64,000 bases of DNA from Candidatus Nanoarchaeia archaeon (lineage in GTDB: Archaea; Nanobdellota; Nanobdellia; WJKC01): the NCBI GenBank assembly GCA_041653515.1, contig JBAZFG010000002.1, positions 125,632 through 189,631 on the forward strand. The letters are read 5' to 3'. The notes under the pieces were generated by a model. The model had not been told where the DNA came from. It saw only the letters and a list, made by a program, of their open reading frames with translations, and did not search any database. Positions 1 through 64,000 of this stretch are shown here, piece after piece. The position numbers and the translations under genes were made by a program. How positions within the stretch are numbered: the stretch's first letter is position 1; every line of letters starts with the position of its first letter.

Positions 1-198
1 AAATATAACTGCGGCAAGCTAATCAGACCATTCATAAAAAAACACAAAAAGGAAGGGGTTAAAAGATTATTGTATAAAAAGTCATTTATAAGTTTTGAAT
101 CATTAAAAAAAGAACCAATTACTTATATGGGCTTTTTATTTATGAAATCTCTGGAGTTTACTGCGTGGTGCTTTGGTATCCTAAGAAGCTTTTTCTGA
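1..198 (+). CDS. 3' end of an ORF entering from upstream of the window (65 codons, no recognisable domain)
   Basis: Frame 1 is open from base 1 to TGA at 196-198. It overlaps the convergent radical SAM gene by 18 nt, as most convergent pairs here do. Confidence 0.25.
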   Translation, partial: KYNCGKLIRPFIKKHKKEGVKRLLYKKSFISFESLKKEPITYMGFLFMKSLEFTAWCFGILRSFF

Positions 199-1704
199 TT
201 TATTACCAGCAATTTTTAACTGCCTTGGTTTAAGTAAATCACTTGTTAGATAAGTTTTTAGTTTTTCAATGCTAAACTTCAAGTTATTGAAACTCATAAG
301 TTTGGGCAATATGTTACTGCAAAAGAAGATTGGATTTAATATATGTTTGATTCTTGTTTTATAAAATCTTTGTCTTGCTTCACCAACCAATTTGTTTAAT
401 TCACTTTCACTGAACTTTTTAGTTGGATAATAAGCATAAGATGTTTCTGCATCAGGAATTTCACTATTTAGCAATCCTTCTTTTTTGTATATATCATACA
501 ACTCAGTTCCTGTATAAGGTTGTGCGATATAAAATATTGCGTGGTCTATTCCAGATTCACAAGCATACTTAATCGTTTTTTCTATATCATCACGTGTTTC
601 ATAGGGGAATCCAATTATAAAATTAGCAGTAGTCCAAATACCTTTTTTGTTCATATATCTAATTAATCTTTTTGTTTTTTCAAGGTCAACAGGTTTTCCA
701 ATGAACTTTAATGTATTCTCAGAGCCGGATTCAATAGGCATACACATTCTATAAAACCCTGCTTTCTTCATTATATCTATTGTTTCTTCATCAAGAATCC
801 ATACACTTAATCCTGCAGGTGCGTTTAAAGTAATCTTCAAATTAGCTTTAATTATCAAATTGCATACTTCTTTAACTCTTTTTTTGTTAAGTATAAATGA
901 GTCGTCATAGATTACTATCTCTTTAGCGCCATATTTGTTATGTAATTCCATTATTTCTTTGAATACTCTTTTTGCAGAGTGAGGCCTCCATCTTCTTCTC
1001 CACATAGTTTTAGTGCTGCAGAAGATGCAGTTGTACGGGCAGCCTCTGCTTGTGACCATGGTACAAATCGGCTGGTTTAAAGCATAATAAAAAGTTTCTT
1101 TACCGTTTTTCATGTAAAAATCCATGTCAAGTGCATCTCTGTCCGGCAATGGAAGTGTATCAATATTATTAATTAGTGGTCTATCTTTGTTTATTATTAC
1201 TCTTCCATTACTTTTGTATGTTAATCCTAACACATTCTTTAAACTTTTCTTGTTACTAATAGCATTGAGTAGCTCTAGAGTTGTTATTTCACCTTCACCT
1301 CTTATTATGTAATCTATATAATTTAGTTTTATCAGGTTCTCATGTTCCATTGTTGGGTGAACCCCGCCGAGGATTATCTTTATAGACTTAAAATTGTCTT
1401 TCAGTACTTTGGCCAAATTAAGAGCATCATCTTTATGTATTGTAAAATTGCTTGATATGCCAATAATATCCGGTTTTATTTTATTTATTTCATTAAAAAT
1501 GTTTTTGTTGTTTATACCCACCCTGTATAAATCTTTCTTTATTCTTGTAACCTTGTTTTGATTTAAGGCTATACAGTCAATTATCTTAACTTTATGTCCG
1601 TTCTTTTTTAAAACTGCAGATATGTATGCTAAACCAAGAGGTTCAGTTATGGTTAATTTTGGGTATTTGCTTATTATTGAGGGTTGTATTAATGCTATTT
1701 TCAT
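181..1704 (-). CDS. Class B (B12-binding domain) radical SAM enzyme
   Basis: CxxxCxxC cluster motif in SRGCPYNCIFCS. The N-terminal half looks like a B12-binding Rossmann domain (LGLAYISAVLKKNGHKVKIID, IIGISS, ILGGVHPT). ATGA overlap with the upstream gene. Confidence 0.8.
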   Translation of the reverse strand: MKIALIQPSIISKYPKLTITEPLGLAYISAVLKKNGHKVKIIDCIALNQNKVTRIKKDLYRVGINNKNIFNEINKIKPDIIGISSNFTIHKDDALNLAKVLKDNFKSIKIILGGVHPTMEHENLIKLNYIDYIIRGEGEITTLELLNAISNKKSLKNVLGLTYKSNGRVIINKDRPLINNIDTLPLPDRDALDMDFYMKNGKETFYYALNQPICTMVTSRGCPYNCIFCSTKTMWRRRWRPHSAKRVFKEIMELHNKYGAKEIVIYDDSFILNKKRVKEVCNLIIKANLKITLNAPAGLSVWILDEETIDIMKKAGFYRMCMPIESGSENTLKFIGKPVDLEKTKRLIRYMNKKGIWTTANFIIGFPYETRDDIEKTIKYACESGIDHAIFYIAQPYTGTELYDIYKKEGLLNSEIPDAETSYAYYPTKKFSESELNKLVGEARQRFYKTRIKHILNPIFFCSNILPKLMSFNNLKFSIEKLKTYLTSDLLKPRQLKIAGNKSEKAS

Positions 1705-4430
1705 TTTTTCTCCTTAATAATAAGTTTTCTTATAAACTTAACCAATTGTAAAATCATTAGATAGATTACTATAATTATAAGTGATATGTTTGTAATTAAT
1801 CTTCCTAATCCTATATTATCCTGGTTCTTATGATAAATCCTGATGCTTAATTCTCCTGTTTTATTTATGTAAAAGCTATTCATGAAATAATTAGTTTTTA
1901 TTGAGTTGAATGATTCATTGCCAATAGTGGCAACCCAGTTCTTATCGAAAGTTTCTGTTAAAGTCAAGTAAAAAGGTGAATCTATTGTAATATTCAAAAT
2001 CATTTCTGACGGATTGATTCTTATGAAATTAGTGATGTCAACATTGTTATCTTTGTTTTCATAAGTAGCATTTTCATCAAACATTATTATTGTCTTATTG
2101 CTTAACTCTGAAATCATTTCTTCATAAGTTAATTCATATTCATTATAATCAACTAATTTAATATCATTAATAATATTGTTCTTACCTTGTGAATCAATAG
2201 AAATACAATTATTATTACTGCTTAAATTAATAGTGTAATTAACAATTTTAAATTCATCCTTAATACTAGAAGTTTTGACTTCTTTTATTGTGTTATTAAT
2301 GGAAATAGAAAATCCATCATAATTTGGTCCATCAACATACCTGATTAATAATTCGTATAATCCTTCTTCATTAAGACAGATGTCAAACTTGCTGTTATTT
2401 ATTGTGTAATAACCTTTTGAGTATGTTAATAAAGTAACTATATCCAAGTCATTTAGCATAAAGCGGTATATGCTATCGAAAGACATGTCTTGTATGAACT
2501 GCGGTTTATTTTCTTGAACAATTCTTAATAGATATAAAGCATCATTATTGATTATCCTGTTAATTTCATCACTAAAAGATACTCTGCTGTTTAGCAAACC
2601 GAATAGTAAGTCATTATAACTTTTATTGCAGAATATTATCTTATCCCCGTCTGAATAATTATCAAGAAATTGATTGATAACTCCGTCTTCTTGTTCTCCA
2701 AAGAATATCAAATCATTCTTATCTAAAAAATTGTGATTTAATAATTCTTGATAAGAATCCAATGAACCAATCACTAAATTTTTATGTTCATTTATCTTAA
2801 TTTGTGATACATTATCATTTATGTAAAGAGTGACATCATCACTAAAGCTTTTGTTTTCATATGATTTAAATATTGATTTGTTTATGTACTCTTTATCATC
2901 AAAGAAGTCACCAACTAACATGAAATCATTATGTAATAAAATATATTTTATTCCTAATGCACTAAATAATTTTTTTAATTCTGAAGCATCATTTGAGTTT
3001 AATATATCAAAGTATAGTGACATTATAAACTTGAAATTTAAGTCATTGTAATTATCCTGATAGATAGTATTAAAATACATTGGGAATATTGGTATTGTAT
3101 TATTAGCCCAATCAAATACTAATTGTCCATAACTGAAAGGAAGCCACAAGGCTTTTTGAGTGTCATTTTTGAAGTAATCATTAATATCATAATAACTATT
3201 GGGTATGCTAACTGCTTTAACTTCTCCTTGATTTAATTTAAAATAACCTGATAATAATGGGCAGTTTACTACAATAATTGATACTAATACTATTGATATG
3301 ATAATTTTTTTATACTTTCTTAATTTGTTATTAATCTCCAATAGTCCACTAATAAACTGTGAAAAAAGGAAGGCATAACAAAAGCTTAATACAAAGTTTA
3401 TCTTGTCTGGCTCTCGTATCAACCAAGCCCATGAACCTAATATTGGTATTTTGTTAAGATTTGAATAAATTAATCTTAAAGGCCCAAAAGTTCCTTGGGA
3501 TAATAATAATACTAAAAGTGCTAGTAAAGTGAATGATTTGATTGATTTATCCTTTTTAATTGCTATCGCGCAGAAACTTGCAAATGGCACTATAAATGAC
3601 AATAAATAAGTTATCGGATTACTGTCAGTAGCACCCTTTAAGTAGGATCCTACAAAAAAACCATACAATCTTATTGAATTAGCAATGTTTGAGTTGCTGC
3701 TTAAGAATTCTGATTGACTAAACGGCAGGTGATATATTGTTGTATTTAATCCAGGGAGTACAAAATAACTTATTAATGGAACAAAACAAACAAGAATGAT
3801 GATCATTGTTAAAATTTTGTCTTTGAATTTATGTTTATCAATTAAAATTATGGGTAGCATACACAATGAAGTGTATATTAAATTCCTTGGGTCAAATGAC
3901 ACTATTAGTAACAATAATGACACAACTGGCGAGTATCTTTTATTTTCAAAAGATTTTATCAATGTAAGACAAATTAATGGGGCAATAGAATAACCTAATA
4001 ATATTGCAAAATAACCTAATGATGTTGTATAAACCCAATGATTTAATGTGTAAACCAGGCTTCCTGATAACGCAACTATTATCTTTTGGTTTTGTTTTAA
4101 CTTACCACTTAACTTAATTAGAAGTAAATAAGAACTAAAACTTATCAAGAAATAAACAGAGATGTACAAACATTTTGTTAAGAATTCAAGTGGCAACGGA
4201 ATTGCAGCAATTACCCTCCAAATTAAACTTTGAGGCAAGTCACCACCGCTAGGATAATTGCTTATTGGGTTCCAAGAATAAAAATAATAATTGTTTATGA
4301 TATCCTTATCAAACTGGAATACTAAGTCATTGTACAATGGTAGTCCGGGGTTAAATAATACATTGTGAGTTATTAGAACTGTAAGTAATAGTGAGTAAAC
4401 TAATCCTGTGATTAATATATTATTTTTCAT
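1701..4430 (-). CDS. Large polytopic membrane protein with C-terminal extracytoplasmic domain and terminal TM anchor; GT-C/YfhO-like architecture, function unassigned
   Basis: About 400 aa of hydrophobic TM segments, then a soluble Asn-rich domain. The C-terminal block FDKNWVATIGNESF..NSFYINKTGELSIRIYHKNQ is paralogous to the same block in 4427-7279. Confidence 0.5.
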   Translation of the reverse strand: MKNNILITGLVYSLLLTVLITHNVLFNPGLPLYNDLVFQFDKDIINNYYFYSWNPISNYPSGGDLPQSLIWRVIAAIPLPLEFLTKCLYISVYFLISFSSYLLLIKLSGKLKQNQKIIVALSGSLVYTLNHWVYTTSLGYFAILLGYSIAPLICLTLIKSFENKRYSPVVSLLLLIVSFDPRNLIYTSLCMLPIILIDKHKFKDKILTMIIILVCFVPLISYFVLPGLNTTIYHLPFSQSEFLSSNSNIANSIRLYGFFVGSYLKGATDSNPITYLLSFIVPFASFCAIAIKKDKSIKSFTLLALLVLLLSQGTFGPLRLIYSNLNKIPILGSWAWLIREPDKINFVLSFCYAFLFSQFISGLLEINNKLRKYKKIIISIVLVSIIVVNCPLLSGYFKLNQGEVKAVSIPNSYYDINDYFKNDTQKALWLPFSYGQLVFDWANNTIPIFPMYFNTIYQDNYNDLNFKFIMSLYFDILNSNDASELKKLFSALGIKYILLHNDFMLVGDFFDDKEYINKSIFKSYENKSFSDDVTLYINDNVSQIKINEHKNLVIGSLDSYQELLNHNFLDKNDLIFFGEQEDGVINQFLDNYSDGDKIIFCNKSYNDLLFGLLNSRVSFSDEINRIINNDALYLLRIVQENKPQFIQDMSFDSIYRFMLNDLDIVTLLTYSKGYYTINNSKFDICLNEEGLYELLIRYVDGPNYDGFSISINNTIKEVKTSSIKDEFKIVNYTINLSSNNNCISIDSQGKNNIINDIKLVDYNEYELTYEEMISELSNKTIIMFDENATYENKDNNVDITNFIRINPSEMILNITIDSPFYLTLTETFDKNWVATIGNESFNSIKTNYFMNSFYINKTGELSIRIYHKNQDNIGLGRLITNISLIIIVIYLMILQLVKFIRKLIIKEKK

Positions 4431-7279
4431 TTATTATTACCTTTAATTTTTAGTATTACAAATAAGCATAGGGCAAAGTACCCAATAATACCAATTATGC
4501 CACCAATCAATCTGTTAAGTCTTACAATAAAACCTGAAATTATGATTATAAAAAATGATAATGCAAGTAAATTATTATCAGGTTCTTTTAAAAATAAATA
4601 AATTAAATCATTTTTGATTAATTTATTACTAAATTTTTTGAGATTAGTTTTATACACTTTGATTTTTTTTGGATAATCTTTTGCATTTTTGCCATGTTTG
4701 AATGTTAATAATATGTTAAAGCAAATTATTTTGAGAGTTGATATTGTATACACAAAAAATAATTTTATATACTTATACAAGTTTTTAGTGTGATTACTTG
4801 ACAGTATTTTTGGTAATAGGGTAATAATCAATAATATTAAAGTAACTAATGAGATACTTATCCCTGCACTGTAAGTTAATTGTTCAGACTGATACAATCT
4901 AACAGTATAACTACCCGTTTCATTAATATAAAACGCATTAGCGAACCCGTTAACTACAAAATGATTAAATTTAGTGTTATTTGATTCTGCAATCCAGTCC
5001 TCATCATAACTCTCTGAAAAGACTAAGAAGAATGGTTCACTATTGTTTACGTTGATATTGTATTCGGCAGGATTGGTTTTTATGAATGAAATGTCTGCTT
5101 CATGTACTGCATTGTTGTTTTTTTGTTCTATTGTTTCTAGATCATTACTTATTGCAATACTTGCAAGAAGGGCTTCTCCATTGCTTGTAATGTTTATCCT
5201 ATCAGTTGCGCTGCCAAAATAATGCCATGCAATATCAGTTGAATTGCTTGCTATACTATTAGCAATTATACTGCCTGTAAACTTAATGTACAACCCGCCA
5301 GAAGTGTTAATTGGTATTGTAACTATTGAATTTGGCATTAATGTGATTATTGAACTGTCAATGCCGCTGGTGTAAACAACGTTGTACCACCACCAGCCAA
5401 ATGAATAATCAAATAATCTTGCCCAGCCGTTTGAAGCATTGCTTGTTGTTATGAATTCAGAAGGCTTTAATTTAGTTGAATTGATTAACTCAGAATCAAA
5501 GGTGTTGTCATTGATTTCATCAACCAGATTGACAAGCGCGCTGTCATCTTGTTGTATTGCAAAGAAAATCGCGGGTTTTGAACAATTGTAATCAAGCAGG
5601 TTGTTAATATTAGAGTCAACTAATGAGCTGTGCTCTGCAGCGTATATTACTGGAAGACTATTATTAACCTCAAAGACTTTGATATTGTTATAACTATTCA
5701 TTGTTATTTTTGTCTCGTTTAACTGGCTCTTCAAGTAATCAGTTTTAGATAAACCAAATGATGATACAACTTCAGGGTAATTCCTCGCGTATATTGAATA
5801 ATTGCCAAATTCGGAAATAAAATCATCCCTTGATATAACATACTTAATATTTAGTAGTCTTAACAGGCTGCTTAAATTTGAGTCTGACTCACTACGTATT
5901 AAATTTGATAAAAAAGCAGTAACTCTATTGGAATCTGATTCTACACTTATAACTTGATTAAGTGATGATTTTGGTGAGTATGTAATCATAGGGTCAATGC
6001 CTGCATAATCCAATCCTGTCATGCTTATTGGCTGGTCCAAAGGGAAGTAAAGAACCCTATAATCACTAGGGTCATTAATTAATGAATTAGTTATTTCTCC
6101 ATAACCATTACTCCATTGGTAATCTTGTAACTGCCCCATAAAATTTCCTGAAAATAATGGCAGCGCAAACAATATTATTGCAATTGGAAAAAGAATCCTT
6201 TTGCTTTTTAACAGGTTATAACTTGAGCCTAATAACAGTGCATAGCAGAATGCTGGGATAAACAATAAGTGCTGTGATTCCCTAAACAAGCCAATAAGTG
6301 GTATATTCAAGAATGCTTCCCCGAATGGTGGGTTTGGGCCTTTTGATAAGAACAAACCGATTGCAGTGGTTATTATAAAAAACCATATTTGTTTATCCTT
6401 TGATTTAATGTTAGGCAACAGTAGAATTAGTATTAGTGCGCCGCCACCAATTACTGGTATTAACAGCCAGTTCCATATAGCATCAACAAAATATTTGGCA
6501 CCGATTAATAATGGCACTGCAAAAAATGGAGGGGCATTTCTTGTGATTATGTCAATGCTTGTTGAATAATTAATAGTCGAACTTGACGTGCCGAAATTTA
6601 ACAATATTGGCATTAACCAGAATGAATGGGTTAATAACAAACTTGCGGATATAACTAATGAATTAAAAAATAATTTTTTATCTCTCATGAATATAGAATA
6701 ACAAATCATCAACAAAGGCACCATTATAAAGAACTGCAATTGTGTTACAGTAAAAGTTATCAGTATTATTGAGAGAATCAAATTTGTTTTATTGTCCTTT
6801 GATTTTATGAATGACAGGAATAATAATGGTGCAAGCATGTAAGAAAACAAGTAAGTGATGTGGCCTGCGACAACCCTGTTAAAAACAATTGGGTTTAATG
6901 CATATAACAATCCAGATAATATCCCTGCTTTGTTATTCTTTAAGACATGCCTGCTTAATAAAAACATAAAATAAGCACTGCAGAATACAAATGCTACTAT
7001 TAGCATTCTAGTTAAGAAAACACCCCCCAGACCTATTGAGCTTAGTAAACCAAGGCCTGCGTAAAAAAAGAAAACGCTTTGATAGTCCCATGTTGTTCCT
7101 AAATCTCTTTCATTCCATACATAAAAAAGGTTTTCTGATCCCTTGGTTATCATCTCACCAAATTGAGGTATACTCCAGTCATGTCTGTAACCAATTGCTC
7201 CATTTGCAGCCAGAATCCTCCAGGTTACAAGAATGCTTATAATGGCGAATAAGCAGATCACTAAAAAGTTCTTTCTCAC
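4427..7279 (-). CDS. Tandem paralogue of 1701-4430: large polytopic membrane protein, GT-C/YfhO-like architecture
   Basis: Same layout as 1701-4430. C-terminal block YDEDWIAESNNTKF..NAFYINETGSYTVRLYQSEQ aligns with the neighbour. ATGA overlap at 4427-4430. Confidence 0.5.
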   Translation of the reverse strand: MRKNFLVICLFAIISILVTWRILAANGAIGYRHDWSIPQFGEMITKGSENLFYVWNERDLGTTWDYQSVFFFYAGLGLLSSIGLGGVFLTRMLIVAFVFCSAYFMFLLSRHVLKNNKAGILSGLLYALNPIVFNRVVAGHITYLFSYMLAPLLFLSFIKSKDNKTNLILSIILITFTVTQLQFFIMVPLLMICYSIFMRDKKLFFNSLVISASLLLTHSFWLMPILLNFGTSSSTINYSTSIDIITRNAPPFFAVPLLIGAKYFVDAIWNWLLIPVIGGGALILILLLPNIKSKDKQIWFFIITTAIGLFLSKGPNPPFGEAFLNIPLIGLFRESQHLLFIPAFCYALLLGSSYNLLKSKRILFPIAIILFALPLFSGNFMGQLQDYQWSNGYGEITNSLINDPSDYRVLYFPLDQPISMTGLDYAGIDPMITYSPKSSLNQVISVESDSNRVTAFLSNLIRSESDSNLSSLLRLLNIKYVISRDDFISEFGNYSIYARNYPEVVSSFGLSKTDYLKSQLNETKITMNSYNNIKVFEVNNSLPVIYAAEHSSLVDSNINNLLDYNCSKPAIFFAIQQDDSALVNLVDEINDNTFDSELINSTKLKPSEFITTSNASNGWARLFDYSFGWWWYNVVYTSGIDSSIITLMPNSIVTIPINTSGGLYIKFTGSIIANSIASNSTDIAWHYFGSATDRINITSNGEALLASIAISNDLETIEQKNNNAVHEADISFIKTNPAEYNINVNNSEPFFLVFSESYDEDWIAESNNTKFNHFVVNGFANAFYINETGSYTVRLYQSEQLTYSAGISISLVTLILLIITLLPKILSSNHTKNLYKYIKLFFVYTISTLKIICFNILLTFKHGKNAKDYPKKIKVYKTNLKKFSNKLIKNDLIYLFLKEPDNNLLALSFFIIIISGFIVRLNRLIGGIIGIIGYFALCLFVILKIKGNNK

Positions 7280-7287
7280 AACATTTT

Positions 7288-8443
7288 TTACCTTTTTTGT
7301 GTTATAAATGTTTTCTTAACGTTGTTCAGCATGTCAGTTAACTGCAGCATTACTTTTTTGGTTGAGTATTGCTTTGCGTAAGCTTTTAGTCCTGGTCGCG
7401 GTCGCTCTTTTAGTAATTTGATTATTGCGTTAGCCCAATTAATTGCTTTATAAGGCTCGACTAACTCACCGTTTTCCTTGTTTACTAACTCGTTAAGCGG
7501 CCTGACGTTGCTGGCCAGCACTGGCTTGCCAAGAGCCCATGACTCAAGCAATACTAGTCCAAACCCTTCAACAGTGCTTGGGTTAACAACGAATTTTGAT
7601 TCACTGATTATCTTTAATTTATCAGCATGGCTGACCCTGCCAGTAAACGTAATACTGTTATTAACTCCGAGCCTGCGCGCGAGTGCCATTCACTGCTTCT
7701 TCATTGGACCATCACCAACTATTACGAACTTGGCTTTAGGGTCACGGCCGAGCACTGAAAGCATAGCCCTAATTATTGTGTTAACGTTCTTGTAGAAAAC
7801 GTGCCGGCCAATAAAACAAAACTGATTCTTGAGTCCGGCTCGCAGGTTTTTGTAATCAGCCAAGTCAATCATACAAGGCATGACTTTGATTGGCCTCCTA
7901 ATACCAGCCTTAATTAAATTATCCCTGCTGACACTGCTGATAGTGTGAATTAATGCTGGCCTGAATTTGAGGATGATTTTCTCAAGCAATGGACCCATAA
8001 TTCCGAGGCCTTTGCTGACACCTATCTGCCTGCTCCACTTACTTTAGAACGGGCCACTTGAGTAAAAATCAAAGATGCTCATCAAATGAGAGATTTTAAG
8101 AAAATAAGAAACTAAATGAGCACTGACTGCCGGCGTGTAAGTATTAGAGTGAATGACGTCGGAGTCCTTAGCAATTTTCAGGCCAGCCCTGAATGACTTA
8201 ATAATAAATGAAGCATTATTCAACAAGCTCATGTTAAGGTGGCCTTTGTAATCAATTGGCCTGTCAACCAGGTAAACTTGATGCTGTCAATCTTCTCAAA
8301 AGAAGTAGTGCCCCTTAATTGCTGGGTGATAACATTGACTTCATGCTGCGCTTAACTAACTCGCGCGCGTACTGAAAGAACAAGTACTCGCCACCCCCAT
8401 AGATTGCTGGCGGGTATAAGTGAATGAATTGAGTTATTTTCAT
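7288..8443 (-). pseudogene. Decayed duplicate of the GT4 glycosyltransferase gene at 10659-11789
   Basis: Collinear with the intact paralogue from ATG (8443) to stop (7288), roughly three quarters identical by eye in the C-terminal 95 aa. In-frame TAA at 8044-8046 and TGA at 7690-7692. At least two frameshifts between ~8260 and ~8350. The ORF track splits it into three pieces (7288-7689, 7690-7998, 8044-8232). Confidence 0.85.
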
Positions 8444-8489
8444 TATGTGGAATTGATAAAGGAAACCCTAATAAAACTTACGCAAAGTA

Positions 8490-9173
8490 TTACTTTAAAT
8501 GATCCTTGAACTTGAAATAATTACTCGGGGTCCCAATGTCAATATAATAACCTTCGTATACTTCAGTCCGCATACCTTGTTTAATCAATAATGGGAATAC
8601 TTCTTTTTCAAAACTACTATTGCTAGCAGGTAATAAATCAAGCACACTTCTTTTTAGTAACAAGATGCCGGCGTTCATGAACTTATCATCCTCTGTTGGT
8701 TTCTCAGGCCGCTCTTTCAAGCCAGCAATCAGTCCAGCCTCATTAATTTTAATAATAGTCACTTGAGTAGGATTAACAGTCTTTGTTATAACCATAGTGT
8801 TCATTCCTGTTTTATTGAAGTTTTTTTTGAGTTTTTCATAGTCAAGCTCGTGATAATTATCACCATTAATGAGAATGAAGTCATCATCAATCAATTCTTC
8901 AGCATTCTTAATAGCGCCGCCAGTGCCGAGCGGCTCTGTTTCATCAGAGTACTTAATGTTCGCGCCCCACTTACTGCCGTCGCCGAAATAGTTCTTTATT
9001 ACGTCGCTTTTGTAACCTGTTAGGATTATTATTTCATCAAAGTGTTCTTTTAACTGGATTACTAAGTACTCGATTAATGGCTTGCCATTAAACTCAGCCA
9101 TTGGTTTTGGCCTGTCATTAACAATATCCTTTAGCCTCGTGCCCATGCCGCCAGCGAGGATGACTGCTTTCAT
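8490..9173 (-). CDS. Sugar-1-phosphate nucleotidyltransferase (HddC/ManC-like short form)
   Basis: N-terminal MKAVILAGGMGTRL (GxGTRL pyrophosphorylase signature); 227 aa single-domain form. Confidence 0.8.
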   Translation of the reverse strand: MKAVILAGGMGTRLKDIVNDRPKPMAEFNGKPLIEYLVIQLKEHFDEIIILTGYKSDVIKNYFGDGSKWGANIKYSDETEPLGTGGAIKNAEELIDDDFILINGDNYHELDYEKLKKNFNKTGMNTMVITKTVNPTQVTIIKINEAGLIAGLKERPEKPTEDDKFMNAGILLLKRSVLDLLPASNSSFEKEVFPLLIKQGMRTEVYEGYYIDIGTPSNYFKFKDHLK

Positions 9174-9195
9174 TGTATATTCTATTTTAGTTACC

Positions 9196-9208
9196 TTTTT
9201 AAATATTT
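9196..9208. promoter_or_regulatory. TATA-like box tttttaaatattt, candidate shared bidirectional promoter element
   Basis: Contains the palindrome aaatattt. Its centre (~9202) lies 29 nt from the ATG of the minus gene (9173) and 27 nt from the ATG of the plus gene (9229). Confidence 0.4.
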
Positions 9209-9228
9209 GATTGTAATTAGTTAATAAA

Positions 9229-10662
9229 ATGAATGATAATTACTCATCAATGTTTGGCTCTGACAATAATTTTAAGGCCTTTAGTGTGTCGCAGGACATG
9301 TTCCCCTTGACTGTAAACGAGTCAGTTATAAAAACCGCGGTTGATAAGGGTGCGAGTGAGAACAAGTGGGTTCTTGCTTTTGTTATTGGAACAAAGCCGT
9401 GCTTTTACAAGTTTTATGGCTCAATAATAGCTGCCAAGCAAATGGGTATACCTTACATTGTTATTAATGCTAATCAGCATTATGATGATAATCTTACTTA
9501 TGGTATTAAGGAGTTTGTTATTGATGTTGCCTGTAATCTTAATATTCGCGGCGGCTTGCTACAGAAATCTGTTGAGCTAATGCTGAAATTTAATTGGTTA
9601 TCAGATTATTTTAATAAAATAAACCCTAAAGCTAAAGTTGTTCCTGTTGTGCTTGGTGATACAATATTAACTAGTATTGTGCCTGCAGCCTGGATGTTTT
9701 CAAGGAATGAAAAAGCAATACAAAATGAGGCTGGTCTTAGGAGTATGGCGCCATCAGTTTTGAGAGCTAAGAATTTTGATGTTAAGGATTTTTATGAAAA
9801 ACAAGTGACTTGTGATTGGTTCCTATTGAGAAACGAGCCTTTCCCTGAGCAATGGGATACTTTTGTCTCAGCTGCTGGTTGCGAGTATCATTTTACTCCG
9901 TTGGAGCTTAACAAACAACACTTAATAAGAGAAGGTTATCCTGAGGAAAATATATTTGTTACTGGTGGCGTTGTTGTTGACGCTCTTAATTTGAAGTTAA
10001 ATGAAAAACCAACTAAAAGTGTTTTTGATATTTACCCGCAACTTAATGATGGTGACTGGATTCGTATGGATGTTCATCGCAGGGAGAATCTCACGCCATC
10101 AAGGTTTAAGGCTATTATTGGTTCAATTAAAGGTTTGTTAGATAATGGTTTTAAAGTTAATTTTGTTGAGATGAACGCGACTAAATTTGCTATTGATAAA
10201 TATAATTTTAGAAAAACAATTGATGGCCTGAAAATGAATAAGAATTTTTTAATGACTGATGTCTGGCCTGAGTACGCTAATGTTGTTGAGTTTTATAAGT
10301 CAAAGAATTGTTTGACTGCTTTTACTGATAGTGGTGGGGTTCAGGAGGAAATGAATTTATTGGGAAAGCCTTGTTTGACTTGTCGTTTTAACACTGACCG
10401 ACCTGAGACTGTTTTTGATGCCAAGACTAACTTGTTGGTGCCCCCAATTAGCAGTGATTTTATTTTTAATTCAATTAAACATCTGAATGATTCTGGCTTA
10501 TTAAGTAATCTATCAAAAGGCAAGCCAATATATGGCGCTGGTGTTGGTAATAAATTTATGAGCGTCCTTGATGATTTAATGAAGAATAATAAGCGGTTGT
10601 TTACTTGGTCTCATCAGTTCTTGGGTTTTGGTAATGATGATGATGACGCTGATTTTCTTTAA
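9229..10662 (+). CDS. UDP-N-acetylglucosamine 2-epimerase family protein (long form with N- and C-terminal extensions)
   Basis: Family motifs GTKPCFYKF (GTRPE-like), HRRENL and DSGGVQEE. Confidence 0.75.
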   Translation: MNDNYSSMFGSDNNFKAFSVSQDMFPLTVNESVIKTAVDKGASENKWVLAFVIGTKPCFYKFYGSIIAAKQMGIPYIVINANQHYDDNLTYGIKEFVIDVACNLNIRGGLLQKSVELMLKFNWLSDYFNKINPKAKVVPVVLGDTILTSIVPAAWMFSRNEKAIQNEAGLRSMAPSVLRAKNFDVKDFYEKQVTCDWFLLRNEPFPEQWDTFVSAAGCEYHFTPLELNKQHLIREGYPEENIFVTGGVVVDALNLKLNEKPTKSVFDIYPQLNDGDWIRMDVHRRENLTPSRFKAIIGSIKGLLDNGFKVNFVEMNATKFAIDKYNFRKTIDGLKMNKNFLMTDVWPEYANVVEFYKSKNCLTAFTDSGGVQEEMNLLGKPCLTCRFNTDRPETVFDAKTNLLVPPISSDFIFNSIKHLNDSGLLSNLSKGKPIYGAGVGNKFMSVLDDLMKNNKRLFTWSHQFLGFGNDDDDADFL

Positions 10663-11789
10663 ATTAAAGTTTTGAATATATTTTCTAGTAGTGGCGTGAC
10701 TTTCTTGGTTGAGTATTGTTTGGCGTATTTTTTTATTCCTTGTTTATTTTCTTTTAGCATCTTGTTGATTTTATTTGCCCAGTCGATTGATTTGTAAGGT
10801 TCGGCCAGGTCGCCGTTTTCTTTGTTGATTAATTCATTCATTGGCCTGACATTGCTGGCTATTACTGGTTTGCCTAATGCCCATGACTCGAGTATTATTA
10901 TGCCAAATCCTTCGACTGTGCTTGGGTTGACTACGAATTTTGATTCATTTATTATCCTTAATTTATGCTCGTGACTAACTCGGCCAGTGAATAATACGCT
11001 GCTGCTAACCCCTAATCGTCTGGCTAGTGCCATCCATTGTTTTTTCATTGGTCCGTCACCAACTATTATGAATTTGGTTTTCGGGTTCTTGCCAAGCACT
11101 GATGGCATTGCTTTGATGATTGTGTCAACGTTCTTGTAAAAGACATGCCTACCAACATAACAAAATTGGTTCTTCTCTTCAGTTCTTGGCGTCTTGTAAT
11201 CAGTTAAGTCTATCATGCAGGGCACAACTCTTATTGGTCGCTTAACGCCTGCTTTTATCAAGTCCTCTTTACTGGCGTTGCTGATAGTGTGAATCATTGC
11301 TGGCCTGATTTTTAGTATTATTTTTTCCATTAATGGCCCGATTATACTGAGCCCTTTGCTGACTCCGCGCTGACCACTCCAATTATTCCAGAAACTGCCT
11401 TGAGAGTAAACATCAAAGATGCTGATAACATGGGGTATTTTTAAGCAATAGGATACTGCGTGACCACTTAATGCTGGCGCGTAAGTGTTGGAGTGAATGA
11501 TATCAGAATCCTTAGCTATCTTTAATCCTTTTTTGAATGATTTAATGATGAATGAAGCATTGTTCATTAAACTCATATTCAAGTGGCCTTTGTAATCAAT
11601 TGGTTTGCCGACCCGATGGATTTTAACCCCGTTTAATTCTTCATAGCATTTAGTGCCTTTAAGTCGCTGAGTAATAACATTAACTTCATGGCCTCGTTTG
11701 GCTAATTCTTTAGCGTACTGGAAGAACAAGTACTCGCCGCCGCCGTAGATTGCTGGCGGGTATAATTGACAGAACTGGGTTATTTTCAT
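10659..11789 (-). CDS. GT4 (GT-B fold) glycosyltransferase, intact copy of the 7288-8443 pseudogene
   Basis: C-terminal EGFGIIILESWALGKPVIAS (E-x7-E region). N-terminal YPPAIYGGGEY, typical of GT4. Confidence 0.8.
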   Translation of the reverse strand: MKITQFCQLYPPAIYGGGEYLFFQYAKELAKRGHEVNVITQRLKGTKCYEELNGVKIHRVGKPIDYKGHLNMSLMNNASFIIKSFKKGLKIAKDSDIIHSNTYAPALSGHAVSYCLKIPHVISIFDVYSQGSFWNNWSGQRGVSKGLSIIGPLMEKIILKIRPAMIHTISNASKEDLIKAGVKRPIRVVPCMIDLTDYKTPRTEEKNQFCYVGRHVFYKNVDTIIKAMPSVLGKNPKTKFIIVGDGPMKKQWMALARRLGVSSSVLFTGRVSHEHKLRIINESKFVVNPSTVEGFGIIILESWALGKPVIASNVRPMNELINKENGDLAEPYKSIDWANKINKMLKENKQGIKKYAKQYSTKKVTPLLENIFKTLI

Positions 11790-11825
11790 AAGAGGAATGA
11801 AACTAAGATGGTTTAATAAAATTAA

Positions 11826-12827
11826 CTAAATATTAATTATTTCATAGCCTTTGTCATTGAATTCGAATTCAATTTCATTAGCACCTTCTTTTTTTAGCGC
11901 GTTGCTGATATTGTTTTTAGTGTCTTCTTTGCAGGCCCATATCATGCAGCCCCCTCCGCCTGCGCCGCAGAAACGAGCACCAATTGCACCGTTGTCACGC
12001 GCTATTTTGTCTAGTAATTGCATTCTTTTTGTTGTAACACTTGGATTAAGTTTAGTTTTGAACTCCCAGTCCTTGGTGATTAATTCAGCGAATTGGTTAA
12101 TATCTTCATTTATTAGTGCATCCCTTAGTTCAATAGCAATTGCTTTGGTGTCATCAAGGTTCTTGACAGCGAATTCATTATCTTGCTCATACTTGTCTGT
12201 GTGACCTTGAAGCACTTGGCTTACATGCGGCTTGCCTGTGTACGCTAGTATCATGTTGTCATTAAGGTATTTTTTGAATGATGAGCTAATATTTAGTTTA
12301 CTTACTTTAACATTAGCTCCACCAAGGAATTCTATTTGATTAAACCCACCAAAAACACTTGTGTACTGGTCTTGCCTGCCACCAATATTCTTTAAGTCTT
12401 CTCGTTCAATAAGGAAGCCCATTTCAGCTATTTCATGGTCACTTAATGTTATATTCATTAATCCTTTTAGTGCTCCTATCACGCTGGTGCTTAGTGAGGC
12501 GCTTGCGCCTAAGCCTGATTTTGGTGGTATGTCGCTTCTGACAAAAACGTCAATACCATGGTTTGGTTTTAATCGTTTGATTATTGCTTTAATTAAATCA
12601 AGCTCAGTATCATATGTTAAGTCTTCAATTGAGTTTCTTTCGACAATTGTGTTGTAATCGTTTGAGATGATTTTAATTATACTATCATTGCGCTTGCAAG
12701 CGACTGTTCTAACAAATTGGTTTATTGCTGTATTAATAACAAAACCACCATGTTCGGTTGAGTAAGGTTCAATGTCACTTCCACCCCCACCAAAATCAAT
12801 TCGTACTGGTGCTTTGCAAACAATCAT
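11826..12827 (-). CDS. GHMP-family sugar kinase (HddA / heptose- or hexose-1-kinase-like)
   Basis: GHMP motif PPKSGLGASASL and C-terminal GAGGGG. Sits among nucleotidyltransferase genes. Confidence 0.8.
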   Translation of the reverse strand: MIVCKAPVRIDFGGGGSDIEPYSTEHGGFVINTAINQFVRTVACKRNDSIIKIISNDYNTIVERNSIEDLTYDTELDLIKAIIKRLKPNHGIDVFVRSDIPPKSGLGASASLSTSVIGALKGLMNITLSDHEIAEMGFLIEREDLKNIGGRQDQYTSVFGGFNQIEFLGGANVKVSKLNISSSFKKYLNDNMILAYTGKPHVSQVLQGHTDKYEQDNEFAVKNLDDTKAIAIELRDALINEDINQFAELITKDWEFKTKLNPSVTTKRMQLLDKIARDNGAIGARFCGAGGGGCMIWACKEDTKNNISNALKKEGANEIEFEFNDKGYEIINI

Positions 12828-12862
12828 TATTATAATATTTTAAATATAAACCTTAATAAAAC

Positions 12863-14770
12863 TTGTGTAGTTTAAGTTGTTTAATGAGGCGGGAGCATTT
12901 ATTATTATTGCTAATTTTGTTGCTTGGCGCTGGCTTGCGTTTGTATTCGTTGCGCAATGAATACTTCACTGGTAATGACGCGTTCATTCATTATAGTGTT
13001 ATCAGGCAGGCCTTGGTTGATGGCAACTTAGTTACTTATGAGCTTAGTTATGGTAATCCTGTTATTCTTGAGCCGTTGGGCTTTTATTTAGTGACACTTA
13101 TCCCATCATTTGTTCTTGGGCTTGACATAGCTTTCCTGTTAATGCCTGTGTTGTCTGGCGTGCTGTGCCTGCTGGTTGCTTATTACTTGTTAAGGGATTT
13201 GTTTGGCGAGCGAGCGGCTTTGATTGCAGTGCTGTTATTATCCTTGTCAATGGCTCATATTTACCGCACGAGCGCTAACACTTATCGGGGTGATGGTTTC
13301 TTCCTGACTGCTTTCTTGTTAACGCTTTATTATTTCAATAAGTCACTTAAGGCATCAGTTAAGTATTCAGTAGTTACTGGCTTGTTAATGACTCTTTGCG
13401 CTTCCTTGTGGAATGGTTATCCATTAGGCGTGATTGTTATTATCAGTGGTTTGATAATTAATTCAACTCTTAAGTTCTTGAAGAATGATTTTGCTAAAAA
13501 GGATTTGACTAATATTTTTGCTTTATTAGTGACTTATTATTTCACTGAGTTAATTCTTATTTTGACTGGCGTTACTAAGCGTTTGTTTTTCACGAGCAAT
13601 AACGCTGTTCACGCGGTCATTACTTTTGCGCCTTTGTTTATTGGGGTGATTTATTATTTCACTAAGCGCGTTAAGAAGTCAAGTGTTCTTGGCGTGCTGG
13701 CGGTTGTTGGGGTAGTCTTGTTGTTGTTGAATATTAATACAGTTTCATCGTTAGTGGCTCAGTCATTGTTTGAGAATACTTTGTTCTATGAAGTTGGTGT
13801 TAGTGAATTATTGCCGCCAACTTTTGATTTGTTGAGCGCGATGCTATCATGGTCTCTTTTCCTGATGTGGCCTGGCTTGTTGTTATTAGTGTTGCTAATC
13901 CTGAAGAAGCGTGACGCGCGCCATATTACTTTTCTTGTTTGGTCAGTTATAACAATTTACTTGATGCTTAATTACTCGCGTTATAATTTCATTGTATCAG
14001 TCAGCGCCGCTGCCTTGTCCGCACTGTTCATTAATTATCTTTATTTAAAGGCAGAGCAGTATCGTAAGAACGCTGGTCTTGTGCTGGTCTTAGTTCTTGT
14101 CCTGCTTTATGTGTTTGTTATTCCTTTAACAGGGTCTGTCACTAATTTGTTTAATAATCTTAACAGTGTTAGTCCGCGCGTGAATGCAGAGTGGGCTGAT
14201 GCCTTGACTTGGATGAGAGATAATCTTGAGCCTGACTTAACTGTTACTTGGTGGGACCATGGCTCTTGGGTTCAGTATTTTGCTGGTTTTCCCACAATTG
14301 CTGATAGTGTTACTGGTCAGGATATTGGCCGGATTACTCGAGTGGCTCAATTCTTGATGACTGCTAAGAATGATACTTTTAGTGACCTTGGCGCTAAGTA
14401 CTTAGTCTTGGGGGCTGATGACGTTCTTTATTCTAATGCAATTGTTAGTATTGCTGATGTTAGGGGTTTTGAGATGTATGGGCTTGACAGTGGTTATTTC
14501 CAATCAAATGATGATGAGTTGTATTTTATTAGCGGCGACCTTGTGCTCGCGCCTCGTTTCGTGTTCTTTGCTAATCAGTCAATTCCGTTGATAGAGTCTA
14601 ATGGCACTGGTTGTTTGATGATTAATTATCTTGAGCCAAGGCCTTATTTATTATTCCTTAATGATTATGCTTGCAATACTAATTATGCTCAATTAATGTT
14701 TGGTCTGGGCTTGCCTGGTTTTGAATTATTGTATCAGAATGATTATGTAGTTGTTTATAGGATTGAATGA
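12863..14770 (+). CDS. Short AglB/STT3-like oligosaccharyltransferase paralogue (variant WWDHG motif)
   Basis: Thirteen or so TM segments followed by TVTWWDHGSWVQYFAG (WWDYG-type motif). First-loop acidic motif GNDAFIHY. The likely true start is the ATG at 12884. Confidence 0.65.
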   Translation: MCSLSCLMRREHLLLLLILLLGAGLRLYSLRNEYFTGNDAFIHYSVIRQALVDGNLVTYELSYGNPVILEPLGFYLVTLIPSFVLGLDIAFLLMPVLSGVLCLLVAYYLLRDLFGERAALIAVLLLSLSMAHIYRTSANTYRGDGFFLTAFLLTLYYFNKSLKASVKYSVVTGLLMTLCASLWNGYPLGVIVIISGLIINSTLKFLKNDFAKKDLTNIFALLVTYYFTELILILTGVTKRLFFTSNNAVHAVITFAPLFIGVIYYFTKRVKKSSVLGVLAVVGVVLLLLNINTVSSLVAQSLFENTLFYEVGVSELLPPTFDLLSAMLSWSLFLMWPGLLLLVLLILKKRDARHITFLVWSVITIYLMLNYSRYNFIVSVSAAALSALFINYLYLKAEQYRKNAGLVLVLVLVLLYVFVIPLTGSVTNLFNNLNSVSPRVNAEWADALTWMRDNLEPDLTVTWWDHGSWVQYFAGFPTIADSVTGQDIGRITRVAQFLMTAKNDTFSDLGAKYLVLGADDVLYSNAIVSIADVRGFEMYGLDSGYFQSNDDELYFISGDLVLAPRFVFFANQSIPLIESNGTGCLMINYLEPRPYLLFLNDYACNTNYAQLMFGLGLPGFELLYQNDYVVVYRIE

Positions 14771-16073
14771 GCTGGACGTATTCTTCTAATGCTTTGTCTG
14801 CTATTAGTCTTTCTTCTGCTTCAATGAATACTTTAACTGTGTGCCTAGTCTGGCTTGGTCTTAATAATACGCTTACTTCATCTGGCCTTGTGAATTTGAT
14901 GCCGTCCATTGTTAGTGCTTGAGTGTTTTCTTGCATTAACCGGTTGATTATTTTGGCCGCGACTTCTTCTTTCTCTTGATGAGTGCTAAACTCAACTTCT
15001 TCTTTGATGACAACTACTTTTGGTAGTTCATCTATTAACTCGCTTAGTTTTTTGCCTGTTTCTTTTATTATTCGCGCCATCATGAGAACGCTTAACGCGC
15101 CATCGCTGAAGGGGTAGTATTCATTCCAGTAGAAATGACTGCTTTCCTCGCCGCCGAATAACCCTTTTTGTTTGACTAATTCTTTTTCAATGAAAGTGTG
15201 ACCAACCTTGCACCAAACCATTGTTCCGCCCATTGGCTTGACTATTTTTGTTTCAATAACGCTTGAAACGCTTGGCGGAGCCACTATTACTCCTTTCTTT
15301 TTTTTGAGTATTTCTTTTGTGAATAACATTGTCATCATGTTACCGTCTATTACTCGGCCTTTATCATCAACGAACACGCTGCGGTCTCCATCCCCATCAA
15401 GTCCTGCGCCAAAGCTGGCGTTTTCACTCAATACTCTTTCCTGTAATTCATGTAAGTTCTTTTCTGATGGCTCTGGACTTTTCCCACCAAAGTCTGATTT
15501 TGGCTCATTGTTTAGGACTGTTGCGTCTAATAATTTATTGAACACACTATTAGTTAATGCGCCAGTACTGCCATTAAGGCAGTCAATAACGCATTTAACT
15601 TCTATTCGGCCAAACTCTTTTTCGAGGAATCGGGCGTAATCATTAGTGGCAGTAATATCTTGTTTTACTGAAGCGCTCTCTACTTTGTTGAAGTTATAAT
15701 TATTGAATAATTCCCTGACTTCTTTTAGTTCTTCTGGCGCAATGCCTGAGCCATCCCTCATTATTATTTTAAAGCCGTTATACTCTTTTGGTAAGTGTGA
15801 GGCTGTGATGAACACGCCAAAATCATAAGTATTTAGTATTTTATAATAGCACACTGGTCCAGGCATAAAACCGCCTTTTGTTACGTTAATGCCTGATGAG
15901 CGTAATCCTTCAATTAAGTGCTCGCCTAGTGCTGGGCTTGATTCCCTGCAATCCCACCCAATAAAACAAGTGCCTTTTAGTTTGGTGCCGAGCGCTCGGC
16001 CAAGAATGAACGACTGGTGCGTCGTGATGCCCCTCCCCCTGACGTCGTACGCCATAAAAATCTCCTCCTTCAA
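14679..16073 (-). CDS. Phosphomannomutase / phosphoglucomutase
   Basis: Active-site TASHLP and the metal-binding loop GLDGDGDR. The 3' end overlaps the convergent gene by 92 nt. Confidence 0.85.
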   Translation of the reverse strand: MKEEIFMAYDVRGRGITTHQSFILGRALGTKLKGTCFIGWDCRESSPALGEHLIEGLRSSGINVTKGGFMPGPVCYYKILNTYDFGVFITASHLPKEYNGFKIIMRDGSGIAPEELKEVRELFNNYNFNKVESASVKQDITATNDYARFLEKEFGRIEVKCVIDCLNGSTGALTNSVFNKLLDATVLNNEPKSDFGGKSPEPSEKNLHELQERVLSENASFGAGLDGDGDRSVFVDDKGRVIDGNMMTMLFTKEILKKKKGVIVAPPSVSSVIETKIVKPMGGTMVWCKVGHTFIEKELVKQKGLFGGEESSHFYWNEYYPFSDGALSVLMMARIIKETGKKLSELIDELPKVVVIKEEVEFSTHQEKEEVAAKIINRLMQENTQALTMDGIKFTRPDEVSVLLRPSQTRHTVKVFIEAEERLIADKALEEYVQLIQSYKQLHNHSDTIIQNQASPDQTLIEHN

Positions 16074-16078
16074 TTAGT

Positions 16079-17236
16079 TCACACCCAGTACTTACTGTTT
16101 TCCAGTTCCTCCTTGTCTTCATTGTATACAATGTTGCCGTCAATAATGCCGCTTGCTTTTAGGAATGGCCAGACTGTTGAGCCTTTAATTAAGTTTGAGT
16201 TCTCTTCTATAACGCTTTTATAACCAATCACGCAGAAGTCATTGATCTTCACGTTGTTTTTAATTACTGTTGTGCCGTCAATGATGCTGTTGTTAATTAT
16301 TGATTTCTGGCCTATGTGAGCGTTATCAAATATCACGCTTCCTTTGATGATTGAGCCCTCGCCTACTGTGACATCATGCATTAAGTGAGTGTTTGGGCCA
16401 ATAACGCAGTTCTTGCCAATAATGCACCCTTCTTCTATGATGACTTTGCCTTTGATTTCAGTGCCTTCTTTTATTACTGTGTTCTCGTGAATTATTGAGT
16501 TTTTTAGTTCGCTCATAACTTTATTGTTTAATTCAATGTAACCTCTTGGTGTTCCAATATCTGCCCAGTCACCTTTAAATTTGAAGCCGTGTAATGTGTC
16601 TTTTTCACAGAAGTACTGCCACATACTGCCAATAGTGTCAATGTTTTGGTTTTCATTAATGTATTCTGGTAATTTTTTATCAACCCATCCTTTGCTAAGA
16701 CCATATATTAGTGTGCTACCCAGTTGTGAGCGCGCTTCATCTGCTCTTGGTTTCTCTTGGAATGATGTTATAATATTGTTTTTTAGTTCTGCGACGCCAA
16801 ATAATTCAACCATGTATTTGTGGGGTAATTCGTATAATGCTATTGTTGCGCTGCTTGGTTTTATTGATTTACTAAACTCTTTTAAGTCAAGTCCATTAAT
16901 GTAATTATCCGCGCCTAGTATTATGAAATCATCACTGCCAACTTTTCCTACAGCATAATTAAGTCCTCCAACACTGCCTAGTTTGCCTTCTTCTTGGTTC
17001 TCAATTATTATGTTAACTTTCTTGTTAATTAGGAAGTCATTAATTTTTAGTTGTTTGTTATTAATGCTGACATAAATTTCATTAATTCCTGCTTCGTTTA
17101 GTTTGTTGATTAAGTGAATGATATTTGGCACGCCTGCTATTGGTAGTAAGCATTTAGGTGTTCTTAGTGTTAGTGGGTGTAATCTTGTTCCGCCGCCGCC
17201 TGCTAGTATTAGTGCTTTCACTGAACGCCACCCCAT
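16079..17236 (-). CDS. Bifunctional-type sugar-1-phosphate nucleotidyltransferase with C-terminal left-handed beta-helix domain (GlmU/archaeal ST0452-like)
   Basis: KALILAGGGGTRLHPLT at the N-terminus. The C-terminal half has hexapeptide-like repeats (IGKNCVIGPN, VGEGSIIKGSVI). The likely real start is GTG at 17221, forming a GTGA overlap with the upstream stop. Confidence 0.8.
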   Translation of the reverse strand: MGWRSVKALILAGGGGTRLHPLTLRTPKCLLPIAGVPNIIHLINKLNEAGINEIYVSINNKQLKINDFLINKKVNIIIENQEEGKLGSVGGLNYAVGKVGSDDFIILGADNYINGLDLKEFSKSIKPSSATIALYELPHKYMVELFGVAELKNNIITSFQEKPRADEARSQLGSTLIYGLSKGWVDKKLPEYINENQNIDTIGSMWQYFCEKDTLHGFKFKGDWADIGTPRGYIELNNKVMSELKNSIIHENTVIKEGTEIKGKVIIEEGCIIGKNCVIGPNTHLMHDVTVGEGSIIKGSVIFDNAHIGQKSIINNSIIDGTTVIKNNVKINDFCVIGYKSVIEENSNLIKGSTVWPFLKASGIIDGNIVYNEDKEELENSKYWV

Positions 17237-18051
17237 TCCCTGATAGCCCTCTCGTAACGCTCTGTGTTATCGGTTGGGAGCCATTGGCCTTCGAATGGGT
17301 AACCGTTTAGTTTGCCTTTTTCCTGTATTTTTGGGAAGATGTCATATTCCATTGAGGTAGGGCCTGTTTCATTAATCATGCTGATTATTGATGGGTCAAG
17401 CACGTACACGCCTGCGTTGATTAGTTTACTTACTGGTTCAGTTGGTTTCTCAATGAAATTAGTTATTACTGGGCCTTTTAGTAATGCGACGCCAAAGCTT
17501 GATGGGTCATCAACAGTTGTTAGTGCGATTGTTGCTTGACCTCCATTCTTTCGGTGGAAGTCAAATAAGCTTTCAATATCAATGTTAACTAAGTTGTCGC
17601 CGTTAAGCATTATGAATGGTTCGTTTAGCCATTCTTTGGCTAACCTGAGACAACCTGCTGTTCCTAATGGTTCATCTTCCATTATATATCTTAGTTTGAC
17701 TCCGAACTTGCTGCCGTCTCCAAAGTAATCTTTTACTTTTTCGCCAAGGTACCCGACAGATAGTGTTATGTCGCGAACTTCGTGCTTCCGGAGGAGGCTT
17801 ATTGTGTGTTCGATTAATGGTCTTCCTTGAACAGGTACCATTGGCTTGGGTATTTCGTAAGTTATTGGTCTGAGGCGTGTTCCTTTGCCGCCTGCTAGTA
17901 TTAGTGCTTTTTTAGGGCTTTTTCTGTCAAGGGCTTTTCTTAGTAAAAATTCAATAGCGTGACTGCGGTTCCTAATGCGGACGCCGTCAACAAAAGCATC
18001 AATATCATTTGTAAGTGATTGGTCGACTGTTATAGTGATTCTATCACGCAT
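17218..18051 (-). CDS. Sugar-1-phosphate nucleotidyltransferase fused to an N-terminal ribbon-helix-helix (CopG-like) domain
   Basis: Residues 1-45 (RITITVDQSLTNDIDAFVDG...RNRSHAIEFLLRKAL) have a strand-helix-helix pattern. They are followed by KALILAGGKGTRLRPIT. Confidence 0.75.
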   Translation of the reverse strand: MRDRITITVDQSLTNDIDAFVDGVRIRNRSHAIEFLLRKALDRKSPKKALILAGGKGTRLRPITYEIPKPMVPVQGRPLIEHTISLLRKHEVRDITLSVGYLGEKVKDYFGDGSKFGVKLRYIMEDEPLGTAGCLRLAKEWLNEPFIMLNGDNLVNIDIESLFDFHRKNGGQATIALTTVDDPSSFGVALLKGPVITNFIEKPTEPVSKLINAGVYVLDPSIISMINETGPTSMEYDIFPKIQEKGKLNGYPFEGQWLPTDNTERYERAIREWGGVQ

Positions 18052-18074
18052 AAAGAGTATGAAAAAGTATTACT

Positions 18075-19508
18075 TTATATACATTTTGTCTTTTTGGCAT
18101 ACAATAAGCTAATTATTTTTTTAATTAACTTAGTGATAAAACCCCTATCCTGCTTGTCAAGCACTTTATAGTAAACCATGAGCGCGTAAAAGACTGCTGC
18201 TAGGCTAAATAAAAGTATTTTCATTATTGGTCCAGTATAAACATTAACCACTATTATTAGTGGCAATGCGCTGATTAATGACTTAACATAACTAACCCAA
18301 TTATGTTTGACATACTTACGCTGTGTTACACTCATTATTATCAGTGCGCTAACCATTAAACCAGTAAATATTATTGATGCGTTAAAAGCATTAATTAAAT
18401 AACTGCTTAGTGCTATGGTGATAATTACTTTTATTATTGAAATCCATAAAACTATTCTCGGCTTGCCTGTGCCATAAGTAATTGATTCATATATCTGATA
18501 AAAAGCCATTGCTGATAAGCCAATAGCCATTACTCTAAAAACACTTATCATCCCCAAGTACTCGCTGCCTAATAATAATGTTATGATAAAATTAGATGCT
18601 GAGAAAAAAATAGTTGCTATTGGCAAAGCGTAAATGAAAACATACTTCATGAACCGGCCGGTTAATTCTTTTATTTCCTCTTTTTTCTTATTAATAATGC
18701 TTGGCAGTAACGCGCTACTGATTGCGCCTGAGATTAATAAAATAAACAATCCTGCTTTGTTTGATAAGTCAAAGAAACTAAGCTCACTTGAATTAAAACC
18801 CAAGTATAAGTTCATCAAATAATTTGATAATGTCATAAAAATTGATGTGAAAAACATTGTTGTTGAGTACTTTAATAATTCTTTTCTCTCAGTAAACTCA
18901 CTGCCTTTGCTTAACTTATTGTAAATGACTGCATAAGCAAATAATACTGTTATTAAGTAACTAATGCCATAACCAATCACTGCGCCAGTGATTCCAAGAC
19001 CAATTATTATTAAGAGTAATGACGCAAACTTTGTGGCACTAAACAATAAGTCAACGTTCATGTAATGCTTCAAATTATTAAACCCTTGAAATATGTAGTA
19101 AGAAATATTCATTAATATGAAGAATGGGATAAACAACGCTGTTAATCTTAAATAACTGCCTAGTTCAGTATTGTTGTAAAAAACACCAATATAATCTGCT
19201 GCTACAAACACTGCTATAGCTGTTATTACACCAATTATTAACCTAACACTTATAATTTTCTTAACTAAACTAGCCATTTGCTCCTTATACTTCTGCATGA
19301 AATAAGGGAGCCCATGCTCTAAACCAAGAGTTGTTAGTTGGTGTGATAATGTTAGTATTGTAATTACTAAAGCGAAAGTTCCGTAATCAGTTGGGCCAAG
19401 TAATCTGGCAAGAAAGAATATTAATACCATTGATAGCACTGTGCTAACTGACTTACCTATTAAGTGCCAAGTAGCGTTCTTACCTACTTTCTTGATTACT
19501 TCTTCCAT
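18075..19508 (-). CDS. Wzx-like oligo/polysaccharide flippase (MOP superfamily)
   Basis: 477 aa, about 12-14 TM segments. The N-terminus (LARLLGPTDYGTFAL) is typical of polysaccharide biosynthesis protein / Wzx families. Confidence 0.7.
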   Translation of the reverse strand: MEEVIKKVGKNATWHLIGKSVSTVLSMVLIFFLARLLGPTDYGTFALVITILTLSHQLTTLGLEHGLPYFMQKYKEQMASLVKKIISVRLIIGVITAIAVFVAADYIGVFYNNTELGSYLRLTALFIPFFILMNISYYIFQGFNNLKHYMNVDLLFSATKFASLLLIIIGLGITGAVIGYGISYLITVLFAYAVIYNKLSKGSEFTERKELLKYSTTMFFTSIFMTLSNYLMNLYLGFNSSELSFFDLSNKAGLFILLISGAISSALLPSIINKKKEEIKELTGRFMKYVFIYALPIATIFFSASNFIITLLLGSEYLGMISVFRVMAIGLSAMAFYQIYESITYGTGKPRIVLWISIIKVIITIALSSYLINAFNASIIFTGLMVSALIIMSVTQRKYVKHNWVSYVKSLISALPLIIVVNVYTGPIMKILLFSLAAVFYALMVYYKVLDKQDRGFITKLIKKIISLLYAKKTKCI

Positions 19509-19511
19509 TAT

Positions 19512-20279
19512 CTACTTAGGATTATTGTGTGACTTATAAATTCTTATGAAATCAATCAAGTACCTGATAGTGCTAAACCATAATTTGGCGTTGCCTTTCC
19601 AGTAGCGTGGGTGGTAATCAAATATTAATATGTATTTGATTAATTGTTTTAAGTAAACCATTATCTCTTTGTTAAACGCTTTATCCTTCTTGACACGCTC
19701 AATGTGCATCATCATGTACTTACCACCTTTATCATACTTGCCTTGCTTTGGGTAATGGAGTGTGTCGCCTTTTAGTTCCTTAATTGTTGCTTGTTTTATG
19801 ATAACTGCCCGCTCGTGGAACTTATTCACAAATTTTATCAAACCTTGTTTTGATAATTTTGGCTCACCCCGAATGAATCGTGTAGTCAGGCAGGCCTGAC
19901 TGTTATCAAATTTGAAGTAGTTCCTTCGCTTGATTAAGTAAACGTCAGCTAATTCCTCTTCTTTTATTCCTTTAATGTTCTTTATTAGTTCTTTTGACAA
20001 AAACTCATCAGTATCAAGATAAAGCACATACCAGCCTTTTTTAACTGATTTTAAACCCTTATTTCTTATTTCTGAGAAGTCCTGAGCCTTACAATTAATT
20101 ACCCTGACTTTCTTTGATGCATTCTTAGCTATTTGTATTGTGTCATCACTTGAATTATCTATCAATACTATCTCATCAGCGATTGATTCAACGTTCCTAA
20201 CCCAGTCTTTAATGTTTTCCCCTTCATTCATTGTTGGCGCCTGGACACTTATCTTCATGTTACTTTCTAATAATAGCAA
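19512..20279 (-). CDS. GT2 (GT-A fold) glycosyltransferase
   Basis: LIDNSSDDT and a DTDE (DxD) motif. The likely true start is the ATG at 20258 (MKISVQAP). Confidence 0.7.
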   Translation of the reverse strand: MLLLESNMKISVQAPTMNEGENIKDWVRNVESIADEIVLIDNSSDDTIQIAKNASKKVRVINCKAQDFSEIRNKGLKSVKKGWYVLYLDTDEFLSKELIKNIKGIKEEELADVYLIKRRNYFKFDNSQACLTTRFIRGEPKLSKQGLIKFVNKFHERAVIIKQATIKELKGDTLHYPKQGKYDKGGKYMMMHIERVKKDKAFNKEIMVYLKQLIKYILIFDYHPRYWKGNAKLWFSTIRYLIDFIRIYKSHNNPK

Positions 20280-20280
20280 C

Positions 20281-20290
20281 TTTTAAAAAA
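20281..20290. promoter_or_regulatory. TATA-like box ttttaaaaaa, candidate shared bidirectional promoter element
   Basis: The centre lies ~27.5 nt from ATG 20258 (minus gene) and ~27.5 nt from ATG 20313 (plus gene). Confidence 0.4.
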
Positions 20291-20312
20291 TGATGTCCTC
20301 TATCGTGATTTA

Positions 20313-21041
20313 ATGATTAATAAAGCTGTTATTCTTGCCGGCGGTAAGGGAACCCGCATCGCTAACCCTGACATGCCTAAAGCCATGATTAAACTTAACG
20401 GAACCCCGATACTCGAAAACACCCTGCAATTGCTCGGCGGCTGCGGCATTAACGAGGTATTCATGTTAGTCCATTACCTTAAAGAGCAGATTATTGGTTA
20501 CTTTGGCAGTGATTTTAATGGAATGAAAATTAATTATGTCAACGTTCATGAAATCTTGAAATATGACCAGCCTATTGGTATCGCTGACGTGCTCGGCGTA
20601 ATGGATGGCCGCATTAACGAGCCATTCTTAATGATTCTTGGCGATGAAGTTTACGCTGGCACTAAGCACCCTGATATGCTTAAATCATTTAATCCTGTTT
20701 ATGACGCGATGATTGGTGTCATGCGCACTACTGATGAGCGCGCAATAAAGAAGAATTATACTCTGCGGGTTGATGATGCCTTTAATGTCACTGACCTTGA
20801 AGAGAAGCCTGATGCGCCTTGGAATGACTTGCTTGGCTGCGGCACTTACATCTTTACCCCTAAGGTCTTTGATTATATCAGGCAGACACCGTTGTCTGCT
20901 AAGAGCGGCCGCCGAGAGATTACTGACACGCTTAAGGTGATTGCGGCTAATGGCTTGCTCGCTGCCTTTGACCTTGGCGGCAGTTACGTCAATATTAATT
21001 ATAAAGAAGACATTGCCCTTGCTGAAAAACTTTTTAAGTAG
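20313..21041 (+). CDS. Sugar-1-phosphate nucleotidyltransferase
   Basis: KAVILAGGKGTRI signature; 242 aa single-domain form. Confidence 0.8.
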   Translation: MINKAVILAGGKGTRIANPDMPKAMIKLNGTPILENTLQLLGGCGINEVFMLVHYLKEQIIGYFGSDFNGMKINYVNVHEILKYDQPIGIADVLGVMDGRINEPFLMILGDEVYAGTKHPDMLKSFNPVYDAMIGVMRTTDERAIKKNYTLRVDDAFNVTDLEEKPDAPWNDLLGCGTYIFTPKVFDYIRQTPLSAKSGRREITDTLKVIAANGLLAAFDLGGSYVNINYKEDIALAEKLFK

Positions 21042-21050
21042 CCCACCCGA

Positions 21051-22289
21051 TTGTTTTACTTAATGAAGGTATGCATTGTTTGTGATTACTTGCCTGAATA
21101 CCATGATACTTGGGGTGGGGGTGAGAAAGCCTCAATCAGCATTGCCCGTTTACTGGCAAGTAAAGGCGAGGCTGTGTCAGTGGTAACTAAGAAACCAAAT
21201 AAGCCTGTTAAAGAGTTGTTTAAGCATTATTCTTTAAGGACTACTGAGGACTTCCTTGGCAGTAAGGCTGGTCTTTATTTCTCGCGCTTCAAGTCAATCT
21301 GGGTTCCGTTTGATTTAATCACTTATTTCTCCGCGCTAAAACTATTCAGGCGTATCAAGCCTGACATTATTAGTCTTGGCAATTTCCGCGAGTTATCACT
21401 TTCTGTTGTCCTTGCCGCGCACAAGCTTAACATACCAGTTGTTTATTCGGTTTATGATTACTGGTTATTCTGCCCTAAGATTGATTTAGTTGATAATAAT
21501 GGTTCTTGCAGTGCCAATTGCAATAAGTGTATTTCAGGCGAGCGCTTTGGCTCATTCAAGCGCTTGTTGGTGCCTTTAAGGAATTTTATTTTTAACCGGA
21601 TTAGTTTTGACCGCGTGATTGCATTGTCAGATAACTCGCGTCAGTTAATAGCCCGGCACGGCGTTAATAAGAATAAGTTAAGGGTTGTCCCGTTGCCGTT
21701 TGGTGACTTAAAGACTGACTTGAAGTCAAGGGTTGACCCTAATCTGATATTATTCATGGGCTGGGTTCATCACCGGAAGGGCCTTAAAATCCTTGTTCAG
21801 GCGATGAACTTGCTTGCCAAGTCAAACCCTAAGGCAAGGCTCGTTGCGCTTGGAATGCCAGCTGATAAGTCTTACGAAACTGCTGTCAGGTCAATCATGG
21901 GTGGTAACGTTGAGTTAGTTATTGGCCGTAAACCGCTTGATGAGGTTAAAAAGTTAGTTGCCCGCGCAGGTATTATTGTTATCCCGGAACAATGGGCTAA
22001 CATGTCGCCGGTGCTGCTTATCGAGTCTATGTTTAATGCCAAGCCAATCATTGCGAGCAGGGTTGGGGGCATCCCGTCATTTATCAAGCATGGTGAGAGC
22101 GGCTTGCTCGCCTGCCATGACAAGCCTGATGACTTCGCGCGACAAATTAAGTTATTGCTTGACAGCCCATCACTGGCCAAGCGCTTTGGGCTTAAAGCCC
22201 GGGAGCAGGCGCTTGATAAATTTAATAAGAACAAGGTTTATTTCAAGCTAATGAGTGTTTATGGCGGTTTACTCAAGCAAAAAGCCTGA
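21051..22289 (+). CDS. GT4 glycosyltransferase
   Basis: GT-B layout with the C-terminal block IPEQWANMSPVLLIESMFNAKPIIASRVGGIP. The likely start is the ATG at 21063 (MKVCIV). Confidence 0.8.
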   Translation: MFYLMKVCIVCDYLPEYHDTWGGGEKASISIARLLASKGEAVSVVTKKPNKPVKELFKHYSLRTTEDFLGSKAGLYFSRFKSIWVPFDLITYFSALKLFRRIKPDIISLGNFRELSLSVVLAAHKLNIPVVYSVYDYWLFCPKIDLVDNNGSCSANCNKCISGERFGSFKRLLVPLRNFIFNRISFDRVIALSDNSRQLIARHGVNKNKLRVVPLPFGDLKTDLKSRVDPNLILFMGWVHHRKGLKILVQAMNLLAKSNPKARLVALGMPADKSYETAVRSIMGGNVELVIGRKPLDEVKKLVARAGIIVIPEQWANMSPVLLIESMFNAKPIIASRVGGIPSFIKHGESGLLACHDKPDDFARQIKLLLDSPSLAKRFGLKAREQALDKFNKNKVYFKLMSVYGGLLKQKA

Positions 22290-23286
22290 AGAAGTTTATG
22301 GCAAGTTATTCTCCGATGTTAAGGGCAAGCGGGTAATAATTAAGCCTAACTTAGTTACTGACTTGCCGGCTAATAGCGGCGTCACCACTGACCTGCGCTT
22401 AGTGTCAAAACTAATTAAGTTCCTTAAGGGTCGTGGCGCCAAAGTAATTGTGGCTGAATCAGGTCTTGCTCACACTGATAGTATCATTAAGAAACTTAAA
22501 CCATCATTTAAAGTGGTTAACCTTGACAACTGTGATCGCGTGCCTGTCAAGTCACTGACTGGCTTGATATTAAAGGAGTTCCGCCTGCCAAAAATCGTTG
22601 TTGAAGCGGACTTAATCATTAGTTTTGCTAAGATGAAGACTCACGCTCTCACTACTGTCACGCTGTCAATCAAGAACTTATTTGGCTTGTTATGTCAGGG
22701 CGAGCGGAAGAAATCTCACGTGCAGGGATTAAATGAGTCAATTGTTGATTTATTCTCAGCCCTGCCAAAAGTAGTTGGTTTGGTTGATGGCCTGATCGCT
22801 CTTGACGGCAAGTTCGGGCCAGTCAGCGGTTCGCCCCGCAAAGTAGGGCTGGTCATTGGCTCAACCGACCCGCTTGCTTGTGATTCTTATTGCGCTAAAT
22901 TAATGGGTGCTAACCCTAATAAAATCACTCACATGCGCTTGTGCGCTAAAAATTGTCTTGGCAGTTTTGATGATACTGATGTTAAGGGCTTGTCATTTGA
23001 CTTGCCGCCTTTCTTCATGCCATTAGCCAGCAAGTTATTGGAGCGTTATCGCCGGCGCAAGCCTTATTTGATGAGCCCTGATAATTGCGTTAAGTGCCTT
23101 GAGTGCGTTAATAATTGTCCTGTTAAGGCTATCTCAAAGTCAATTGAGTTTGATTACAATAAGTGTATTGGCTGCATGGTCTGCGTTGAGTCATGCAAGC
23201 ATAAAGCGCTTGGGTATAAACTTAGCCTGCCAACGAGGGTGATTCATTACTTGTTTAAGACTTTCTTTAAGAGACGGCGCAAGTAA
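22255..23286 (+). CDS. DUF362 protein with C-terminal 2x[4Fe-4S] ferredoxin domain
   Basis: DUF362 blocks (IIKPNLV, KMKTHALTTVTLSIKNLFG, DGLIALDG). Two ferredoxin motifs: CVKCLECVNNCP and CIGCMVCVESC. Confidence 0.7.
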   Translation: MFMAVYSSKKPEEVYGKLFSDVKGKRVIIKPNLVTDLPANSGVTTDLRLVSKLIKFLKGRGAKVIVAESGLAHTDSIIKKLKPSFKVVNLDNCDRVPVKSLTGLILKEFRLPKIVVEADLIISFAKMKTHALTTVTLSIKNLFGLLCQGERKKSHVQGLNESIVDLFSALPKVVGLVDGLIALDGKFGPVSGSPRKVGLVIGSTDPLACDSYCAKLMGANPNKITHMRLCAKNCLGSFDDTDVKGLSFDLPPFFMPLASKLLERYRRRKPYLMSPDNCVKCLECVNNCPVKAISKSIEFDYNKCIGCMVCVESCKHKALGYKLSLPTRVIHYLFKTFFKRRRK

Positions 23287-24356
23287 TACTTTATTGTGTA
23301 AGGCCTCATTGACTGGGTCATCTTGTAGATTGCTTCCTGCTGTTCTTTTGGGTAAGCATCTGATTGTGGTTTGGCGTGCTCGCCATAAAAAGTCATGTCT
23401 GCCCGGCTATCATCAGTTGGCGGGATAAAATAAGAGAAGTGGCCGTTGACGCCTTCATTTTTAACCCACTCAACGTTCGCTAGGTCACTCTTGTATGTTG
23501 AGCCCGGCAAGCCAATGATGAAATAACAATTAACACTCCTGAAGTATTTTTTCGCAATCCTGACCGCTTTCTTCACTTGTTCTGGTTTCAAGCCTTTCTT
23601 AATGTTCTTTAATACAACCAGACTTAGGCTCTCCACCCCGAAACTAACGTGATTGCAGCCGGAGCCTGAGATTGCCTTGGCTTGCTCCTTGTTGAATAAG
23701 TCAGCGCGCAAGCCGTTGGTGCAAAACCACTTTAAGTTTAATGGTTTTATCAATTCGCAAAACTCAATAACCCTCTTGTTGACTGCGTTAAAGCAGTCAT
23801 CAATTATCTGAAATGACTTAATGTCATACTCCTTTTTTGCTTTCTTTATTTCTTCATAACAATTCTTGGCGCTTCTCATCCTTAAACGCCTGTTCCTTGA
23901 CGCGCAGTAAATGCACTGGAACGGGCAGCCAAGGCTCGTCAGCACTGGGTAAGCCCACTTGCCGCTTGACCAGTTATCCCTGAACGTCTCGTATGAGTCA
24001 AATAGGGAGTAATCAGGGAATGGCAGTTTGTCATTAAAATCATTGTTAATGTTAACATTGCTCTTGAATTGGTTGAATGGGTAGCAGCACTGGACGTCAA
24101 CAACCCCTGTCACTGACTTGACTCTTGATTTTGGGTGAGCCCGCTTGTACTCAGCCTTTATCCTTTTACTTTCATTGTAAGCGGCTGAGCGGATTGAGAT
24201 TAGTGCTGTGTCATCATTAACTTTTAAGTACCTTTTTTTTGGTTTTTGCTTAGTATTAAGGTCAATTACCCGGCTTTTCTTGAGCGTGGCAATGTAAGCA
24301 AGGCTCATGTTTGGCAGGTCCCTGTTAATCCCAGAATTAGGGTTTATCAGTATCAT
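23247..24356 (-). CDS. Radical SAM enzyme with reduced B12-binding-like N-terminal domain
   Basis: CxxxCxxC in LGCPFQCIYCAS. N-terminus MILINPN...SLAYIATL resembles the start of class B enzymes. Overlaps the convergent DUF362 gene by 40 nt. Confidence 0.7.
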   Translation of the reverse strand: MILINPNSGINRDLPNMSLAYIATLKKSRVIDLNTKQKPKKRYLKVNDDTALISIRSAAYNESKRIKAEYKRAHPKSRVKSVTGVVDVQCCYPFNQFKSNVNINNDFNDKLPFPDYSLFDSYETFRDNWSSGKWAYPVLTSLGCPFQCIYCASRNRRLRMRSAKNCYEEIKKAKKEYDIKSFQIIDDCFNAVNKRVIEFCELIKPLNLKWFCTNGLRADLFNKEQAKAISGSGCNHVSFGVESLSLVVLKNIKKGLKPEQVKKAVRIAKKYFRSVNCYFIIGLPGSTYKSDLANVEWVKNEGVNGHFSYFIPPTDDSRADMTFYGEHAKPQSDAYPKEQQEAIYKMTQSMRPYTIKYYLRRLLKKVLNK

Positions 24357-25465
24357 TTTTTCCTGACCGTTTTTTTGTAGATTGAGCAGTTAGCGCATGG
24401 GGCTGGCACTTTGCCTTTCCTTAAGCCTTCCCTTAATTCTTTGTAGTCCTTCCCAAACCAAATCTCTTTTAGTGAAAGTTCCTTAATGTTGCCAAGCGAT
24501 GTTTTCTTCTGGAAATCCCTTTGATTGGCCTCGTTTCCGACGCAGCAGGGAATAACATGTCCTGTTACGAATACGAAAGGCATTATCCATTCAATGCACT
24601 TATCCATTGGTTCCTTGTCATCTGGTACGTTGGCCCCATAGTGCATTCTTATACCATAAGAATTGGCCTTAGCCTTGACTTGCCTAAAATAAGTGTTAGG
24701 CACTTTAGTTACGAGGTTCTTTATCTCCTTGAATGGGTGTAATAATAATGTGTATATGACTTTAACGTCATCATTCATCTTAATGCTGTTAACGTAGTCC
24801 ATGAATAACGGCACTTCCTTGACGTTTATTTTGTTGACAATGAAGTGAAAGTTGACTTCCGGGAATGGTTTTTTCATTTCCTTTTTTAGTTCTATTAGCT
24901 TCTTGATGTTCTTTGTTACTACGTCAAAATTTGAGCCAACCCTTATTTTCTCGTAAGTCTCCTTTGTGGCTCCGTCAATCGAAGCCAGTATCCTATCAAC
25001 TCCTAATTCAATCAGTTTTCTTGCAATCTTTTCATTGAGGAAGATAAATGAGTCATATATCTCGACGTATATCTTCTTTTTCTTGACGTACTCTATCATC
25101 TTAAGGTAATCTTTATTTAGGAACGCTTCCCCTATCCCTGTCAGACCTATCCATTTCAAGTGTGGGAACTGGTCAATTATTCTCTTAAATTCCTCAAAGT
25201 TCATGTCCCTTGCGGGTTCACTCCAGTACGTGTGCTCGCATATTTTGCATTTGAGGTTGCACTTGGTTGTGACTTCTATTTCCATGAAAGGGGGGGTTAT
25301 ATTAAAGAACCTGCCAAGTTTTATTAGTAGCAGGTTGCTCCAGAATTTTGATTGCCATAATAAGTAGAACCATGTGTAATTATATGTTGCTTTTAGTCCT
25401 TGATGCCTTAACATGTTGTAAATAAATTTTGAGTACCTCTTGACTTTCATTATTACCTGTTTCAT
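24353..25465 (-). CDS. Radical SAM enzyme with C-terminal SPASM/twitch-like Cys-rich domain
   Basis: CNLKCKICEH cluster motif. C-terminal GHVIPCCVG...LGNIKELSLKEIW...CANCSIY. Confidence 0.75.
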   Translation of the reverse strand: MKQVIMKVKRYSKFIYNMLRHQGLKATYNYTWFYLLWQSKFWSNLLLIKLGRFFNITPPFMEIEVTTKCNLKCKICEHTYWSEPARDMNFEEFKRIIDQFPHLKWIGLTGIGEAFLNKDYLKMIEYVKKKKIYVEIYDSFIFLNEKIARKLIELGVDRILASIDGATKETYEKIRVGSNFDVVTKNIKKLIELKKEMKKPFPEVNFHFIVNKINVKEVPLFMDYVNSIKMNDDVKVIYTLLLHPFKEIKNLVTKVPNTYFRQVKAKANSYGIRMHYGANVPDDKEPMDKCIEWIMPFVFVTGHVIPCCVGNEANQRDFQKKTSLGNIKELSLKEIWFGKDYKELREGLRKGKVPAPCANCSIYKKTVRKK

Positions 25466-25490
25466 TATGATCTTTTATGATTATTTTCTT

Positions 25491-26573
25491 TTAAATCTTT
25501 TTATTGGCTTTGAATTCCTTTGAGTACTTTCTGGTTAGTTTAATGTATTCATTTCCGTACTCGTGGCTTGGCTCTATCTCGGTTCCCTCGTGCCACTCGT
25601 TGAAGCTAGTGATTGACACTACTTGAGGGTTCTTCTTTATAGCTGCTTCCCAGCAGCGTTTGTAAACACTGCCTTTTTCCCTTGACACGACTGCGTAATG
25701 CTTGATGCCGAGTGTTATTAATATCCACTTGAAGTCGCCCCTGGCTAATCGCTTGAGTAATTTGACAAATAAAGTCCACACCCGTTTGATTGAGAAATTG
25801 CTTTTTAACCCTTCAGCTAACTCGCCGATGAATTCTTTTGGTATCTCTTTGACCCCTGAGTCATCATAGCCTGGCATGACTGTCAGCACGCAAATCTTCT
25901 TGTGCTTGTCGCACATGCCTTTTATTTTTGAGTACTCAGTGAACATGTTTTTCTTGTTGAATAAAGCGTCAAGGTAAGTGTACCTGAAAGCGCCGTCAAA
26001 ATTACTAACCCATTCTTCATACTTGGAGTCAACTATTAAGTAAGCGCCGGTCGCTTTCTTAACTAAATCCCTGACTACCAGCCACTTGTTGAGTCCTAAT
26101 TGCATTAGCACTCTTGCGTATAATATGATGAACGGCTTGCCGTTAACCCTGAAAAATGATTTGTGCTTGCCATACTTGTTAATCAGTCCAATTAAGTGTT
26201 TGGCCACTTTCTCCGGCTCAAAACTATTGGGCAGGTCCTCGTAATAGAATGTTAGTTTAACGCCGGGCGTCTTGTCAGCGATGCTTAGCATTTTTTCGAA
26301 GTTTTTGTGCGTGTGAGTCATCTTCTGCTCCCAGATTGAGACGAGTAACGCGTTAATGCCTGCTTCTTTTGCCATCCTTAAGTGCTCTTTTATCACTGCT
26401 GGGTCGCTTGAGTCATAAGCGCCGAGTAACGGGTGGTCGGCTGACGCAATATCAGGCAAGCCCTTTATTTTCCTGTCAGGGTCATGGCCGCCTTGTTTCC
26501 ATTTAAGCCATTGCTTTGAGTGTTTTGGGCTGCCAAACCATGGGTAATAAAAAGCGAGCACTTTCTTGTTCAT
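25491..26573 (-). CDS. GH99-like glycoside hydrolase domain protein (endo-alpha-mannosidase-like fold), no signal peptide seen
   Basis: N-terminal AFYYPWFGSP, PLLGAYDSSDP, and C-terminal ITSFNEWHEGTEIEPS resemble GH99 family blocks. Assigned from memory of the family only. Confidence 0.5.
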   Translation of the reverse strand: MNKKVLAFYYPWFGSPKHSKQWLKWKQGGHDPDRKIKGLPDIASADHPLLGAYDSSDPAVIKEHLRMAKEAGINALLVSIWEQKMTHTHKNFEKMLSIADKTPGVKLTFYYEDLPNSFEPEKVAKHLIGLINKYGKHKSFFRVNGKPFIILYARVLMQLGLNKWLVVRDLVKKATGAYLIVDSKYEEWVSNFDGAFRYTYLDALFNKKNMFTEYSKIKGMCDKHKKICVLTVMPGYDDSGVKEIPKEFIGELAEGLKSNFSIKRVWTLFVKLLKRLARGDFKWILITLGIKHYAVVSREKGSVYKRCWEAAIKKNPQVVSITSFNEWHEGTEIEPSHEYGNEYIKLTRKYSKEFKANKKI

Positions 26574-27634
26574 AGAACTTTTTTGAAATTGCTTCCATTT
26601 ATAATTATTCTGTTTAATCCTTTCATGTGCGCTTTGACCCCAAATCTTTCTGCGTTTTTTTTGCAGTCGCTTGCCTTGAATTTATTATGCCAGTTCTGCA
26701 ATACCCTGATTAAGTTCTCCTCGTATGGCTCGTTTATTAGCACGCCTGTTTTGTTAGTGATTGTTTCCTTGAACCCTCCGTCATTGACTGCGATGACTGG
26801 TTTGCCTGACGCATTAGCTTCAACTGGCACTAAGCCAAAGTCCTCGCCTTTGTTTAATTGGATGACTGCCTTGCACTCTGAGTAATATTTTCTTAATTCA
26901 GTCTCACTTAACCGGCCGAGTAACTTAATGTTTTTGTTAGCCATTGCTTTTAGTTCTTCCATCATCATGCCAGTGCCTGCTATCATTAATTCTTGTCCTG
27001 TCTTATTGAACACTTTGATTAGTGTGTCAATGCGCTTGACTGGCTCGAGTCTTGATACGCAAAAGAAGTAATCTTTTGACTTGGCTTGTTTGTAGTCTTT
27101 TAGTTCGGTTGGCGGGTAAATCACTATTATTTTTTTGTCTGGGTAAATCTTTTGCATAATATTTTTCATGTAATAACTGTTAGCGATTACAACATCAATT
27201 TTCTTGACTGCTTTTTGGTCTGCTCTTATTGTTAATTTACTTACTAAGTTGACTAACCAATTCTTTTTTTCCAATCCATAACTGACTTTGTTTGGGTGTT
27301 CTGAGTACCAGATTGTTTTTTTACCTGACTTGCTTGCAACAACGTGACTGTTAGGTGTTTCAGCAAGCACTAAATCATATTGCTTTAGGAACGAGCCTTT
27401 TTTCAGGCACCAGAATAAGTTTACTATTGTCCTAAACATTGGCAGTTTTCGTGCCCAAGGCATTAATTCTATTATTCTTGCTTCCTTGAAGTATTCTGGA
27501 TAAACTTTTGAGTCATAGACGCTGGTATAAATTGTCACGTCATGTTTTTTTGATAATTCCTGATAGTGAATACCTGTTACTTTTTCTGCCCCGCCAATAT
27601 TTGTTAGGAATGGCACGATTATTGCTATTTTCAC
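26570..27634 (-). CDS. GT4 glycosyltransferase
   Basis: EDFGLVPVEANASGKPVIAV block and GT-B layout. GTG start gives MKIAIIVP. Confidence 0.8.
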   Translation of the reverse strand: MKIAIIVPFLTNIGGAEKVTGIHYQELSKKHDVTIYTSVYDSKVYPEYFKEARIIELMPWARKLPMFRTIVNLFWCLKKGSFLKQYDLVLAETPNSHVVASKSGKKTIWYSEHPNKVSYGLEKKNWLVNLVSKLTIRADQKAVKKIDVVIANSYYMKNIMQKIYPDKKIIVIYPPTELKDYKQAKSKDYFFCVSRLEPVKRIDTLIKVFNKTGQELMIAGTGMMMEELKAMANKNIKLLGRLSETELRKYYSECKAVIQLNKGEDFGLVPVEANASGKPVIAVNDGGFKETITNKTGVLINEPYEENLIRVLQNWHNKFKASDCKKNAERFGVKAHMKGLNRIIINGSNFKKVL

Positions 27635-27656
27635 GTTATTTATAATTAATGCAAAC

Positions 27657-27666
27657 TTTTTAAATA
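27657..27666. promoter_or_regulatory. TATA-like box tttttaaata between divergent GT4 genes
   Basis: The centre lies ~27.5 nt from the minus-gene start (27634), and 22.5 or 28.5 nt from the plus-gene ATGs at 27684 and 27690. Confidence 0.35.
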
Positions 27667-27683
27667 CTTTTTATTCATTAATA

Positions 27684-28736
27684 ATGAGTATGCGTATTGC
27701 TTTCGTTATTATTGGTTACCACCCAACTATTGGAGGTTATGGCAGGCATGTTAAACTGGTTTCTGATGAGCTTCGCAGGCGGGGCCACGAAGTCACTATT
27801 TTGACTACTAATTTTAGCCCTGGGCTTGTTGAAGCTGAGTCAGGCGTTATTAGGTTTAAACATGACCCTTTGTTTAAGATTACGCCGTCGCTTTTCTCGC
27901 ACTTGCTTCATAATGATTATGACCTTGTTCACGTTTTTGGTTATCAGAGTTTCCAGCCGTCAATTACTGCTTTGGCTAAGTGTTTTAAGAAATTCCCGTT
28001 AGTGTTTACTCCTCATTATCACCCATTCGGCCATAAGCCAATGTCATTGAGGAAATTGTTTGATGTCACGTTTGGTAATTACTCGCTTAGTCATGCTGAT
28101 TACGTTGTTACTACTACAGATTATGAGATGCGATTGCTTCGCCATCGCGCTAATCATATTAAAGTGATTCCTAATCCTTTAGAGGTTGATAAGCTCAAGA
28201 AGTTGAAAGGTTTTAAGCGCAAGTATGGCCTGAAGGGTGATTTTGTCTTGTTTGTTGGCCGGATTGAGCAGGATAAGGGTTTGCAGTACTTGATTCCGGC
28301 TGTTAAGGGCCTTGATACTACTTTGGTCGTGATTGGCAATGACGCTGGCTTTAAAGCTGAGTTACCAGTTCAGGGTAATGTCTTGTTTACTGGGCCTTTA
28401 TCGCAGGATGATTTGATGCGGGCTTATAATGAGTGCGCGTTTTTAGTGTTGCCGAGCCGTTATGAATCATTTGGGTTAGTGTTAATTGAAGCTATGCATT
28501 ATTCTAAGCCAGTGATTGCTTCGCGTGTTGGTCCTGTTCCATCGATTGTTAAGGATACTGGTTTAGTCGTGCCTTATGGCGATGTTAATGGGTTGCGTTT
28601 AGCTGTTACTAAATTATTGTCTGATAAGAAGTTGCGCCAATCAATGGGCCGTTATGCTTACCGTAACTCACTTGTTTATGGGGTTGATAATGTTGTTGAT
28701 AAATTATTAATGATTTATAATAAGGTGATTGAGTGA
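27684..28736 (+). CDS. GT4 glycosyltransferase
   Basis: ESFGLVLIEAMHYSKPVIASRVGPVP block; N-terminal GGYGRHV. Confidence 0.8.
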   Translation: MSMRIAFVIIGYHPTIGGYGRHVKLVSDELRRRGHEVTILTTNFSPGLVEAESGVIRFKHDPLFKITPSLFSHLLHNDYDLVHVFGYQSFQPSITALAKCFKKFPLVFTPHYHPFGHKPMSLRKLFDVTFGNYSLSHADYVVTTTDYEMRLLRHRANHIKVIPNPLEVDKLKKLKGFKRKYGLKGDFVLFVGRIEQDKGLQYLIPAVKGLDTTLVVIGNDAGFKAELPVQGNVLFTGPLSQDDLMRAYNECAFLVLPSRYESFGLVLIEAMHYSKPVIASRVGPVPSIVKDTGLVVPYGDVNGLRLAVTKLLSDKKLRQSMGRYAYRNSLVYGVDNVVDKLLMIYNKVIE

Positions 28737-29581
28737 AATACACTATTGGTGTCCCTGCCTATAAGGAGATTAGTATTACTAAGTGCTTGCAATCACTCTT
28801 AGCTGAGCAGTTGCCGTCGTCTGAGATAATTGTTGTCTGCCCTGATGATGAGACTGCTTTGCTTGTTAAGTCATTTAAGGGTGTTAAATTAATTAAAGAG
28901 AAGAGTAAGCAGGGCAAGCCCGCGGCTGTTAATAAGATTCTGAAGGCAGCTAAGGGTGATGTTATTATCCTGACTGACGCTGACATGTTCATTAATAATG
29001 GTAGTCTGCGCAAGTTAGTTTCTCATTTTAAGGATAAGAGTGTTGGTGTTGTCTGCGGTCACCCGGTCGTTATTCCGCAGAAGGGCATGCTTGGTTATTG
29101 GGGCAGTGTGTTGTATGACTTGGCTCATCAGTCGCGTTTGGCTGGCGCTAATCACTTATCAACTAATTTGTGTGCTTTTCGCAGGGGTTTAGTTAAGTCT
29201 ATTCCGCTTGAGTCATTGGTTGATGATTATGTTATTGGGCTTGAAGCATCAAAGAAGCATTCTTTTATTTATGAGCCAAGAGCAATTGTTAATGTTAGGT
29301 TCCCGTCCACTACTCGTGATTTTCTTAAGCAGCGGGTTAGGACTTTTGCTGGTTACATGCAAGTCAAGGATTGGTATGGTAGTAGTGAGCGCTCGTTTGG
29401 CAGTGAGGCGCGCGCAGCTAACAGTGTTTTATCCTATGTTAAATCGCCTAAAAACTTGTTTTGGGTTGTTTGTTTGGCTTTTTATCGCTTGCGCGCTTGG
29501 CTGGGCGCTTACTGGGTTTATCGTGTGAAGAAGAAAAGCCTGAAGGATGTTTGGGTTCCTGCTTTGAGCACTAAAAAGTAA
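28733..29581 (+). CDS. GT2 glycosyltransferase
   Basis: IGVPAYKE..., an ILTDADMF (DxD) motif, and a GTGA overlap with the upstream GT4. Confidence 0.7.
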   Translation: MKYTIGVPAYKEISITKCLQSLLAEQLPSSEIIVVCPDDETALLVKSFKGVKLIKEKSKQGKPAAVNKILKAAKGDVIILTDADMFINNGSLRKLVSHFKDKSVGVVCGHPVVIPQKGMLGYWGSVLYDLAHQSRLAGANHLSTNLCAFRRGLVKSIPLESLVDDYVIGLEASKKHSFIYEPRAIVNVRFPSTTRDFLKQRVRTFAGYMQVKDWYGSSERSFGSEARAANSVLSYVKSPKNLFWVVCLAFYRLRAWLGAYWVYRVKKKSLKDVWVPALSTKK

Positions 29582-29614
29582 TCTTTTTAAGTTATTAATT
29601 GTGAGTAATATCTT

Positions 29615-31162
29615 ATGTATTTTAAGGAGCATCAATTGTTTTACTTGTTTCTCGCTGTGTTCACTCTTTTTTCTTTGTTTAATATTGATTTTACTCACTT
29701 GAATTCTGATGAGGGTTCTTATGCTTTGACTGCTGTGTTCTTTAATCGGTTGGTTGGTGATTGGCTGGCTAATCCTACAATTGACCCGTCTGCGTTGTTC
29801 TCTTACGCTAAAGCTTACTACGTGTTCTACCCTAAGTTCATGTTCCTTAATGGCCCGTTGCTTAATTTGATTAACGCGCCAATCTCTTTCTCGCCGCTAC
29901 TGATGAAGTTGGTCACGCTTGCGTTCTCTATTGGCACTATCATTGTTTTGTATCATTTTGTGTTATTATTCTTTAAGAAGGAGCCTGACGCACCACAACT
30001 TGCTTTATTGTCTGCTGTCCTGACTGCTACTTCCAGCGTCTTTTTTTATTCATCTATCACTATCATGCTTGACGTGCCGAGTATTTTCTTTTTTGTGCTC
30101 GCTTTGTTCTTGTTTTTTAAGAATAAGCCTTTGTTGACTGGTTTGTGTCTTGGCTTGAGTGTTTTGATGAAGGATGTTGCCCTGCCTTACGTGGCTATTT
30201 TCTGCTTGCTTATTATTAGGGATTTCCGCAAGCAGTGGAAGTTATTCCTCATGCTTGGCTTGTCATTGTTGCCTTATATTATTTTGATTGCTGCTTCTGG
30301 CGGGCTTGACATTTTTGCCCAATACCCTGCAAAACAATTATGGTATGTTGAGCGTCAGGGCGACCCTCAGTGGTATGATTTGTCCGGCTGGCTTTATTAC
30401 TGGCAGACTATTGTGGCTAATTATTCATTAGTGGTCCTGCCGTTCCTGTTCTTTGGTATGTATTACGCTTACAAGAGTGGCCATGGTTTCATAGTCTTAT
30501 TCATCTTATTATCATTCTTAGTTGTTACTCTTATGAGTGATAAGGCTGAGCGCCGAGTGCTTAACTCAGTGATGTTCTTGTCGCCGTTGATTGCTTTGGG
30601 CGCGGCCCGTTTTTATAATCATATTAAGTCACCTAATAGTCGTTTCTTATTATTGTTCATAATCACTTTGATGTTAGTGGTTCAACTGCCGTTGTTTAAT
30701 CAGCATCTTAGCGTGCCAATGGCTGAGGTGGCTATTGATTTGGTTAATGATTGTCCTGACTGCACTGTGTTAATTGCAAGCGAGACTGGTAATGCTTACT
30801 CTAGTTTCTTAATGTATGAGTCATTAATCCGTGATGAGAACGTGTCTTTGCGTTTCATCAGGCCGGCTGTGTTTGAGTCAATGAGCGCGCTTGAAGTGAT
30901 TAATTCTGAGCGCGTTAATCGCGTTGTAGTGATTGGTGATTTTGATTACTTATGGGCTAATTATGATTACCCTGTTTACTTGCCTCAGATTAATTTCATT
31001 GTTAACCGCTATCAGTTAATCAAGGCTTATGAGTCTGATGTTGTGGGCCACATCTTTGTTTTTGATACTGGTATCACTGACCATAAGGCTTTGCCGTTGT
31101 GCGTCTCGTCGCCGTCACTGGGTTCATCGTTTTGCACTGATGCTAAGCCTTCTTTTGCATAA
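29615..31162 (+). CDS. GT-C fold membrane glycosyltransferase-like protein (ArnT/PMT-like)
   Basis: Polytopic membrane protein with a first-loop acidic motif LNSDEGSYAL, followed by a C-terminal soluble domain. Confidence 0.55.
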   Translation: MYFKEHQLFYLFLAVFTLFSLFNIDFTHLNSDEGSYALTAVFFNRLVGDWLANPTIDPSALFSYAKAYYVFYPKFMFLNGPLLNLINAPISFSPLLMKLVTLAFSIGTIIVLYHFVLLFFKKEPDAPQLALLSAVLTATSSVFFYSSITIMLDVPSIFFFVLALFLFFKNKPLLTGLCLGLSVLMKDVALPYVAIFCLLIIRDFRKQWKLFLMLGLSLLPYIILIAASGGLDIFAQYPAKQLWYVERQGDPQWYDLSGWLYYWQTIVANYSLVVLPFLFFGMYYAYKSGHGFIVLFILLSFLVVTLMSDKAERRVLNSVMFLSPLIALGAARFYNHIKSPNSRFLLLFIITLMLVVQLPLFNQHLSVPMAEVAIDLVNDCPDCTVLIASETGNAYSSFLMYESLIRDENVSLRFIRPAVFESMSALEVINSERVNRVVVIGDFDYLWANYDYPVYLPQINFIVNRYQLIKAYESDVVGHIFVFDTGITDHKALPLCVSSPSLGSSFCTDAKPSFA

Positions 31163-31183
31163 TATTTAAAAGATAGTTATTAT

Positions 31184-32422
31184 TTGAATTTTTTCGTGAA
31201 GATTGTTATTCTGGGCGCTGGGTTGACTGGCTTAGCTGCTAGTCAGTTATTATCTCATGAGCATGACGTGCTCGTTCTTGAGAAGGGTGACCAGCCCGGT
31301 GGGTTAGCTGCTAGTTTTCGCCAGGATGGTTTTGACATCCCGTTCTTTTATCATCACGTGTTCAAGCAGGAGCTTGTTACGCAGGATTACTTAGCTAAGG
31401 CAGGTATTATTATTAATAATTGGTCTAAGGTTCGGATGGGCATTAATGTTGGTGAGGGCACTGTTAATTTCTCTAACCCGCTTGAATTAATTAAATGGCC
31501 TTATTTATCATTTGGTGGCCGCATTCGTTTTGGCTTGTTTGGCGCTCAATTCTTCATGCCGCAGAACTGGTCTCGGTTGAGGGGTGTTAATGCTGAGGCT
31601 TGGCTTTTAAAAGCAGCTGGTAATGAAGTGACTAGTAAGATTTTTGCGCCGTTAATGTTTAACAAGTTTGGCATGCCTCTTAGTAAGATTAGTGCTGAGT
31701 GGTTAGCAACTCGGTTGGCTGCTCGTGAGGCTCAGAGTTTCTTTGGTTACCCTAAGGGTGGTGTGGCTCGTTTGGTTGATTACTTGGTTAAGGATAATAA
31801 CTCGCAGATTATCCTGAAGGCGCGTTTATCTGGTGTTGACTTGAAAGCTAAGACTGTATCCTATAATGGTAAGAAAGTCAAGTATGATGTGTTAATTAAT
31901 ACTATTCCGATGCCTGTGTTCTTGCCGTTAGTTAGTGGTTTGCCTGATAAGTTGCGCAAGCAGTGGTCGCGCGTTAAGTTCATTAAGCATTTGAGTTTGG
32001 TCGTGGCTCATGATAAGTTGTTGGAGGATTTTTATTGGATTAATGTTTTTGGCAAGGATTTTGGTGGCATTATCCAGCATTCTTATTTGAATGATGCTTA
32101 CCCGTTCAAGTTATCGTTCGTGTTTAGTTACGCGCCTAGTGACGCTATTTGGGGTTTGTCTGATAAAGCGGTTCAGTCTTTGTTCCTGAAGCGACTTAAG
32201 GAGTTATACCCTCACGTCAAGCCTAAGTGGTCTAGGGTTACTCGCGCAATCTATGCTGACCCTTTCTGTGATGAAGCGTATAAGTCTTATCGGCCTGATT
32301 ACGAGACTGGCGTTAAGGGTTTTTATAATGCTGGCATCCAAGTCACTAGTCCTGATTACATGCGAAGCATGAATAATTCACTGCTAAGCGGTCAGACGAT
32401 TGCAAAGAAAGTGTTAGGGTAG
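31184..32422 (+). CDS. FAD/NAD(P)-binding oxidoreductase (amine oxidase / phytoene desaturase-like family)
   Basis: KIVILGAGLTGLAAS...VLEKGDQPGGLA dinucleotide-binding motif. The likely start is GTG at 31196. Confidence 0.65.
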   Translation: MNFFVKIVILGAGLTGLAASQLLSHEHDVLVLEKGDQPGGLAASFRQDGFDIPFFYHHVFKQELVTQDYLAKAGIIINNWSKVRMGINVGEGTVNFSNPLELIKWPYLSFGGRIRFGLFGAQFFMPQNWSRLRGVNAEAWLLKAAGNEVTSKIFAPLMFNKFGMPLSKISAEWLATRLAAREAQSFFGYPKGGVARLVDYLVKDNNSQIILKARLSGVDLKAKTVSYNGKKVKYDVLINTIPMPVFLPLVSGLPDKLRKQWSRVKFIKHLSLVVAHDKLLEDFYWINVFGKDFGGIIQHSYLNDAYPFKLSFVFSYAPSDAIWGLSDKAVQSLFLKRLKELYPHVKPKWSRVTRAIYADPFCDEAYKSYRPDYETGVKGFYNAGIQVTSPDYMRSMNNSLLSGQTIAKKVLG

Positions 32423-32457
32423 TAAATCTTTTATTAGCTTGCTTCCTTTATTCTATT

Positions 32458-32775
32458 ATGCGTTACTTGCCCTTGCTTGGTTTGTTGTTGATTCTTGGTT
32501 GCACTAGTGTTGATGAGTGTAACTCAGGCGATGCTTGCACTGATTTTGAGTGTCAGGTGACTAATTGTTGGTGCGCTCATGAAGGGGTTTTATATGAGTC
32601 AGGGGTTATGGTGGTTAGTAATGTTACTGCGGCGAGCGTTGTTAGTGATTACCTTGGCGTTAGTGTTGACCGCGCGGTCAGTATTAGTGATGACTTCTAT
32701 AACGTGTTCGTTGAAGATGAAGCTTATACAGTGTATAAGGATGGAACAATAATAATGACTCAATGCGGCGTTTAA
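32458..32775 (+). CDS. Small Cys-rich secreted lipoprotein-like protein
   Basis: Signal/lipobox-like LLGLLLILGCTS, seven Cys in 105 aa, and one NVT sequon. Confidence 0.45.
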   Translation: MRYLPLLGLLLILGCTSVDECNSGDACTDFECQVTNCWCAHEGVLYESGVMVVSNVTAASVVSDYLGVSVDRAVSISDDFYNVFVEDEAYTVYKDGTIIMTQCGV

Positions 32776-32780
32776 ACTTT

Positions 32781-32820
32781 AAGACCGCCTCTTCTGTTGC
32801 TTTAGCGAAGGCGTGGTCTT
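32781..32820. terminator. Imperfect GC-containing hairpin between convergent genes
   Basis: aagaccgcct (32781-32790) pairs with aggcgtggtctt (32809-32820), leaving a 2-nt bulge. This is the only convergent junction in the window with a real spacer. Confidence 0.3.
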
Positions 32821-33880
32821 ATACTTTTAACCCACCACGTCTGCATAATGGCCTGTATAGTGTTTTTAGCCAGCTGTTCTGGCAGACGTTCTTGGCGTAT
32901 TTCTTGCCGTGCAGGTTGTACCAGATGATTGTGTTATAGATCGTGGCGCCCCAGGCTGGTATCTTGAATATTGGTGTGTCAAAGATTAACCATTTGAGGC
33001 CTGGCACTTTCCTCAAGCTCATCTCTAGTAAAAATATTGGTTGTGAGTTGGCTTTAGGAGGCTTGAATGGGTCAGTGTAGAATTTATCCCCGATAATCTC
33101 GTATTTCATCTCACCCACACCCATCTCTTGAGCATTAATGAGCATTTTATTATCATCTGTTGGTAAGCCCATGAAATTACTGCCTGCAGTGTCAATTGAT
33201 ACTCGGTCGTGGCTAGCCATTATTAAGTCGCATTGTTTTGGCACGCCTGTGCGTGGCGCGTTGCCTTCCATGACCATTGTAACATCCATGACTGCGAACT
33301 GGATTTTCTTTAAGTAAGCGTTAATGTCAGCAATACACTGATTAGCCCTAGTGTGGTATTGGTGTCTGACTCGTGGCACAATGCCCCACTGGTTCTTTAA
33401 GCCGCCGGTTAATCGGGTTAAGCAGTGAGTTTTTAGTATTGGCAGTGTGATTATGACATCAGCGTCAACAACTGTTTTAGGTAAGTCCAGTTCCTTGAAT
33501 ACTTTGCCACCAACCTTGACTTTAACCATCTTATCCTTGCTAAGGTTGATGAATGGCGCGTTGTATTTCTCGCCTAATTGTTTGAAACCCCATGCTTGGA
33601 TTGCTTCATCCAAGTGCTCTGATGCTGCTAGGTCAGCGTCGCCCATAGTGATTTGGGCTTTAGGCAATTCTTTTCTTATCTTCATTAAGACTGCCTCAAC
33701 CACCCAAGGACTGGTGCACTGGCCAGGCACTACTTGGTTGCTCATAGCATTAACTTTAAGGAATATCTTATTGCCTTTAACGTATTTTTTCCAGTCAGCT
33801 AATTCCATTGCGCGCCAAACTGTCTCGAACACGCCTGTACGGCTTCTCTTCTTGATTTTACAGAAAGCTACTTTACTCAT
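32819..33880 (-). CDS. DUF362 protein (no ferredoxin domain), paralogue of 22255-23286
   Basis: FLKVNAM, LPILKTHCLTRLTGGLKNQWG and VMEGNAPRTG blocks, typical of DUF362. Confidence 0.7.
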   Translation of the reverse strand: MSKVAFCKIKKRSRTGVFETVWRAMELADWKKYVKGNKIFLKVNAMSNQVVPGQCTSPWVVEAVLMKIRKELPKAQITMGDADLAASEHLDEAIQAWGFKQLGEKYNAPFINLSKDKMVKVKVGGKVFKELDLPKTVVDADVIITLPILKTHCLTRLTGGLKNQWGIVPRVRHQYHTRANQCIADINAYLKKIQFAVMDVTMVMEGNAPRTGVPKQCDLIMASHDRVSIDTAGSNFMGLPTDDNKMLINAQEMGVGEMKYEIIGDKFYTDPFKPPKANSQPIFLLEMSLRKVPGLKWLIFDTPIFKIPAWGATIYNTIIWYNLHGKKYAKNVCQNSWLKTLYRPLCRRGGLKV

Positions 33881-33958
33881 TATTAAGAAACCTTCACTGG
33901 CGAACTGTTTATTAATTTTTCTATACTATACGCTTTTAAATTAATCTTTCATTAGTTT

Positions 33959-35506
33959 TTGTTAATGCTAGATAAGTTATGGCAGTACGTAGTTGATAAT
34001 AAAGCGTTCTTCATAGTTATTCCATTAATATTGTTATGGACTCGTTTTGATTACGAGTCTTTTGCGATGAGCGTGACCCCGTTTGGCGTGCCGTTAGATG
34101 ATGCTTATATTGGTTATCAGTTCGCGCGCAACTTTGCTCAGGGCAGAGTATTAGAATATAATGTTGGCGAGCAGACTACTGGCGCGTCAACCTTGTTATG
34201 GCCTTTGGTGATGGCATTGATTTACTTATTGACTGGTTACTTATACCCTAATTACGTGATTGCTTTTCTAGTCATATCAAAAGTCACTGCCACAATCCTT
34301 TACTTCTTGTCAATCACTGGCATTTATTATTTGAGCCAGAAGTATTATTTCAAGAATAAGTTTGCTAGCGTGATGCTCTGCTCGTTCCTTGCTTTAGAGT
34401 TGCACATGCTTTGGGGCACGCTGAGTGGGATGGAGATGTCATTGTTTGCTTTCCTAATAACGTTCATGCTGATTGCTTTGCGTGAGAATAAGATTAAGCT
34501 TGGCGCAGTGCTTGGTGGTTTGATTGGTTTAACAAGACCTGAGGGCATGGTTTTGTACCCTGGGTTAATTCTCTTATTATTCTTCTTTAAGTTAGTTAAG
34601 ACTAAGAAAATAGTTTTTAGGGAAGTTAAAGAATTATTATTGCAATTAATTATTTTTGTTGTGATAATGATCCCTTGGCCAATCCTTAATTACATGATTT
34701 CAGGCAAGCCTTTGCCAGCGACTTTTTACATGAAAGGCGGCGTGGTTAGTCTTGCTAATTTGTTGGGTGGTTTCACGTTCGTGTTTGACGTGCTTAATTT
34801 GTTTGGCAGTGATTACGCTTTGTCATTATTATTCGTGGCTGGCGTGATTATTTATTTTGCGCTGAAGAAAGAGTTCAGTCCTGAGGCCTTACTTGCTATA
34901 ATCTTCATGGTTCTTTACGGCACAGCAATCCCTAACCTGACTGGTTTTGGTCGTTATTACATGCCTGTTTTCCCAATAATCGCTTTGGTTGCTTTCTACT
35001 CATTCAAGTTAATTGAGGGTGTTTTACCTTCTAAGTTTAAGAAGTTTGGTTCAGCGTTATTAATGCTCGTGCCAATGATAATAATCACTGTTGTGGCTTC
35101 ACCAATGGCTAATTATCAATTAAGTAATTATGATGTTTGGAAACAAGTTTATGGACATAACGTTTATAGTATTAATCATTTTGAGGTGGCAATGGCTTAC
35201 TGGTTGATTGATAATTCACAAATAACTGATGTTGTTGGCACTTGTGATATTGGTGCGCCTAGTTTTATTGCTAACCGCTACTTGGTTGATGTGTTTGGTT
35301 TGATTGGGCCTGAGGTCAGGTCTTGGAATGGAACTTATGATAGTTACTTGCGTTATCGCAACGTTACTTATTATATTGATTACCCTGCTAACGCTAATGA
35401 TAAAGTTAAGGCTAATTGCACTATTGTTTACAATACTACTTACTTGTCAATGATTACTATTACTGCCGGTTACCAGATGGCTATCTATAAATGCGAGTGG
35501 CTTTAA
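33959..35506 (+). CDS. Polytopic membrane protein, GT-C-like
   Basis: First-loop motif VPLDDAYIGYQFARNFAQG, about 12 TM segments and a C-terminal soluble domain. The likely start is the ATG at 33965. Confidence 0.5.
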   Translation: MLMLDKLWQYVVDNKAFFIVIPLILLWTRFDYESFAMSVTPFGVPLDDAYIGYQFARNFAQGRVLEYNVGEQTTGASTLLWPLVMALIYLLTGYLYPNYVIAFLVISKVTATILYFLSITGIYYLSQKYYFKNKFASVMLCSFLALELHMLWGTLSGMEMSLFAFLITFMLIALRENKIKLGAVLGGLIGLTRPEGMVLYPGLILLLFFFKLVKTKKIVFREVKELLLQLIIFVVIMIPWPILNYMISGKPLPATFYMKGGVVSLANLLGGFTFVFDVLNLFGSDYALSLLFVAGVIIYFALKKEFSPEALLAIIFMVLYGTAIPNLTGFGRYYMPVFPIIALVAFYSFKLIEGVLPSKFKKFGSALLMLVPMIIITVVASPMANYQLSNYDVWKQVYGHNVYSINHFEVAMAYWLIDNSQITDVVGTCDIGAPSFIANRYLVDVFGLIGPEVRSWNGTYDSYLRYRNVTYYIDYPANANDKVKANCTIVYNTTYLSMITITAGYQMAIYKCEWL

Positions 35507-36897
35507 GCAGAGTTATTAATGTAGAATACTATTAGTTGCGCTTGAGCTGCTGATGGGTATGCTTTGATTGGCATGATGAACGAGTAGTTAAGAGTGTAAG
35601 CATAAGCAGGGTATTGTTCGTAAGCGCTGATAACTAGGAATGAGTAATTACTTACTTGTTGGAGGAATAATTCTTCAGTGGCTGGGAACGCGTCAACTGT
35701 TTTCTCGCTGTAATAAGTTAGTTGTGGCACGCTGTTAGCCATGACGTTGCCTTCGTAAGGCAGTAAGAACTCGCCTGCTTGCTTGACATATAAGTATGAA
35801 TCCTTAGCATTATTAATGCTTGTTAACCCTGTTGGCAGGTTCTCAATAATAATGATTATTGTTATTATCGCTAACGCGTAATTAATGATTTGCTTGTTTT
35901 TACTCACGTAACTAATAATGAAGCTTGCGCCAAGAATAGCTGATAAGCAAGCAAAAGGCAGTAAGTGTATTAGGAACCTAACTTCTTTGACGCTGGTTAA
36001 CAATGAGTAGAACGCTAAGTAAATGAATAAATTAAGTGCTATGAACTGCACTTTCTTATTCTTTAATTTGAAGATGATTGGTATGATGCCAATGAACACT
36101 AGTAAACCCATTAATATACCATAATTAAACAGCATGCTAGTTATGTAATAGAACATGTCACCTGCTTGCGCTCCACCAGTCGCGTTAACATTAAATGATA
36201 GGAATGATAGTGGCGTGTATACTGGGTTGTTGAATACTATGATGTCATAAATCATTAGTGGCGCGTAACCGATTAACGCGCCAAACAACCAATAATAATC
36301 CTTTAATTTTTTCTCTTTATTAATTAATGAGTAAGCAAGGTATACTACGCTCCCAATTATTGCCGTGAACTTAATACTAGCTGCTAAACCCAATAATAAA
36401 CCACTAGGCAACCGCTTGCCTTTAATGAATAATAACGCGCTTAGCACTAATAGGAACGCGCTTGGCACATCAATAGTGAACCGTAGTGACCAGTAAAGGA
36501 AGACCCATTGAAAACACATTATTAACCCTGTAATAATCCCATACTTCTCGCCTAATAATTCCTTACCTAAGTAATAAGACGCGATTGTTAAGCCCAACCC
36601 GAATAAGATGTTAATGAACCTGATTACTAATTCATTATAACCAAAAGGCAATGATAACCCATATAATATTGCTGGGTAAACGATTGACCTGCCATCCCAC
36701 CAACCAGTTGTTGGCGTGCCAATAAACAAGCTTTTAGTCATCACTAAGTATTGAGCCTCATCCCACCAGACAGTGCTATAAGCACTAATTAATGGCAGTC
36801 TTGTTATCAGGAAGACCGCACTGATTAAACCAACCCAGAAGTACTTATTATTCACTAAATCCTTTAAGTTAATCTCGTCATTATCATTCATATTCAA
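35503..36897 (-). CDS. GT-C fold membrane glycosyltransferase (ArnT/PMT, GT39/GT83-like)
   Basis: First-loop motif VWWDEAQYLVMTKSL; polytopic. The likely start is the ATG at 36891 (MNDNDEINL). Confidence 0.6.
   Translation of the reverse strand: MNMNDNDEINLKDLVNNKYFWVGLISAVFLITRLPLISAYSTVWWDEAQYLVMTKSLFIGTPTTGWWDGRSIVYPAILYGLSLPFGYNELVIRFINILFGLGLTIASYYLGKELLGEKYGIITGLIMCFQWVFLYWSLRFTIDVPSAFLLVLSALLFIKGKRLPSGLLLGLAASIKFTAIIGSVVYLAYSLINKEKKLKDYYWLFGALIGYAPLMIYDIIVFNNPVYTPLSFLSFNVNATGGAQAGDMFYYITSMLFNYGILMGLLVFIGIIPIIFKLKNKKVQFIALNLFIYLAFYSLLTSVKEVRFLIHLLPFACLSAILGASFIISYVSKNKQIINYALAIITIIIIIENLPTGLTSINNAKDSYLYVKQAGEFLLPYEGNVMANSVPQLTYYSEKTVDAFPATEELFLQQVSNYSFLVISAYEQYPAYAYTLNYSFIMPIKAYPSAAQAQLIVFYINNSA
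36822..36894. repeat. Direct repeat copy 1 (5' end of the GT-C gene); partner at 39059-39128
   Basis: The first 33 nt (tgattaaaccaacccagaagtacttattattca) are identical in both copies. The remainder has ~10 substitutions and one 3-nt indel. Confidence 0.85.
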
Positions 36898-36945
36898 TCA
36901 CTTCTTTATTATTAATAGTCATTCTTAGTTAATAGTTTTAACCTT

Positions 36946-38328
36946 TTAGTTTAAGAGAATCTTTGAAGGTTTAAAGAAATTATTCAGAATGTTCCTAATA
37001 GGTGCTTCCCTGTGTGAGATATTATTGAATATATAAGCTAGTTTGGTAAAGTCTATTAACTCATCGAATGGAATCTTTTCTTTCAGCAGGTAAGTGCCTT
37101 TCCTAATCATGTTGTCATAATCAAGCCATTCCATTGGTTTGATAACACCTTTCTTCTTGAGTAATTCATAATAATCTGCGCCAGGGTCAGGGGTAAATAC
37201 GTAGAAATGAGCAAAGTTAGTTTTATTCTTAATGGCAAAATTAATTGTTTTAATTATAGAATCCCTTGTTTCACCTGGTGCCCCAATGATGTGGCTTGCA
37301 CTAATTTCTATACCAAAAGCCTTTAATTTTTCAATACCTTGGCTTATCTGCCTGATTGTTAAGCATTTGTTCATTGACTTAAGTATTTCATCATCCCCTG
37401 ATTCAACCCCAACAAAAGCTCTCTTGTAACCTGTTTTATGCATTATATTGAGCAAGTCATTATTTATTGTGTCAAGCCGAGTGTTACTGCCCCATGTGAT
37501 GTCAAGTTTTTCTTTTTTAATTAGACTTGTGAATTCAGTGATAAACTTATGATTAGCTGTCATTGTATCATCATAAAACATAATCTTATTGGATTTAGTG
37601 ACGTCAATAACCTGTTTTATTTCATTGATAACACTTGATGGGCTTCTAAAATTAACCTTTTTTCCAAACATTTTTTTAGAAGCACAAAACTTGCAACCAA
37701 AAGGGCATCCTCTTGAAGCTATTAATACATTATAAGTATCTTCTGCCCCAAGTTTTCTATGATTACTTGGTTTGTATTTATCTAATGGGAATAAATCTCT
37801 GGCTGGGAAAGGCAGGTCATTCAGGTCAGTACTGGTTGGTTTTGTGGGGTTTAGGATGATCTTCTTGCCTTTTTTGAATACAATACCATTAACCTCTTCT
37901 AACCTTTGGTTAGCCAGTATCTTAACAATGGTTTCTTCTCCTTCACCTAGCACGCCTATATCAAAACAGTTTAATGAAATGGTTTCTAAAGGTTCTGATG
38001 TGATGTGAATGCCGCCTAGAATTATCTTTGCATTAGTTTTTGATTTTATTTCACTGGCTATCTTAATCGTATTCTTCATAAGAGGGGTTGTTGATGTAAG
38101 ACCTATAAACTTAATGTCCTTTGAGTTAATCCTTTTTATTACATCCTCAATAGTGAATTCTTCAACATTTAAGTCAAGGCATTCAACCCTATAACCTGCT
38201 TTTCTTACGCTTGCGGCAATGTATGCTAGTCCAAGGGGTAAGCTTACTGTTTGGTTTTCCTGTCTTGAGATGTTGAAATGTTTTTTTTCAAAAAAATCTT
38301 TTTGCGGGGGATTAATGAGCAATAACAT
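36946..38328 (-). CDS. Class B (B12-binding domain) radical SAM enzyme
   Basis: SRGCPFGCKFCAS cluster motif. N-terminal LPLGLAYIAASVRKAGYRVECLD, FIGLTS and ILGGIHIT form the B12-binding-type domain. Markedly AT-rich. Confidence 0.8.
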   Translation of the reverse strand: MLLLINPPQKDFFEKKHFNISRQENQTVSLPLGLAYIAASVRKAGYRVECLDLNVEEFTIEDVIKRINSKDIKFIGLTSTTPLMKNTIKIASEIKSKTNAKIILGGIHITSEPLETISLNCFDIGVLGEGEETIVKILANQRLEEVNGIVFKKGKKIILNPTKPTSTDLNDLPFPARDLFPLDKYKPSNHRKLGAEDTYNVLIASRGCPFGCKFCASKKMFGKKVNFRSPSSVINEIKQVIDVTKSNKIMFYDDTMTANHKFITEFTSLIKKEKLDITWGSNTRLDTINNDLLNIMHKTGYKRAFVGVESGDDEILKSMNKCLTIRQISQGIEKLKAFGIEISASHIIGAPGETRDSIIKTINFAIKNKTNFAHFYVFTPDPGADYYELLKKKGVIKPMEWLDYDNMIRKGTYLLKEKIPFDELIDFTKLAYIFNNISHREAPIRNILNNFFKPSKILLN

Positions 38329-38417
38329 ACTAGAAATTAGTTTAATTAGTATTATAAGACTTTTTTAAAATTTTTTTAGAATCATAAAATTTATTTTATA
38401 AAAACTCTAAAGATGAA

Positions 38418-38573
38418 ATGCGTAAGTACAAGCCAAAGTATTTGTACTTAATTAAACAATTAAAAGATAGAGGTGTTGTGCATACTAAAATAAGGAGTGA
38501 TAAACAGTTATGCATTAAGTTAACACCTACTGGTCATTTTCTGTTAAAAATTTTGAACAAAGCGGGTAATTAA
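38418..38573 (+). CDS. Small ORF (51 aa), possibly a winged-helix-like DNA-binding protein; below the ORF-track cutoff
   Basis: Translates to MRKYKPKYLYLIKQLKDRGVVHTKIRSDKQLCIKLTPTGHFLLKILNKAGN. Its TAA shares a TTAA with the convergent NUDIX stop, a pattern seen at three other convergent pairs. Confidence 0.3.
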   Translation: MRKYKPKYLYLIKQLKDRGVVHTKIRSDKQLCIKLTPTGHFLLKILNKAGN

Positions 38574-38986
38574 TTCCGTATTAAATTGATGAAATCAATT
38601 ATACCTGGTAATAACTCGTCTTCCTTTAATTTATTAATTTCAATCCATTTTAGGTCCTTTGTTTTATGGTCATCAAGGTTTGGTTGCCCGCTGATTAATT
38701 GTGATTCATAGCATAGTACAATAACGTGTTTTCTATGGTCAGGGTAATCCCATATATTTGTATGAACATATGGAATCATTTGTTTTGGTTTAACAATATA
38801 ACCTGTTTCTTCTAATACTTCTCTGGCCACAGCATCTTCAGGTTTCTCGCCAAAATCAATTTTTCCACCTGGTAATTCCCATTTTAAATGCGCGCCCGGC
38901 ATAATTTCTTCATCCCTTAGTAAAAGTAGTATTTCATTACCTCTTTTAATTAGGGCTGTCGCGACAATAATTATTTGGTCATTCAT
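38570..38986 (-). CDS. NUDIX hydrolase
   Basis: Nudix box GGKIDFGEKPEDAVAREVLEETG. Confidence 0.85.
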   Translation of the reverse strand: MNDQIIIVATALIKRGNEILLLLRDEEIMPGAHLKWELPGGKIDFGEKPEDAVAREVLEETGYIVKPKQMIPYVHTNIWDYPDHRKHVIVLCYESQLISGQPNLDDHKTKDLKWIEINKLKEDELLPGIIDFINLIRN

Positions 38987-39035
38987 GAATTAAAAATTAC
39001 CAGATAATCCATTAAGTATTTTGTGATTACCTTTT

Positions 39036-39125
39036 TTAAATTTGATGTTGGTCAGTGATGATTAAACCAACCCAGAAGTACTTATTATTCATTAGGTCTT
39101 TTAGGTTTATTTCATCTTCATTCAT
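39036..39125 (-). pseudogene. Orphan 5' fragment (29 codons) duplicated from the GT-C gene 35503-36897
   Basis: Translates to MNEDEINLKDLMNNKYFWVGLII..., against MNDNDEINLKDLVNNKYFWVGLIS in the intact gene. Its ATG overlaps the stop of the upstream gene as ATGA. It terminates after 29 codons. Confidence 0.7.
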
Positions 39126-40141
39126 ATTGTCATCCTCGCTATGATGAATGCTGCCACGCAGAATAATGATTCAATCATCATTAAGAATGGAGTGATGTAT
39201 TCTTCTCGTTTTACTAATCTCATAGCTAAGTGTGTTAGTGAGTAAGTCTTCTTGTACTTAGGTTTTAGTGTGCCATCTTTCTGTAGTTCACCAAGACTGC
39301 TGGCCTTGAATTTCTTACGAGCTTTTAATGCAAACTCAATGAACCAAGGCGCGAACGCTATTAGCGCGAACTTCTCAATATTACCAATAATGATTGACGC
39401 GCCAAACACTGTGCCAACTAAGTATGGCAGTGTGTCGCCTGGCAGGAAACTCGCTGGGTACTTGTTGAATTTAAGGAAGCCTGCAAGACAAGCAGCTGTT
39501 GTTAAAGCAAGTATTGCGCCTTCAATCGTGCCGTAAAAATATGAGTATAAGCCAGTGCCAGTGAGTAATACTAAGCCTAAGCCTGTTTCTAAACCATTCA
39601 TGCCCGCGAGCATATTAGTCGCGTTGCCGCTGAAAATAATGATTAATGGCACAATGATTAGTGGGTAAATAATACCAATATTAACTGGCCCAACAAATGG
39701 AATGCTCACTAAGCTTTGGCCAGCGTTAATAGCCATTAATGGCACAGCAGCTATTAGTGAGATAATCACTTTATGCCATTGTTTTAATCCGATCCGCGTG
39801 TCAATCTCATCCTTATTAGTTCGTTGTTCTGGTTGAATGTTAATATCATCAAGGGTTATTAGTAAGGTTATTGTTAACACGCTTGTTAGGCCGGCGAATA
39901 ATAATGTTAAATTAGTTCCTGCGTTAGTGACAAAGACTGTGATGAAAATATAAGCCATTAAAGCTGTTAGTAAACCAATTGCTATTGGTATGCCACCACT
40001 GGTCGCCATCTTAGGCTTATTTTTCTTCTGGATATCCATTGCCTTCATACCTATTTTCTCAAGGAATCGCTTCAAGTAAGGGGCTATTATTATTGTGGCC
40101 ACAAAACCAGTTATTATTGTTATGATTAATGATTCATCCAT
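39122..40141 (-). CDS. UDP-GlcNAc:dolichyl-phosphate GlcNAc-1-phosphate transferase family (MraY/WecA/AglH-type)
   Basis: NATNMLAGMNGLETG motif; about 10 TM segments; directly downstream of aglB. Confidence 0.8.
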   Translation of the reverse strand: MDESLIITIITGFVATIIIAPYLKRFLEKIGMKAMDIQKKNKPKMATSGGIPIAIGLLTALMAYIFITVFVTNAGTNLTLLFAGLTSVLTITLLITLDDINIQPEQRTNKDEIDTRIGLKQWHKVIISLIAAVPLMAINAGQSLVSIPFVGPVNIGIIYPLIIVPLIIIFSGNATNMLAGMNGLETGLGLVLLTGTGLYSYFYGTIEGAILALTTAACLAGFLKFNKYPASFLPGDTLPYLVGTVFGASIIIGNIEKFALIAFAPWFIEFALKARKKFKASSLGELQKDGTLKPKYKKTYSLTHLAMRLVKREEYITPFLMMIESLFCVAAFIIARMTI

Positions 40142-40177
40142 TAAGGAAATGTTAGGGTGATTAGTTTTTTAATTGTT

Positions 40178-40339
40178 TGCCCCCGCAGTTTGGAATAAAC
40201 TTTTTTCAATAAGCAGGGGGATCAGGAAATGCCTAAAACTGAGGGGGATGTGCCCCCGCGGTTTGGAATAAACTTTTTTCAATAAGCAGGGGGATCAGGA
40301 AATGCCTAAAACTGAGGGGGATGTGCCCCCGCGGTTTGG
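40178..40339 (-). repeat. Tandem repeat, 73-bp unit x 2.2, each unit carrying one GC-hairpin element of the dispersed family
   Basis: Units start at 40178, 40251 and 40324 (tgcccccgc[a/g]gtttgg...) and are nearly identical. The array fills the aglB-to-GPT intergenic region, starting right after the aglB stop. Confidence 0.9.
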
Positions 40340-42958
40340 TTACCAGGCAGGACTGCCGTTATCAACCCATGGCATCATTGCAGTATAATTAATGTGATAA
40401 ATATTAATGTTGGTTGGGTCGTATTGTGATATTAATCCTCTTATGTTTAGTGAGTTACTTGAGTAGACTAATTCAAAACCAGGTATTGTTTCGTTCAATA
40501 AGTATAAGTGAGTCATGAAACGATCATTTAAGTCTGATGGGATGTGAATTAAGCCTCCTTCAATGAATTCAATACAAGAGTCAATGCCGTTAGTCTCATT
40601 AAAGTAAGTGCAGCCATTACCATAATCACAAACGCAATTGTATGGGTGAAGCGTGTTACTGCCCGTAGCTAAGTTATAAACTACTGCTTGTGGCTGACCA
40701 AAAGATTGGTCTTCAGCCATTGGTATTAAAACGTTTACTATGTAACTCTCGCCTTTAGGGAATAATACACCATCAATGATTGTGTCAGCGCCAACATAAC
40801 CTGGTGAGGCTAAGTAATTGAAAACTAGTAGTGTGCTGAATTGTTCAGGATTATACAAGTTATTATCCACTTGCTGGCTGTAAGTGTAAGGTGCGTAATA
40901 ACCTGGCCTGCCACCAATATTAGCCATCTGAACATATTTTAGTATATCATCATCCATGACTAATAAATAATTAGGCCTATTGCCTGTTTCATTATTCTTG
41001 AAGTAATCAAGTGAGTCATAAACCTCTGTCATGTTAAAGCCGCTAAACATTTGGCCGCCAATAACTTCATCCCATACTACTTGGAAGTTACCCCCATCAA
41101 CTGTTGTTGCCCGCTCGCCCATGGTTTGAACCCAGTAACCATAATCCCACCAATGAGTGAATACAGCGTTAGTGTCAGTGTTATTCCTAACCCAACTCAT
41201 TGATTCGCCCCAATCATTAGTGAAGCTTGGAATCATTGTTGAAGCATCTTCAACAATAACATAGTAACTCCATATTACTAATAGTATTGCGACTGCGTAA
41301 ATAGCTGTTGAGTAAACTTTATCACTTGTTATTTTGCTGATTAAATTATTTATCCGCTCAATAGCGTAAGCAGCTAATAACACGAATATTGGGGTGCTAG
41401 CAAAGACAATTCTTATTGCGCCCCTAGTTGCAATAACACTTAAAGCAAACCATAAGATGATTATTAGTTTACTTGGCGTTAACTCACCCCACTTACTGCT
41501 CTTATGGAATTTAATGTAAAATAATATTACTGTTAAAGCCAATAATGGCAGTGTTAGTAAGTAAGTGTTCTCAAAGAATAAATTAATTGCTTCATAACCG
41601 TTTAAGTTAACGAATTTGCTAAACATGAAGAATAAGATGAACACAGTAAACATTATCACTACTGATGTGGCTTTCTTGCCAAACTTACCTAATACTTCTT
41701 GAACTAATAATGCTCCACCAATAACAAATAATGGCACAAACCATTGAAGCCTATGCCACCAGTCAACCCCGTTAGGGTCATAGAACCATGGGGCTTGGTT
41801 TTCAGTAACTGAGACGCAGAAAGCACAAGTGCCAAAAGGGTTTAGTATTGTATCAAGAGCGCCTTGTAGTTTGGCGCCAACATCAAATAATCCAGTTAAT
41901 TGCATTACTGGCAGACCAACCATTATTAATACTGCCATCATTATTACGAAATAAAAATTATCAGGCCACTTCTTGTTCTTGATTAAGTTACTGATGAATA
42001 AATCATAAACAATTTTTAATCCAAGCACTAACGCTGTGATAGTTGGTATTAAGAACATATCAATCATGATTAAACCAAAACCATTATAGCGCAGGGTCAT
42101 TGTAGCGTTCATTAATATTATTGGGATGAACCACGCAAAGTAAGTGATTACGTTTTTATTGCTTAATTTACCCATTAAAGCAAGGAATAGGAATGCTAAG
42201 CCAATGCTGAAGAATAAGAAGTTAGCCCCACCCCAAGTCAGGCTTGATAAGCCAGCTAATACGCCTGATATTAACCCGTAAATTAATGCTTGTTTAGTCT
42301 TATTTGCCCTAATTGATTTGACTAATGCATAAATCATGCTAAACCAAAAGACTGTTGCAAGCGCTTCCTTATCACTAAACCCTGCCATGGTCCTGAATAA
42401 ATATGATGGGATTAATGATAAAAACGCTGTGGCAATTAACGCTGTTTTCTTGTTGAATATTTCTTTAGTCATTAAGAAAAAGAATATCATGCTTATTACA
42501 AACGCAACAACTGGGTAAATCATTGAATAACTCATTAGTTCGCCGCCAAATAATGGGTGAAATATTGTGTATAATCCTGCAACAAAGTAAGACACTAATT
42601 GGTGCTCCTTGAAAGTGCTAAAACCTTCTGGAAAATAACGAAATGAATCCATTTCAGGCAGGGTGCCCTGCTCCACTAGTGTTTCAGTGTAGCGGTAAAA
42701 AACATACGGGTCAAGACCAAGCAATAAACCATTGTATAATGGTATGCTTAGCATCCTAACCCAAGCCCCAACTAATATAATACTAATTAATGCTGCGTAT
42801 AATATTATCTTCTTATTTTCTTTGAGGAATTTTACTGCTTCGCCAAAATTAAGTTCATCCTCATCAGTGGTTGCTGGTTTTTTCTCTTTCTTATCACTGC
42901 TAAACCAGCCTTTAATCTTTCGCCCTATCTCCCCGAAATCAATTTCTTCATCACTCAA
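40340..42958 (-). CDS. aglB: Archaeal oligosaccharyltransferase AglB (STT3 family), long form
   Basis: Canonical HWWDYGYWVQ motif, first-loop GLDPYVFYRY, about 13 TM segments and a large C-terminal domain. Confidence 0.9.
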   Translation of the reverse strand: MSDEEIDFGEIGRKIKGWFSSDKKEKKPATTDEDELNFGEAVKFLKENKKIILYAALISIILVGAWVRMLSIPLYNGLLLGLDPYVFYRYTETLVEQGTLPEMDSFRYFPEGFSTFKEHQLVSYFVAGLYTIFHPLFGGELMSYSMIYPVVAFVISMIFFFLMTKEIFNKKTALIATAFLSLIPSYLFRTMAGFSDKEALATVFWFSMIYALVKSIRANKTKQALIYGLISGVLAGLSSLTWGGANFLFFSIGLAFLFLALMGKLSNKNVITYFAWFIPIILMNATMTLRYNGFGLIMIDMFLIPTITALVLGLKIVYDLFISNLIKNKKWPDNFYFVIMMAVLIMVGLPVMQLTGLFDVGAKLQGALDTILNPFGTCAFCVSVTENQAPWFYDPNGVDWWHRLQWFVPLFVIGGALLVQEVLGKFGKKATSVVIMFTVFILFFMFSKFVNLNGYEAINLFFENTYLLTLPLLALTVILFYIKFHKSSKWGELTPSKLIIILWFALSVIATRGAIRIVFASTPIFVLLAAYAIERINNLISKITSDKVYSTAIYAVAILLVIWSYYVIVEDASTMIPSFTNDWGESMSWVRNNTDTNAVFTHWWDYGYWVQTMGERATTVDGGNFQVVWDEVIGGQMFSGFNMTEVYDSLDYFKNNETGNRPNYLLVMDDDILKYVQMANIGGRPGYYAPYTYSQQVDNNLYNPEQFSTLLVFNYLASPGYVGADTIIDGVLFPKGESYIVNVLIPMAEDQSFGQPQAVVYNLATGSNTLHPYNCVCDYGNGCTYFNETNGIDSCIEFIEGGLIHIPSDLNDRFMTHLYLLNETIPGFELVYSSNSLNIRGLISQYDPTNINIYHINYTAMMPWVDNGSPAW

Positions 42959-42965
42959 TTTAACA

Positions 42966-43784
42966 TCATACTCCTAATGAAATGTAAACCTCTAATAATC
43001 CCCCGATTATTAATACAATGCTTGCAAGCACTATTAAATCAATGGAATCAAGTAATACCTCTTTAAATTTATTACTCTTAGGGTCATGCCTTATTACTGC
43101 TGCACTAATAATGCCTCCTGCAATGCCTGCGAGGAAGTAAGCAATTAATTCTGGCAGACCATGAACTAAGTAACGACCAAACCCTAGTGGCACTGCCTGA
43201 AAATAAGAAGACCAATTACTAATATTGGTTTTAATTGCGTTGCCAATAGCGACGCCGAGCACGCTTGAGTTCCACGTGATAATAAATATTGCGCCCGCCC
43301 CGTATAATAAGCTAAATATTAAGCAGAAGAGTAATACTTTGAAGTTATTGGCTAATATTATTTTTAATAAATCTGTTTGCACTGCATTGCCTTGAATGGC
43401 TGATGAGTTAATGCTTCTGATAGTGTTTATTTGCTCTGAGAATATTTTTGCGTTAAGGCTGTCAGGCATTATGACATACCATGTGGTGAATGTTATTAAT
43501 AATCCCATTGACATGAAGAATATTACGCCGAGCACATCTTTATGATTGCCAATTAAGGGGTATTGTTTTTTGGTGAAATCCTCTGATTCCTCTCGTTTTA
43601 GCACGTTAACTAGTAATGGCACGCCAGCCATTGTTGTAAGAAAAACCATACTTAATGACGGGTCTGATGGGAATAACCACATGCTGACTACTAAGCCAAG
43701 GCTCGCGTATATCACGCCTAATATTGTCATTTTCCAAGGCTTGGCTCTAACTTCTTTACTGCTTAATATTGACTCAAAAACCAT
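42966..43784 (-). CDS. Integral membrane protein, SpoIIM/DUF95-like
   Basis: Six or so TM segments. GLPELIAYFLAGIAGG resembles SpoIIM-family blocks. Assigned from memory only. Confidence 0.4.
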   Translation of the reverse strand: MVFESILSSKEVRAKPWKMTILGVIYASLGLVVSMWLFPSDPSLSMVFLTTMAGVPLLVNVLKREESEDFTKKQYPLIGNHKDVLGVIFFMSMGLLITFTTWYVIMPDSLNAKIFSEQINTIRSINSSAIQGNAVQTDLLKIILANNFKVLLFCLIFSLLYGAGAIFIITWNSSVLGVAIGNAIKTNISNWSSYFQAVPLGFGRYLVHGLPELIAYFLAGIAGGIISAAVIRHDPKSNKFKEVLLDSIDLIVLASIVLIIGGLLEVYISLGV

Positions 43785-44838
43785 TAATCACCTCTAATTT
43801 TCGGCTCCTGCCTTGGAATCCTTCGCCAGTATCAGTTGCTTTGATTAGTCCTTGTTTTCTTAATCGGTTAATGTAGCGCCTAAAACTCCTAATGCTTAAT
43901 TCGCCATGTATCTCGCGGTAATTCTTGTAAGCATCGCCGCTAATAATATTAGGGTTCTCTTTTATGATGTTAATTATTTTTTCTTCATGGTCGCTTAATT
44001 CCTGAGGTAAGTTAATAGTTATTGTCTTAATTGCTTCTTCAACGTGCTTGACTGTTATTTTCCTGCTAGCATCCCGCTCAGCCCTGCGTCCAGCTTCTAA
44101 TAATAAGTTGATTGCTTTCCTAACATCTGTGCCTGAATTAATACTTACTTCATGGACTACTCCTTCGCTTACAACACTTGGGTGGAACGCTTGTTTGGCC
44201 CTGCGTTCAATAATGTTTTTCATCTCGCGCGTAGTGTATGGCTTGAACTCCATGTTATTAAGGTTTAATCGCGACATTAATCGTGGTTCAATATAATTCT
44301 TGTACTTAGGGTTGTTAGTGACCATTAAGATGCATACCCGTTCTAAGTTTAGTAATGAGTATATTATGTCAAGGTCTTTTATTTTATCCACTTCATCAAG
44401 GCAGACTACTGCTCCTTTTTCCCTTAGTTTTCTCATCGCGTTATTAAGTATTTCTTCGGTCGGCACACCTTTAGGGGGATAGAGCATGCCTAATCGTCGC
44501 GCTATCTCTAAAGCTATTGTGTGAGTGGTCTGGCTTTCCCAGCAATTAATGAATACTGGTACAATATCGCTGGTCTCTTTTAATTCGTTAAAAATATATT
44601 TGATGCTCGCTGTCTTGCCAAGCCCAGGCATGCCGTGGATGAATACATTACTCCCTAAGCGATTTTGTAATAATGGTTTGATGAAACTAGCTATTTCTTT
44701 AATCTCATTGTCCCGTTCAGGCATTTCTTCTGGTTGGAATTTATAATCGAGAATAGTTTCATCCTTGAACAAAGTCTCGTTGTCCATCAGGATATCTTTG
44801 AATAAGCCCCCCATAATAGTAAGGGACACGCTAATCAT
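43774..44838 (-). CDS. cdc6: Orc1/Cdc6 replication initiator
   Basis: Walker A GMPGLGKT, Walker B VVCLDEVD and a C-terminal winged-helix region (RSFRRYINRLRKQGLI). Confidence 0.9.
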   Translation of the reverse strand: MISVSLTIMGGLFKDILMDNETLFKDETILDYKFQPEEMPERDNEIKEIASFIKPLLQNRLGSNVFIHGMPGLGKTASIKYIFNELKETSDIVPVFINCWESQTTHTIALEIARRLGMLYPPKGVPTEEILNNAMRKLREKGAVVCLDEVDKIKDLDIIYSLLNLERVCILMVTNNPKYKNYIEPRLMSRLNLNNMEFKPYTTREMKNIIERRAKQAFHPSVVSEGVVHEVSINSGTDVRKAINLLLEAGRRAERDASRKITVKHVEEAIKTITINLPQELSDHEEKIINIIKENPNIISGDAYKNYREIHGELSIRSFRRYINRLRKQGLIKATDTGEGFQGRSRKLEVINGF

Positions 44839-44860
44839 TATTAAAGGTTCCGATAATAAG

Positions 44861-44870
44861 TCTTAAATAA
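44861..44870. promoter_or_regulatory. TATA-like box tcttaaataa shared by cdc6 and the divergent ORF
   Basis: The centre (~44866) is 28 nt from ATG 44838 and 27 nt from ATG 44893. Confidence 0.4.
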
Positions 44871-44892
44871 TTGTTAAGCACAATAATTAATC

Positions 44893-45384
44893 ATGGCAAA
44901 GGAGTTTTCAGATAATTTAGGTGATAAAGCTAATGAGGATTATCAGCAAACACTTGAGATTATTTTTAGCTCAATTCTTGACCCATTGTTTGAGTTACAA
45001 AACGATGTTTTTGAGTTAAAGGGTTATGTGACTAATGTGCTGCCTGATTATATTAAAAAGTTAGTTACAACTGGTGTTGAAGAATTATACGTTAAAATAA
45101 TTGCATTCTTTAATGAGCGTGACCGAAAAATAAATGATTATTTTGACCAACAAAGAGGTCAGATTAATCAGCCAACTAATATTCCTGTTAATAGTTATGT
45201 TGTAGGTAACACTGCTATTGGTTTTAAGACGCTTGATGATTTAACCCCGCCACCGCCGCCTAAGAAGCTTGATCAATCATTTGAGAGTTCTATGTGTGAA
45301 GTAAAAAATAAACAGGATACTGTTCGTAAAAATATTATTGATGAATTAAAAGAATTGTTTACTAAGCGCGGCCCAATTGATTAA
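44893..45384 (+). CDS. Hypothetical protein (helical, with a PPPPP tract)
   Basis: Intact ORF with a TATA-like box at the expected distance. No recognisable domain. Confidence 0.4.
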   Translation: MAKEFSDNLGDKANEDYQQTLEIIFSSILDPLFELQNDVFELKGYVTNVLPDYIKKLVTTGVEELYVKIIAFFNERDRKINDYFDQQRGQINQPTNIPVNSYVVGNTAIGFKTLDDLTPPPPPKKLDQSFESSMCEVKNKQDTVRKNIIDELKELFTKRGPID

Positions 45385-45848
45385 TTTCTTAGTATATTAA
45401 CTGCTTTGATTGCTTTAATGAGCATTTTCTTGTTGACTGGTTTATTGCTTTTTAATGCGTTTTGTTGTTGTTTCCTATGCAATTCATTTATTGAGTAGCT
45501 TAGTATTACTTCAACACTTTTATCATAGTAACCGCTGGTTTTTAAGTAATAAGTGCCGTTTCCGAAATAAGTTATTCTAATATTATACTCATCGGTTTTA
45601 CTAAGCCCTACTGCTGTGAATGAATTCTTTGCTGGTGTCTTAATTGATTGATTAATCATCTGTTCTAACTGGCTGATTGATAACTCTTTTTGGTTAAGTG
45701 TTTTAAGGCTTTTTTCTTTAGCACTGATTAATTCAAGTGTTAACCCGCTTAGCCAGCCAATTGCAACGTATGTTTTTCCTGTTATTGCTTTGCTCATTTC
45801 TTGAGCAACGAATAACTCATCATCAAATTTTAGTGATGTGTACATCAT
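45381..45848 (-). CDS. Hypothetical protein
   Basis: Intact AT-rich ORF. Its stop shares a TTAA with the convergent gene. No recognisable domain. Confidence 0.4.
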   Translation of the reverse strand: MMYTSLKFDDELFVAQEMSKAITGKTYVAIGWLSGLTLELISAKEKSLKTLNQKELSISQLEQMINQSIKTPAKNSFTAVGLSKTDEYNIRITYFGNGTYYLKTSGYYDKSVEVILSYSINELHRKQQQNALKSNKPVNKKMLIKAIKAVNILRN

Positions 45849-45877
45849 TAATTGTTTCTTTTTATTATCTTATATAC

Positions 45878-46393
45878 TTAATTGGTTGATTCAAATAAGT
45901 TGTTGAGTGTTTTGTAATCAATTATTAGGCTTTTTTTTAGCTGAAATTTTGTTGTGTTAATTAATTGTTCTTGGTTTAAGTCTTTGATTTTGTTTACTTT
46001 GATGATTACATCATCCTCGTTCTTGATTATTACTGAGTCAATAGTATTGTATTGGGTAAACGTATTAGTTCTTAACTCAAATTGTTTGTTCTTCTTAACT
46101 ATTTTAAGGAAACTAAAATAACCTTCATCAAATAAAGGTTCTTTCATTGAATCATTAATTATGTTGTTAAACTCATTTTTGTTAATAAATTTATATGGGT
46201 TAATTATTATTAATCTAACCTCATCTAATCTTAACATACCTATTAATTGCTCTCTTCTTCTTCCCATTAATGCTGCTAAATTGATTGGTCCATGGTTGAA
46301 ATCATACCAGTAGTTAGTAATTAATTTATGGTCATTGCTCTCTCTAATCTTATGATTAACATCTGGTTTTGGTTTGTATTGGCCATTATTCAT
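45878..46393 (-). CDS. Hypothetical protein
   Basis: Intact AT-rich ORF. No recognisable domain. Confidence 0.4.
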   Translation of the reverse strand: MNNGQYKPKPDVNHKIRESNDHKLITNYWYDFNHGPINLAALMGRRREQLIGMLRLDEVRLIIINPYKFINKNEFNNIINDSMKEPLFDEGYFSFLKIVKKNKQFELRTNTFTQYNTIDSVIIKNEDDVIIKVNKIKDLNQEQLINTTKFQLKKSLIIDYKTLNNLFESTN

Positions 46394-46444
46394 ATTCTTT
46401 ATTACCCATAATCTTTTTTATAACAATTACTGTCCTACAATCCC

Positions 46445-47440
46445 ATGGGTGTTAATATTCGCGATTTAGTTACGCCAGTTAGGACAGACCTTAAGTCTTT
46501 ATCTGGCTGTAAGATTGGGGTTGACGCTTTTAACTGGTTATACCAGTTTATCTCAACTATCCGCCAGCCTGACGGCACGCCGTTAATGGATTCTAAAGGC
46601 AGGGTGACTAGTCATTTAACTGGCTTATTTTATCGGGTGTTTAAGTTGCTTGAGTATGGGATTAAGCCTTGTTTTGTTTTTGACGGCAAAGCGCCTGATT
46701 TTAAGTTAGTGACTGCTGAGCGTGTTAAGCGTAAGGTTGAGGCTAAGCGTAAGTATGCGCAAGCGTTGGCTGAGGAGGATTTTGTTCGCGCCCGCAGTCT
46801 GGCAGGTCAGACGAGCCGATTAACTGGTGAAATGGTATCTCAGGCTAAGGAGTTAATCATTGCTATGGGCTTGCCTGTTATTCAGGCGCCAAGCGAGGGC
46901 GAGGCCCAGATTGCTTATATGACTAGTCAGGGTGATTTTTGGGCTAGTGCTAGTCAGGATTATGATACTTTGTTGTTTGGTAGTCCGCGGTTGGTTAAGA
47001 ATATTAATATTGTTGGCAAGAAGCGCTTGCCTCGTGGTGGTTTTGTTGAGGTTGTGCCTGAAGTGATTGAATTAAAATCATTACTTGAATCACTTGGCTT
47101 GTCCCGAGAGCAATTAATTCAGCTTGGCGTATTAGTTGGTACTGATTTTAATCCTGGCGGGGTTAAGGGTGTTGGGCCTAAGACTGCGCTTAAATTAGTC
47201 CGCGCTCATACTAATCCTTTTACGCAAGTTGATTGGGTATCCAGTATTAAACCTGAGTTTATTATTGATTTTTTCCTTCATCCACCAGTGATTAAGGATT
47301 ACAAACTGGTTTGGTCTGCGCCTGATTTTGATAAAGTTAAGTCAATCTTAACTTCATTTGAGTTTAGTGAGACAAGGATTGAGAATGTTTTTAAGAAATT
47401 CCGTGAGTCAGGTCAATCACAATTAAATAAGTGGTTTTAG
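46445..47440 (+). CDS. fen: Flap endonuclease 1
   Basis: MGVNIRDLV...IGVDAFNWLYQF...TSHLTGLFYR...KPCFVFDGKAP, which are XPG N/I domain blocks. Confidence 0.9.
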   Translation: MGVNIRDLVTPVRTDLKSLSGCKIGVDAFNWLYQFISTIRQPDGTPLMDSKGRVTSHLTGLFYRVFKLLEYGIKPCFVFDGKAPDFKLVTAERVKRKVEAKRKYAQALAEEDFVRARSLAGQTSRLTGEMVSQAKELIIAMGLPVIQAPSEGEAQIAYMTSQGDFWASASQDYDTLLFGSPRLVKNINIVGKKRLPRGGFVEVVPEVIELKSLLESLGLSREQLIQLGVLVGTDFNPGGVKGVGPKTALKLVRAHTNPFTQVDWVSSIKPEFIIDFFLHPPVIKDYKLVWSAPDFDKVKSILTSFEFSETRIENVFKKFRESGQSQLNKWF

Positions 47441-48211
47441 TTATTTTCTTTTTTTCTTGAAAAAACTCTTAGCAGGTCCTTCCTTGATCGCCCAGCCAAA
47501 ACCAATGCCAATAGCAAGGCTAATACCAAGACTAACCCCTAATACAATATACTTAAAAGTGTCTTCGAGTAAGCTTGTGTTAGTTAGGCCGAATTTTGGT
47601 AAAGCCATTACCACTGCAAAGAATAATATAATGCCATAAACAATTTCTGCTATTGTCTCGTTGAATGGTATTGCGTTGCTCTTGATTTTCTTGCGCACGA
47701 AGTCAGCAAATACCATTGCAATAATTATTATTCCTGCCCCAACGCTTACTTCTGGTATTGCTCTTATTATGCCGTCAAATAATTCTGCCAAGAAAGTTAG
47801 GCTGGTCCTGACAGCTGCTTCTTTGAGGAATATAATGATAATGTAATACTTAACTATTAAGCTGACCGCATTAGTTACTGATATATTATAGAGTGATTCT
47901 TTTAGTTTCATTTTTTTTAGCCATTCATCAATTTGTGAGGCAGTCATTAATTTCTTGATTATTACTTCACTTATTTTTGCCACAACCCAACCGAGTAGTA
48001 ATATTAGTAATGCAGTGATTATTTTTGGCAAAGCTAGTATTAATGCTGTGGCTGATTCTTGTAATGCTTGAGCTGGTAATTCAACAATATTTAGTAAAGT
48101 ATCATTAACCATTATTCTTGTCTTAATGACCGTTAATTTTAAAACGTTTACTAATACTATTATTATTTGTATGGAGCTTGATTCACAGTTAGAAAAAGAG
48201 TACGCGCGCAC
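47441..48211 (-). CDS. Membrane protein (conserved TM-helix-repeat type)
   Basis: Four or five TM segments. The likely start is the ATG at 48112 (MVNDTLLNIV), which removes the overlap with the divergent gene. Confidence 0.5.
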   Translation of the reverse strand: MRAYSFSNCESSSIQIIIVLVNVLKLTVIKTRIMVNDTLLNIVELPAQALQESATALILALPKIITALLILLLGWVVAKISEVIIKKLMTASQIDEWLKKMKLKESLYNISVTNAVSLIVKYYIIIIFLKEAAVRTSLTFLAELFDGIIRAIPEVSVGAGIIIIAMVFADFVRKKIKSNAIPFNETIAEIVYGIILFFAVVMALPKFGLTNTSLLEDTFKYIVLGVSLGISLAIGIGFGWAIKEGPAKSFFKKKRK

Positions 48212-48443
48212 TGTTTTCGCGTTTAAAGAGTTATCAGTGACTGACTCACAGCAAGCGCGTGAATTATATGAGCTGGTTAAATCTTATTATGATGACGCGC
48301 TTCACTTTTACAATAAGGGCTTGAAATTAGAATCTTTTGAGTTATTCGCTTATGTTTGGGGTTTGCTTGACGCTGGCGCCAGGCTTGGTTTGTTTGACCC
48401 TGGTGCTGCGCGCCAGCACTATAAGATAGAGCAACATATTTAA
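48126..48443 (+). CDS. DUF357-like small archaeal protein
   Basis: SYYDDALHFYNKG...AYVWGLLDAGARLGL resembles DUF357. The likely start is the ATG at 48171. Confidence 0.45.
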   Translation: MTVNFKTFTNTIIICMELDSQLEKEYARTVFAFKELSVTDSQQARELYELVKSYYDDALHFYNKGLKLESFELFAYVWGLLDAGARLGLFDPGAARQHYKIEQHI

Positions 48444-48469
48444 ACCATTAATCTTTCTTTTTTCTTTTA

Positions 48470-48634
48470 ATGGTAAAGCATTGTGTTTCTTGTGGTAAGG
48501 ATGTTAGCACTATCAATAATAGTGTTGTTTTTGATTGCCCTAAGTGCGGTAAGGGTAAGATTGTTCGTTGTGGTAAGTGTCGCAGGTTAGGGATTAGTTA
48601 CTCGTGTGTTGAATGCGGGTTTAAGGGGTTGTGA
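48470..48634 (+). CDS. Zn-ribbon protein (COG2888-type, translation-associated), 54 aa, missed by the ORF track
   Basis: Translates to MVKHCVSCGKDVSTINNSVVFDCPKCGKGKIVRCGKCRRLGISYSCVECGFKGL, containing four CxxC pairs. It lies immediately upstream of aEF-1beta, which is the conserved neighbourhood of this family. Confidence 0.6.
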   Translation: MVKHCVSCGKDVSTINNSVVFDCPKCGKGKIVRCGKCRRLGISYSCVECGFKGL

Positions 48635-48910
48635 TTGTTTATGCCAAATAAAGTTATTATGACTGTTAGAGTAATGCCTGAGGGGCTTGAAGTTAATCTT
48701 GATGAATTAAAACAAGCTATTACTAATGCTTTAAAGGGCGTGGCTGAACCTGGTATTACAATTAAGAAGGAGCCGATTGCTTTTGGTCTTAATGCGCTTG
48801 ATGTTACGTTCGTGACTGATGAGGTTACTGGTTCTAGTATTATTGATGATAAATTAGCTGTTTTGTCAGGGGTTCAAACTGCTAGTTTATCCAGTGTTAG
48901 TTTGTTTTAG
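48635..48910 (+). CDS. ef1b: Translation elongation factor aEF-1beta
   Basis: VIMTVRVMPEG...IKKEPIAFGLNALDV pattern and about 89 aa. The likely start is the ATG at 48641. Confidence 0.8.
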   Translation: MFMPNKVIMTVRVMPEGLEVNLDELKQAITNALKGVAEPGITIKKEPIAFGLNALDVTFVTDEVTGSSIIDDKLAVLSGVQTASLSSVSLF

Positions 48911-49274
48911 TTAGCATTACTGCTCGCGCGTCATTAAATACTCCGTCAATAATTGATTGTTTTTTGAAGCCAGCTGACTCAAGTATTTTTATTCGCCCTT
49001 CATTGCTTTCTTGTTCTGCTGCTGCTATTGGGCCATTAATTTTTCTAGTTATTGCTTTTAGTAATAATGAGTGCTCTGGGTTCAAGTGCCAAGCGCTTAA
49101 CTCGTTTAGTGCGCCTAGTTTTTTTATTAACGCAAACCCTTTGATGCCATCATCTTCTATTACTATTTTGTTGATTGCATTATTGAATAAATTAGTTATT
49201 ATGTCTGTGTTAGTGTTGGTTAAATCTTTAATATATTTAATATCATCTCGTGTCATTTCCCGTAATCTTATCAT
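48897..49274 (-). CDS. Small GNAT-like acetyltransferase (tentative)
   Basis: MIRLREMTRDDIKYI... and C-terminal LESAGFKK resemble GNAT ends. No clear acetyl-CoA motif seen. Confidence 0.3.
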   Translation of the reverse strand: MIRLREMTRDDIKYIKDLTNTNTDIITNLFNNAINKIVIEDDGIKGFALIKKLGALNELSAWHLNPEHSLLLKAITRKINGPIAAAEQESNEGRIKILESAGFKKQSIIDGVFNDARAVMLTKTN

Positions 49275-49294
49275 AATCCTTATATGCGCATCCT

Positions 49295-50197
49295 GTGTAT
49301 AAAAGACTTATGTTGTCGCGGGTCGCATCTGATATTAAGGCGTTGCGCATTCAGGGTGCGACTAATATTGCTTATGCCAGTCTTAGTGCTTTGCGCTACG
49401 TGATGAGTAAATCTGTTAAGTCATCCAAATCTTTATTCGTTAAAGAATTATTGTCTGCGCGTAAATTATTGTTTAATGCCCGGCCTAATGAGCCAATGAT
49501 GTTTAACGCGCTTAATCACGTTATTAATAGTATTAATGATTATAGTGGTCTTGACTTCAAGGTTTATGGCTTGAGTGTTCTTGACTCGTTGAAGTCAAGG
49601 GTTGATTTAGCTAAAACTGCGATGACTAAGGTTGGGGCTGGTTTGTTAAAGAAGAATAGTGTGTTATTCACTCATTGCCACTCGAGCAGTGTGATGAGTA
49701 TTATTAAGTCAGCTAAGCCAAGAGAAGTGTATTGCACTGAGAGCAGGCCTCGTTATCAGGGTCGCATTACTGCCACTGAATTAATTAAGGCAGGGCTGAA
49801 GGTTAATATGATTGTTGATTCAGCGGTTGCTGATTATGTTAAGAAAGCTGATTGCTTCCTGATTGGTTGTGATGTTATCACGTCAACTAATATTATTAAT
49901 AAGGTTGGCTCGCGAATGATTTCTATTCTCTGCGATAAGTATGATATCCCATTGTACGTCTGCTCGTTGAGTTATAAGTTCGAGCCTGGCTCGATTGATG
50001 GTTTTATTAGCGCTGTTGAGGAGCGTAACACTAAGGAGGTCTGGGATAAACCACCGCGTGGACTGCAGATTCATAACCCTGCATTTGACGTGGTTGACTT
50101 TGAGGCTATATCTGGTTTCATCACTGACTTAGGGGTTTTGCCGCCTAATTCTTTTATTAATGCGATGCGACAAAAGAAAGGTAAGTTGTTTGATTAA
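49295..50197 (+). CDS. e2b2: Ribose-1,5-bisphosphate isomerase (eIF-2B alpha/beta/delta family)
   Basis: IQGATNIA, CTESRPRYQGRITATEL and IGCDVITS blocks. Adjacent to AMP phosphorylase. The likely start is the ATG at 49310. Confidence 0.8.
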   Translation: MYKRLMLSRVASDIKALRIQGATNIAYASLSALRYVMSKSVKSSKSLFVKELLSARKLLFNARPNEPMMFNALNHVINSINDYSGLDFKVYGLSVLDSLKSRVDLAKTAMTKVGAGLLKKNSVLFTHCHSSSVMSIIKSAKPREVYCTESRPRYQGRITATELIKAGLKVNMIVDSAVADYVKKADCFLIGCDVITSTNIINKVGSRMISILCDKYDIPLYVCSLSYKFEPGSIDGFISAVEERNTKEVWDKPPRGLQIHNPAFDVVDFEAISGFITDLGVLPPNSFINAMRQKKGKLFD

Positions 50198-50204
50198 TAA
50201 TTCA

Positions 50205-50217
50205 TTTTTTTTTTTTT
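50205..50217 (+). terminator. T13 run, archaeal oligo-T terminator candidate
   Basis: Thirteen consecutive T residues, starting 8 nt after the stop of the R15P isomerase gene. Confidence 0.5.
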
Positions 50218-50260
50218 ATAAGGGTAATATCTTTAAATCCTGATATGTTAAGAAACATTA

Positions 50261-51748
50261 ATGAGGTTTAAGGTTAAGGATTTGAATATTTCTGGTGGCA
50301 GTCATTATGTTGTGGTGATGAGTGAGGAGACTGCTGCGCTTGAAGGAGTTCATGTTAGTAGTCGTGTTAGGTTAGCTGACCATACTAAGAATATTATTGC
50401 AGTGGTTGATATTGCTGAGAAGGGCGTGCTCGACCGTTATGAATTAGGCTTGTTTAATGAGGTTGCTGAAGTCTTGCGTGTTAAGAATGGTGATTATGTT
50501 GAGGCTGTGCCTGTATCCCAGCCTAAGAGCATTGAGTATATTAAGAAGAAATTAGATGGCTTGGAGTTAACTGCGCTTGAGATTGAAGCAATTGTTAGTG
50601 ATATAATTAAGAATCGCTTGAGTCAGGTTGAGATGAGTGCTTTCGTGACTGCTTGTTATACACGTGAGTTAACAATGAATGAGACTTATTATTTGACTCG
50701 GAGCGTGGTTGATACTGGTTGTGTTATTAATTTTGGCAAAGGGGTTATTGCTGATAAGCATTGTGTTGGTGGCATTAGTGGTAATCGGACTACGATGGTG
50801 TTAGTGCCTATTATTGCCAGTCTTGGTCTTACTATTCCTAAGACTAGTAGTCGGAGTATTACTAGCCCGTCAGGTACAGCTGATACAATGGAAGTGTTTG
50901 CGCCTGTTGAATTAACTTTAAAGCGGATTAAGAGTGTTGTTAAGAAAGCAGGTGGTTGTATTGTCTGGGGTGGCAACATGAACTTGGCTGCGGCTGATGA
51001 TAAATTAATTAGTATTCGCCATCCATTATCGCTTGACCCGTTGGGTTTGATGCTGGCTAGTATTATGGCTAAGAAGAAAGCGGTTGGTAGCACTCATGTG
51101 ATTATTGATATTCCTTTGGGTGTTGGGGCTAAAACTAAGAGTATTGGTGAAGCCAAGTACCTTGGCGGTCAGTTTGAGGAGTTAGGTAAGCGTTTGGGTA
51201 TTAATGTTAAAGTGTTAATTACTGAGGGCAATAAGCCTATTGGTCGTGGTATCGGGCCCTCGCTTGAGGCCCGTGACGTTGCTTGGGTGTTAGAAGGTGA
51301 CCCTCAGGGTCCAATTGATTTGCGGGATAAGAGTCTTTATTTAGCAGGGGAATTACTTGAGTTGTGCGGTAAAGCTAGTCCTGGCGAGGGCTTATTAATG
51401 GCTCGTGAAGCGTTGGATAGTGGTCGTGCATTAGCTAAGTTTAAGGAGATTGTTAAGTTGCAGGGCGGTAAGTACAAGTCTGGGGCATCATTAAAGCCTG
51501 GTAAGTTTTCTCAGGAAGTTAAGTCAACCCGTAAGGGTATGATTATGTCAATTAATGATGACTTAATCTCTATTGTCGCGCGAATGGCAGGCGCGCCGTT
51601 GGATAAAGGGGCAGGAGTTTACTTGCATAAGACTGTTGATGAGTACGTGCTTAAGGGTCAGTTATTAATGACTGTTTACGCTGATAACGAGCGATTACTC
51701 AAGGAAGCGGTTAATAAGGTTAGTAAGGGCTTGTTTGTGATTAAGTAA
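50261..51748 (+). CDS. deoA: AMP phosphorylase (thymidine phosphorylase family)
   Basis: ADKHCVGGISGNRTT...IPKTSSRSITSPSGTADTMEVF, plus the AMPpase-type N-terminal domain (MRFKVKDLNISGG...). Confidence 0.85.
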   Translation: MRFKVKDLNISGGSHYVVVMSEETAALEGVHVSSRVRLADHTKNIIAVVDIAEKGVLDRYELGLFNEVAEVLRVKNGDYVEAVPVSQPKSIEYIKKKLDGLELTALEIEAIVSDIIKNRLSQVEMSAFVTACYTRELTMNETYYLTRSVVDTGCVINFGKGVIADKHCVGGISGNRTTMVLVPIIASLGLTIPKTSSRSITSPSGTADTMEVFAPVELTLKRIKSVVKKAGGCIVWGGNMNLAAADDKLISIRHPLSLDPLGLMLASIMAKKKAVGSTHVIIDIPLGVGAKTKSIGEAKYLGGQFEELGKRLGINVKVLITEGNKPIGRGIGPSLEARDVAWVLEGDPQGPIDLRDKSLYLAGELLELCGKASPGEGLLMAREALDSGRALAKFKEIVKLQGGKYKSGASLKPGKFSQEVKSTRKGMIMSINDDLISIVARMAGAPLDKGAGVYLHKTVDEYVLKGQLLMTVYADNERLLKEAVNKVSKGLFVIK

Positions 51749-51782
51749 AGTTTTTAAACCAATCATTGTTTTCTTTTCTTTC

Positions 51783-52025
51783 ATGGGTCGAATAAGAACT
51801 AATGAGATAAAGACAATAACTAAACTTGTTGTTGATAAATATGGATTAGATTCATTCTCTGATGATTTTGATAAGAATAAAGAATCCTTGAAGTCATTGG
51901 CAGAGGAGTTCCCGAGCCATCAAGTATTGAATAAAGTGGCTGGTTGCATAGTTAATTTAGTTAAGGATGCTAGGATTGAAGCCAAAGCCCTTGCAGCGCC
52001 CTCAGTGGTTAATGAGGATGAGTGA
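51783..52025 (+). CDS. rps17e: Ribosomal protein eS17
   Basis: MGRIRTNEIKTITKLVVDKY N-terminus; 80 aa. Confidence 0.85.
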   Translation: MGRIRTNEIKTITKLVVDKYGLDSFSDDFDKNKESLKSLAEEFPSHQVLNKVAGCIVNLVKDARIEAKALAAPSVVNEDE

Positions 52026-52132
52026 TTACTAAAATTTATAAATAATAAAGTCTATTATTATTTTTTATGAAAACTAAATGTGATTGTCTCTGGCAATGAT
52101 TTAGTTAGTCTTACTCTTAGTGGTGTTTTCTT

Positions 52133-52462
52133 ATGATTGACTTGCGCGAGTTTTATGGTGTTTTTAGCGAGCAAGTAGTGCGCGCGTATGATTGTGCTCC
52201 TGATAAGTATGTGACTAAGTCAATTAATGATGGTTTGATTGTTTATGACTTTGTTAGTTTTGATTCAATTGACTTAAAAATATTGGCTGGTACTAAGCGC
52301 TCAATGAAGGAGTTAATTAACCCAATTAGTTGTTGTAATTTATTCATTAAAGTTCCTGCAAGTCTTGATGGTTATATTAGTGATTTGGAGTCAATTGGTT
52401 TTAAGGTTCAAGCTGGCAAAGACTTATTATTACTCAGGCGCTTAGGTGATAGTAATGGCTGA
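52133..52462 (+). CDS. Hypothetical protein
   Basis: Intact ORF overlapping the trpS start by 17 nt. No recognisable domain. Confidence 0.35.
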   Translation: MIDLREFYGVFSEQVVRAYDCAPDKYVTKSINDGLIVYDFVSFDSIDLKILAGTKRSMKELINPISCCNLFIKVPASLDGYISDLESIGFKVQAGKDLLLLRRLGDSNG

Positions 52463-53534
52463 TAATGTTGTTAGTGCTTTTGGTACTAGTGAGATAAGAG
52501 ATTATGATAAATTGTTGCGCGAGTTCGGGGTTGAATCATTTAGTAAAGTTAAGTTGTCTGAGCCATTAATTATTATGCGCCGAGCCAAGGTCTTTGGTCA
52601 GCGCGACTTAAAGTCAGTTATTAATGCAATGAAGAATGGCAAGCGCTTCGCAGTTGTTAGTGGTATTAAGCCAAGCAGTCAATTGCATATTGGTTCTAAA
52701 TTAATTGTTGACCAGATTGTTTACTTTCAGAATCATGGCGGACTGGTTTATTACCCGATTGCTGATTTAGAATCATTGGTTGATAATGGTCTTGAATTAG
52801 ACAAAGCGCGTTTGCTGGCTCGTGATAATTTATTGGACTTAGCTGCATTAGGTATTGATTTTAAGAAAGCGCGGATTTACTTCCAGTCAGAGGAAGTGAA
52901 GGTTCAGCGATTAGCTTATGTTTACTCGCGTAACGTGACTAATAATATGCTTAAAGCAATTTATGGCGAGCATCCAATTGGGATGTATATGGCTGCTTTA
53001 ATTCAAGTGGCTGATATTTTATTGCCACAAATCGAGCATGGGCCAATGCCTGTGGTCGTGCCAGTTGGTTTTGACCAGGACCCTCATATTCGTTTGACGC
53101 GTGATATAGCAGTTAAGCATGGCTTGGTGCCTCCGTCATCAACTTATGTTAAGTTCATTAGTTCTTTATTGGGTGTTGAGCGTAAGATGAGTAAGCGCGA
53201 GCCTCAGGGCATGATTATGCTTAGTGAGTCACCTAAGGATGCTCGTAAGAAAATAATGAAGTACGCTTTTAGTGGCGGTCAGGCAACGGTTGAGGCTCAC
53301 CGCAAGAAGGGTGGTGACCCTGATGTTGACGTTGCTTATCAGTACTTAACTTATTTTGAGTCTGATGATAAGAAGTTAAAGAAAGTTTTTGATGATTATA
53401 AGGCAGGCCGATTATTGAGCGGTGAATTAAAAGTTATTCTTGCTGATAAAATAGAGTCTTTCTTAATTGAGCATCAAGCTAAGCGTAAGAAAGCTGAAGT
53501 AATGGTTGATAAATTCTTGAAGAAAACTTTATAA
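52446..53534 (+). CDS. trpS: Tryptophanyl-tRNA synthetase (archaeal/eukaryotic type)
   Basis: HIGH-type SQLHIGS, the GFDQDPHIRLTRDIA block and KMSKR (KMSKS-type). Confidence 0.85.
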   Translation: MIVMADNVVSAFGTSEIRDYDKLLREFGVESFSKVKLSEPLIIMRRAKVFGQRDLKSVINAMKNGKRFAVVSGIKPSSQLHIGSKLIVDQIVYFQNHGGLVYYPIADLESLVDNGLELDKARLLARDNLLDLAALGIDFKKARIYFQSEEVKVQRLAYVYSRNVTNNMLKAIYGEHPIGMYMAALIQVADILLPQIEHGPMPVVVPVGFDQDPHIRLTRDIAVKHGLVPPSSTYVKFISSLLGVERKMSKREPQGMIMLSESPKDARKKIMKYAFSGGQATVEAHRKKGGDPDVDVAYQYLTYFESDDKKLKKVFDDYKAGRLLSGELKVILADKIESFLIEHQAKRKKAEVMVDKFLKKTL

Positions 53535-53556
53535 ACTCCTTAAATAAATTCTTATT

Positions 53557-54126
53557 TTGATGAAAAAAGTTGCTTTGGTTGACTGGGGTAAGGGTGTTAC
53601 TGGTTTAGATGGGTTGCCTGCGTTCCTGGCTGATATTTTTCCAGTTAAAGCTTGCGATGACGTTCTTAAAGTCAGGCAATTATTAACAAAGCCTTTTAAT
53701 CACTGGCTTAAATCGCTTGACTCTAAGATTTGCCGTGAGTACAGCGACGTTATTGGTGTGGCGTTAATGCCTTACGTACCTAGCACAAAGGCGTTGTATG
53801 GCAATAATTTTGATAACGCTTCATTAATCCTTAATATTGCTGTTAATTCACATAATTATAATGGTTCGTTAATCTCAATTGACGTTAATACTATTGGGCC
53901 TGACCGCGCCAAAACGATTAGTATTCATGAGTTATTTGAGGTCTTTCATGGCCGGCATGAGACTCATGATGGCCGGGGCCAGCCTTGCGCTAATAATGGT
54001 GACTTGAGTAAATTAAGTTTTTGCTGCAGTCTTGAGAACACGCTTAATTATATTGATTCATTAAGCCCTTTCTTGTGCGGTCATTGTGATTATAAAGTTA
54101 AAAAGTCACGATTAATTGATTATTAA
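53557..54126 (+). CDS. Divergent archaemetzincin-like putative Zn protein (tentative)
   Basis: HELFEVFHGRHETH...C...CC...CGHC resembles the archaemetzincin HExxHxxGxxH + Cys4 layout, but the second His position is Glu. Confidence 0.3.
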   Translation: MMKKVALVDWGKGVTGLDGLPAFLADIFPVKACDDVLKVRQLLTKPFNHWLKSLDSKICREYSDVIGVALMPYVPSTKALYGNNFDNASLILNIAVNSHNYNGSLISIDVNTIGPDRAKTISIHELFEVFHGRHETHDGRGQPCANNGDLSKLSFCCSLENTLNYIDSLSPFLCGHCDYKVKKSRLIDY

Positions 54127-55597
54127 TCACTGCGTATAATTCTTTAGCATTATTATGTAATTGTTTTATTATTGCTGATACGTAATCAATACTGCTTATT
54201 ACTTCTTTTTTGTTTATTTCAAGTACTCGCATTTCCTCTGCGTTCCTGAAACCAAATCCCCTTCCTTCGCGGAATATTGGTGCAATGAATACTTCGTTTT
54301 CATTAAGGCCTGGGAGTACTTTGTTTGTTATTCCAATTGTTGTTCCAAGGTATTTTCTTGCAAATTCTTCGTTAATTAATACTGATGTTGTTTGATTAAT
54401 TCTCTCGCTTATTTCATTTAGGCTTTTGTTTCTAAGAACCATTTCACTTTTGAATTTTTGAGGCAGGCCAATCACAAAAGTACCTTTTGTTGCGATTGGT
54501 ATTTTTTCAATTCCAGTGCATTTATTATTCTTGAAAAATAGTCGTAGTAATCCCTTGCTGCTATTGAATGCAAGGACGTTTTTATCTGACCTTTTTTTTA
54601 TGTAATTGGGTTTACTGCTTAAGTAATCCTTGAATAATTCATTTATTTTTTTATCTGTCATTGGGTAAAAATTTATTCTTTCATATTCATCCGGATTAAT
54701 GCCACTTTCATTAATAGTTATTCTTTTATAATCACTTATGATTATTTTTTTTGCTTTCATTATTTCTTTGATGAATTCTACTTTCAATAAGTTCTCATCT
54801 AATTTGTTTGTGTAAGCTTCAAGCCATGCCGGCCTGAAGTCAATACTTAATGGTTTGCTGTCAGTGACTTGTATTACTATGTCCTGGCTTTTGTAATTGA
54901 ACATGAACAAGTTTTTCCATTCGCGCCAGCCAGTCTTGATTAGTAATTCGCTGATAGATTGGCCTGGGCTGAGTTCGTAAGAATAAGGGTTTATTCGCCT
55001 GACTGTTGCTGGTTTAGTGGTTGATTCTGTCATCACTGTTTTAGTTTCTTGTTTTGGCAGTTTCTGCGGGTATAATCCTACTTGCGCTACTGCCGCGCCC
55101 GCTTCATTATCCTGGTTTAATAATTTGTTAAGCACTAATTTTAGGAAACCATAAGCTTTTGTTTCTGTTATTTTTTCTTTGAATAATTGTTTCACTTCAT
55201 TGTTAATGCCTGTTTTCTTGAATGTGTTTTTTAATTCATTAATAAGTGTTTTTGAGTAATGCTCAAACATGAATTCATTGTAGTATTTGCTGAAGAAAAT
55301 ATTATCCTGGTTTAAGTCCTTAAGTGAGTTAATTGCTTTTAGTGTTTTGAAGTCATTGGTGTTAAAAATCTTCTTGCGTCTCATTGAGTGAAGTATTTTT
55401 TCTTCAACAATTTTTTGCTTAGCAGGGTTCATAACAGTGTTGGCTATCCTGATAAGCCATTTGAATAAGTTGTAATTAATTGAGTTGTTTGAAAGGTTTT
55501 TTAATTGCTCGGCTGACGCATTAATGATGGTGATTAATTCTTCATTACTTAAATTAAGACTGCTCTTCCTGCTGTTAAACCTGAAGTTAACTATCAT
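54098..55597 (-). CDS. Hypothetical protein (499 aa, AT-rich)
   Basis: Long intact ORF. No recognisable domain. Confidence 0.5.
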   Translation of the reverse strand: MIVNFRFNSRKSSLNLSNEELITIINASAEQLKNLSNNSINYNLFKWLIRIANTVMNPAKQKIVEEKILHSMRRKKIFNTNDFKTLKAINSLKDLNQDNIFFSKYYNEFMFEHYSKTLINELKNTFKKTGINNEVKQLFKEKITETKAYGFLKLVLNKLLNQDNEAGAAVAQVGLYPQKLPKQETKTVMTESTTKPATVRRINPYSYELSPGQSISELLIKTGWREWKNLFMFNYKSQDIVIQVTDSKPLSIDFRPAWLEAYTNKLDENLLKVEFIKEIMKAKKIIISDYKRITINESGINPDEYERINFYPMTDKKINELFKDYLSSKPNYIKKRSDKNVLAFNSSKGLLRLFFKNNKCTGIEKIPIATKGTFVIGLPQKFKSEMVLRNKSLNEISERINQTTSVLINEEFARKYLGTTIGITNKVLPGLNENEVFIAPIFREGRGFGFRNAEEMRVLEINKKEVISSIDYVSAIIKQLHNNAKELYAVINNQLIVTF

Positions 55598-55621
55598 ATA
55601 ATTGATTTAGCATTTTTTTGT

Positions 55622-56797
55622 TTAAGTAATTAGTCTTTCCCTGATTTTAGTGACTTCGTTTCTTAGTTTTTCTTCATTAATGCCCAATAAGTTCTTGCCA
55701 TCACGAACAATTTCTTTTCCTTTTAAGTAAACGCTTTTGATTGCGTTCTTATTCATTATTTTAGCTACAAATTCACTAACTGTCTTAAATGGTTTTAATT
55801 GGCTCATATCAATTAGTGAGAAACTAGCTTCGCTTTCTGGCCCGAATGGCTCATGAGTCATAGTGTATGCTTGATTAATTGTTACGCCAGTGAGCTCGTA
55901 GGACTCCCATGCTTCATTTAATATTGATGATGATGGGTTCCAAGCGTAACTGTCAGTGCCTAGTAACATTTTAACATTATTATTAAGCATTACTTTGTTT
56001 GGCGGCGCGTTATCACTAATCGCTTTATTGCTCGTCGGGCAGTGCATTACTTGAACGTTATTTTCAGCTAACATTAATATGTCCTTGCTGTCAGCGTAAG
56101 TGCAATGAGCTAACCTTAAGTCATGCTCAAGCATTCCAAGACTATTCAAGTAATCAATTGTTCTCATGCCAGTTAATTTCTTTATATGCTTAACATCCTC
56201 AAGTGTCTCGCATGCGTGCATGTGAATTGGCAGGTCATTTTCCTGTGCAAACAATAATCCTTCTTTTATTAATTGTGGTGTGCATTCATACTCGTTAGCT
56301 AAGCCTAACATTATTTTATTGCCGTACTTCTTTTTTAATTCAAGCGTTTGGTTGAATTGTTTGCTAATACTGCTTTTCTCTTTATGAGCATCCTTGACTG
56401 CAAGGCAAGCAGTGTAACCTAACTTGCATTTATTAATTGCTTTAATTACTGGCTCAGGGTTCATGTCCATGGTGTCAACATGAGTCACGCCTTCCTTGAT
56501 TGATTCAAGGCAGGCTAACAGTGATGCTTTGTAAACATCAATTGTTTTGCGCCTGTCATGAACCTTAAAACCAATATTATCAAAATACTCATATTTTTTC
56601 AAGCCAAGCGCAGCCCCACTCACTGCTCGACTACCAAGGTGAACGTGAGCGTTAGTTAATCCTGGCAGTAAGAATAAGCCAGTGCAATCAACGCCTTTAC
56701 TCAGGTTGTTCTTAATGTAATGAACTGATTGGTCAAAGAATATGTCTGTCTTGATTAACCGACCACCTTTCAGAATAGTGATATTATTGAGTATCAT
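55622..56797 (-). CDS. Amidohydrolase-superfamily deaminase (MTA/SAH deaminase or guanine/cytosine deaminase-like)
   Basis: PGLTNAHVHLGS, HMHACET and LGTDS metal-ligand blocks. Confidence 0.8.
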   Translation of the reverse strand: MILNNITILKGGRLIKTDIFFDQSVHYIKNNLSKGVDCTGLFLLPGLTNAHVHLGSRAVSGAALGLKKYEYFDNIGFKVHDRRKTIDVYKASLLACLESIKEGVTHVDTMDMNPEPVIKAINKCKLGYTACLAVKDAHKEKSSISKQFNQTLELKKKYGNKIMLGLANEYECTPQLIKEGLLFAQENDLPIHMHACETLEDVKHIKKLTGMRTIDYLNSLGMLEHDLRLAHCTYADSKDILMLAENNVQVMHCPTSNKAISDNAPPNKVMLNNNVKMLLGTDSYAWNPSSSILNEAWESYELTGVTINQAYTMTHEPFGPESEASFSLIDMSQLKPFKTVSEFVAKIMNKNAIKSVYLKGKEIVRDGKNLLGINEEKLRNEVTKIRERLIT

Positions 56798-56823
56798 TGA
56801 TTAATCTTTAAGTATTTTAATGC

Positions 56824-57300
56824 TTAAATAATATATTTCTCAAACAAGTTGCCTGGTCCTTTACTTGTTTTATAAAGCGTGTGTTTTTTTAGCCAATTAA
56901 TTAAGTTCATAGTTTTCTTATTATTAGTTAAGTGCAAGCCCCATGTTGATGGGTCACAAATGTATTCTTCTTCTTGATAAGTAAATTTATTCCAAACGTG
57001 ACTTAATGGTTCATTAAAGAACTCATTTGTAAGTAAGTAATTTCTGCCTTCAATGATTTTATTGTAAGCTTTACCCATTATCATAATTGTTTTAAATTGT
57101 TTATTCTCTGATAAGACGTTGTTTAGGAATTGTGCGAAGTGATTGCATAAACCTCCTTTATTTATGAATTCATTAGTGGTGGTTTCCCAATTATTTGGCG
57201 CGCAATAAGGGATATTAGCAATCGTTTCTTCAAGAAATAATTCTAATTCCTTTATGTTATTTATTTTTTTATGATAAGTGTTGTCAATTATATCATTCAT
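56824..57300 (-). CDS. Small transglutaminase-like (Cys-His-Asp) fold protein (tentative)
   Basis: GGLCNHFAQFLNNVL ... SHVWNKF ... ICDPS matches the order and spacing of the C/H/D triad of transglutaminase-like peptidases. Confidence 0.4.
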   Translation of the reverse strand: MNDIIDNTYHKKINNIKELELFLEETIANIPYCAPNNWETTTNEFINKGGLCNHFAQFLNNVLSENKQFKTIMIMGKAYNKIIEGRNYLLTNEFFNEPLSHVWNKFTYQEEEYICDPSTWGLHLTNNKKTMNLINWLKKHTLYKTSKGPGNLFEKYII

Positions 57301-57336
57301 GTTAAATTAACTTTTTTTTAGTATTTTTAAAGTTTT

Positions 57337-57488
57337 TTAGAAATCACTGAGTTTTTTCTGCTTAGTCCCTAACCGCAGGGAGGGGTGACCCCTCCCTTCA
57401 GTTTTAGGGTAATCCTGATTCCCACCCCCCTACGATTGTAATTATGCCAGAGACATGTTAGAAATCACTGAGTTTTTTCTGCTTAGTC
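57337..57488 (+). repeat. GC-hairpin element copy A (57368-57457), bracketed by 31-bp direct repeats (57337-57367 and 57458-57488)
   Basis: ttagaaatcactgagttttttctgcttagtc occurs twice, identically. The right copy is the last 31 nt (stop codon included) of nucS. The core aaccgcagggaggggtgacccctcccttcagttttagggtaatcctgattccc lies at 57371-57423. Confidence 0.85.
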
Positions 57489-58210
57489 TTATCAACTATG
57501 TTCCTGTTTGGTGGTTCTACTTGGCAGAACTTAAAGCTCCAGTCATGGAGCATTTGTTCAGCGTTCTTAGTGATGCCTGGCGCTGCGATGTAACCAATGA
57601 CTTTGTCAATTCCTTTAGCTGCCTTGATTCTCTCAACGTAGCGCCTTAGTTGTTGGACCGCGCTAAGCCCGGCAGTCACTCGCTTACACTCAATAATTAT
57701 TAATGCTCCTTCACCATCATGGCCCATCACGTCAATAAAACCATATTTTGTTTGTTCTTCAAGGCTGACTGGCCTAAAGTCAATGCTAATAATATGTGGG
57801 TGCTCATAAATCATGCGCGCCATGTCAGCTTCACTGCCCATAATCATTACTTCTTCATCATCGCTTAGTTGGCCTGAGATTAGTAAGTCAATGCTGGTTA
57901 TTTTAATGACCATTTGTTCTCTTGGGTTGATTGATTCAGCAGTGATGAATAATGAGTCGCCAGCTTCAACCCTGATGCTCGCGCCTTCTTTTATCCAGTT
58001 AACTGGGTTCCTGCCTGTTGGTTTGTGAACTAATAGTGTTTTGTCTGTTTTGATGGTGACTGCCCTGCCGCCCCGCTCGAGCTTTGAGTAAGCCCTGCCT
58101 TCATACTTAACCTCGCACTCGCAGTAAAGTGTGATTAACTCGTTTCGCTTGAGTGCTTGGTCTAATACGTTCTTGGTTGTATCAAAATCAGGTTTAACAT
58201 AATTGCTCAT
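57458..58210 (-). CDS. nucS: NucS/EndoMS mismatch-specific endonuclease
   Basis: C-terminal RecB-like nuclease block IDVMGHDGEGALIIIECKR...AVQQLRRYV; 250 aa. Confidence 0.85.
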   Translation of the reverse strand: MSNYVKPDFDTTKNVLDQALKRNELITLYCECEVKYEGRAYSKLERGGRAVTIKTDKTLLVHKPTGRNPVNWIKEGASIRVEAGDSLFITAESINPREQMVIKITSIDLLISGQLSDDEEVMIMGSEADMARMIYEHPHIISIDFRPVSLEEQTKYGFIDVMGHDGEGALIIIECKRVTAGLSAVQQLRRYVERIKAAKGIDKVIGYIAAPGITKNAEQMLHDWSFKFCQVEPPNRNIVDKTKQKKLSDF

Positions 58211-58239
58211 CTAATTCTTTATCTCGATACACATATAAA

Positions 58240-58647
58240 TTGATTTTGTTATCTTTATTATTCATGGAAGTTATTGTTGACATTTTTGATCCTAGCAAAC
58301 AGGAGTTCATTATTGGTGACCGTAGATTACCAAGCTACTTTGTTGGTAATGTAATTGGTCATTTAAAGGGTTATAAATTGTTAGGGGATGATAGTGTCCA
58401 GCAGATGCTTCCGTTACTTAATGAAATTGAATTAAATATGTATAAAACGCTTGATGATAAAACTACTCAATTAAGATTCTTGGCTTCTAAGCTGGTTGAG
58501 AAATTAACTTTTTTTGGCTCATATGACGAGCGAGTTATTATCTTAGAGGATTTCATTAACTCTGAATGTGATATGTATGTTAAGAAATTAAGGATTGATG
58601 ACCAGACTAAGAAAGAGTTAAAGCGCTTAATGGCTCTTACTCGATAA
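58240..58647 (+). CDS. Hypothetical protein
   Basis: Intact ORF. The likely start is the ATG at 58264, which places a TATA-like box (58233-58240) ~27 nt from both divergent starts. Confidence 0.4.
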   Translation: MILLSLLFMEVIVDIFDPSKQEFIIGDRRLPSYFVGNVIGHLKGYKLLGDDSVQQMLPLLNEIELNMYKTLDDKTTQLRFLASKLVEKLTFFGSYDERVIILEDFINSECDMYVKKLRIDDQTKKELKRLMALTR

Positions 58648-61456
58648 GTATTCCTGGTTTGCATGGCATTGCTTTCGGGTTATCTGCTTTGACTACATCA
58701 ACTTCTGTGTTATACTCTTGTTCAAGGAATTTGATTGCTTCGTTTAGTGATTGGTACTCACCATTCCTGTCTGGCGCGCTTAATGGCACGCGGCTTGGGT
58801 TCCTGATTAATGACTGGATGATGCCTGTCGCGTCCTTGGCGTGAGCTTTGACTGAAGCGTTCTTTAAGGCATTAGTAATTAATTCTTTTAAGTCATGCTT
58901 GTTCTTTGACTTAACCACTGATTTGTATAAGTCATACTTCCATTGGTCAGCGATGAATAATGTTATCTTTTTTGGTTTTGTTTTTATTATGCTTAATAAA
59001 CCATTAATGTCCTTGATTGTGTTCATTATTATTGATTCGTTCTGCTCAATTGATTGGTTAATCATTGATTCATTGATTTTTGGGAATCGGGCTAGTGAGA
59101 CAAACCCTTTGTTAATTTTGCTCCAAGCCTCCTCGCAGATGTGGGGTATTAATGGCTCGAGTGCTATCAGCCAGTCAGCTAGGAAAGTCCTGATTACACT
59201 ATTAAATTGTTGCGCGCTCACTCTTTTCTTGTAGTAGTTAAGCTCGTTCATGAACTCAAAGAAAATGTTAATTGCGTAAGGCCTAATCATGATATTACAT
59301 CCCTGCTCGTAAGCTTCTTTTATTCTTGAGTAAAAACGGCTGGTAATCCACTTGTCGATGCTGGTTAATTTCTTGGCTGGCAGCGCTTTACTTGCTGTCA
59401 GCACTAGATTAGCAAAATTAGTTATTTTTGTTTTGACGCTGGCAACCTCGTTCTCGCGCCAGTCAACTACTGAGTCAATGTCGCTTGAGCTTAATAAGAA
59501 CATTCTTAGTAAGTCAGCGCTGTACTTTTCAGCTACTTCAGCTAATGGTATAACGTTGCCTTTGCTCTTACTCATCTTAACCCCTTCGCGGATGACCATT
59601 TCGTTGAAACTTATTTCTTTTGGCCAGTACTTTTTGGGGAATATCTTGGTGTGGTGGAATAAGAAGAATGTTAGGTGGTTGCTGATGTGTGCTGGCGCAG
59701 TGTGGCGGTGGTCAAGTGGGTACCAATAAGTGAAATCTTCACGCATCTCACGCGCCCATTTAACTTTAAACTCACCTTTACCTAGGAATACATAATCAAA
59801 TAATTCAGGGGTTAATTGTTCTGGTTTTATTTTCTCGCGGTGAATAATGTTAATGATTGTGTAAAATGCCATGTAAATCGTTGAGTCGCTTAAGCTTTCA
59901 ATAACCCACTTGTCATCATAAGGCAGTTTTGTGCCTAAGCCTCTTTTGCGCGCGCAAGGTCTTTTCTCAAGCCAGTCAACCGTGTCAATGAATGACTTGC
60001 GGTACTTGTCAGGTATTATTGTCATATCATTAATTAATCTTCTAGTCTTGTCTTTCCATTCTTTGCTTGTGTAATCAAGGAACCATTGATCGTTAAGCAC
60101 TGCCACTATTACCTTGCCAGTGCAACGGCACTCAGCTTTGCGGCTGGTCTCGTAGAATGTGAAAGCGTCGCCTTGGCTTATTAGTTTGTTCCTGACACGG
60201 TCTTTAATTTCATTTATCTTGAGTCCTTTGAATTCAGCGCACTTTTCATTAAGCACTCCTTTGTAGAATTCATCTTTGTAAACCCTCTTGGTTGCTTGTT
60301 CTATTAGTTCCTTGTTGCGTTGGTTTTTAACGCCTAATTTGTTAATCATTTCAACTGCAGGTTCATTGCTGTAACCCTCAATGTTAATGATTGTTATTGG
60401 CTTAATTGACTTGATTTCCTTACTGTCAAGCCCGTAATCAGTTATGCCCTTGCTATCATTTTGCAAGTCTCTTAATGCTGCGTAATCAAACGGTGCGTGG
60501 GCTGGCACTGAGTAAACAATGCCTGTGGCCACGTCTGGGTCAACGAACTGACCTGGAAGTATTGGTACTTCAGTTCCTAATGGGGTGGTGACGTGTTTGC
60601 CTATTAGCTCTGTGCCAGCTAGTTCCCTTGTTTTCTTTAATCCTGTTTGCTGGTATTTTAATTTGTTGAATGCTTCAACGCTTATGATTAAGTTATTATT
60701 AGTCTCAACGTACAATGATTCAGGGTTAACCCATAAGTTAGTAATGCCATAAATTGTTTCAGGCCTTAGTGTACCTGCTACTAATTGTTTGCTGCCTAAA
60801 TCGAATTTGATTGCAGTGAACTCATTAATGCTTACTTTATCAGCGTCACCATCCTTAATATCATCCTCGCCAACAGCGTTGTCACAGTTAACACAGAAAT
60901 TAATTGGGTAACTACCCTGGGTTAATGCTTTGCCTTGTTTTAGTTTTTTAAACTGCCATTCAATAAATTTATTGTACTCTTTGTCGCCAGTGGTGAATTG
61001 TCTTGTCCAATCAACGCTGACCCCAATACTCTCAAAGTCTTGTCTGATAACGCTGGCGAAGTGCTTGGCAACGTTCATTGGTTCCTTGAATGACTCAATT
61101 ATCTTCTTGACTTTACTTTCATCTTTTTCTCTTAAGCGGACGTAATTAGTGAATAACTCGATGTAATTCTTATCACCTTTCCTTATGCGGTCGCTGATAG
61201 CTAATATTGGCGTGCCTGAGATGTGATAAGCCATGGGCCATAAGACATTATAACCTTGCTTTCGCTTGAAGCGCGCAATGAAGTCGCCGATACTGTAAGT
61301 CCTGCCGTGGCCAATATGGTAAGGGCCACTGGTATATGGGTATGGTACTGTGAAGAAATACTTCTTGCCTGTTTTTTTGGGCTCAAAGATTTTATCCTTA
61401 ACCCATTGCTTCTGCCACTTACGCTCTATTTTAGATAAATCCATCTTGTTAATCAC
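58637..61456 (-). CDS. leuS: Leucyl-tRNA synthetase (archaeal type)
   Basis: HIGH motif PYHIGHGRTY, KMSKSKGN, and a CP1 editing-domain insertion. The likely start is the ATG at 61444 (MDLSKIERKWQ). Confidence 0.95.
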   Translation of the reverse strand: MINKMDLSKIERKWQKQWVKDKIFEPKKTGKKYFFTVPYPYTSGPYHIGHGRTYSIGDFIARFKRKQGYNVLWPMAYHISGTPILAISDRIRKGDKNYIELFTNYVRLREKDESKVKKIIESFKEPMNVAKHFASVIRQDFESIGVSVDWTRQFTTGDKEYNKFIEWQFKKLKQGKALTQGSYPINFCVNCDNAVGEDDIKDGDADKVSINEFTAIKFDLGSKQLVAGTLRPETIYGITNLWVNPESLYVETNNNLIISVEAFNKLKYQQTGLKKTRELAGTELIGKHVTTPLGTEVPILPGQFVDPDVATGIVYSVPAHAPFDYAALRDLQNDSKGITDYGLDSKEIKSIKPITIINIEGYSNEPAVEMINKLGVKNQRNKELIEQATKRVYKDEFYKGVLNEKCAEFKGLKINEIKDRVRNKLISQGDAFTFYETSRKAECRCTGKVIVAVLNDQWFLDYTSKEWKDKTRRLINDMTIIPDKYRKSFIDTVDWLEKRPCARKRGLGTKLPYDDKWVIESLSDSTIYMAFYTIINIIHREKIKPEQLTPELFDYVFLGKGEFKVKWAREMREDFTYWYPLDHRHTAPAHISNHLTFFLFHHTKIFPKKYWPKEISFNEMVIREGVKMSKSKGNVIPLAEVAEKYSADLLRMFLLSSSDIDSVVDWRENEVASVKTKITNFANLVLTASKALPAKKLTSIDKWITSRFYSRIKEAYEQGCNIMIRPYAINIFFEFMNELNYYKKRVSAQQFNSVIRTFLADWLIALEPLIPHICEEAWSKINKGFVSLARFPKINESMINQSIEQNESIIMNTIKDINGLLSIIKTKPKKITLFIADQWKYDLYKSVVKSKNKHDLKELITNALKNASVKAHAKDATGIIQSLIRNPSRVPLSAPDRNGEYQSLNEAIKFLEQEYNTEVDVVKADNPKAMPCKPGILIE

Positions 61457-61545
61457 TTATTAACTCCTCTTTTTTTAACGTTGCGTAATTATTATCGCAT
61501 TATTTTTTTAAGATTTTTCCCAAGAAGACTTTAAATAATCCTAAT

Positions 61546-62748
61546 GTGTGTTCATTATTCATGCGCAATAATCTTAATAATTTCTTTGTTGAGCGCGTGA
61601 AGCACTTTAAGCACATGGCTTCATTATCCAATACTTTTTTCTTTTACTTGTTCGCCTGGGGTCTAGTCACGCCAATATTTAATATTCATATTAATGAAGT
61701 GACTAATTCACTTTTCTTGTCCGGCATTATCTTTTCTGTGTTTGGTTTTGCTAGAATATTTTTTGACCCGTCAATCGGTTTGTTATGCGACCGCGTTAAC
61801 CCTAAGAGATTATTGCAGGGTAGTCTATTGTCTTATACATTAATATTTTTCTTATACACGATTGCTAATAATTTTTATTTATTATTAATCGTGCGAGTAT
61901 TGCACGCAATTGCTTGTGCCATGCTCTGGATTTCTGGTTGGACTTTAGTTAGATTAAAGAGTAAAGGTAATTCTGCTCAGGAAGAGATTAGTGTTTGGTA
62001 CTCAGTTCAGTACATTGCTTATGTTATTGCTCCTTTAATTGGTGGCTCGTTGATAACAATGTTTTCGTGGCAACCTGTTTATTACTTAGCGTCAATAACT
62101 GCTTTTATTGCTTTTGTTTACGCTTCAATTAATGTTAAGAGTGTTCATACAAGTAATAATAGTAAGAAGCGGTTTAGGGATTTATGGCACCAGTTCTTCA
62201 TAAATAAATCATCATCAATTAGGCTAGTATTATTAACATTCCTTGAAATATTAATCGTGATTGGTTTCTATGAGTTCATGCCATTATTATTAGATCAGGC
62301 TGGGCTTAATATTGAGGAGATTAGCGTTGTGTTTGCTTTGGCTTATACTACCCCATTTATTTTATTCCCAGTAATTATTGGAGTTATTAGTGATAAGTAT
62401 GGTCGCAAAATACCAACTGCTATTGGTTTGATAATCATTAGCTTTGGGTTATTATTGTTCTGCAACGCCAGTACTTTTACTCAATTCCTGTTTTATACTT
62501 TCATTATTGTTACTGGTGATGCGTTTGTTAACTTAAGTTTTAACGCAGAGCTTAATGATATGACACCAAAAAACAGTGCTGGTGGTTTTACTGGTATTTT
62601 TGAGATGATTAAGGATTTGGCTGTGGCCATCGGCCCGTTGTTAGTTGGTGTTTTAAGTGCTGTAACTAATATTTCATTTGCTTTTATAATAATGAGTGTG
62701 ATGTCATTAGGCACTATATTAGTGCTTAAAGGGTTTAAGAATTTCTAA
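61546..62748 (+). CDS. MFS transporter
   Basis: Twelve TM segments. Motif A-like GLLCDRVNPKR and GVISDKYGRK in the two halves. The likely start is the ATG at 61561. Confidence 0.8.
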   Translation: MCSLFMRNNLNNFFVERVKHFKHMASLSNTFFFYLFAWGLVTPIFNIHINEVTNSLFLSGIIFSVFGFARIFFDPSIGLLCDRVNPKRLLQGSLLSYTLIFFLYTIANNFYLLLIVRVLHAIACAMLWISGWTLVRLKSKGNSAQEEISVWYSVQYIAYVIAPLIGGSLITMFSWQPVYYLASITAFIAFVYASINVKSVHTSNNSKKRFRDLWHQFFINKSSSIRLVLLTFLEILIVIGFYEFMPLLLDQAGLNIEEISVVFALAYTTPFILFPVIIGVISDKYGRKIPTAIGLIIISFGLLLFCNASTFTQFLFYTFIIVTGDAFVNLSFNAELNDMTPKNSAGGFTGIFEMIKDLAVAIGPLLVGVLSAVTNISFAFIIMSVMSLGTILVLKGFKNF

Positions 62749-62791
62749 AAGCAAGCCTTAAAAAGTAATTAATTCTTTTCTAAATATTAGT

Positions 62792-62935
62792 GGGCCCGTA
62801 GCGCAGTTTGGATAGCGCGACAGGCTTCTACACTCGACGCTTCGCGTCTCGTTCCGTCCTTCGGACGGCCGCTCGCTTAAAACGAGCGGGGGTGAGGATA
62901 CCTGTAGGTCGTGGGTTCAAATCCCTCCGGGCTCG
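62792..62935 (+). tRNA. tRNA-Arg (anticodon UCU) with a 69-nt intron at the canonical 37/38 position
   Basis: Acceptor GGGCCCG/CGGGCTC, D arm GCGC-agtttggata-GCGC, anticodon stem ACAGG/CCTGT with loop ct-TCT-a, T arm GTGGG-ttcaaat-CCCTC. Exon 1 is 62792-62830, the intron 62831-62899 and exon 2 62900-62935. No encoded CCA. Confidence 0.85.
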
Positions 62936-63077
62936 CACGAAAACCGCAGGGAGGGGAGACCCCTCCCTTCAGTTCATCTCCTGATTCCCACCTCCTTGAC
63001 AATTTGCGCCAGGGGTGCTGAAATATTAATCTGCACGAAGTTTTGGATGATTAGTCCAATTTACTCCGGGCTCACAC
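62925..63077 (+). repeat. GC-hairpin element copy B, bracketed by the tRNA 3' end and a 13/14-nt copy of it
   Basis: ctccgggctcgcac (62925-62938) is repeated as ctccgggctcacac (63064-63077). The core aaccgcagggaggggagacccctcccttcagttcatctcctgattccc lies at 62942-62989. Confidence 0.8.
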
Positions 63078-63179
63078 TCAAACTCGGCTACGCCTCGTTT
63101 TCGTTCTGTTTCGCTAGAAGGCTTGTTGTTTTTTAGAGCTACAAACTTATAATTATTAATTGCATTGTTTTTTAACTGG

Positions 63180-64000
63180 ATGAAAGTTGTTGAGCAGTTT
63201 CTTGGTAGTAAGAAAGGTGACTTATCTGTTTGTGAGGATAATTTAATATTATCTAATCGTTATATTGGCGTTGTTGATGGTGGGACTGATAAGTCTGGGC
63301 TTGATTGGGGTGGTCAGCTTGGCGGTAAATTATTATCTGATTTAGTGAAGCGCGTTTTTGAGACTAATGACTTGCCTGTTGATAAGATTGAAGCTTTAAT
63401 TAGAACTGAGTTCGGGCGCTTGGCTCGTGGGTTTGGCATTGATTTGGGCAATAAGTTTAACTTACCTGATGCTGCGTTGGTTGTTTATGATAGTGTTAAG
63501 CAGTTGGTTTATTATGTTGGTGATTGCAAGCTGCGTTTTGTTTATGATGATGGTTCATTAAGCGAGCAATTAATCCCTGAGTTAAAGATTGATTTGATTA
63601 ATGCTTCCTTGCGCAAAGCAGTTATTGACTCATTTAAGCAGTTAGGCTTTGACCCGTTTAAGGGTGGTTTTGATTATGGTCGCGAGTTCATTAAGCCATT
63701 ATTATTAAAGCAGTCATTGCTAGCTAACTCTAAGCAGGTTGGTGAGTGGTTTATGGGTATTCCTTACGAGTTAGTTAAGTTTAGTATTATCAATGGTGTT
63801 GATAAGATAGTTTTTAATGAGTTAAGAGTGCCTAAGAATGTTAGTCAGTTAATAATGGGTTCTGATGGTTTTATTGAATTGAAGCGGACGTTAAAGCAGA
63901 GTCTTAATCATTTGAAAAAGACAATAAGTATTGACCCTCATCGGTGCGGCAAGTACCCGTCAACCAAAGGGGTTAGTCAGGGGATGGCTTATCCTGATGA
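63180..64000 (+). CDS. 5'-partial view of an ORF running off the window end; weak PP2C/SpoIIE-like hints
   Basis: Open frame from ATG 63180 to the window end (273 codons, translated by hand). GVVDGGTDKSG and LIMGSDGF resemble PP2C-type metal-binding blocks. Absent from the ORF track because it has no stop. Confidence 0.5.
   Translation, partial: MKVVEQFLGSKKGDLSVCEDNLILSNRYIGVVDGGTDKSGLDWGGQLGGKLLSDLVKRVFETNDLPVDKIEALIRTEFGRLARGFGIDLGNKFNLPDAALVVYDSVKQLVYYVGDCKLRFVYDDGSLSEQLIPELKIDLINASLRKAVIDSFKQLGFDPFKGGFDYGREFIKPLLLKQSLLANSKQVGEWFMGIPYELVKFSIINGVDKIVFNELRVPKNVSQLIMGSDGFIELKRTLKQSLNHLKKTISIDPHRCGKYPSTKGVSQGMAYPD

What the first reader, a model, noticed from the sequence alone, without database searches (positions are those of the whole stretch)
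181..7279. AT-rich operon: two tandem giant membrane paralogues plus a B12-radical SAM enzyme
Three minus-strand genes are chained by ATGA overlaps (4427-4430 and 1701-1704). The two 909/950-aa proteins share the same architecture: a TM bundle, a large Asn-rich external domain, a conserved C-terminal beta-rich block (..W.A......F......N.FYIN.TG......Y), and a terminal TM anchor. The block resembles the C-termini of YfhO/GT-C-type enzymes, but no catalytic motif can be assigned. The class B radical SAM partner recurs at 36946-38328, where a second copy sits next to another GT-C gene. That hints at a recurring GT-C + B12-rSAM functional pair. Composition is far lower in GC than the cluster core: hand counts give 12/60 at 2161-2220 and 15/60 at 2401-2460, against 28/60 at 13201-13260.
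Basis: partly seen in the sequence, partly recalled or inferred. Interest (0 to 1): 0.5.

Follow-up and report, generated by a model that had tools for sequence, protein, structure and literature searches.

The report
AftD-like membrane glycosyltransferases plus B12 radical-SAM enzyme
Two large membrane proteins in a tiny (DPANN) archaeon's sugar-coat gene island are distant relatives of the mycobacterial cell-wall glycosyltransferase AftD, and the vitamin-B12 radical enzyme encoded next to them is an occasional island companion rather than a fixed partner, so the locus is a fairly ordinary new member of known families.

Summary

The third gene is a genuine B12-binding radical SAM enzyme, but it reaches no curated family cut-off.

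The proposed GT-C + B12-rSAM pair is not conserved. Only 3 of 14 independent loci have such an rSAM within about 10 kb, and the P3 orthologue loci do not. A small GT2 gene is the common neighbour (11 of 14).

The source is a Candidatus Nanoarchaeia MAG with a glycosylation island of more than 50 kb. The low-GC block runs at least 10 kb past the window start and holds a third GT-C and a third rSAM.

Verdict: new members of known kinds; modest interest.

The parts
4427..7279 (-). P3, a 950-aa AftD/YfhO-type GT-C glycosyltransferase. It has an N-terminal TM module of about 11-12 helices with D34 in the first outer loop and R333 in an 'LFRE' loop, an external alpha/beta plus beta-sandwich domain (~380-797), one TM helix (798-825), and about four further low-confidence C-terminal helices. 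The start codon is GTG.
1701..4430 (-). P2, a 909-aa deeply diverged paralogue of P3 with the same GT-C module (D35, R339). Its external domain includes a CBM35/CBM6-like beta-sandwich, and it has a single C-terminal TM anchor.
   Evidence: 26% identity to P3, E 5e-14. AF2 model pLDDT 75.7, pTM 0.77. Foldseek: AftD E 1.2e-10, TMq 0.52; AftA, STT3 and CBM35 also match. No Pfam hit. Nearest relative is P0013, 30% identity over 25% of the query.
181..1704 (-). rSAM1, a 507-aa cobalamin-binding (class B) radical SAM enzyme, translationally coupled to P2. Its reaction is unassigned.
   Evidence: PF02310 75 bits and PF04055 106 bits. CPYNCIFC at residue 222. Best NCBIfam hits are all far below cut-off: Sden_1168 219/575, BchE 209/481, HpnJ 190/578. 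Nearest solved structures are MgmA 9CCB (E 8e-16), AprD4, OxsB and TokK.
1..198 (+). 3' end of a convergent 266-aa GT2 glycosyltransferase gene. It overlaps the rSAM1 stop region by 18 bp, and most of it lies outside the window.
   Evidence: L005 gene 11507-12307, mapped to window coordinates; TGA at 196-198. It is 46% identical to a GT2 beside GT-C homologue P0010 and 35% identical to one beside P0011.
7288..8443 (-). Decayed GT4 (Glycos_transf_1) pseudogene directly upstream of P3. It marks the boundary between the higher-GC conserved core and the low-GC variable block.
   Evidence: tblastn shows 71% identity to the intact GT4 at 10659-11789, spread over three frames, plus an in-frame TGA at 7690-7692.
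36946..38328 (-). rSAM2, a second class B radical SAM paralogue (460 aa).
   Evidence: 33% identity to rSAM1, E 1e-59. Pfam B12-binding + Radical_SAM. No NCBIfam cut-off reached.
35503..36897 (-). Alg9/PMT_2-type GT-C glycosyltransferase (464 aa), 48 bp downstream of rSAM2.
   Evidence: PF03901 49.5 bits and PF13231 40.3 bits.

Best explanation
P3 and P2 are GT-C-fold glycosyltransferases of the AftD/YfhO branch. The most likely mechanism is as follows.

Inferred from the fold and from known GT-C chemistry: each takes a sugar from a dolichyl-phosphate-linked donor at the outer face of the membrane. Each transfers it to a growing cell-surface glycan (S-layer or other glycoprotein glycan, or a surface polysaccharide). 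The first-loop Asp (D34/D35) and the loop Arg (R333/R339) sit at the membrane-proximal active site, and the external beta-sandwich / CBM-like domains hold the acceptor.

Shown: the two are deeply diverged paralogues, not recent duplicates. P3 belongs to the conserved core of the cluster. P2 and rSAM1 belong to a low-GC, genome-specific variable block that continues past the window and holds a third GT-C, a third rSAM, a GT2, a GT4 and two SAM methyltransferases.

Inferred: the paralogues probably differ in donor or acceptor specificity.

rSAM1 is a cytoplasmic cobalamin-dependent radical SAM enzyme (shown by its domains). It most likely tailors a sugar precursor of the same glycan, for example by methylating an unactivated carbon of a nucleotide- or dolichol-linked sugar. 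This step is inferred only from gene context. rSAM1 is an optional accessory of such islands, not an obligate partner of the GT-C.

For: Sequence: the 51-sequence family profile hits the AftD chains 6w98/6wbx at E 2.5e-26 over profile positions 52-732. The profile search also retrieves PF11847 and PF09586 proteins.

Active site: D34/D35, R333/R339 and W762/W832 are at least 90% conserved in 51 sequences. The Asp aligns, through the PF11847 protein P0036, to the AftD 'PD-T-K39-L-D41' segment. The Arg aligns to 'PLRNVHK361'. K39, D41 and K361 are essential in AftD (bioRxiv 10.1101/2019.12.22.885152).

External domain: the P2 and P3 models match CBM35/CBM6/CBM36 folds.

Context: the island carries two STT3/AglB genes, an AglH-like GT4, a Wzx-like flippase, sugar-nucleotide enzymes and many GT2/GT4 genes. 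P3 orthologues are syntenic beside Epimerase_2, GT4, an STT3-like gene and PGM. A GT2 lies within the flanks in 11 of 14 loci, matching the GT-A + GT-C logic of multi-component transmembrane glycosylation systems (PMC8035078).

rSAM: domains and cluster motif. Class B rSAMs recur inside glycan clusters L003 (5-6 copies), L005 (two, plus rSAM2 at 36946-38328 in the window) and L015 (one, two genes upstream of the GT-C).
Against: No biochemical data exist for any close relative. Neither the donor lipid and sugar nor the acceptor is identified.

P3 is below the Pfam cut-off for GT-C_AftD, and P2 hits no Pfam model.

Equivalents of the AftD residues E251 and D474 were not mapped. Whether D34 corresponds to AftD D37 or D41 is unresolved.

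The adjacent GT2 matches no polyprenyl-phosphate sugar synthase model, and no GtrA-type flippase was looked for.

The rSAM substrate rests on gene context only. Its top family scores (P-methyltransferase, BchE, HpnJ) point to different chemistries. DPANN archaea are not expected to make cobalamin (my own knowledge, not tested here).
Confidence: 0.65

Rival explanations
1. One reading: GT-C and class B rSAM form a specific, recurring functional pair. For example, the rSAM makes the modified lipid-linked donor that its neighbouring GT-C alone can use.
For: rSAM1 is translationally coupled to P2. rSAM2 lies 48 bp from an Alg9/PMT_2-type GT-C. rSAM3 lies two genes from the third AftD-like paralogue. 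L015 has rSAM - GT4 - GT-C on one strand. 3 of 14 loci is probably above a genome-wide random expectation.
Against: 11 of 14 independent loci of the family have no class B rSAM within the flanks. These include the P3 orthologue loci L001 and L002 and the nearest P2 relative L013. In L003 none of the 5-6 rSAMs is adjacent to the GT-C. The rSAM1 relatives L011 and L012 have no GT-C neighbour. The rSAM copies are 25-36% identical with no orthologous pairs. By my rough estimate (about 6 GT-C among about 55 island genes), two immediate adjacencies out of three rSAMs has a chance probability of about 0.1.
Confidence: 0.12
2. P2 and P3 are non-catalytic GT-C-derived membrane scaffolds or glycolipid-handling proteins, like MmpA, which shares the AftD N-terminal TM module and assists trehalose-lipid export.
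For: NCBIfam MmpA matches P3 at E 3e-9 (35.9 bits) over residues 84-435. MmpA is reported to share homology with the N-terminal 668 residues of AftD and to lack recognisable catalytic domains (PMC8698533).
Against: The MmpA score is far below the 210-bit cut-off. The first-loop Asp and loop Arg typical of active GT-C enzymes are retained in both proteins and in at least 90% of 51 relatives. Large CBM-like external domains are present, as in AftD. The locus is a glycosylation island.
Confidence: 0.08
3. rSAM1 has nothing to do with the glycan. It modifies a lipid (for example an isoprenoid or dolichol carrier, as HpnR, HpnP and the ladderane-type rSAMs act on lipids) or a protein, and sits in the operon by chance of island assembly.
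For: Among the best NCBIfam hits are lipid- and tetrapyrrole-directed enzymes: HpnJ 190 bits, HpnR 121, ladderane-type 122, BchE 209. The nearest solved structure, MgmA, methylates a protein. The association with GT-C is not conserved.
Against: All these scores are far below the family cut-offs. Every locus where such rSAMs were seen (L003, L005/window, L015) is a dense sugar-nucleotide/GT cluster with no lipid-synthesis genes. The ATGA coupling to P2 argues for co-expression.
Confidence: 0.2

Closest known systems
Mycobacterial arabinofuranosyltransferase AftD (PDB 6W98/6WBX; Pfam PF11847 GT-C_AftD, formerly DUF3367)
   Different: 9-14% identity. P2 and P3 are 909-950 aa against ~1,400 aa, with fewer external modules. 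P2 has one C-terminal TM helix and P3 about four, against five in AftD. P3 falls below the Pfam cut-off and P2 gives no hit. The host is an archaeon with dolichol carriers and no arabinogalactan. ACP binding is unknown.
YfhO (Pfam PF09586), the GT-C enzyme of the CsbB/GtcA/YfhO teichoic-acid glycosylation system
   Same: The family profile retrieves many PF09586 proteins. The C-terminal 'W.A...G....N...G' beta block and the first-loop Asp are shared. Pairing with a small GT2 gene is common (11 of 14 loci), as with CsbB-YfhO.
   Different: No PF09586 hit for P2 or P3, even at E <= 1. No teichoic acids exist in archaea. A GtrA-type flippase partner was not looked for. The neighbouring GT2 is not recognisable as a CsbB/GtrB-type enzyme.
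Class B (cobalamin-dependent) radical SAM enzymes that tailor sugars or sugar-lipids, e.g. GenK/GenD1 (gentamicin C-methylation) and HpnJ (hopanoid glucosamine ring contraction)
   Same: N-terminal B12-binding domain plus a CxxxCxxC radical SAM core, encoded among glycosyltransferase genes. HpnJ is among the top NCBIfam hits for rSAM1, rSAM2 and rSAM3.
   Different: Scores are 160-220 bits against cut-offs of 480-580, so rSAM1 is a member of none of these families. Its substrate and chemistry are unknown. My literature searches found no paper describing a class B rSAM in archaeal glycosylation.

Membership tests
GT-C glycosyltransferase superfamily | Multi-helix N-terminal membrane module with the GT-C fold | tested here: met
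GT-C glycosyltransferase superfamily | Conserved acidic residue in the first extracytoplasmic loop after TM1 | tested here: met
   P3 D34 and P2 D35 occupy a column at least 90% conserved in 51 relatives that include PF11847 and PF09586 proteins.
GT-C glycosyltransferase superfamily | Use of a polyprenyl-phosphate-linked sugar donor at the outer membrane face | not testable with these tools
   Needs biochemistry. Inferred only from the fold.
Pfam PF11847 GT-C_AftD | Whole-protein score at or above the 26-bit gathering cut-off | tested here: not met
   P3 scores 22 bits (E 4.7e-5). P2 gives no hit at E <= 1.
AftD (mycobacterial) | Essential residues K39, D41, E251, K361, D474 | tested here: inconclusive
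   The Asp column aligns to the D37-x-K39-x-D41 segment, and R333/R339 align to R357 in 'PLRNVHK361'. E251 and D474 equivalents were not mapped, and the exact residue register is unresolved.
AftD (mycobacterial) | 16 TM helices (11 + 5) and three CBMs plus a structural beta-sandwich | tested here: not met
   P2 has about 11-12 helices plus 1. P3 has about 11-12 plus about 4, the last ones at low confidence. The external domain is about 420-470 aa with fewer modules.
Pfam PF09586 YfhO | Match to the family model | tested here: not met
   No hit for either protein at E <= 1. The relationship shows only at profile level.
Class B (cobalamin-dependent) radical SAM | N-terminal B12-binding domain plus radical SAM core with a CxxxCxxC motif | tested here: met
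   PF02310 scores 75.4 bits (cut-off 32.1) and PF04055 scores 106 bits (cut-off 29.5). CPYNCIFC lies at residues 222-229.
Named class B rSAM families (Sden_1168 P-methyltransferase, BchE, HpnJ, ApyD, PhpK, HpnR, MgmA, AprD4) | NCBIfam curated cut-off | tested here: not met
   The best score is 219.5 bits against a 575-bit cut-off. All 48 hits are below cut-off. The same holds for rSAM2 and rSAM3.
Multi-component transmembrane glycosylation system (GT-A polyprenyl-P-sugar synthase + flippase + GT-C) | A dedicated GT-A (GT2) that makes the lipid-P-sugar donor, encoded with the GT-C | tested here: inconclusive
   A 266-aa GT2 is convergent with the operon, and related GT2s (35-46% identity) accompany distant GT-C homologues. 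It matches no lipid-P-sugar synthase model.
Multi-component transmembrane glycosylation system (GT-A polyprenyl-P-sugar synthase + flippase + GT-C) | GtrA/GtcA-type flippase | not tested
   Small ORFs were not screened. Only a Wzx-type Polysacc_synt gene (18075-19508) was seen.

The most novel reading that the evidence does not exclude
Cobalamin-dependent radical SAM enzymes are a recurrent, so far undescribed tailoring layer of surface-glycan biosynthesis in DPANN and other uncultured archaea. There are three copies in this island, five or six in L003, and one in L015. On this reading they make C-methylated or radically rearranged sugars on nucleotide- or dolichol-linked precursors, and AftD-like GT-C enzymes then install those sugars outside the cell. 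That would also make the cell coat of a B12-auxotrophic symbiont depend on scavenged cobalamin.
Probability: 0.35. Interest if true: 0.55.

Novelty: new member of a known kind. Interest (0 to 1): 0.27.

Why it matters
The finding gives a fold and a testable active site (D34/D35, R333/R339) to two proteins that Pfam leaves unannotated. It places them in a very large, mostly unannotated AftD/YfhO-like branch of GT-C enzymes: 33,815 cluster representatives, spread across archaea, CPR bacteria and others. This helps annotate archaeal and candidate-phyla glycan islands.

The one possibly new biological point is that B12-radical SAM genes recur inside some archaeal glycan clusters. My literature searches found no description of this. 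If these enzymes act on sugars, they would imply unusual, for example C-methylated, sugars in the envelopes of ultra-small archaea, and a cobalamin dependence of their coat. The specific GT-C/rSAM pair that made the finding look interesting is not conserved.

Tried and rejected
1. Word-indexed homologue searches suggested near-orphans: 11 hits for P3 and 4 for P2. The exhaustive profile search showed this was a sensitivity artefact (33,815 relatives).

2. The search for related loci with the 15-sequence alignment failed because no conserved stretch was available. The 5-sequence alignment returned only 5 genome loci.

3. The metagenome scan with rSAM1 gave only two weak relatives (26-31% identity), neither informative about pairing.

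4. The narrow P3-orthologue profile did not reach AftD in the PDB sequence search. Only the broad profile did.

5. The afdb50 fold library was unavailable.

6. I considered a recent tandem duplication of P2 and P3 and rejected it. P3 is 51% identical to P0002 but only about 26% identical to P2.

7. I considered that the low GC merely reflects Asn/Ile/Lys-rich composition and rejected that as the sole cause, because GC3 is also low. The same core-high / variable-low pattern starts at the P3 orthologue in L001 and L002.

8. I considered the shorter 908-aa gene call for P3 (Logan assembly) and rejected it. It would remove TM1 and the conserved Asp, which align with all orthologues.

9. Literature searches for B12-rSAM enzymes in archaeal or DPANN glycosylation returned nothing relevant.

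Full report
OBSERVATION. Both junctions read ATGA on the minus strand. AAGGAG / AAGGT Shine-Dalgarno-like motifs precede the starts, which fits translational coupling. GC is 0.299 across 181-7279 against 0.384 for the rest of the window. GC3 of the three genes is 0.27, 0.25 and 0.30, against 0.396 +/- 0.069 for the 44 other ORFs. P2 and P3 are paralogues: 26% identity over the N-terminal ~430 residues, E 5e-14.

SOURCE AND CONTEXT. Identical proteins are on record from a MAG named Candidatus Nanoarchaeia archaeon (locus tags WC307_02180 and WC307_02185, contig 191,793 bp). The window is dominated by a glycosylation island. It contains:
- two STT3/AglB genes (12863-14770 and 40340-42958);
- an AglH-like GT4 (39122-40141);
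- an Alg9/PMT_2-type GT-C (35503-36897);
- a Wzx-like flippase (18075-19508);
- nucleotidyltransferases, PGM/PMM, a GHMP kinase and an Epimerase_2;
- many GT2/GT4 genes;
- two further radical SAM genes, two DUF362 Fe-S proteins and a GH99-like gene.

A second assembly of the same genome (L005) shows what lies beyond window position 1. In order, there is a convergent 266-aa GT2 whose last 198 nt are window 1-198, then two SAM methyltransferases, a GT4, and an 829-aa Pfam-less protein that is a third paralogue of P2/P3 (hhalign probability 100%, E 2.5e-39). After that come a thymidylate kinase and a third class B rSAM, 32% identical to rSAM1.

WHAT THE GIANT PROTEINS ARE. Pfam gives only a sub-threshold GT-C_AftD hit for P3 (22 bits against a 26-bit cut-off) and nothing for P2. 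NCBIfam gives a weak MmpA hit for P3; MmpA itself is reported to share the N-terminal membrane module of AftD (PMC8698533).

A 15-sequence family profile retrieved proteins carrying PF11847 (AftD) and PF09586 (YfhO). A 51-sequence profile hit the sequence of Mycobacterium abscessus AftD (6W98/6WBX) at E 2.5e-26, spanning profile positions 52-732.

ACTIVE SITE. In the 51-sequence alignments three positions are at least 90% conserved:
- an Asp just after TM1 (P3 D34 / P2 D35);
- an Arg in the loop '...P..LFRE' (R333 / R339);
- a Trp in the C-terminal block.

Through the PF11847 protein P0036, the Asp column aligns to the AftD segment 'PD-T-K-L-D' (native D37, K39, D41; the 6W98 chain index equals native numbering plus 3). 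The Arg aligns to 'PLRNVHK' (native R357...K361). K39, D41, E251, K361 and D474 were shown to be essential in AftD (bioRxiv 10.1101/2019.12.22.885152). The exact register (D37 or D41) and the E251/D474 equivalents remain unresolved.

FAMILY SIZE. The word-indexed searches made P2 and P3 look like near-orphans. The exhaustive profile search found 33,815 cluster representatives at E <= 1e-3, 18,147 at E <= 1e-10 and 6,864 at E <= 1e-30, typically 900-1,400 aa. These are therefore diverged members of a very large family that is poorly covered by Pfam.

THE RADICAL SAM ENZYME. rSAM1 has a B12-binding domain, a radical SAM core and a CPYNCIFC motif. Its best NCBIfam scores are all far below cut-off: Sden_1168 P-methyltransferase 219/575, BchE 209/481, HpnJ 190/578. 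The same holds for rSAM2 and rSAM3. The nearest solved structures are MgmA (9CCB, E 8e-16), AprD4, OxsB, TokK and CysS. It is a bona fide class B rSAM with an unassigned reaction.

IS GT-C + B12-rSAM A RECURRING PAIR? I gathered 14 independent loci encoding relatives of P2/P3: L001=L006, L002, L003=L004, L005=window, L007-L010 and L013-L018. I scanned them with my own HMMs and with the precomputed Pfam labels.
- Class B rSAM genes occur within the flanks in 3 of 14. In this genome, two of the three copies are directly adjacent to a GT-C. In L003 there are 5-6 copies, none adjacent. In L015 the order is rSAM - GT4 - GT-C on one strand.
- The P3 orthologue loci L001 (51% identity) and L002 (42%) have none. 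Neither does L013, which holds the nearest P2 relative.
- The two rSAM1 relatives found in metagenomes have no GT-C neighbour.
- The eight rSAM copies are only 24-36% identical to one another, so there are no orthologous pairs.
- A small GT2 is present in 11 of 14 loci. The 266-aa GT2 beside this operon is 46% identical to the GT2 near P0010 and 35% identical to the one near P0011.
- Multiple GT-C paralogues in one locus occur in 6 of 14 loci.

The conserved logic is thus GT-A + GT-C, as in multi-component transmembrane glycosylation systems (PMC8035078). The rSAMs behave as optional tailoring genes of some glycan islands.

COMPOSITION AND EVOLUTION. The low-GC stretch is not limited to the operon. 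It continues for at least 10 kb past the window start (GC 0.26-0.33, GC3 0.22-0.31). The same switch from a higher-GC conserved core to a low-GC variable block begins at the P3 orthologue in L001 and L002. In this genome the boundary is marked by a decayed GT4 pseudogene (7288-8443). It is a degenerate duplicate of the GT4 at 10659-11789: 71% identity, two frameshifts and an in-frame TGA. I infer that P3 is a vertically inherited core gene. I also infer that P2 and rSAM1 belong to a fast-turnover, probably horizontally exchanged, variable region comparable to those of bacterial O-antigen and capsule loci.

MECHANISM. P2 and P3 most likely transfer sugars from dolichyl-phosphate donors to surface glycans on the outer face of the membrane. 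The fold is shown; the chemistry is inferred. rSAM1 most likely tailors a cytoplasmic sugar precursor of the same glycan; this is inferred from context only. Rival readings and their refuting results are listed in the Rival explanations section: an obligate pair, a non-catalytic MmpA-like scaffold, and an rSAM acting on a lipid or protein.

VERDICT. A catalytic motif can be assigned. The GT-C/rSAM pair is not conserved. These are new members of known kinds, and interest is modest. The only potentially new point is the recurrence of B12-radical SAM genes in archaeal glycan islands, for which my searches found no literature.

Noticed in passing
window 7288-8443 (-): GT4 (Glycos_transf_1) pseudogene. 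It is a decayed duplicate of the intact GT4 at 10659-11789 (71% aa identity), with two frameshifts and an in-frame TGA at 7690-7692. It sits exactly at the switch from higher-GC core to low-GC variable block.
   Followed up: yes
L005:15052-17541 (-) and L005:19018-20388 (-), about 3.3-8.7 kb beyond the window start: A third AftD/YfhO-like GT-C paralogue (829 aa; hhalign E 2.5e-39 against the family) and a third class B rSAM (32% identity to rSAM1) lie just outside the window in the same low-GC block. A GT2, a GT4 and two SAM methyltransferases are there too.
   Followed up: yes
window 12863-14770 (+) and 40340-42958 (-): Two STT3/AglB oligosaccharyltransferase paralogues (635 and 872 aa) in one island. 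The shorter one is conserved next to P3 orthologues in L001 and L002.
   Followed up: partly
window 22255-25465 and 32819-33880: Two more radical SAM genes overlap by 4 nt: 23247-24356, a class-B-like core without a B12 domain, and 24353-25465 with a SPASM domain. Next to them is a DUF362+Fer4 protein (22255-23286), and a second DUF362 lies at 32819-33880. These may be electron-donor partners for the rSAMs.
   Followed up: no
L003:1238-7585 and L003:18647-20107 (same locus as L004): One glycan cluster around GT-C homologue P0004 carries five or six class B radical SAM genes interleaved with GT2 genes and a methyltransferase. This is an unusually high density.
   Followed up: partly
L015:3738-10457: On a TARA ocean contig, a class B rSAM (498 aa), a GT4 and a 1,314-aa AftD-like GT-C (P0006) lie on one strand, inside a sugar-nucleotide cluster.
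   Followed up: partly
L010:3197-13622; L018:5561-12229; L008: Tandem arrays of AftD/YfhO-like GT-C paralogues recur elsewhere: three in a Daviesbacteria MAG, a PF11847 protein plus P0017 in L018, and two or three in a gammaproteobacterial MAG.
   Followed up: partly
window 7154-7279 (P3 N-terminus): The Logan assembly's gene call starts P3 at Met43 (908 aa), which would delete TM1 and the conserved Asp34. The 950-aa GTG start used by NCBI fits all orthologues.
   Followed up: yes
window 1701-7279 (external domains of P2 and P3): The predicted external domains carry 16 (P2) and 13 (P3) N-X-S/T sequons, so the enzymes may themselves be heavily N-glycosylated.
   Followed up: no
window 38570-38986 (-): A 138-aa ORF with a Nudix-box-like motif (GGKIDFGEKPEDAVAREVLEETG) lies between rSAM2 and the AglH-like GT4. 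The motif was read by eye and not checked with a profile.
   Followed up: no
window 44893-46393, 54098-55597, 56824-57300: Other low-GC pockets (GC 0.27-0.33, GC3 0.24-0.34) lie outside the glycan genes. They include a 499-aa ORF with no Pfam hit.
   Followed up: no

What the first reader, a model, noticed from the sequence alone, without database searches (positions are those of the whole stretch)
9174..9228. Divergent gene pairs share one central TATA-like box ~27-28 nt from both start codons (spacer fixed at ~52-59 nt)
Divergent start-codon pairs and their spacings are: 9173|9229 (56 nt), 12827|12884 (57), 20258|20313 (55), 27634|27690 (56), 44838|44893 (55), 46393|46445 (52), 48112|48171 (59) and 58210|58264 (54). 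In each spacer a single A/T box sits near the midpoint. Examples are tttttaaatattt at 9196-9208, ttttaaaaaa at 20281-20290, tcttaaataa at 44861-44870, ttttttata at 46414-46422 and atataaat at 58233-58240. Each box lies ~25-29 nt from both ATGs. Unidirectional genes show the same ~27-nt TATA-to-ATG distance, for example 50233-50239 to 50261, 51751-51758 to 51783 and 61529-61538 to 61561. This implies leaderless mRNAs and single boxes serving both directions. A variant occurs at 49275-49309, where only 35 nt separate the starts. There, two boxes (ttatat at 49280-49285 and tataaaa at 49298-49304) each lie 27 nt from the start on the far side, giving interdigitated promoters. There are two caveats. 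For about half of the pairs I chose the first ATG rather than the ORF-track alternative start. Also, A/T boxes are easy to find in AT-rich DNA, so the constrained spacing is the stronger evidence.
Basis: partly seen in the sequence, partly recalled or inferred. Interest (0 to 1): 0.55.

Follow-up and report, generated by a model that had tools for sequence, protein, structure and literature searches.

The report
Shared TATA boxes between divergent genes
In this uncultured DPANN-type (Nanoarchaeia) archaeon, most back-to-back gene pairs are about 54 bases apart with one symmetric TTTAAA-type TATA box in the middle, which is a clear new example of the already described archaeal bidirectional promoter combined with leaderless mRNAs.

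Summary
All nine start-codon pairs exist. The true spacers are 55, 56, 54, 55, 54, 51, 58 and 53 nt, plus one of 35 nt.

TTTAAA-type hexamers peak sharply 28-32 nt upstream of start codons across the window. The T/A junction lies between -28 and -27, and an A-rich BRE-like block sits at -35/-34. That geometry predicts a shared-box spacer of 2x27 = 54 nt, which is what is seen.

- **Independent model:** a matrix trained only on unidirectional genes finds a promoter-like match at the right register on both strands of every such spacer. Combined P against shuffled spacers is about 1e-9.
- **Held-out data:** one divergent pair from the same organism, outside the window, has a 52-nt spacer with a central TTTAAA.
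- **Relatives:** orthologous spacers conserve only the central box.
- **Length classes:** 37 divergent pairs from this organism and its relatives fall at 33-39, 51-59 or at least 77 nt, apart from one 17-nt database call.

This matches published archaeal bidirectional promoters, with divergent start sites 52 bp apart around a shared TATA box and a minor 36-bp class.

Caveats: there are no transcript data. The Cdc6 pair may really be 78 nt. The central box of 12827|12884 is weak.

Verdict: real, well explained, and a new member of a known kind.

The parts
9174..9228 (.). 55-nt spacer between the HddC-like nucleotidyltransferase gene (start 9173, minus strand) and an epimerase-domain gene (start 9229, plus strand). 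The shared box TTTTTAAATATTT lies at 9196-9208.
   Evidence: TTTAAA at 9198-9203 starts at -31 from the plus gene and -30 from the minus gene. PWM scores are 8.1 and 5.0. The database gene call gives the same starts. NCBIfam supports 9173.
12828..12883 (.). 56-nt spacer between the HddA-like kinase gene (12827, minus) and the AglB/STT3 gene (12884, plus). The central box CCTTAATAAAAC at 12851-12862 is weak, and an off-centre TTTTAAATATAAA lies at 12838-12850.
   Evidence: PWM scores are 3.6 and 6.1. The shuffle P is only 0.25. This is the weakest member of the set.
20259..20312 (.). 54-nt spacer between a GT2 gene (20258, minus) and an AglF-like nucleotidyltransferase gene (20313, plus). The shared box TTTTAAAAAA lies at 20281-20290.
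   Evidence: TTTAAA starts at -31 and -29. PWM scores are 6.3 and 7.5 with shuffle P 0.007. The independent gene call gives the same starts.
27635..27689 (.). 55-nt spacer between two GT4 genes (GTG 27634, minus; ATG 27690, plus). The shared box TTTTTAAATA lies at 27657-27666.
   Evidence: TTTAAA starts at -31 and -30. With the alternative ATG 27684 the box would sit at -25. PWM scores are 9.0 and 11.5 with shuffle P 0.0006. An NCBIfam model aligns residue 1 of the 27690 product to profile position 1.
44839..44892 (.). 54-nt spacer between Orc1/Cdc6 (ATG 44838, minus) and a 163-aa gene (44893, plus). The box TCTTAAATAA lies at 44861-44870. This pair is AMBIGUOUS: orthologues start at the position of ATG 44814, which has its own TTTAATA box at 44839-44846.
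   Evidence: Orthologue N-termini are shown. The PWM score is 5.4 for start 44838 and 4.1 for start 44814. If 44814 is the start, the pair is 78 nt with two separate boxes.
46394..46444 (.). 51-nt spacer between a 171-aa gene (46393, minus) and FEN1 (46445, plus). The shared box TTTTTTATAA lies at 46414-46423.
   Evidence: TTTATA starts at -28 and -29. PWM scores are 6.5 and 7.4 with shuffle P 0.002. The block TTTTTATAACA is identical in the orthologous 53-nt spacer of L010. The independent gene call agrees.
48113..48170 (.). 58-nt spacer between an MscS-like gene (48112, minus) and a DUF357 gene (48171, plus). The shared box TTTTAAAA lies at 48137-48144.
   Evidence: Orthologue N-termini support both starts, although the database caller chose ATG 48126 for DUF357. 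TTTAAA starts at -33 and -31. Orthologous spacers of 59 nt (L010) and 55 nt (L012) have a central box in the same place; its sequence is near-identical in L010.
58211..58263 (.). 53-nt spacer between NucS (58210, minus) and a 127-aa gene (58264, plus). The shared box ATATAAAT lies at 58233-58240.
   Evidence: TATAAA starts at -30 and -29. PWM scores are 5.1 and 5.0. The independent gene call gives the same starts. NCBIfam supports 58210.
49275..49309 (.). 35-nt spacer with two interdigitated boxes. TTATAT at 49280-49285 would serve the plus-strand aIF-2B-family gene (49310). TATAAAA at 49298-49304 would serve the minus-strand 125-aa gene (49274).
   Evidence: The boxes start at -30 and -29 from the far-side start codons. 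The orthologous pairs are 35 nt in L008 and 39 nt in L010, with two conserved A/T islands. The alternative start 49256 chosen by the database caller gives a poorer PWM score (0.7 against 5.6) and has no counterpart in orthologues.
33881..33964 (.). 84-nt divergent spacer with two separate back-to-back boxes. This is the contrast case.
   Evidence: TTTAAA at 33935-33940 starts at -30 from the plus gene at 33965. TTTATTAA at 33908-33915 lies about -28 to -35 from the minus gene at 33880.
61529..61538 (+). Box ACTTTAAATA, about 27 nt upstream of the MFS transporter start at 61561. It sits in a 104-nt divergent spacer and is not shared.
   Evidence: TTTAAA starts at -31 and the PWM score is 8.4. 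The neighbouring 939-aa gene (GTG 61456) has a GAGGAG Shine-Dalgarno-like motif instead of a well-placed box.
50233..50239 (+). Unidirectional example: box CTTTAAA upstream of the AMP phosphorylase-like gene (start 50261).
   Evidence: Seen in the aligned upstream regions. This gene was part of the PWM training set.
51751..51758 (+). Unidirectional example: box TTTTTAAA upstream of start 51783. The TAA stop codon of the upstream gene lies in the BRE position.

Best explanation
**What it is.** The window comes from a streamlined DPANN-type archaeon, whose FEN1 is named 'Candidatus Nanoarchaeia archaeon' by NCBI. Its intergenic DNA has shrunk to little more than the core promoter.

**Promoter layout.** Promoters are of the standard archaeal type.
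- An A-rich BRE-like block lies at about -38..-33.
- A quasi-palindromic TATA box (consensus TTTTAAA) has its T/A junction between -28 and -27 relative to the A of the start codon.
- Because archaeal RNA polymerase initiates about 23-27 bp downstream of the box, transcripts of monocistronic and operon-first genes would begin at or within a few nucleotides of the ATG. That makes them leaderless mRNAs.
- Many operon-internal genes instead carry GGAGG/GGTGA-type ribosome-binding sites.

**How one box serves two genes.** TBP binds the symmetric box in either orientation, and TFB reads an A-rich tract on either flank. A single box midway between two divergent leaderless genes can therefore recruit the polymerase in either direction. 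This fixes the ATG-to-ATG spacer at about 2x27 = 54 nt.

**The three packings.**
1. Shared box, 51-59 nt.
2. Two crossed (interdigitated) boxes, 33-39 nt.
3. Two separate back-to-back promoters, at least 77 nt.

**Shown versus inferred.**
- Shown: the geometry, the statistics, conservation of the box, and agreement with the published spacing classes.
- Inferred: that initiation really occurs at the ATGs, and in both directions from the same box.
For: 1. The host is archaeal and DPANN-like. The gene content includes Orc1/Cdc6, AglB/STT3, FEN1 and NucS. The FEN1 is 100% identical to a 'Candidatus Nanoarchaeia archaeon' MAG protein.
2. The position of the box relative to start codons is sharply peaked.
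3. In tandem gene pairs the downstream promoter abuts the upstream gene. Spacers of 21-36 nt place the upstream TAA/TAG stop codon inside the TATA or BRE positions. This shows compaction down to the core promoter.
4. A PWM trained on 19 unidirectional genes scores both strands of all nine 51-58-nt spacers in the top 1.7% or better of all window positions. The register shift is 4 nt or less (3 nt or less for the window and L006 pairs). The combined P against shuffled spacers is 1.4e-9.
5. The predicted spacer of 54 nt matches the observed values 51, 52, 53, 54, 54, 55, 55, 56 and 58.
6. A held-out pair from the same organism, outside the window (L006 17541|17594), has a 52-nt spacer. Its TTTAAA lies at -28 and -30.
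7. Spacers share no similarity outside the central 16 nt (0.33 identity against 0.35 expected). They are therefore not copies of a repeat.
8. Orthologous spacers in relatives with 58-62% FEN1 identity keep the length class. The central box is conserved while the flanks diverge.
9. 37 divergent spacers from this organism and eight related loci fall into 33-39, 51-59 or at least 77 nt, apart from one 17-nt database call in L011. None lies at 40-50 or 60-76 nt (P about 2e-5 under a uniform null).
10. Published start-site maps give the same two compact classes. In T. kodakarensis divergent start sites are 52 bp apart around a shared TATA box, with a minor 36-bp class, and H. volcanii is similar. 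P. furiosus has a BRE-TATA-BRE motif about 50 bp across, and in vitro its two start sites lie 49 bp apart.
Against: - No RNA data exist for this organism, so start sites and bidirectional use are inferred.
- The contrast between promoter boxes and Shine-Dalgarno motifs goes in the expected direction but is not significant. SD 5-mers occur in 2 of 26 box genes against 8 of 32 others (P = 0.16).
- Only about half of the genes at shared boxes have AA exactly at -35/-34. In three pairs one side lacks an evident BRE-like tract (9229, 12827, 20258), so one direction may be weak.
- The central box of 12827|12884 is not better than shuffles (P = 0.25).
- The Cdc6 pair may be 78 nt.
- Automatic gene callers chose other starts for DUF357 and for the 125-aa gene.
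- In related genomes most divergent pairs are not in the 51-59-nt class, so the arrangement is frequent here but not obligatory.
Confidence: 0.8

Rival explanations
1. Only one gene of each pair uses the central box. The other would be transcribed from a promoter inside the neighbour's coding region, giving a long leader antisense to the neighbour's 5' end. The 54-nt spacing would then be just the minimum left by genome shrinkage.
For: Three pairs lack an A-rich BRE-like tract on one side. PWM scores are asymmetric in some pairs, for example 9.8 against 3.3 at 48112|48171. P. furiosus work notes that the second BRE is usually weaker.
Against: Both strands score in the top 1.7% or better at the correct register in all pairs. 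Only one of these start codons (20313, a GTGAT 5-mer) has even a weak Shine-Dalgarno-like match upstream, although operon-internal genes in the same window often do have one. Pure shrinkage without a functional constraint would not leave empty length classes at 40-50 and 60-76 nt.
Confidence: 0.1
2. Each spacer holds two distinct but overlapping TATA elements, offset by a few bases within one A/T tract. The promoters would be overlapping and competing rather than truly shared.
For: Spacers vary from 51 to 58 nt. The preferred register differs by up to +/-3 nt between the two strands. Boxes are 8-13 nt long A/T tracts that could hold more than one TBP register.
Against: The conserved core is a 6-8-nt palindrome-like TTTAAA or TTTATA. 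TBP covers about 8 bp, so offsets of 1-3 nt occupy the same site. In practice this is a sub-case of the main explanation.
Confidence: 0.07
3. The pattern is an artefact. A/T-rich boxes are easy to find in AT-rich intergenic DNA, and the reader's freedom to pick start codons produced the apparent 52-59 spacing.
For: Two spacers are individually not significant against shuffles. One pair, Cdc6, is ambiguous.
Against: A strict first-ATG rule still gives 51-56 nt for six of 11 pairs. Independent gene calls reproduce four pairs and add a held-out fifth. Orthologues and NCBIfam models support the chosen starts. The combined shuffle P is 1.4e-9, and the conservative spacer P is 1e-5.
Confidence: 0.02
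4. The fixed spacer reflects the binding site of a shared regulator, or a structural DNA element, rather than the basal promoter.
For: Several pairs lie in one glycosylation gene cluster and could be co-regulated.
Against: Outside the central 16 nt the spacers are no more alike than random sequence. The same geometry occurs at unrelated housekeeping pairs such as FEN1, NucS and MscS/DUF357. The conserved block is the TATA box itself.
Confidence: 0.01

Closest known systems
Archaeal bidirectional promoters with a shared TATA box, described for Thermococcus kodakarensis and Haloferax volcanii (Warman et al., bioRxiv 10.1101/2020.01.31.928960, later in Nature Microbiology 2021)
   Same: A single symmetric TATA element lies midway between divergent initiation points. 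The dominant spacing there is 52 bp, and here the A-to-A distance is 52-59 (mode 55-56). A minor 36-bp class has the BRE of one promoter overlapping the start site of the other. Here the A-to-A distance is 36 at 49274|49310, and the CAT of each start codon sits in the other gene's BRE position.
   Different: That work is based on mapped start sites, while this case is inferred from sequence only. Here both products would be leaderless protein-coding mRNAs, so the constraint shows up directly as a start-codon-to-start-codon distance. The spacing is 2-4 bp longer. The host is an uncultured DPANN-type archaeon.
The BRE-TATA-BRE bidirectional promoters of Pyrococcus furiosus (Gruenberger et al. 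2019, PMC6640164)
   Same: There is a symmetric TTTAAA core with A-rich BRE-like tracts on both flanks. Initiation points are about 50 bp apart, and in vitro both directions were transcribed from one TATA box with start sites 49 bp apart.
   Different: In P. furiosus the second transcript is mostly a non-functional antisense RNA, and the mRNAs have leaders. Here both directions would serve genes, and the arrangement covers about 70% of divergent pairs in the sampled 74 kb.
Leaderless transcription units in archaea inferred from a box about 27 nt upstream of the start codon. Known for Sulfolobales and haloarchaea (reviewed in PMC7289017; the in-silico approach of Torarinsson et al. 2005 is cited from my own knowledge).
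   Same: The TATA-to-ATG distance is fixed. Shine-Dalgarno motifs are mainly confined to operon-internal genes.
   Different: I found nothing in the searched library on promoters or leaderless mRNAs in Nanoarchaeia or DPANN genomes. The extreme packing, with stop codons inside the TATA or BRE positions, is more pronounced than I know from model archaea.

Membership tests
Archaeal bidirectional promoter with shared TATA box | The host uses the archaeal TBP/TFB/RNAP machinery | tested here: met
   The gene content is archaeal: Orc1/Cdc6, AglB/STT3, FEN1, NucS and an aIF-2B family protein. The FEN1 is identical to a 'Candidatus Nanoarchaeia archaeon' MAG protein. The TBP and TFB genes themselves are not in the window.
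Archaeal bidirectional promoter with shared TATA box | A single TATA element lies midway between the two initiation points | tested here: met
   One TTTAAA-type box lies -28..-34 from both start codons in seven of eight listed pairs and in the held-out pair. 12827|12884 has only a weak central box.
Archaeal bidirectional promoter with shared TATA box | BRE-like element on both flanks (BRE-TATA-BRE) | tested here: inconclusive
   AA sits exactly at -35/-34 in 9 of 18 genes. A-rich tracts within +/-2 nt occur in most of the others. Three genes (9229, 12827, 20258) lack one. The BRE of this lineage has not been defined experimentally.
Archaeal bidirectional promoter with shared TATA box | Divergent transcription start sites about 49-52 bp apart, both active | not testable with these tools
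   No transcript data are available. The proxy is an A-to-A start-codon distance of 52-59, consistent with start sites at or 1-3 nt upstream of the ATGs.
36-bp interdigitated divergent promoter class (Warman et al.) | Initiation points are about 36 bp apart, each TATA box is nearer to the opposite gene, and each BRE overlaps the opposite start | tested here: met
   At 49274|49310 the A-to-A distance is 36. The boxes start at -29 and -30 from the far-side starts. CATAA occupies -38..-34 on both strands. The arrangement is conserved at 35 and 39 nt in L008 and L010. Start sites themselves were not testable.
Leaderless archaeal mRNAs | The promoter box sits at a fixed distance of about 27 nt from the start codon | tested here: met
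   There is a sharp positional peak, with 26 of 58 genes having a box starting at -33..-27.
Leaderless archaeal mRNAs | No Shine-Dalgarno motif at box-bearing genes, but a motif present at operon-internal genes | tested here: inconclusive
   SD 5-mers occur in 2 of 26 box genes against 8 of 32 others (odds ratio 0.25, P = 0.16). Clear GGAGG/GGTGA motifs are visible at 16055, 28733, 43784 and 52455.
Leaderless archaeal mRNAs | 5' UTR of 8 nt or less by start-site mapping | not testable with these tools
   This requires dRNA-seq or Cappable-seq.

The most novel reading that the evidence does not exclude
In this Nanoarchaeia lineage, genome streamlining may have pushed promoter sharing to the limit. 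On this reading most divergent gene pairs are driven by one symmetric TATA box that yields two leaderless mRNAs. Tandem genes place the upstream stop codon inside the next gene's TATA or BRE positions. Intergenic lengths become quantised by promoter geometry, at about 21-36 nt for tandem pairs and about 35, about 54 or at least 77 nt for divergent pairs. Two consequences would follow. Many gene pairs would be coupled, or would compete, through mutually exclusive orientations of the pre-initiation complex. And start sites and true N-termini of uncultured DPANN archaea could be predicted from sequence alone.
Probability: 0.45. Interest if true: 0.4.

Novelty: new member of a known kind. Interest (0 to 1): 0.3.

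Why it matters
- It extends a mechanism established by start-site mapping in Thermococcales and haloarchaea to an uncultured DPANN-type archaeon for which no transcript data exist.
- It shows that promoter geometry alone can explain the lengths of most intergenic regions in a streamlined archaeal genome.
- It gives a sequence-only rule for correcting start codons in such MAGs: the box sits 27-28 nt upstream of the true start. Here the rule favours 48171 and 27690 over automatic or first-ATG choices, and it flags the Cdc6 start as ambiguous.
- It also predicts that many gene pairs share, and may compete for, a single TBP site.
- It does not reveal a new mechanism.

Tried and rejected
- **De novo motif search.** Position-blind Gibbs sampling on the 70-nt upstream regions gave only a weak, scattered motif, because the box has little information against the AT-rich background. 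I replaced it with a predefined TTTAAA-family scan and a position-anchored PWM.
- **Finding the source contig.** Exact-match searches for window DNA in genome contigs and metagenome contigs found nothing.
- **More sequence from the same organism.** The left end gave about 9.8 kb of new DNA (L006). Lookups near the right end returned only 2.9-kb and 3.0-kb contigs. The 192-kb NCBI contig could not be read, so a genome-wide histogram for this organism was not possible.
- **One failed lookup.** The 477-aa product of 18075-19508 is not on record.
- **Shine-Dalgarno exclusivity.** The test was in the expected direction but not significant.
- **N. equitans literature.** The RNA-processing paper held nothing on leaderless mRNAs or bidirectional promoters.
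- **Repeated-element idea.** Rejected: the spacers are not similar outside the box.
- **Alternative start 49256.** This would turn the 35-nt pair into a 53-nt pair. I considered it and found it less likely, given a poor PWM score and no orthologous methionine.

Full report
**Source of the window.** The DNA is AT-rich (28-43% G+C) and archaeal. It encodes Orc1/Cdc6, AglB/STT3, FEN1, NucS, an aIF-2B-family protein next to an AMP-phosphorylase-like protein, and a large glycosylation cluster. Its FEN1 is 100% identical to a protein that NCBI names 'MAG: flap endonuclease-1 [Candidatus Nanoarchaeia archaeon]', on a 192-kb contig. The next relatives are only 64% identical or less. Species-representative genomes hold FEN1 relatives at only 42-52% identity, mostly labelled DPANN. 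Exact DNA matches were not found in the two large collections.

**The observation.**
- The quoted 'spacings' are coordinate differences. The real spacers are 55, 56, 54, 55, 54, 51, 58 and 53 nt, and 35 nt for the variant.
- The window has 11 divergent pairs. The two not listed are 33880|33965 (84 nt) and 61456|61561 (104 nt), and each has separate, unshared boxes.

**Is the box-to-ATG distance real?** I selected 58 ORFs mechanically and took the first ATG as the start.
- The base profile shows A at -35/-34 (62% each), T at -32..-28 and A at -27..-24.
- Hexamers within one W-substitution of TTTAAA start at -32..-28 in 39 of 80 upstream occurrences, against 8.6 expected over the seven positions -33..-27. 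They are present there in 26 of 58 genes.
- The T/A junction therefore lies between -28 and -27.
- Archaeal polymerases initiate about 23 bp downstream of the box. This places start sites at or within a few nucleotides of the ATG, which is the classical in-silico signature of leaderless mRNAs.
- Operon-internal genes show GGAGG/GGTGA motifs instead. My formal test of exclusivity was only a trend (2 of 26 against 8 of 32, P = 0.16).
- In tandem gene pairs the spacers cluster at 21-36 nt. The upstream TAA/TAG stop codon lies inside the downstream gene's TATA or BRE position. Intergenic DNA has been reduced to the core promoter.

**Divergent pairs.**
- A junction at -27.5 predicts a shared-box spacer of 54 nt. 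The observed values are 51-58.
- In unidirectional genes the BRE-plus-box occupies about -38..-23. Two separate promoters would therefore need at least about 76 nt. A 51-58-nt spacer forces the boxes to coincide.
- A PWM built only from 19 unidirectional genes (-40..-20) scores both strands of every such spacer in the top 0.01-1.7% of all window positions, within a few nucleotides of the expected register (3 nt or less here, up to 4 nt in relatives).
- Against composition-preserving shuffles of each spacer the combined P is 1.4e-9. 12827|12884 (P = 0.25) and 9173|9229 (P = 0.06) are weak individually.
- The spacers are not copies of a repeat. Identity outside the central 16 nt is 0.33 against 0.35 expected.

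**Start-codon checks.**
- Orthologues in four syntenic relatives support ATG 48112 (not GTG 48211), ATG 48171 (not 48126), ATG 49310 and ATG 49274.
- NCBIfam full-length models support 9173, 12827, 20258, 20313, 27690 and 58210.
- Database gene calls made without reference to promoters reproduce 9173|9229, 20258|20313, 46393|46445 and 58210|58264.
- Two disagreements are instructive. The caller took 48126 for DUF357 and 49256 for the 125-aa gene.
- One listed pair is truly ambiguous. Orc1/Cdc6 orthologues begin at the residue encoded by ATG 44814. That start has its own TTTAATA box with AA at -35/-34 (PWM 4.1, against 5.4 for 44838). The pair may therefore be a 78-nt back-to-back arrangement.

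**Held-out and comparative evidence.**
- About 9.8 kb of the same organism lying beyond the left edge of the window (L006) contains one divergent pair, 17541|17594. Its spacer is 52 nt, with TTTAAA at -28 and -30. This is the only out-of-sample test I could obtain for this organism, and it fits.
- Relatives with 53-62% FEN1 identity are syntenic.
- The MscS|DUF357 spacer is 58 nt here, 59 nt in L010, 55 nt in L012 and 33 nt in L011.
- The p171|FEN1 spacer is 51 nt here and 53 nt in L010, with an identical TTTTTATAACA core.
- The p125|aIF-2B spacer is 35 nt here, 35 nt in L008 and 39 nt in L010, with two conserved A/T islands.
- Pooling 37 divergent spacers gives 6 at 33-39 nt, 13 at 51-59 nt and 17 at 77 nt or more. 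One is a 17-nt database call in L011. None lies at 40-50 or 60-76 nt (P about 2e-5 under a uniform null).
- The 51-59 class holds 9 of 12 pairs in this organism against 4 of 25 in relatives (P = 8e-4). Under the most conservative starts it is still 7 of 12.
- Orthologous pairs are not fully independent, and the bins were set after seeing the data. However, the two compact classes are the ones predicted by the -27.5 geometry and by the literature.

**Comparison with what is known.**
[quoted passage not shown] A minor class at 36 bp has the BRE of one promoter overlapping the opposite start site. H. volcanii behaves similarly.
- Gruenberger et al. found a BRE-TATA-BRE motif about 50 bp across in P. 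furiosus. They showed in vitro that one TATA box drives both directions, with start sites 49 bp apart, and attributed this to the symmetric TTTAAA core and symmetric TBP binding.
At 49274|49310 the A-to-A distance is exactly 36, and the CAT of each start codon lies in the other gene's BRE position.
- What differs here is the context. Both transcripts would be leaderless mRNAs, so the constraint appears as a start-codon-to-start-codon distance. The arrangement dominates the sampled divergent pairs. The host is an uncultured DPANN-type archaeon, for which I found no promoter or leaderless-mRNA literature.

**Verdict.** Remaining uncertainty concerns function, because no 5'-end data exist, and two of the eight listed pairs. 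I rate it a new member of a known kind, with interest about 0.3.

Noticed in passing
window 62792-62935 (+): Rfam finds a tRNA (49.7 bits) with a 71-nt insertion in the anticodon-loop region, presumably an archaeal intron. ARAGORN reported no tRNA in the window.
   Followed up: partly
window, tandem junctions such as 18051/18075, 25465/25491, 53534/53560, 55597/55622, 56797/56824, 21041/21063, 29581/29615 and 51748/51783: In tandem gene pairs with 21-36-nt spacers, the upstream gene's TAA/TAG stop codon lies inside the downstream gene's TATA box or BRE-like tract. Examples are tgtataTAAag, actttaTAAac and attaagTAAagttttt. Coding and promoter signals overlap.
   Followed up: partly
window 44814-44846 (-): Orc1/Cdc6 has two in-frame candidate starts, 44838 and 44814. 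Each lies about 27 nt downstream of its own TATA-like box. Orthologues use the downstream one. There may be two start sites or an 8-residue N-terminal extension.
   Followed up: partly
window 48126-48170 and 49256-49274; locus L013: The automatic gene calls in the public collection start DUF357 15 codons too early and the 125-aa gene 6 codons too late, judged by orthologues. A box-at-27-nt rule would correct both.
   Followed up: yes
window 7288-8489 (-): Three short ORFs of 133, 102 and 62 aa lie here with untranslated gaps and no promoter-like boxes. The first hits only the C-terminal half of a GT4 domain. Together they look like remnants of a degraded glycosyltransferase gene.
   Followed up: no
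window 1-7279: The G+C content falls to 28% over the first 4 kb. Two very large ORFs (909 and 950 aa) have no Pfam hits and sit next to a B12-binding radical SAM gene. They may be acquired or fast-evolving surface-related genes.
   Followed up: no
window 8490-9173 and 11826-12827: The best NCBIfam matches are to the D-glycero-D-manno-heptose pathway enzymes HddC and HddA. Both score below the family cut-offs. The genes lie in a cluster with AglB/STT3 and many glycosyltransferases, which hints at heptose-containing glycans in a DPANN archaeon.
   Followed up: no
window 49310-51748: An aIF-2B-family gene (ribose-1,5-bisphosphate isomerase-like) lies next to an AMP-phosphorylase-like gene. This is the pairing of the archaeal AMP/RuBisCO salvage pathway, and it is conserved in the relatives L008 and L011. 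No RuBisCO gene is in the window.
   Followed up: no
window 38329-38569, 38987-39121 and 40142-40339: These intergenic regions (241, 135 and 197 nt) are unusually long for this very compact genome. I did not examine them for small genes or RNAs.
   Followed up: no
window 61457-61475 (-): The 939-aa gene (GTG 61456) has a GAGGAG motif 8 nt upstream and no well-placed box. It appears to be a leadered exception among the first genes of transcription units.
   Followed up: no

What the first reader, a model, noticed from the sequence alone, without database searches (positions are those of the whole stretch)
12863..14770. Second, short AglB/STT3 paralogue with a WWDHG variant motif inside the same cluster
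Besides the canonical long AglB (40340-42958, WWDYG), a 635-aa polytopic protein carries TVTWWDHGSWVQYF after its TM bundle. It also has an acidic first-loop motif (GNDAFIHY). Two oligosaccharyltransferases in a small genome suggest two glycan or acceptor specificities. The Tyr-to-His change lies in the motif that contacts the acceptor sequon in solved AglB/PglB structures.
Basis: partly seen in the sequence, partly recalled or inferred. Interest (0 to 1): 0.5.

Follow-up and report, generated by a model that had tools for sequence, protein, structure and literature searches.

The report
Second, short AglB oligosaccharyltransferase paralogue
This gene really does encode a second, compact copy of the enzyme that attaches sugar chains to asparagine residues of archaeal surface proteins; it belongs to a small DPANN-archaeal subfamily with some unusual active-site residues, but it is an ordinary kind of find, because extra copies with variant motifs are already known in many archaea.

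Summary
ORF 12863-14770(+) is real, though the likely start is ATG 12884 (628 aa). It contains GNDAFIHY and TVTWWDHGSWVQYF.

It is a true STT3/AglB homologue:
- Pfam STT3 scores 33.7 bits against a cut-off of 24.5.
- A profile of 12 canonical AglBs gives E 3e-58.

It belongs to a tight DPANN-only subfamily of about 13 sequences at 36-54% identity. All of them keep GND39, RT, Y-R142-G-D144, GVSE315, R373, WWDHGSW, and D519/Y523. All six loci I could read share the same setting: convergent phosphomutase, two nucleotidyltransferases, GT4s, and usually a Wzx-like flippase.

Three sites depart from the canon:
- Arg replaces the first Asp of the second DXD motif.
- His replaces Tyr in WWDYG.
- Tyr replaces the Lys of the DK motif.

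R-G-D is not special to this gene. About 120 related representatives share it, including the Thermococcus litoralis orthologue of the biochemically proven Pyrococcus AglB-L. Published work already records multiple aglB copies, and functional methanogen AglBs carry WWDNG.

Verdict: a probably functional N-oligosaccharyltransferase serving its own glycan cluster. It is a new member of a known kind, of modest interest.

The parts
12884..14770 (+). Gene for the short AglB/STT3 paralogue (628 aa from ATG 12884; the mechanical ORF starts at TTG 12863, 635 aa). Residue numbers below use the 635-aa numbering.
   Evidence: The NCBI model P0001 and all homologues start at Met8.
12839..12846 (+). TATA-like TTTAAATA in the 56-nt divergent intergenic region, about 40 nt upstream of ATG 12884. 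Possible archaeal promoter (inference only).
   Evidence: Sequence read. No functional test.
12971..12982 (+). First acidic motif G37-N38-D39-A40 in external loop 1. It is identical to the Gly-Asn-Asp47 motif of AfAglB-L.
   Evidence: Invariant in 11 subfamily sequences. Aligned to AfAglB-L GND. PMC8342417.
13265..13294 (+). EL2 segment R135-T-S-A-N-T-Y141-R142-G143-D144. R135 corresponds to PglB R147 / AfAglB R154. R142 occupies the position of the first Asp of the second DXD motif. D144 occupies the position of the second acidic/His ligand.
   Evidence: hhalign against canonical AglBs. HMMER alignments to STT3A, STT3B and fungal STT3. Invariant in the subfamily. Most conserved segment of the protein (0.84).
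13796..13807 (+). G312-V-S-E315, the SVSE/TIXE-type motif of external loop 5 (catalytic Glu).
   Evidence: Aligned to VTE of the long paralogue and TIAE360 of AfAglB-L. Invariant.
13973..13984 (+). Y-S-R373-Y. The Arg is equivalent to AfAglB-L R426 / PglB R375 / yeast R404 (lipid-phosphate binding).
   Evidence: PMC7226087.
14249..14269 (+). W463-W-D-H466-G-S468-W469, the WWDXG motif at the start of the C-terminal domain.
14417..14443 (+). D519-D-V-L-Y523-S-N-A-I527, the counterpart of the DK motif. Invariant Tyr523 aligns with the Lys of DDILKYVQM in the long paralogue.
   Evidence: hhalign. hmmsearch column table. Invariance of D519, Y523 and A526.
14679..16073 (-). Convergent phosphohexomutase gene (PGM/PMM family, closest to archaeal GlmM). 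Its 3' end overlaps the STT3 gene by 92 nt. It is a conserved neighbour in all six loci.
16079..18051 (-). Two sugar-1-phosphate nucleotidyltransferase genes (16079-17236 with hexapeptide domain; 17218-18051). Conserved neighbours.
18075..19508 (-). Wzx/Polysacc_synt-type flippase gene. Present in the same position in L001, L005 and L007, and nearby in L006.
9229..12827 (.). Upstream cluster genes: Epimerase_2 (9229-10662 +), GT4 glycosyltransferase (10659-11789 -), and GHMP sugar kinase (11826-12827 -, HddA-like but below cut-off).
39122..42958 (-). Comparator: canonical long AglB (40340-42958, 872 aa; S-D-K-E, VTE, WWDYGYW, DDILKYVQM) next to a PF00953 polyprenyl-phosphate HexNAc-1-P transferase-family gene (39122-40141).

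Best explanation
The gene encodes a working, minimal AglB-type oligosaccharyltransferase (family GT66/STT3). It has 13 transmembrane helices and a roughly 200-residue external C-terminal domain.

It is the transferase of the glycan-assembly cluster in which it sits. That cluster holds sugar-activation genes, GT4/GT2 glycosyltransferases and a Wzx-like flippase. The enzyme would take the flipped dolichol-phosphate-linked glycan and transfer it to Asn side chains of secreted or surface proteins. It would work in parallel with the canonical long AglB, which sits next to a HexNAc-1-P transferase gene and probably serves a different lipid-linked glycan.

Inferred mechanism, by homology:
- The acceptor carboxamide is held between D39 (EL1) and E315 (EL5).
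- A divalent cation is held by D39, D144 and E315.
- R135, R373, and probably R142 (which replaces the usual first Asp of the second DXD motif) face the lipid phosphate.
- W463-W464-D465 together with Y523 (in place of the usual Lys/Ile) form the pocket for the +2 Ser/Thr of the sequon.

Shown here: homology, fold, motif conservation and conserved synteny. Inferred: activity, donor, acceptor, and the roles of R142, H466 and Y523.
For: Family and fold:
- Pfam STT3 and STT3-PglB_core score above their gathering scores. All 9 members match the core domain.
- E 3e-58 against a canonical AglB profile. hhalign probability 100% over 614 columns.
- AF2 model: pLDDT 78.7, pTM 0.78, helix pattern consistent with 13 TM helices.
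- Foldseek top 19 hits are all STT3/AglB/PglB, E about 1e-13 to 1e-16.

Purifying selection on the catalytic apparatus:
- Across 11 sequences at 37-54% identity, these are invariant: G37-N-D39, R135-T, Y141-R-G-D144, G312-V-S-E315, R373, W463-W469, D519 and Y523.
- Conservation peaks in EL2 (0.84), EL1 (0.73) and the C-terminal core (0.71), against 0.52-0.57 in the TM helices.

Conserved context:
- The order STT3, convergent PMM, then two nucleotidyltransferases, with GT4s nearby, is kept in the window and in L001, L003, L005, L006 and L007. These come from Nanoarchaeia, Parvarchaeota and unclassified archaeal MAGs. A Wzx-like flippase is also present in all but L003.

The variant motifs are compatible with oligosaccharyltransferase activity:
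- R-G-D is also present in P0075, the T. litoralis AglB-L. Its C-terminal domain scores 504 bits to the solved P. furiosus and P. horikoshii AglB-L domains. PfAglB-L has measured in vitro activity (PMC3703281; PMC5131992).
- Functional methanococcal AglBs carry WWDNG.
Against: - No activity, glycan or acceptor data exist for any member of the subfamily.
- The first Asp of the second DXD motif is a direct metal ligand in AfAglB-L, PglB and Stt3. Here it is Arg.
- The Lys/Ile of the DK/MI motif is needed for activity in yeast, P. furiosus and Campylobacter enzymes. Here it is Tyr.
- In the wider R-G-D clade only 33 of 122 near-full-length representatives keep WWD. Many close relatives therefore may not recognise a sequon in the canonical way.
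- Published work says extra aglB copies are not always expressed.
- I could not read model coordinates, so the geometry of R142 and Y523 is untested.
Confidence: 0.65

Rival explanations
1. It is an STT3-fold glycosyltransferase that has left N-glycosylation. It would use the cluster's lipid-linked glycan but transfer it to another acceptor, such as a different residue, a different sequence rule, a lipid, or a growing polysaccharide (a ligase or polymerase-like role). The reshaped acceptor pocket would be H466, S468 and Y523 instead of Tyr, Tyr and Lys.
For: - The Lys to Tyr change in the DK motif and the Tyr to His change in WWDXG are fixed in the subfamily.
- Its nearest relatives outside the subfamily have WWDMG, YWDYG, FWDLG, WRDDA or xWPDG. 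Overall 89 of 122 R-G-D-type representatives lack WWD, yet they keep the EL1 Asp, R-G-D, the EL5 Glu and the Arg. In this clade, donor chemistry is conserved and acceptor recognition is free to change.
- The cluster resembles a Wzx-dependent surface-polysaccharide locus. It always carries a conserved membrane protein of about 900 aa with a sub-threshold GT-C_AftD match.
Against: - Within the subfamily itself WWD is invariant and followed by an invariant HGSW. That argues for retained sequon recognition.
- The best structural matches are N-oligosaccharyltransferases by a wide margin.
- AglB genes embedded in agl clusters with a Wzx-like flippase are the normal archaeal N-glycosylation layout (established knowledge of Haloferax agl genes; from memory).
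Confidence: 0.22
2. It is an N-oligosaccharyltransferase with an altered catalytic centre. The guanidinium of Arg142 takes over part or all of the role of the divalent cation in holding the lipid phosphate. This would parallel metal-independent GT-A enzymes that lost DXD.
For: - R142 aligns with the direct metal ligand D161 (AfAglB-L), D154 (PglB) and D166 (Stt3). The register is fixed by the conserved R-T anchor 7 residues upstream, with no indels.
- R-G-[DE] is almost universal in the clade (122 of 131).
- There is a precedent for replacing metal contacts with protein contacts in bacterial GT6 (PMC3961637, listed).
Against: - The clade includes the Thermococcales AglB-L lineage. From memory, the P. 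furiosus enzyme is assayed with Mn2+.
- Three carboxylates (D39, D144, E315) remain and could still bind a metal.
- No coordinates were available to test the geometry.
Confidence: 0.1
3. It is a silent or decaying paralogue with no enzymatic role.
For: - Extra aglB copies are reported not to be constitutively expressed in some archaea (PMC5131992).
- Three canonical motif residues are replaced.
Against: - The reading frame is intact.
- The replacements are themselves invariant across sequences only 36-54% identical.
- The catalytic loops are the most conserved parts.
- Synteny is conserved in six loci.
Confidence: 0.03

Closest known systems
Archaeoglobus fulgidus AglB-L (PDB 3WAJ/3WAK/5GMY/7E9S)
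   Same: - Same first motif, Gly-Asn-Asp.
- Same EL5 Glu, phosphate Arg and WWD.
- Same 13-TM architecture.
   Different: - AfAglB-L has Asp161-His-His163 where this protein has Arg142-Gly-Asp144.
- It has WWDYGHW against WWDHGSW here.
- Its DK motif is a Lys-type variant (E613...K618) against Tyr523 here.
- It is 868 aa with extra C-terminal units, against 628 aa.
Short AglB paralogues AfAglB-S1 / AfAglB-S2 (591/593 aa; C-terminal domains 3VGP, 3VU0)
   Same: - A compact second or third AglB copy in one genome.
- The C-terminal domain is essentially the common core unit.
   Different: - Those proteins have WWDYG and a Lys-type DK variant.
- Here the C-terminal domain carries an extra beta-rich part of about 100 residues with two invariant Cys.
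- I could not obtain their TM regions to compare the second DXD motif (one search returned only fragments). Orthology is not shown.
Thermococcales AglB proteins: the AglB-L lineage (T. litoralis P0075; P. furiosus AglB-L is the assayed member) and the shorter Thermococcus STT3 paralogues (P0024, P0052, P0055)
   Same: - Same R-T-x5-[YA]-R-G-D segment in EL2.
- Same clade in a distance tree rooted on canonical D-x-E AglBs.
- Some of them also have WWDHG: P0055 has WWDHGHW and P0058 has WWDHGSW.
   Different: - Only about 20-25% identical.
- Lys is retained at the DK position (DWIKFNAI, DLINKFGAI).
- AglB-L has a C-terminal domain of about 470 residues.
- They are euryarchaeal, not DPANN.
Methanococcus AglB (WWDNG, MI motif)
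   Same: A genetically proven archaeal oligosaccharyltransferase with a non-Tyr residue at position 4 of WWDXG and a non-Lys Ser/Thr pocket (PMC5131992).
   Different: It carries different substitutions (Asn and Ile against His and Tyr). It was not compared by sequence here.

Membership tests
STT3/AglB/PglB oligosaccharyltransferases (GT66) | Significant match to the STT3 transmembrane-domain profile (PF02516) and to the STT3/PglB/AglB core domain (PF21436). | tested here: met
   PF02516 scores 33.7 bits against a gathering score of 24.5. PF21436 scores 23.4 against 23. PF21436 is matched by 9 of 9 subfamily members and PF02516 by 6 of 9. A profile of 12 canonical AglBs gives 189.6 bits, E 3e-58.
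STT3/AglB/PglB oligosaccharyltransferases (GT66) | The 13-TM GT-C fold with long EL1 and EL5 loops and an external C-terminal alpha/beta core domain, closest to solved oligosaccharyltransferases. | tested here: met
   [not shown]
STT3/AglB/PglB oligosaccharyltransferases (GT66) | Catalytic Asp in EL1 (first 'DXD' motif; GND47 in AfAglB-L, D56 in PglB). | tested here: met
   G37-N38-D39 is invariant and aligned to AfAglB-L GND.
STT3/AglB/PglB oligosaccharyltransferases (GT66) | Second motif D-x-[D/E/H] in EL2 (metal ligands D154/D156 in PglB, D161/H163 in AfAglB, D166/E168 in Stt3). It is commonly listed as conserved. | tested here: not met
   The segment reads R142-G-D144. The first Asp is replaced by Arg and only the second ligand position is acidic. 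The same R-G-D occurs in the T. litoralis AglB-L orthologue and in 122 of 131 related representatives. The canonical form of this motif is therefore not universal in the family, and its absence does not exclude membership.
STT3/AglB/PglB oligosaccharyltransferases (GT66) | TIXE/SVSE motif Glu in EL5. | tested here: met
   G312-V-S-E315 is invariant and aligned to VTE of the long paralogue and TIAE360 of AfAglB-L.
STT3/AglB/PglB oligosaccharyltransferases (GT66) | Conserved Arg that binds the lipid (pyro)phosphate (R375 PglB, R426 AfAglB, R404 Stt3). | tested here: met
   R373 in YSRY is invariant and aligned.
STT3/AglB/PglB oligosaccharyltransferases (GT66) | WWDXG motif in the C-terminal domain. 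| tested here: met
   W463-W-D-H-G467 is invariant in the subfamily. Variation at position 4 is documented.
STT3/AglB/PglB oligosaccharyltransferases (GT66) | DK (DxxK) or MI (MxxI) motif supplying Lys or Ile to the +2 Ser/Thr pocket. | tested here: not met
   The aligned segment is D519-D-V-L-Y523-S-N-A-I. Tyr523 aligns with the Lys of DDILKYVQM in the long paralogue. Many variants of this motif are described, but I found no Tyr type described in the papers read.
STT3/AglB/PglB oligosaccharyltransferases (GT66) | Transfer of a lipid-linked glycan to Asn in N-X-S/T. | not testable with these tools
   This needs an enzyme assay or glycoproteomics.
TIGR04154 archaeo_STT3 (archaeosortase A-associated oligosaccharyltransferase) | Score above the curated cut-off of 450 bits. 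| tested here: not met
   The short protein scores 98 bits and the long paralogue 92.9 bits.
Protein O-mannosyltransferases / PMT_2 (GT39-like) | PMT-type fold and loop motifs, closer to Pmt than to STT3. | tested here: not met
   [not shown]

The most novel reading that the evidence does not exclude
The short paralogue, and the wider R-G-D clade it belongs to, would be an AglB lineage with a rebuilt active site. Arg stands where the metal-binding Asp should be. In this subfamily His and Tyr stand where the sequon-pocket Tyr and Lys should be. As a result the enzyme would follow a different acceptor rule, or a different metal or phosphate chemistry, from every oligosaccharyltransferase solved so far. 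The cell would then run two mechanistically distinct protein-glycosylation systems. The many clade members that have lost WWD altogether would be a large, unrecognised family of STT3-derived transferases with non-sequon acceptors.
Probability: 0.15. Interest if true: 0.6.

Novelty: new member of a known kind. Interest (0 to 1): 0.3.

Why it matters
DPANN archaea have tiny genomes and live attached to hosts, and their surfaces are predicted to be heavily N-glycosylated. An organism of this kind that keeps two oligosaccharyltransferases, each with its own conserved gene set, probably makes two different surface glycans. That is relevant to host recognition.

More generally, the survey done here shows that the textbook "second DXD motif" is not universal in AglB. 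A large archaeal clade, including the lineage of the well-studied Pyrococcus enzyme, has R-G-D instead. No enzyme of this type has a solved transmembrane domain. The gene itself, however, is already annotated as an STT3-domain protein, and multiple aglB copies with variant WWDXG motifs are in the literature.

Tried and rejected
- For a while I entertained the idea that Arg142 makes the enzyme metal-independent or not an oligosaccharyltransferase. I downgraded it when the T. litoralis AglB-L orthologue turned out to have the same R-G-D.
- I tried to fetch full-length AfAglB-S1, to see whether the structurally studied short paralogues are R-G-D type. My query was its C-terminal sequence as printed.
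- The PNAS 2013 AfAglB-L paper (PMC3816453) and the JBC 2016 lipid-donor paper (PMC4900254) are not held.
- 'WWDHG' occurs in no held paper. That says little, because the key survey (Nikolayev et al. 2020) is not held either.
- Model coordinates are not exposed by the tools. I could not measure distances around R142, H466 or Y523.
- The genome-contig scan found only 3 loci. I therefore could not test across genomes whether the short form always co-occurs with a canonical AglB. Walking along homologous contigs is blocked, because only window proteins and homologous-protein hits can be looked up.
- NCBIfam gave no equivalog-level names for the sugar-activation genes. All scored below cut-off, so the glycan composition is not inferred.
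[quoted passage not shown] I kept this only as a weak lead, because the PglB/Stt3 residue equivalence is structural and was not verified here.
Full report
**1. The observation**

The window has an ORF at 12863-14770(+) of 635 aa starting at TTG. It contains GNDAFIHY and TVTWWDHGSWVQYF exactly as described, and translation confirmed the motif coordinates. The long paralogue at 40340-42958(-), 872 aa, has WWDYGYW.

The start needs correcting. The identical database protein (P0001, 628 aa, [quoted passage not shown], on a 191,793-bp contig) and all homologues begin at Met8. That is ATG 12884. The 56-nt divergent intergenic region has a TATA-like TTTAAATA about 40 nt upstream of that ATG, and the TTG lies between them. 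Only these two ORFs in the window match STT3 profiles.

**2. Family and fold**

Sequence evidence:
- Pfam STT3 scores 33.7 bits (gathering score 24.5).
- STT3-PglB_core scores 23.4 (gathering score 23).
- PMT_2 scores 31, but this is the generic GT-C N-terminal module and the long AglB hits it as well.
- NCBIfam gives only a sub-threshold archaeo_STT3 hit, 98 bits against 450.
- The best solved relative is A. fulgidus AglB-L, at E 4e-6 for the single sequence and 3e-9 for the profile.
- Against a profile I built from 12 canonical AglBs, the protein scores 189.6 bits, E 3e-58.
- hhalign gives probability 100% over 614 columns.

Structural evidence:
- An AlphaFold2 model from a 12-sequence alignment has pLDDT 78.7 and pTM 0.78. 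Its helix pattern fits 13 TM helices, long EL1 and EL5 loops, and an alpha/beta C-terminal domain of about 200 residues.
- Foldseek ranks 1-19 are all STT3, AglB or PglB, at E 1e-13 to 3e-16.

**3. The subfamily**

In 5.8 billion clustered proteins only nine close relatives were found, at 42-54% identity. The next hits scored about 60 bits. An exhaustive profile search added P0012 and three fragments with the same motifs. A scan of 185,579 species genomes found three loci: one unclassified archaeon and two Ca. Parvarchaeota. The subfamily is therefore small and DPANN-restricted.

Across 11 full-length sequences at 37-54% identity, 90 positions are invariant. They include:
- G37-N38-D39
- R135-T136
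- Y141-R142-G143-D144
- G312-V-S-E315-L-L
- R373
- W463-W-D-H-G-S-W469
- D519, Y523 and A526
- C584 and C604

Conservation is highest in EL2 (0.84), EL1 (0.73) and the C-terminal core (0.71), and lowest in the TM helices (0.52-0.57). That is the signature of an enzyme under selection, not of a decaying copy.

**4. Motif by motif**

Published structures define the catalytic residues. In AfAglB-L the metal is bound by Asp47 of Gly-Asn-Asp and by Asp161 and His163 of Asp-His-His, with Glu360 of TIAE contributing through water (PMC8342417). The equivalents are D56, D154/D156, E319, R147 and R375 in PglB, and D47, D166/E168, R404 and K586 in yeast Stt3 (PMC7226087).

Here the following canonical residues are present:
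- GND39 in EL1.
- E315 in GVSE in EL5.
- R135, equivalent to PglB R147.
- R373, equivalent to PglB R375.

The second DXD motif, however, reads R142-G-D144. The register is fixed by the R-T anchor seven residues upstream, with no indels. It is the same in independent alignments to STT3A, STT3B and fungal Stt3. It is also the same in the hhalign alignment to the long paralogue, where RTSANTYRGDG lies over RTMAGFSDKEA.

In the C-terminal domain, WWDHG aligns with WWDYG. The DK motif of the long paralogue, DDILKYVQM, aligns with DDVLYSNAI. An invariant Tyr523 therefore replaces the Lys. The two paralogues of this genome thus have different Ser/Thr-pocket residues. This departs from the rule proposed in PMC3703281 that paralogues in one organism share the pocket type.

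**5. R-G-D is a clade character, not a peculiarity of this gene**

Among the best 150 representatives from the exhaustive search, I looked at the 131 near-full-length sequences. Of these, 122 have [RK]-[GAS]-[DE] at this position. In a neighbour-joining tree rooted on D-x-E AglBs they form one group. The tree is only a rough distance tree.

The group contains Thermococcus STT3 proteins of 671-786 aa. These include P0024 (WWDYGGF), P0052, and P0055 (WWDHGHW).

The group also contains P0075, the 952-aa T. litoralis protein. Its C-terminal domain scores 504 bits to the crystallised AglB-L domains of P. furiosus and P. horikoshii. Its EL2 reads R-T-F-S-G-N-A-R-G-D-G. P. furiosus AglB-L has measured in vitro oligosaccharyltransferase activity. 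R-G-D is therefore very probably compatible with normal N-glycosylation. That the P. furiosus protein itself has R-G-D is inferred from the orthologue and was not read directly.

Within the R-G-D group only 33 of 122 sequences keep WWD. The largest subgroup has xWPDG and includes a Micrarchaeota protein. Many others are fully degenerate. Yet all of these keep the EL1 Asp, R-G-D, the EL5 Glu and the Arg. This pattern is the main support for the rival view that parts of this clade have changed acceptor.

**6. Context**

The gene lies in a glycan-assembly region:
- Epimerase_2 (9229-10662).
- GT4 (10659-11789).
- GHMP sugar kinase (11826-12827).
- The STT3 gene.
- A convergent phosphohexomutase (14679-16073, overlapping by 92 nt).
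- Two nucleotidyltransferases (16079-18051).
- A Wzx/Polysacc_synt flippase (18075-19508).
- GT2, further GT4s, and radical-SAM genes.

The order STT3, then convergent mutase, then two nucleotidyltransferases is kept in L001, L003, L005, L006 and L007, although the STT3 proteins are only 36-49% identical. GT4s lie nearby in all five, a flippase in all but L003, and a membrane protein of about 900 aa in four of them.

The long AglB sits 26 kb away beside a PF00953 polyprenyl-phosphate HexNAc-1-P transferase-family gene. The two transferases thus have separate, plausible donor-synthesis neighbourhoods. This fits the idea of two pathways but does not prove it.

**7. Comparison with what is known**

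More than 30 archaea are reported to have multiple aglB copies, some with variant WWDXG motifs, and not all copies are expressed. Functional methanococcal AglBs have WWDNG and an MI motif. AfAglB and PfAglB do not accept each other's lipid-linked glycans (PMC5131992). The fourth WWDXG position is known to vary in Euryarchaeota (PMC11407970). A. fulgidus has two short paralogues of 591 and 593 aa whose C-terminal domains are just the core unit.

A second, short AglB with WWDHG is therefore an expected kind of gene. What I did not find described in the papers I could read is the Arg-for-Asp replacement in the second DXD motif and a Tyr at the DK Lys position. The library lacks the main survey papers, so this is absence of evidence only ("WWDHG" has 0 hits).

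**8. Verdict**

The gene is most likely a functional N-oligosaccharyltransferase dedicated to its own cluster's glycan (confidence about 0.65).
- A changed-acceptor STT3-fold transferase is the main rival (about 0.2).
- An Arg-assisted, metal-poor mechanism is a minority possibility (about 0.1).
- A dead copy is unlikely.

It is a new member of a known kind, in a DPANN-specific subfamily. Interest is modest. The wider R-G-D clade, with its frequent loss of WWD, is the more interesting by-product of this work.

Noticed in passing
Not in the window: proteins P0014-P0159 (e.g. P0047, Ca. Micrarchaeota ARM1_0043): A large archaeal clade of STT3-like proteins has R-G-[D/E] instead of the second DXD motif. 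Only 33 of 122 keep WWD. One subgroup of 750-990 aa has EPDGF / YRGDG / TIQELQPP / AIRFNS / xWPDGSV / DSVGGQ. All keep the EL1 Asp, the EL5 Glu and the phosphate Arg.
   Followed up: partly
window 4427-7279 (-) and 1701-4430 (-): Two very large membrane proteins (950 and 909 aa) have no Pfam family apart from a sub-threshold GT-C_AftD match (22 bits), and no PDB sequence match. The 950-aa protein is conserved next to the short-STT3 cluster in L001, L003, L006 and L007 at 28-53% identity. It may be a further GT-C enzyme of the same pathway.
   Followed up: partly
window 35503-36897 (-), 29615-31162 (+), 33959-35506 (+): More candidate GT-C or membrane glycosyltransferases: an Alg9-like GT22 (49.5 bits), a 515-aa protein with a weak PMT match (18.7 bits), and a second 515-aa protein with no match.
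   Followed up: no
window 62792-62935 (+): Rfam finds a tRNA (49.7 bits) spread over 144 nt for a 71-position model, but ARAGORN finds no tRNA in the window. This is probably an archaeal tRNA with a long intron.
   Followed up: partly
window 181-1704, 22255-25465, 32819-33880, 36946-38328: B12-binding radical-SAM, radical-SAM/SPASM and DUF362/4Fe-4S genes are interleaved with the glycosyltransferases. This suggests unusual sugar or glycan modifications. L007 also has a B12-radical-SAM gene beside the flippase.
   Followed up: no
window 25491-26573 (-): A GH99 / WbsX-like protein (141 bits to Glyco_hydro_99, the endo-alpha-mannosidase family) lies inside the glycosylation region.
   Followed up: no
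window 14679-14770: The convergent phosphomutase gene overlaps the 3' end of the STT3 gene by 92 nt, because the mutase carries a C-terminal extension of about 25 residues. In the homologous loci L001, L003 and L006 the overlap is only 8-16 nt.
   Followed up: partly
window 14612-14614 and 14672-14674 (C584, C604): Two Cys residues in the extracellular beta-rich part of the C-terminal domain are invariant across the subfamily. They may form a disulfide.
   Followed up: no
P0014 and P0019 (contigs of 22,533 and 56,637 bp): Two different R-G-D-type STT3 proteins with degenerate WWD motifs (YWDYG and WRDDA) lie on the same contigs. Other archaea therefore carry several paralogues of this clade side by side.
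   Followed up: no
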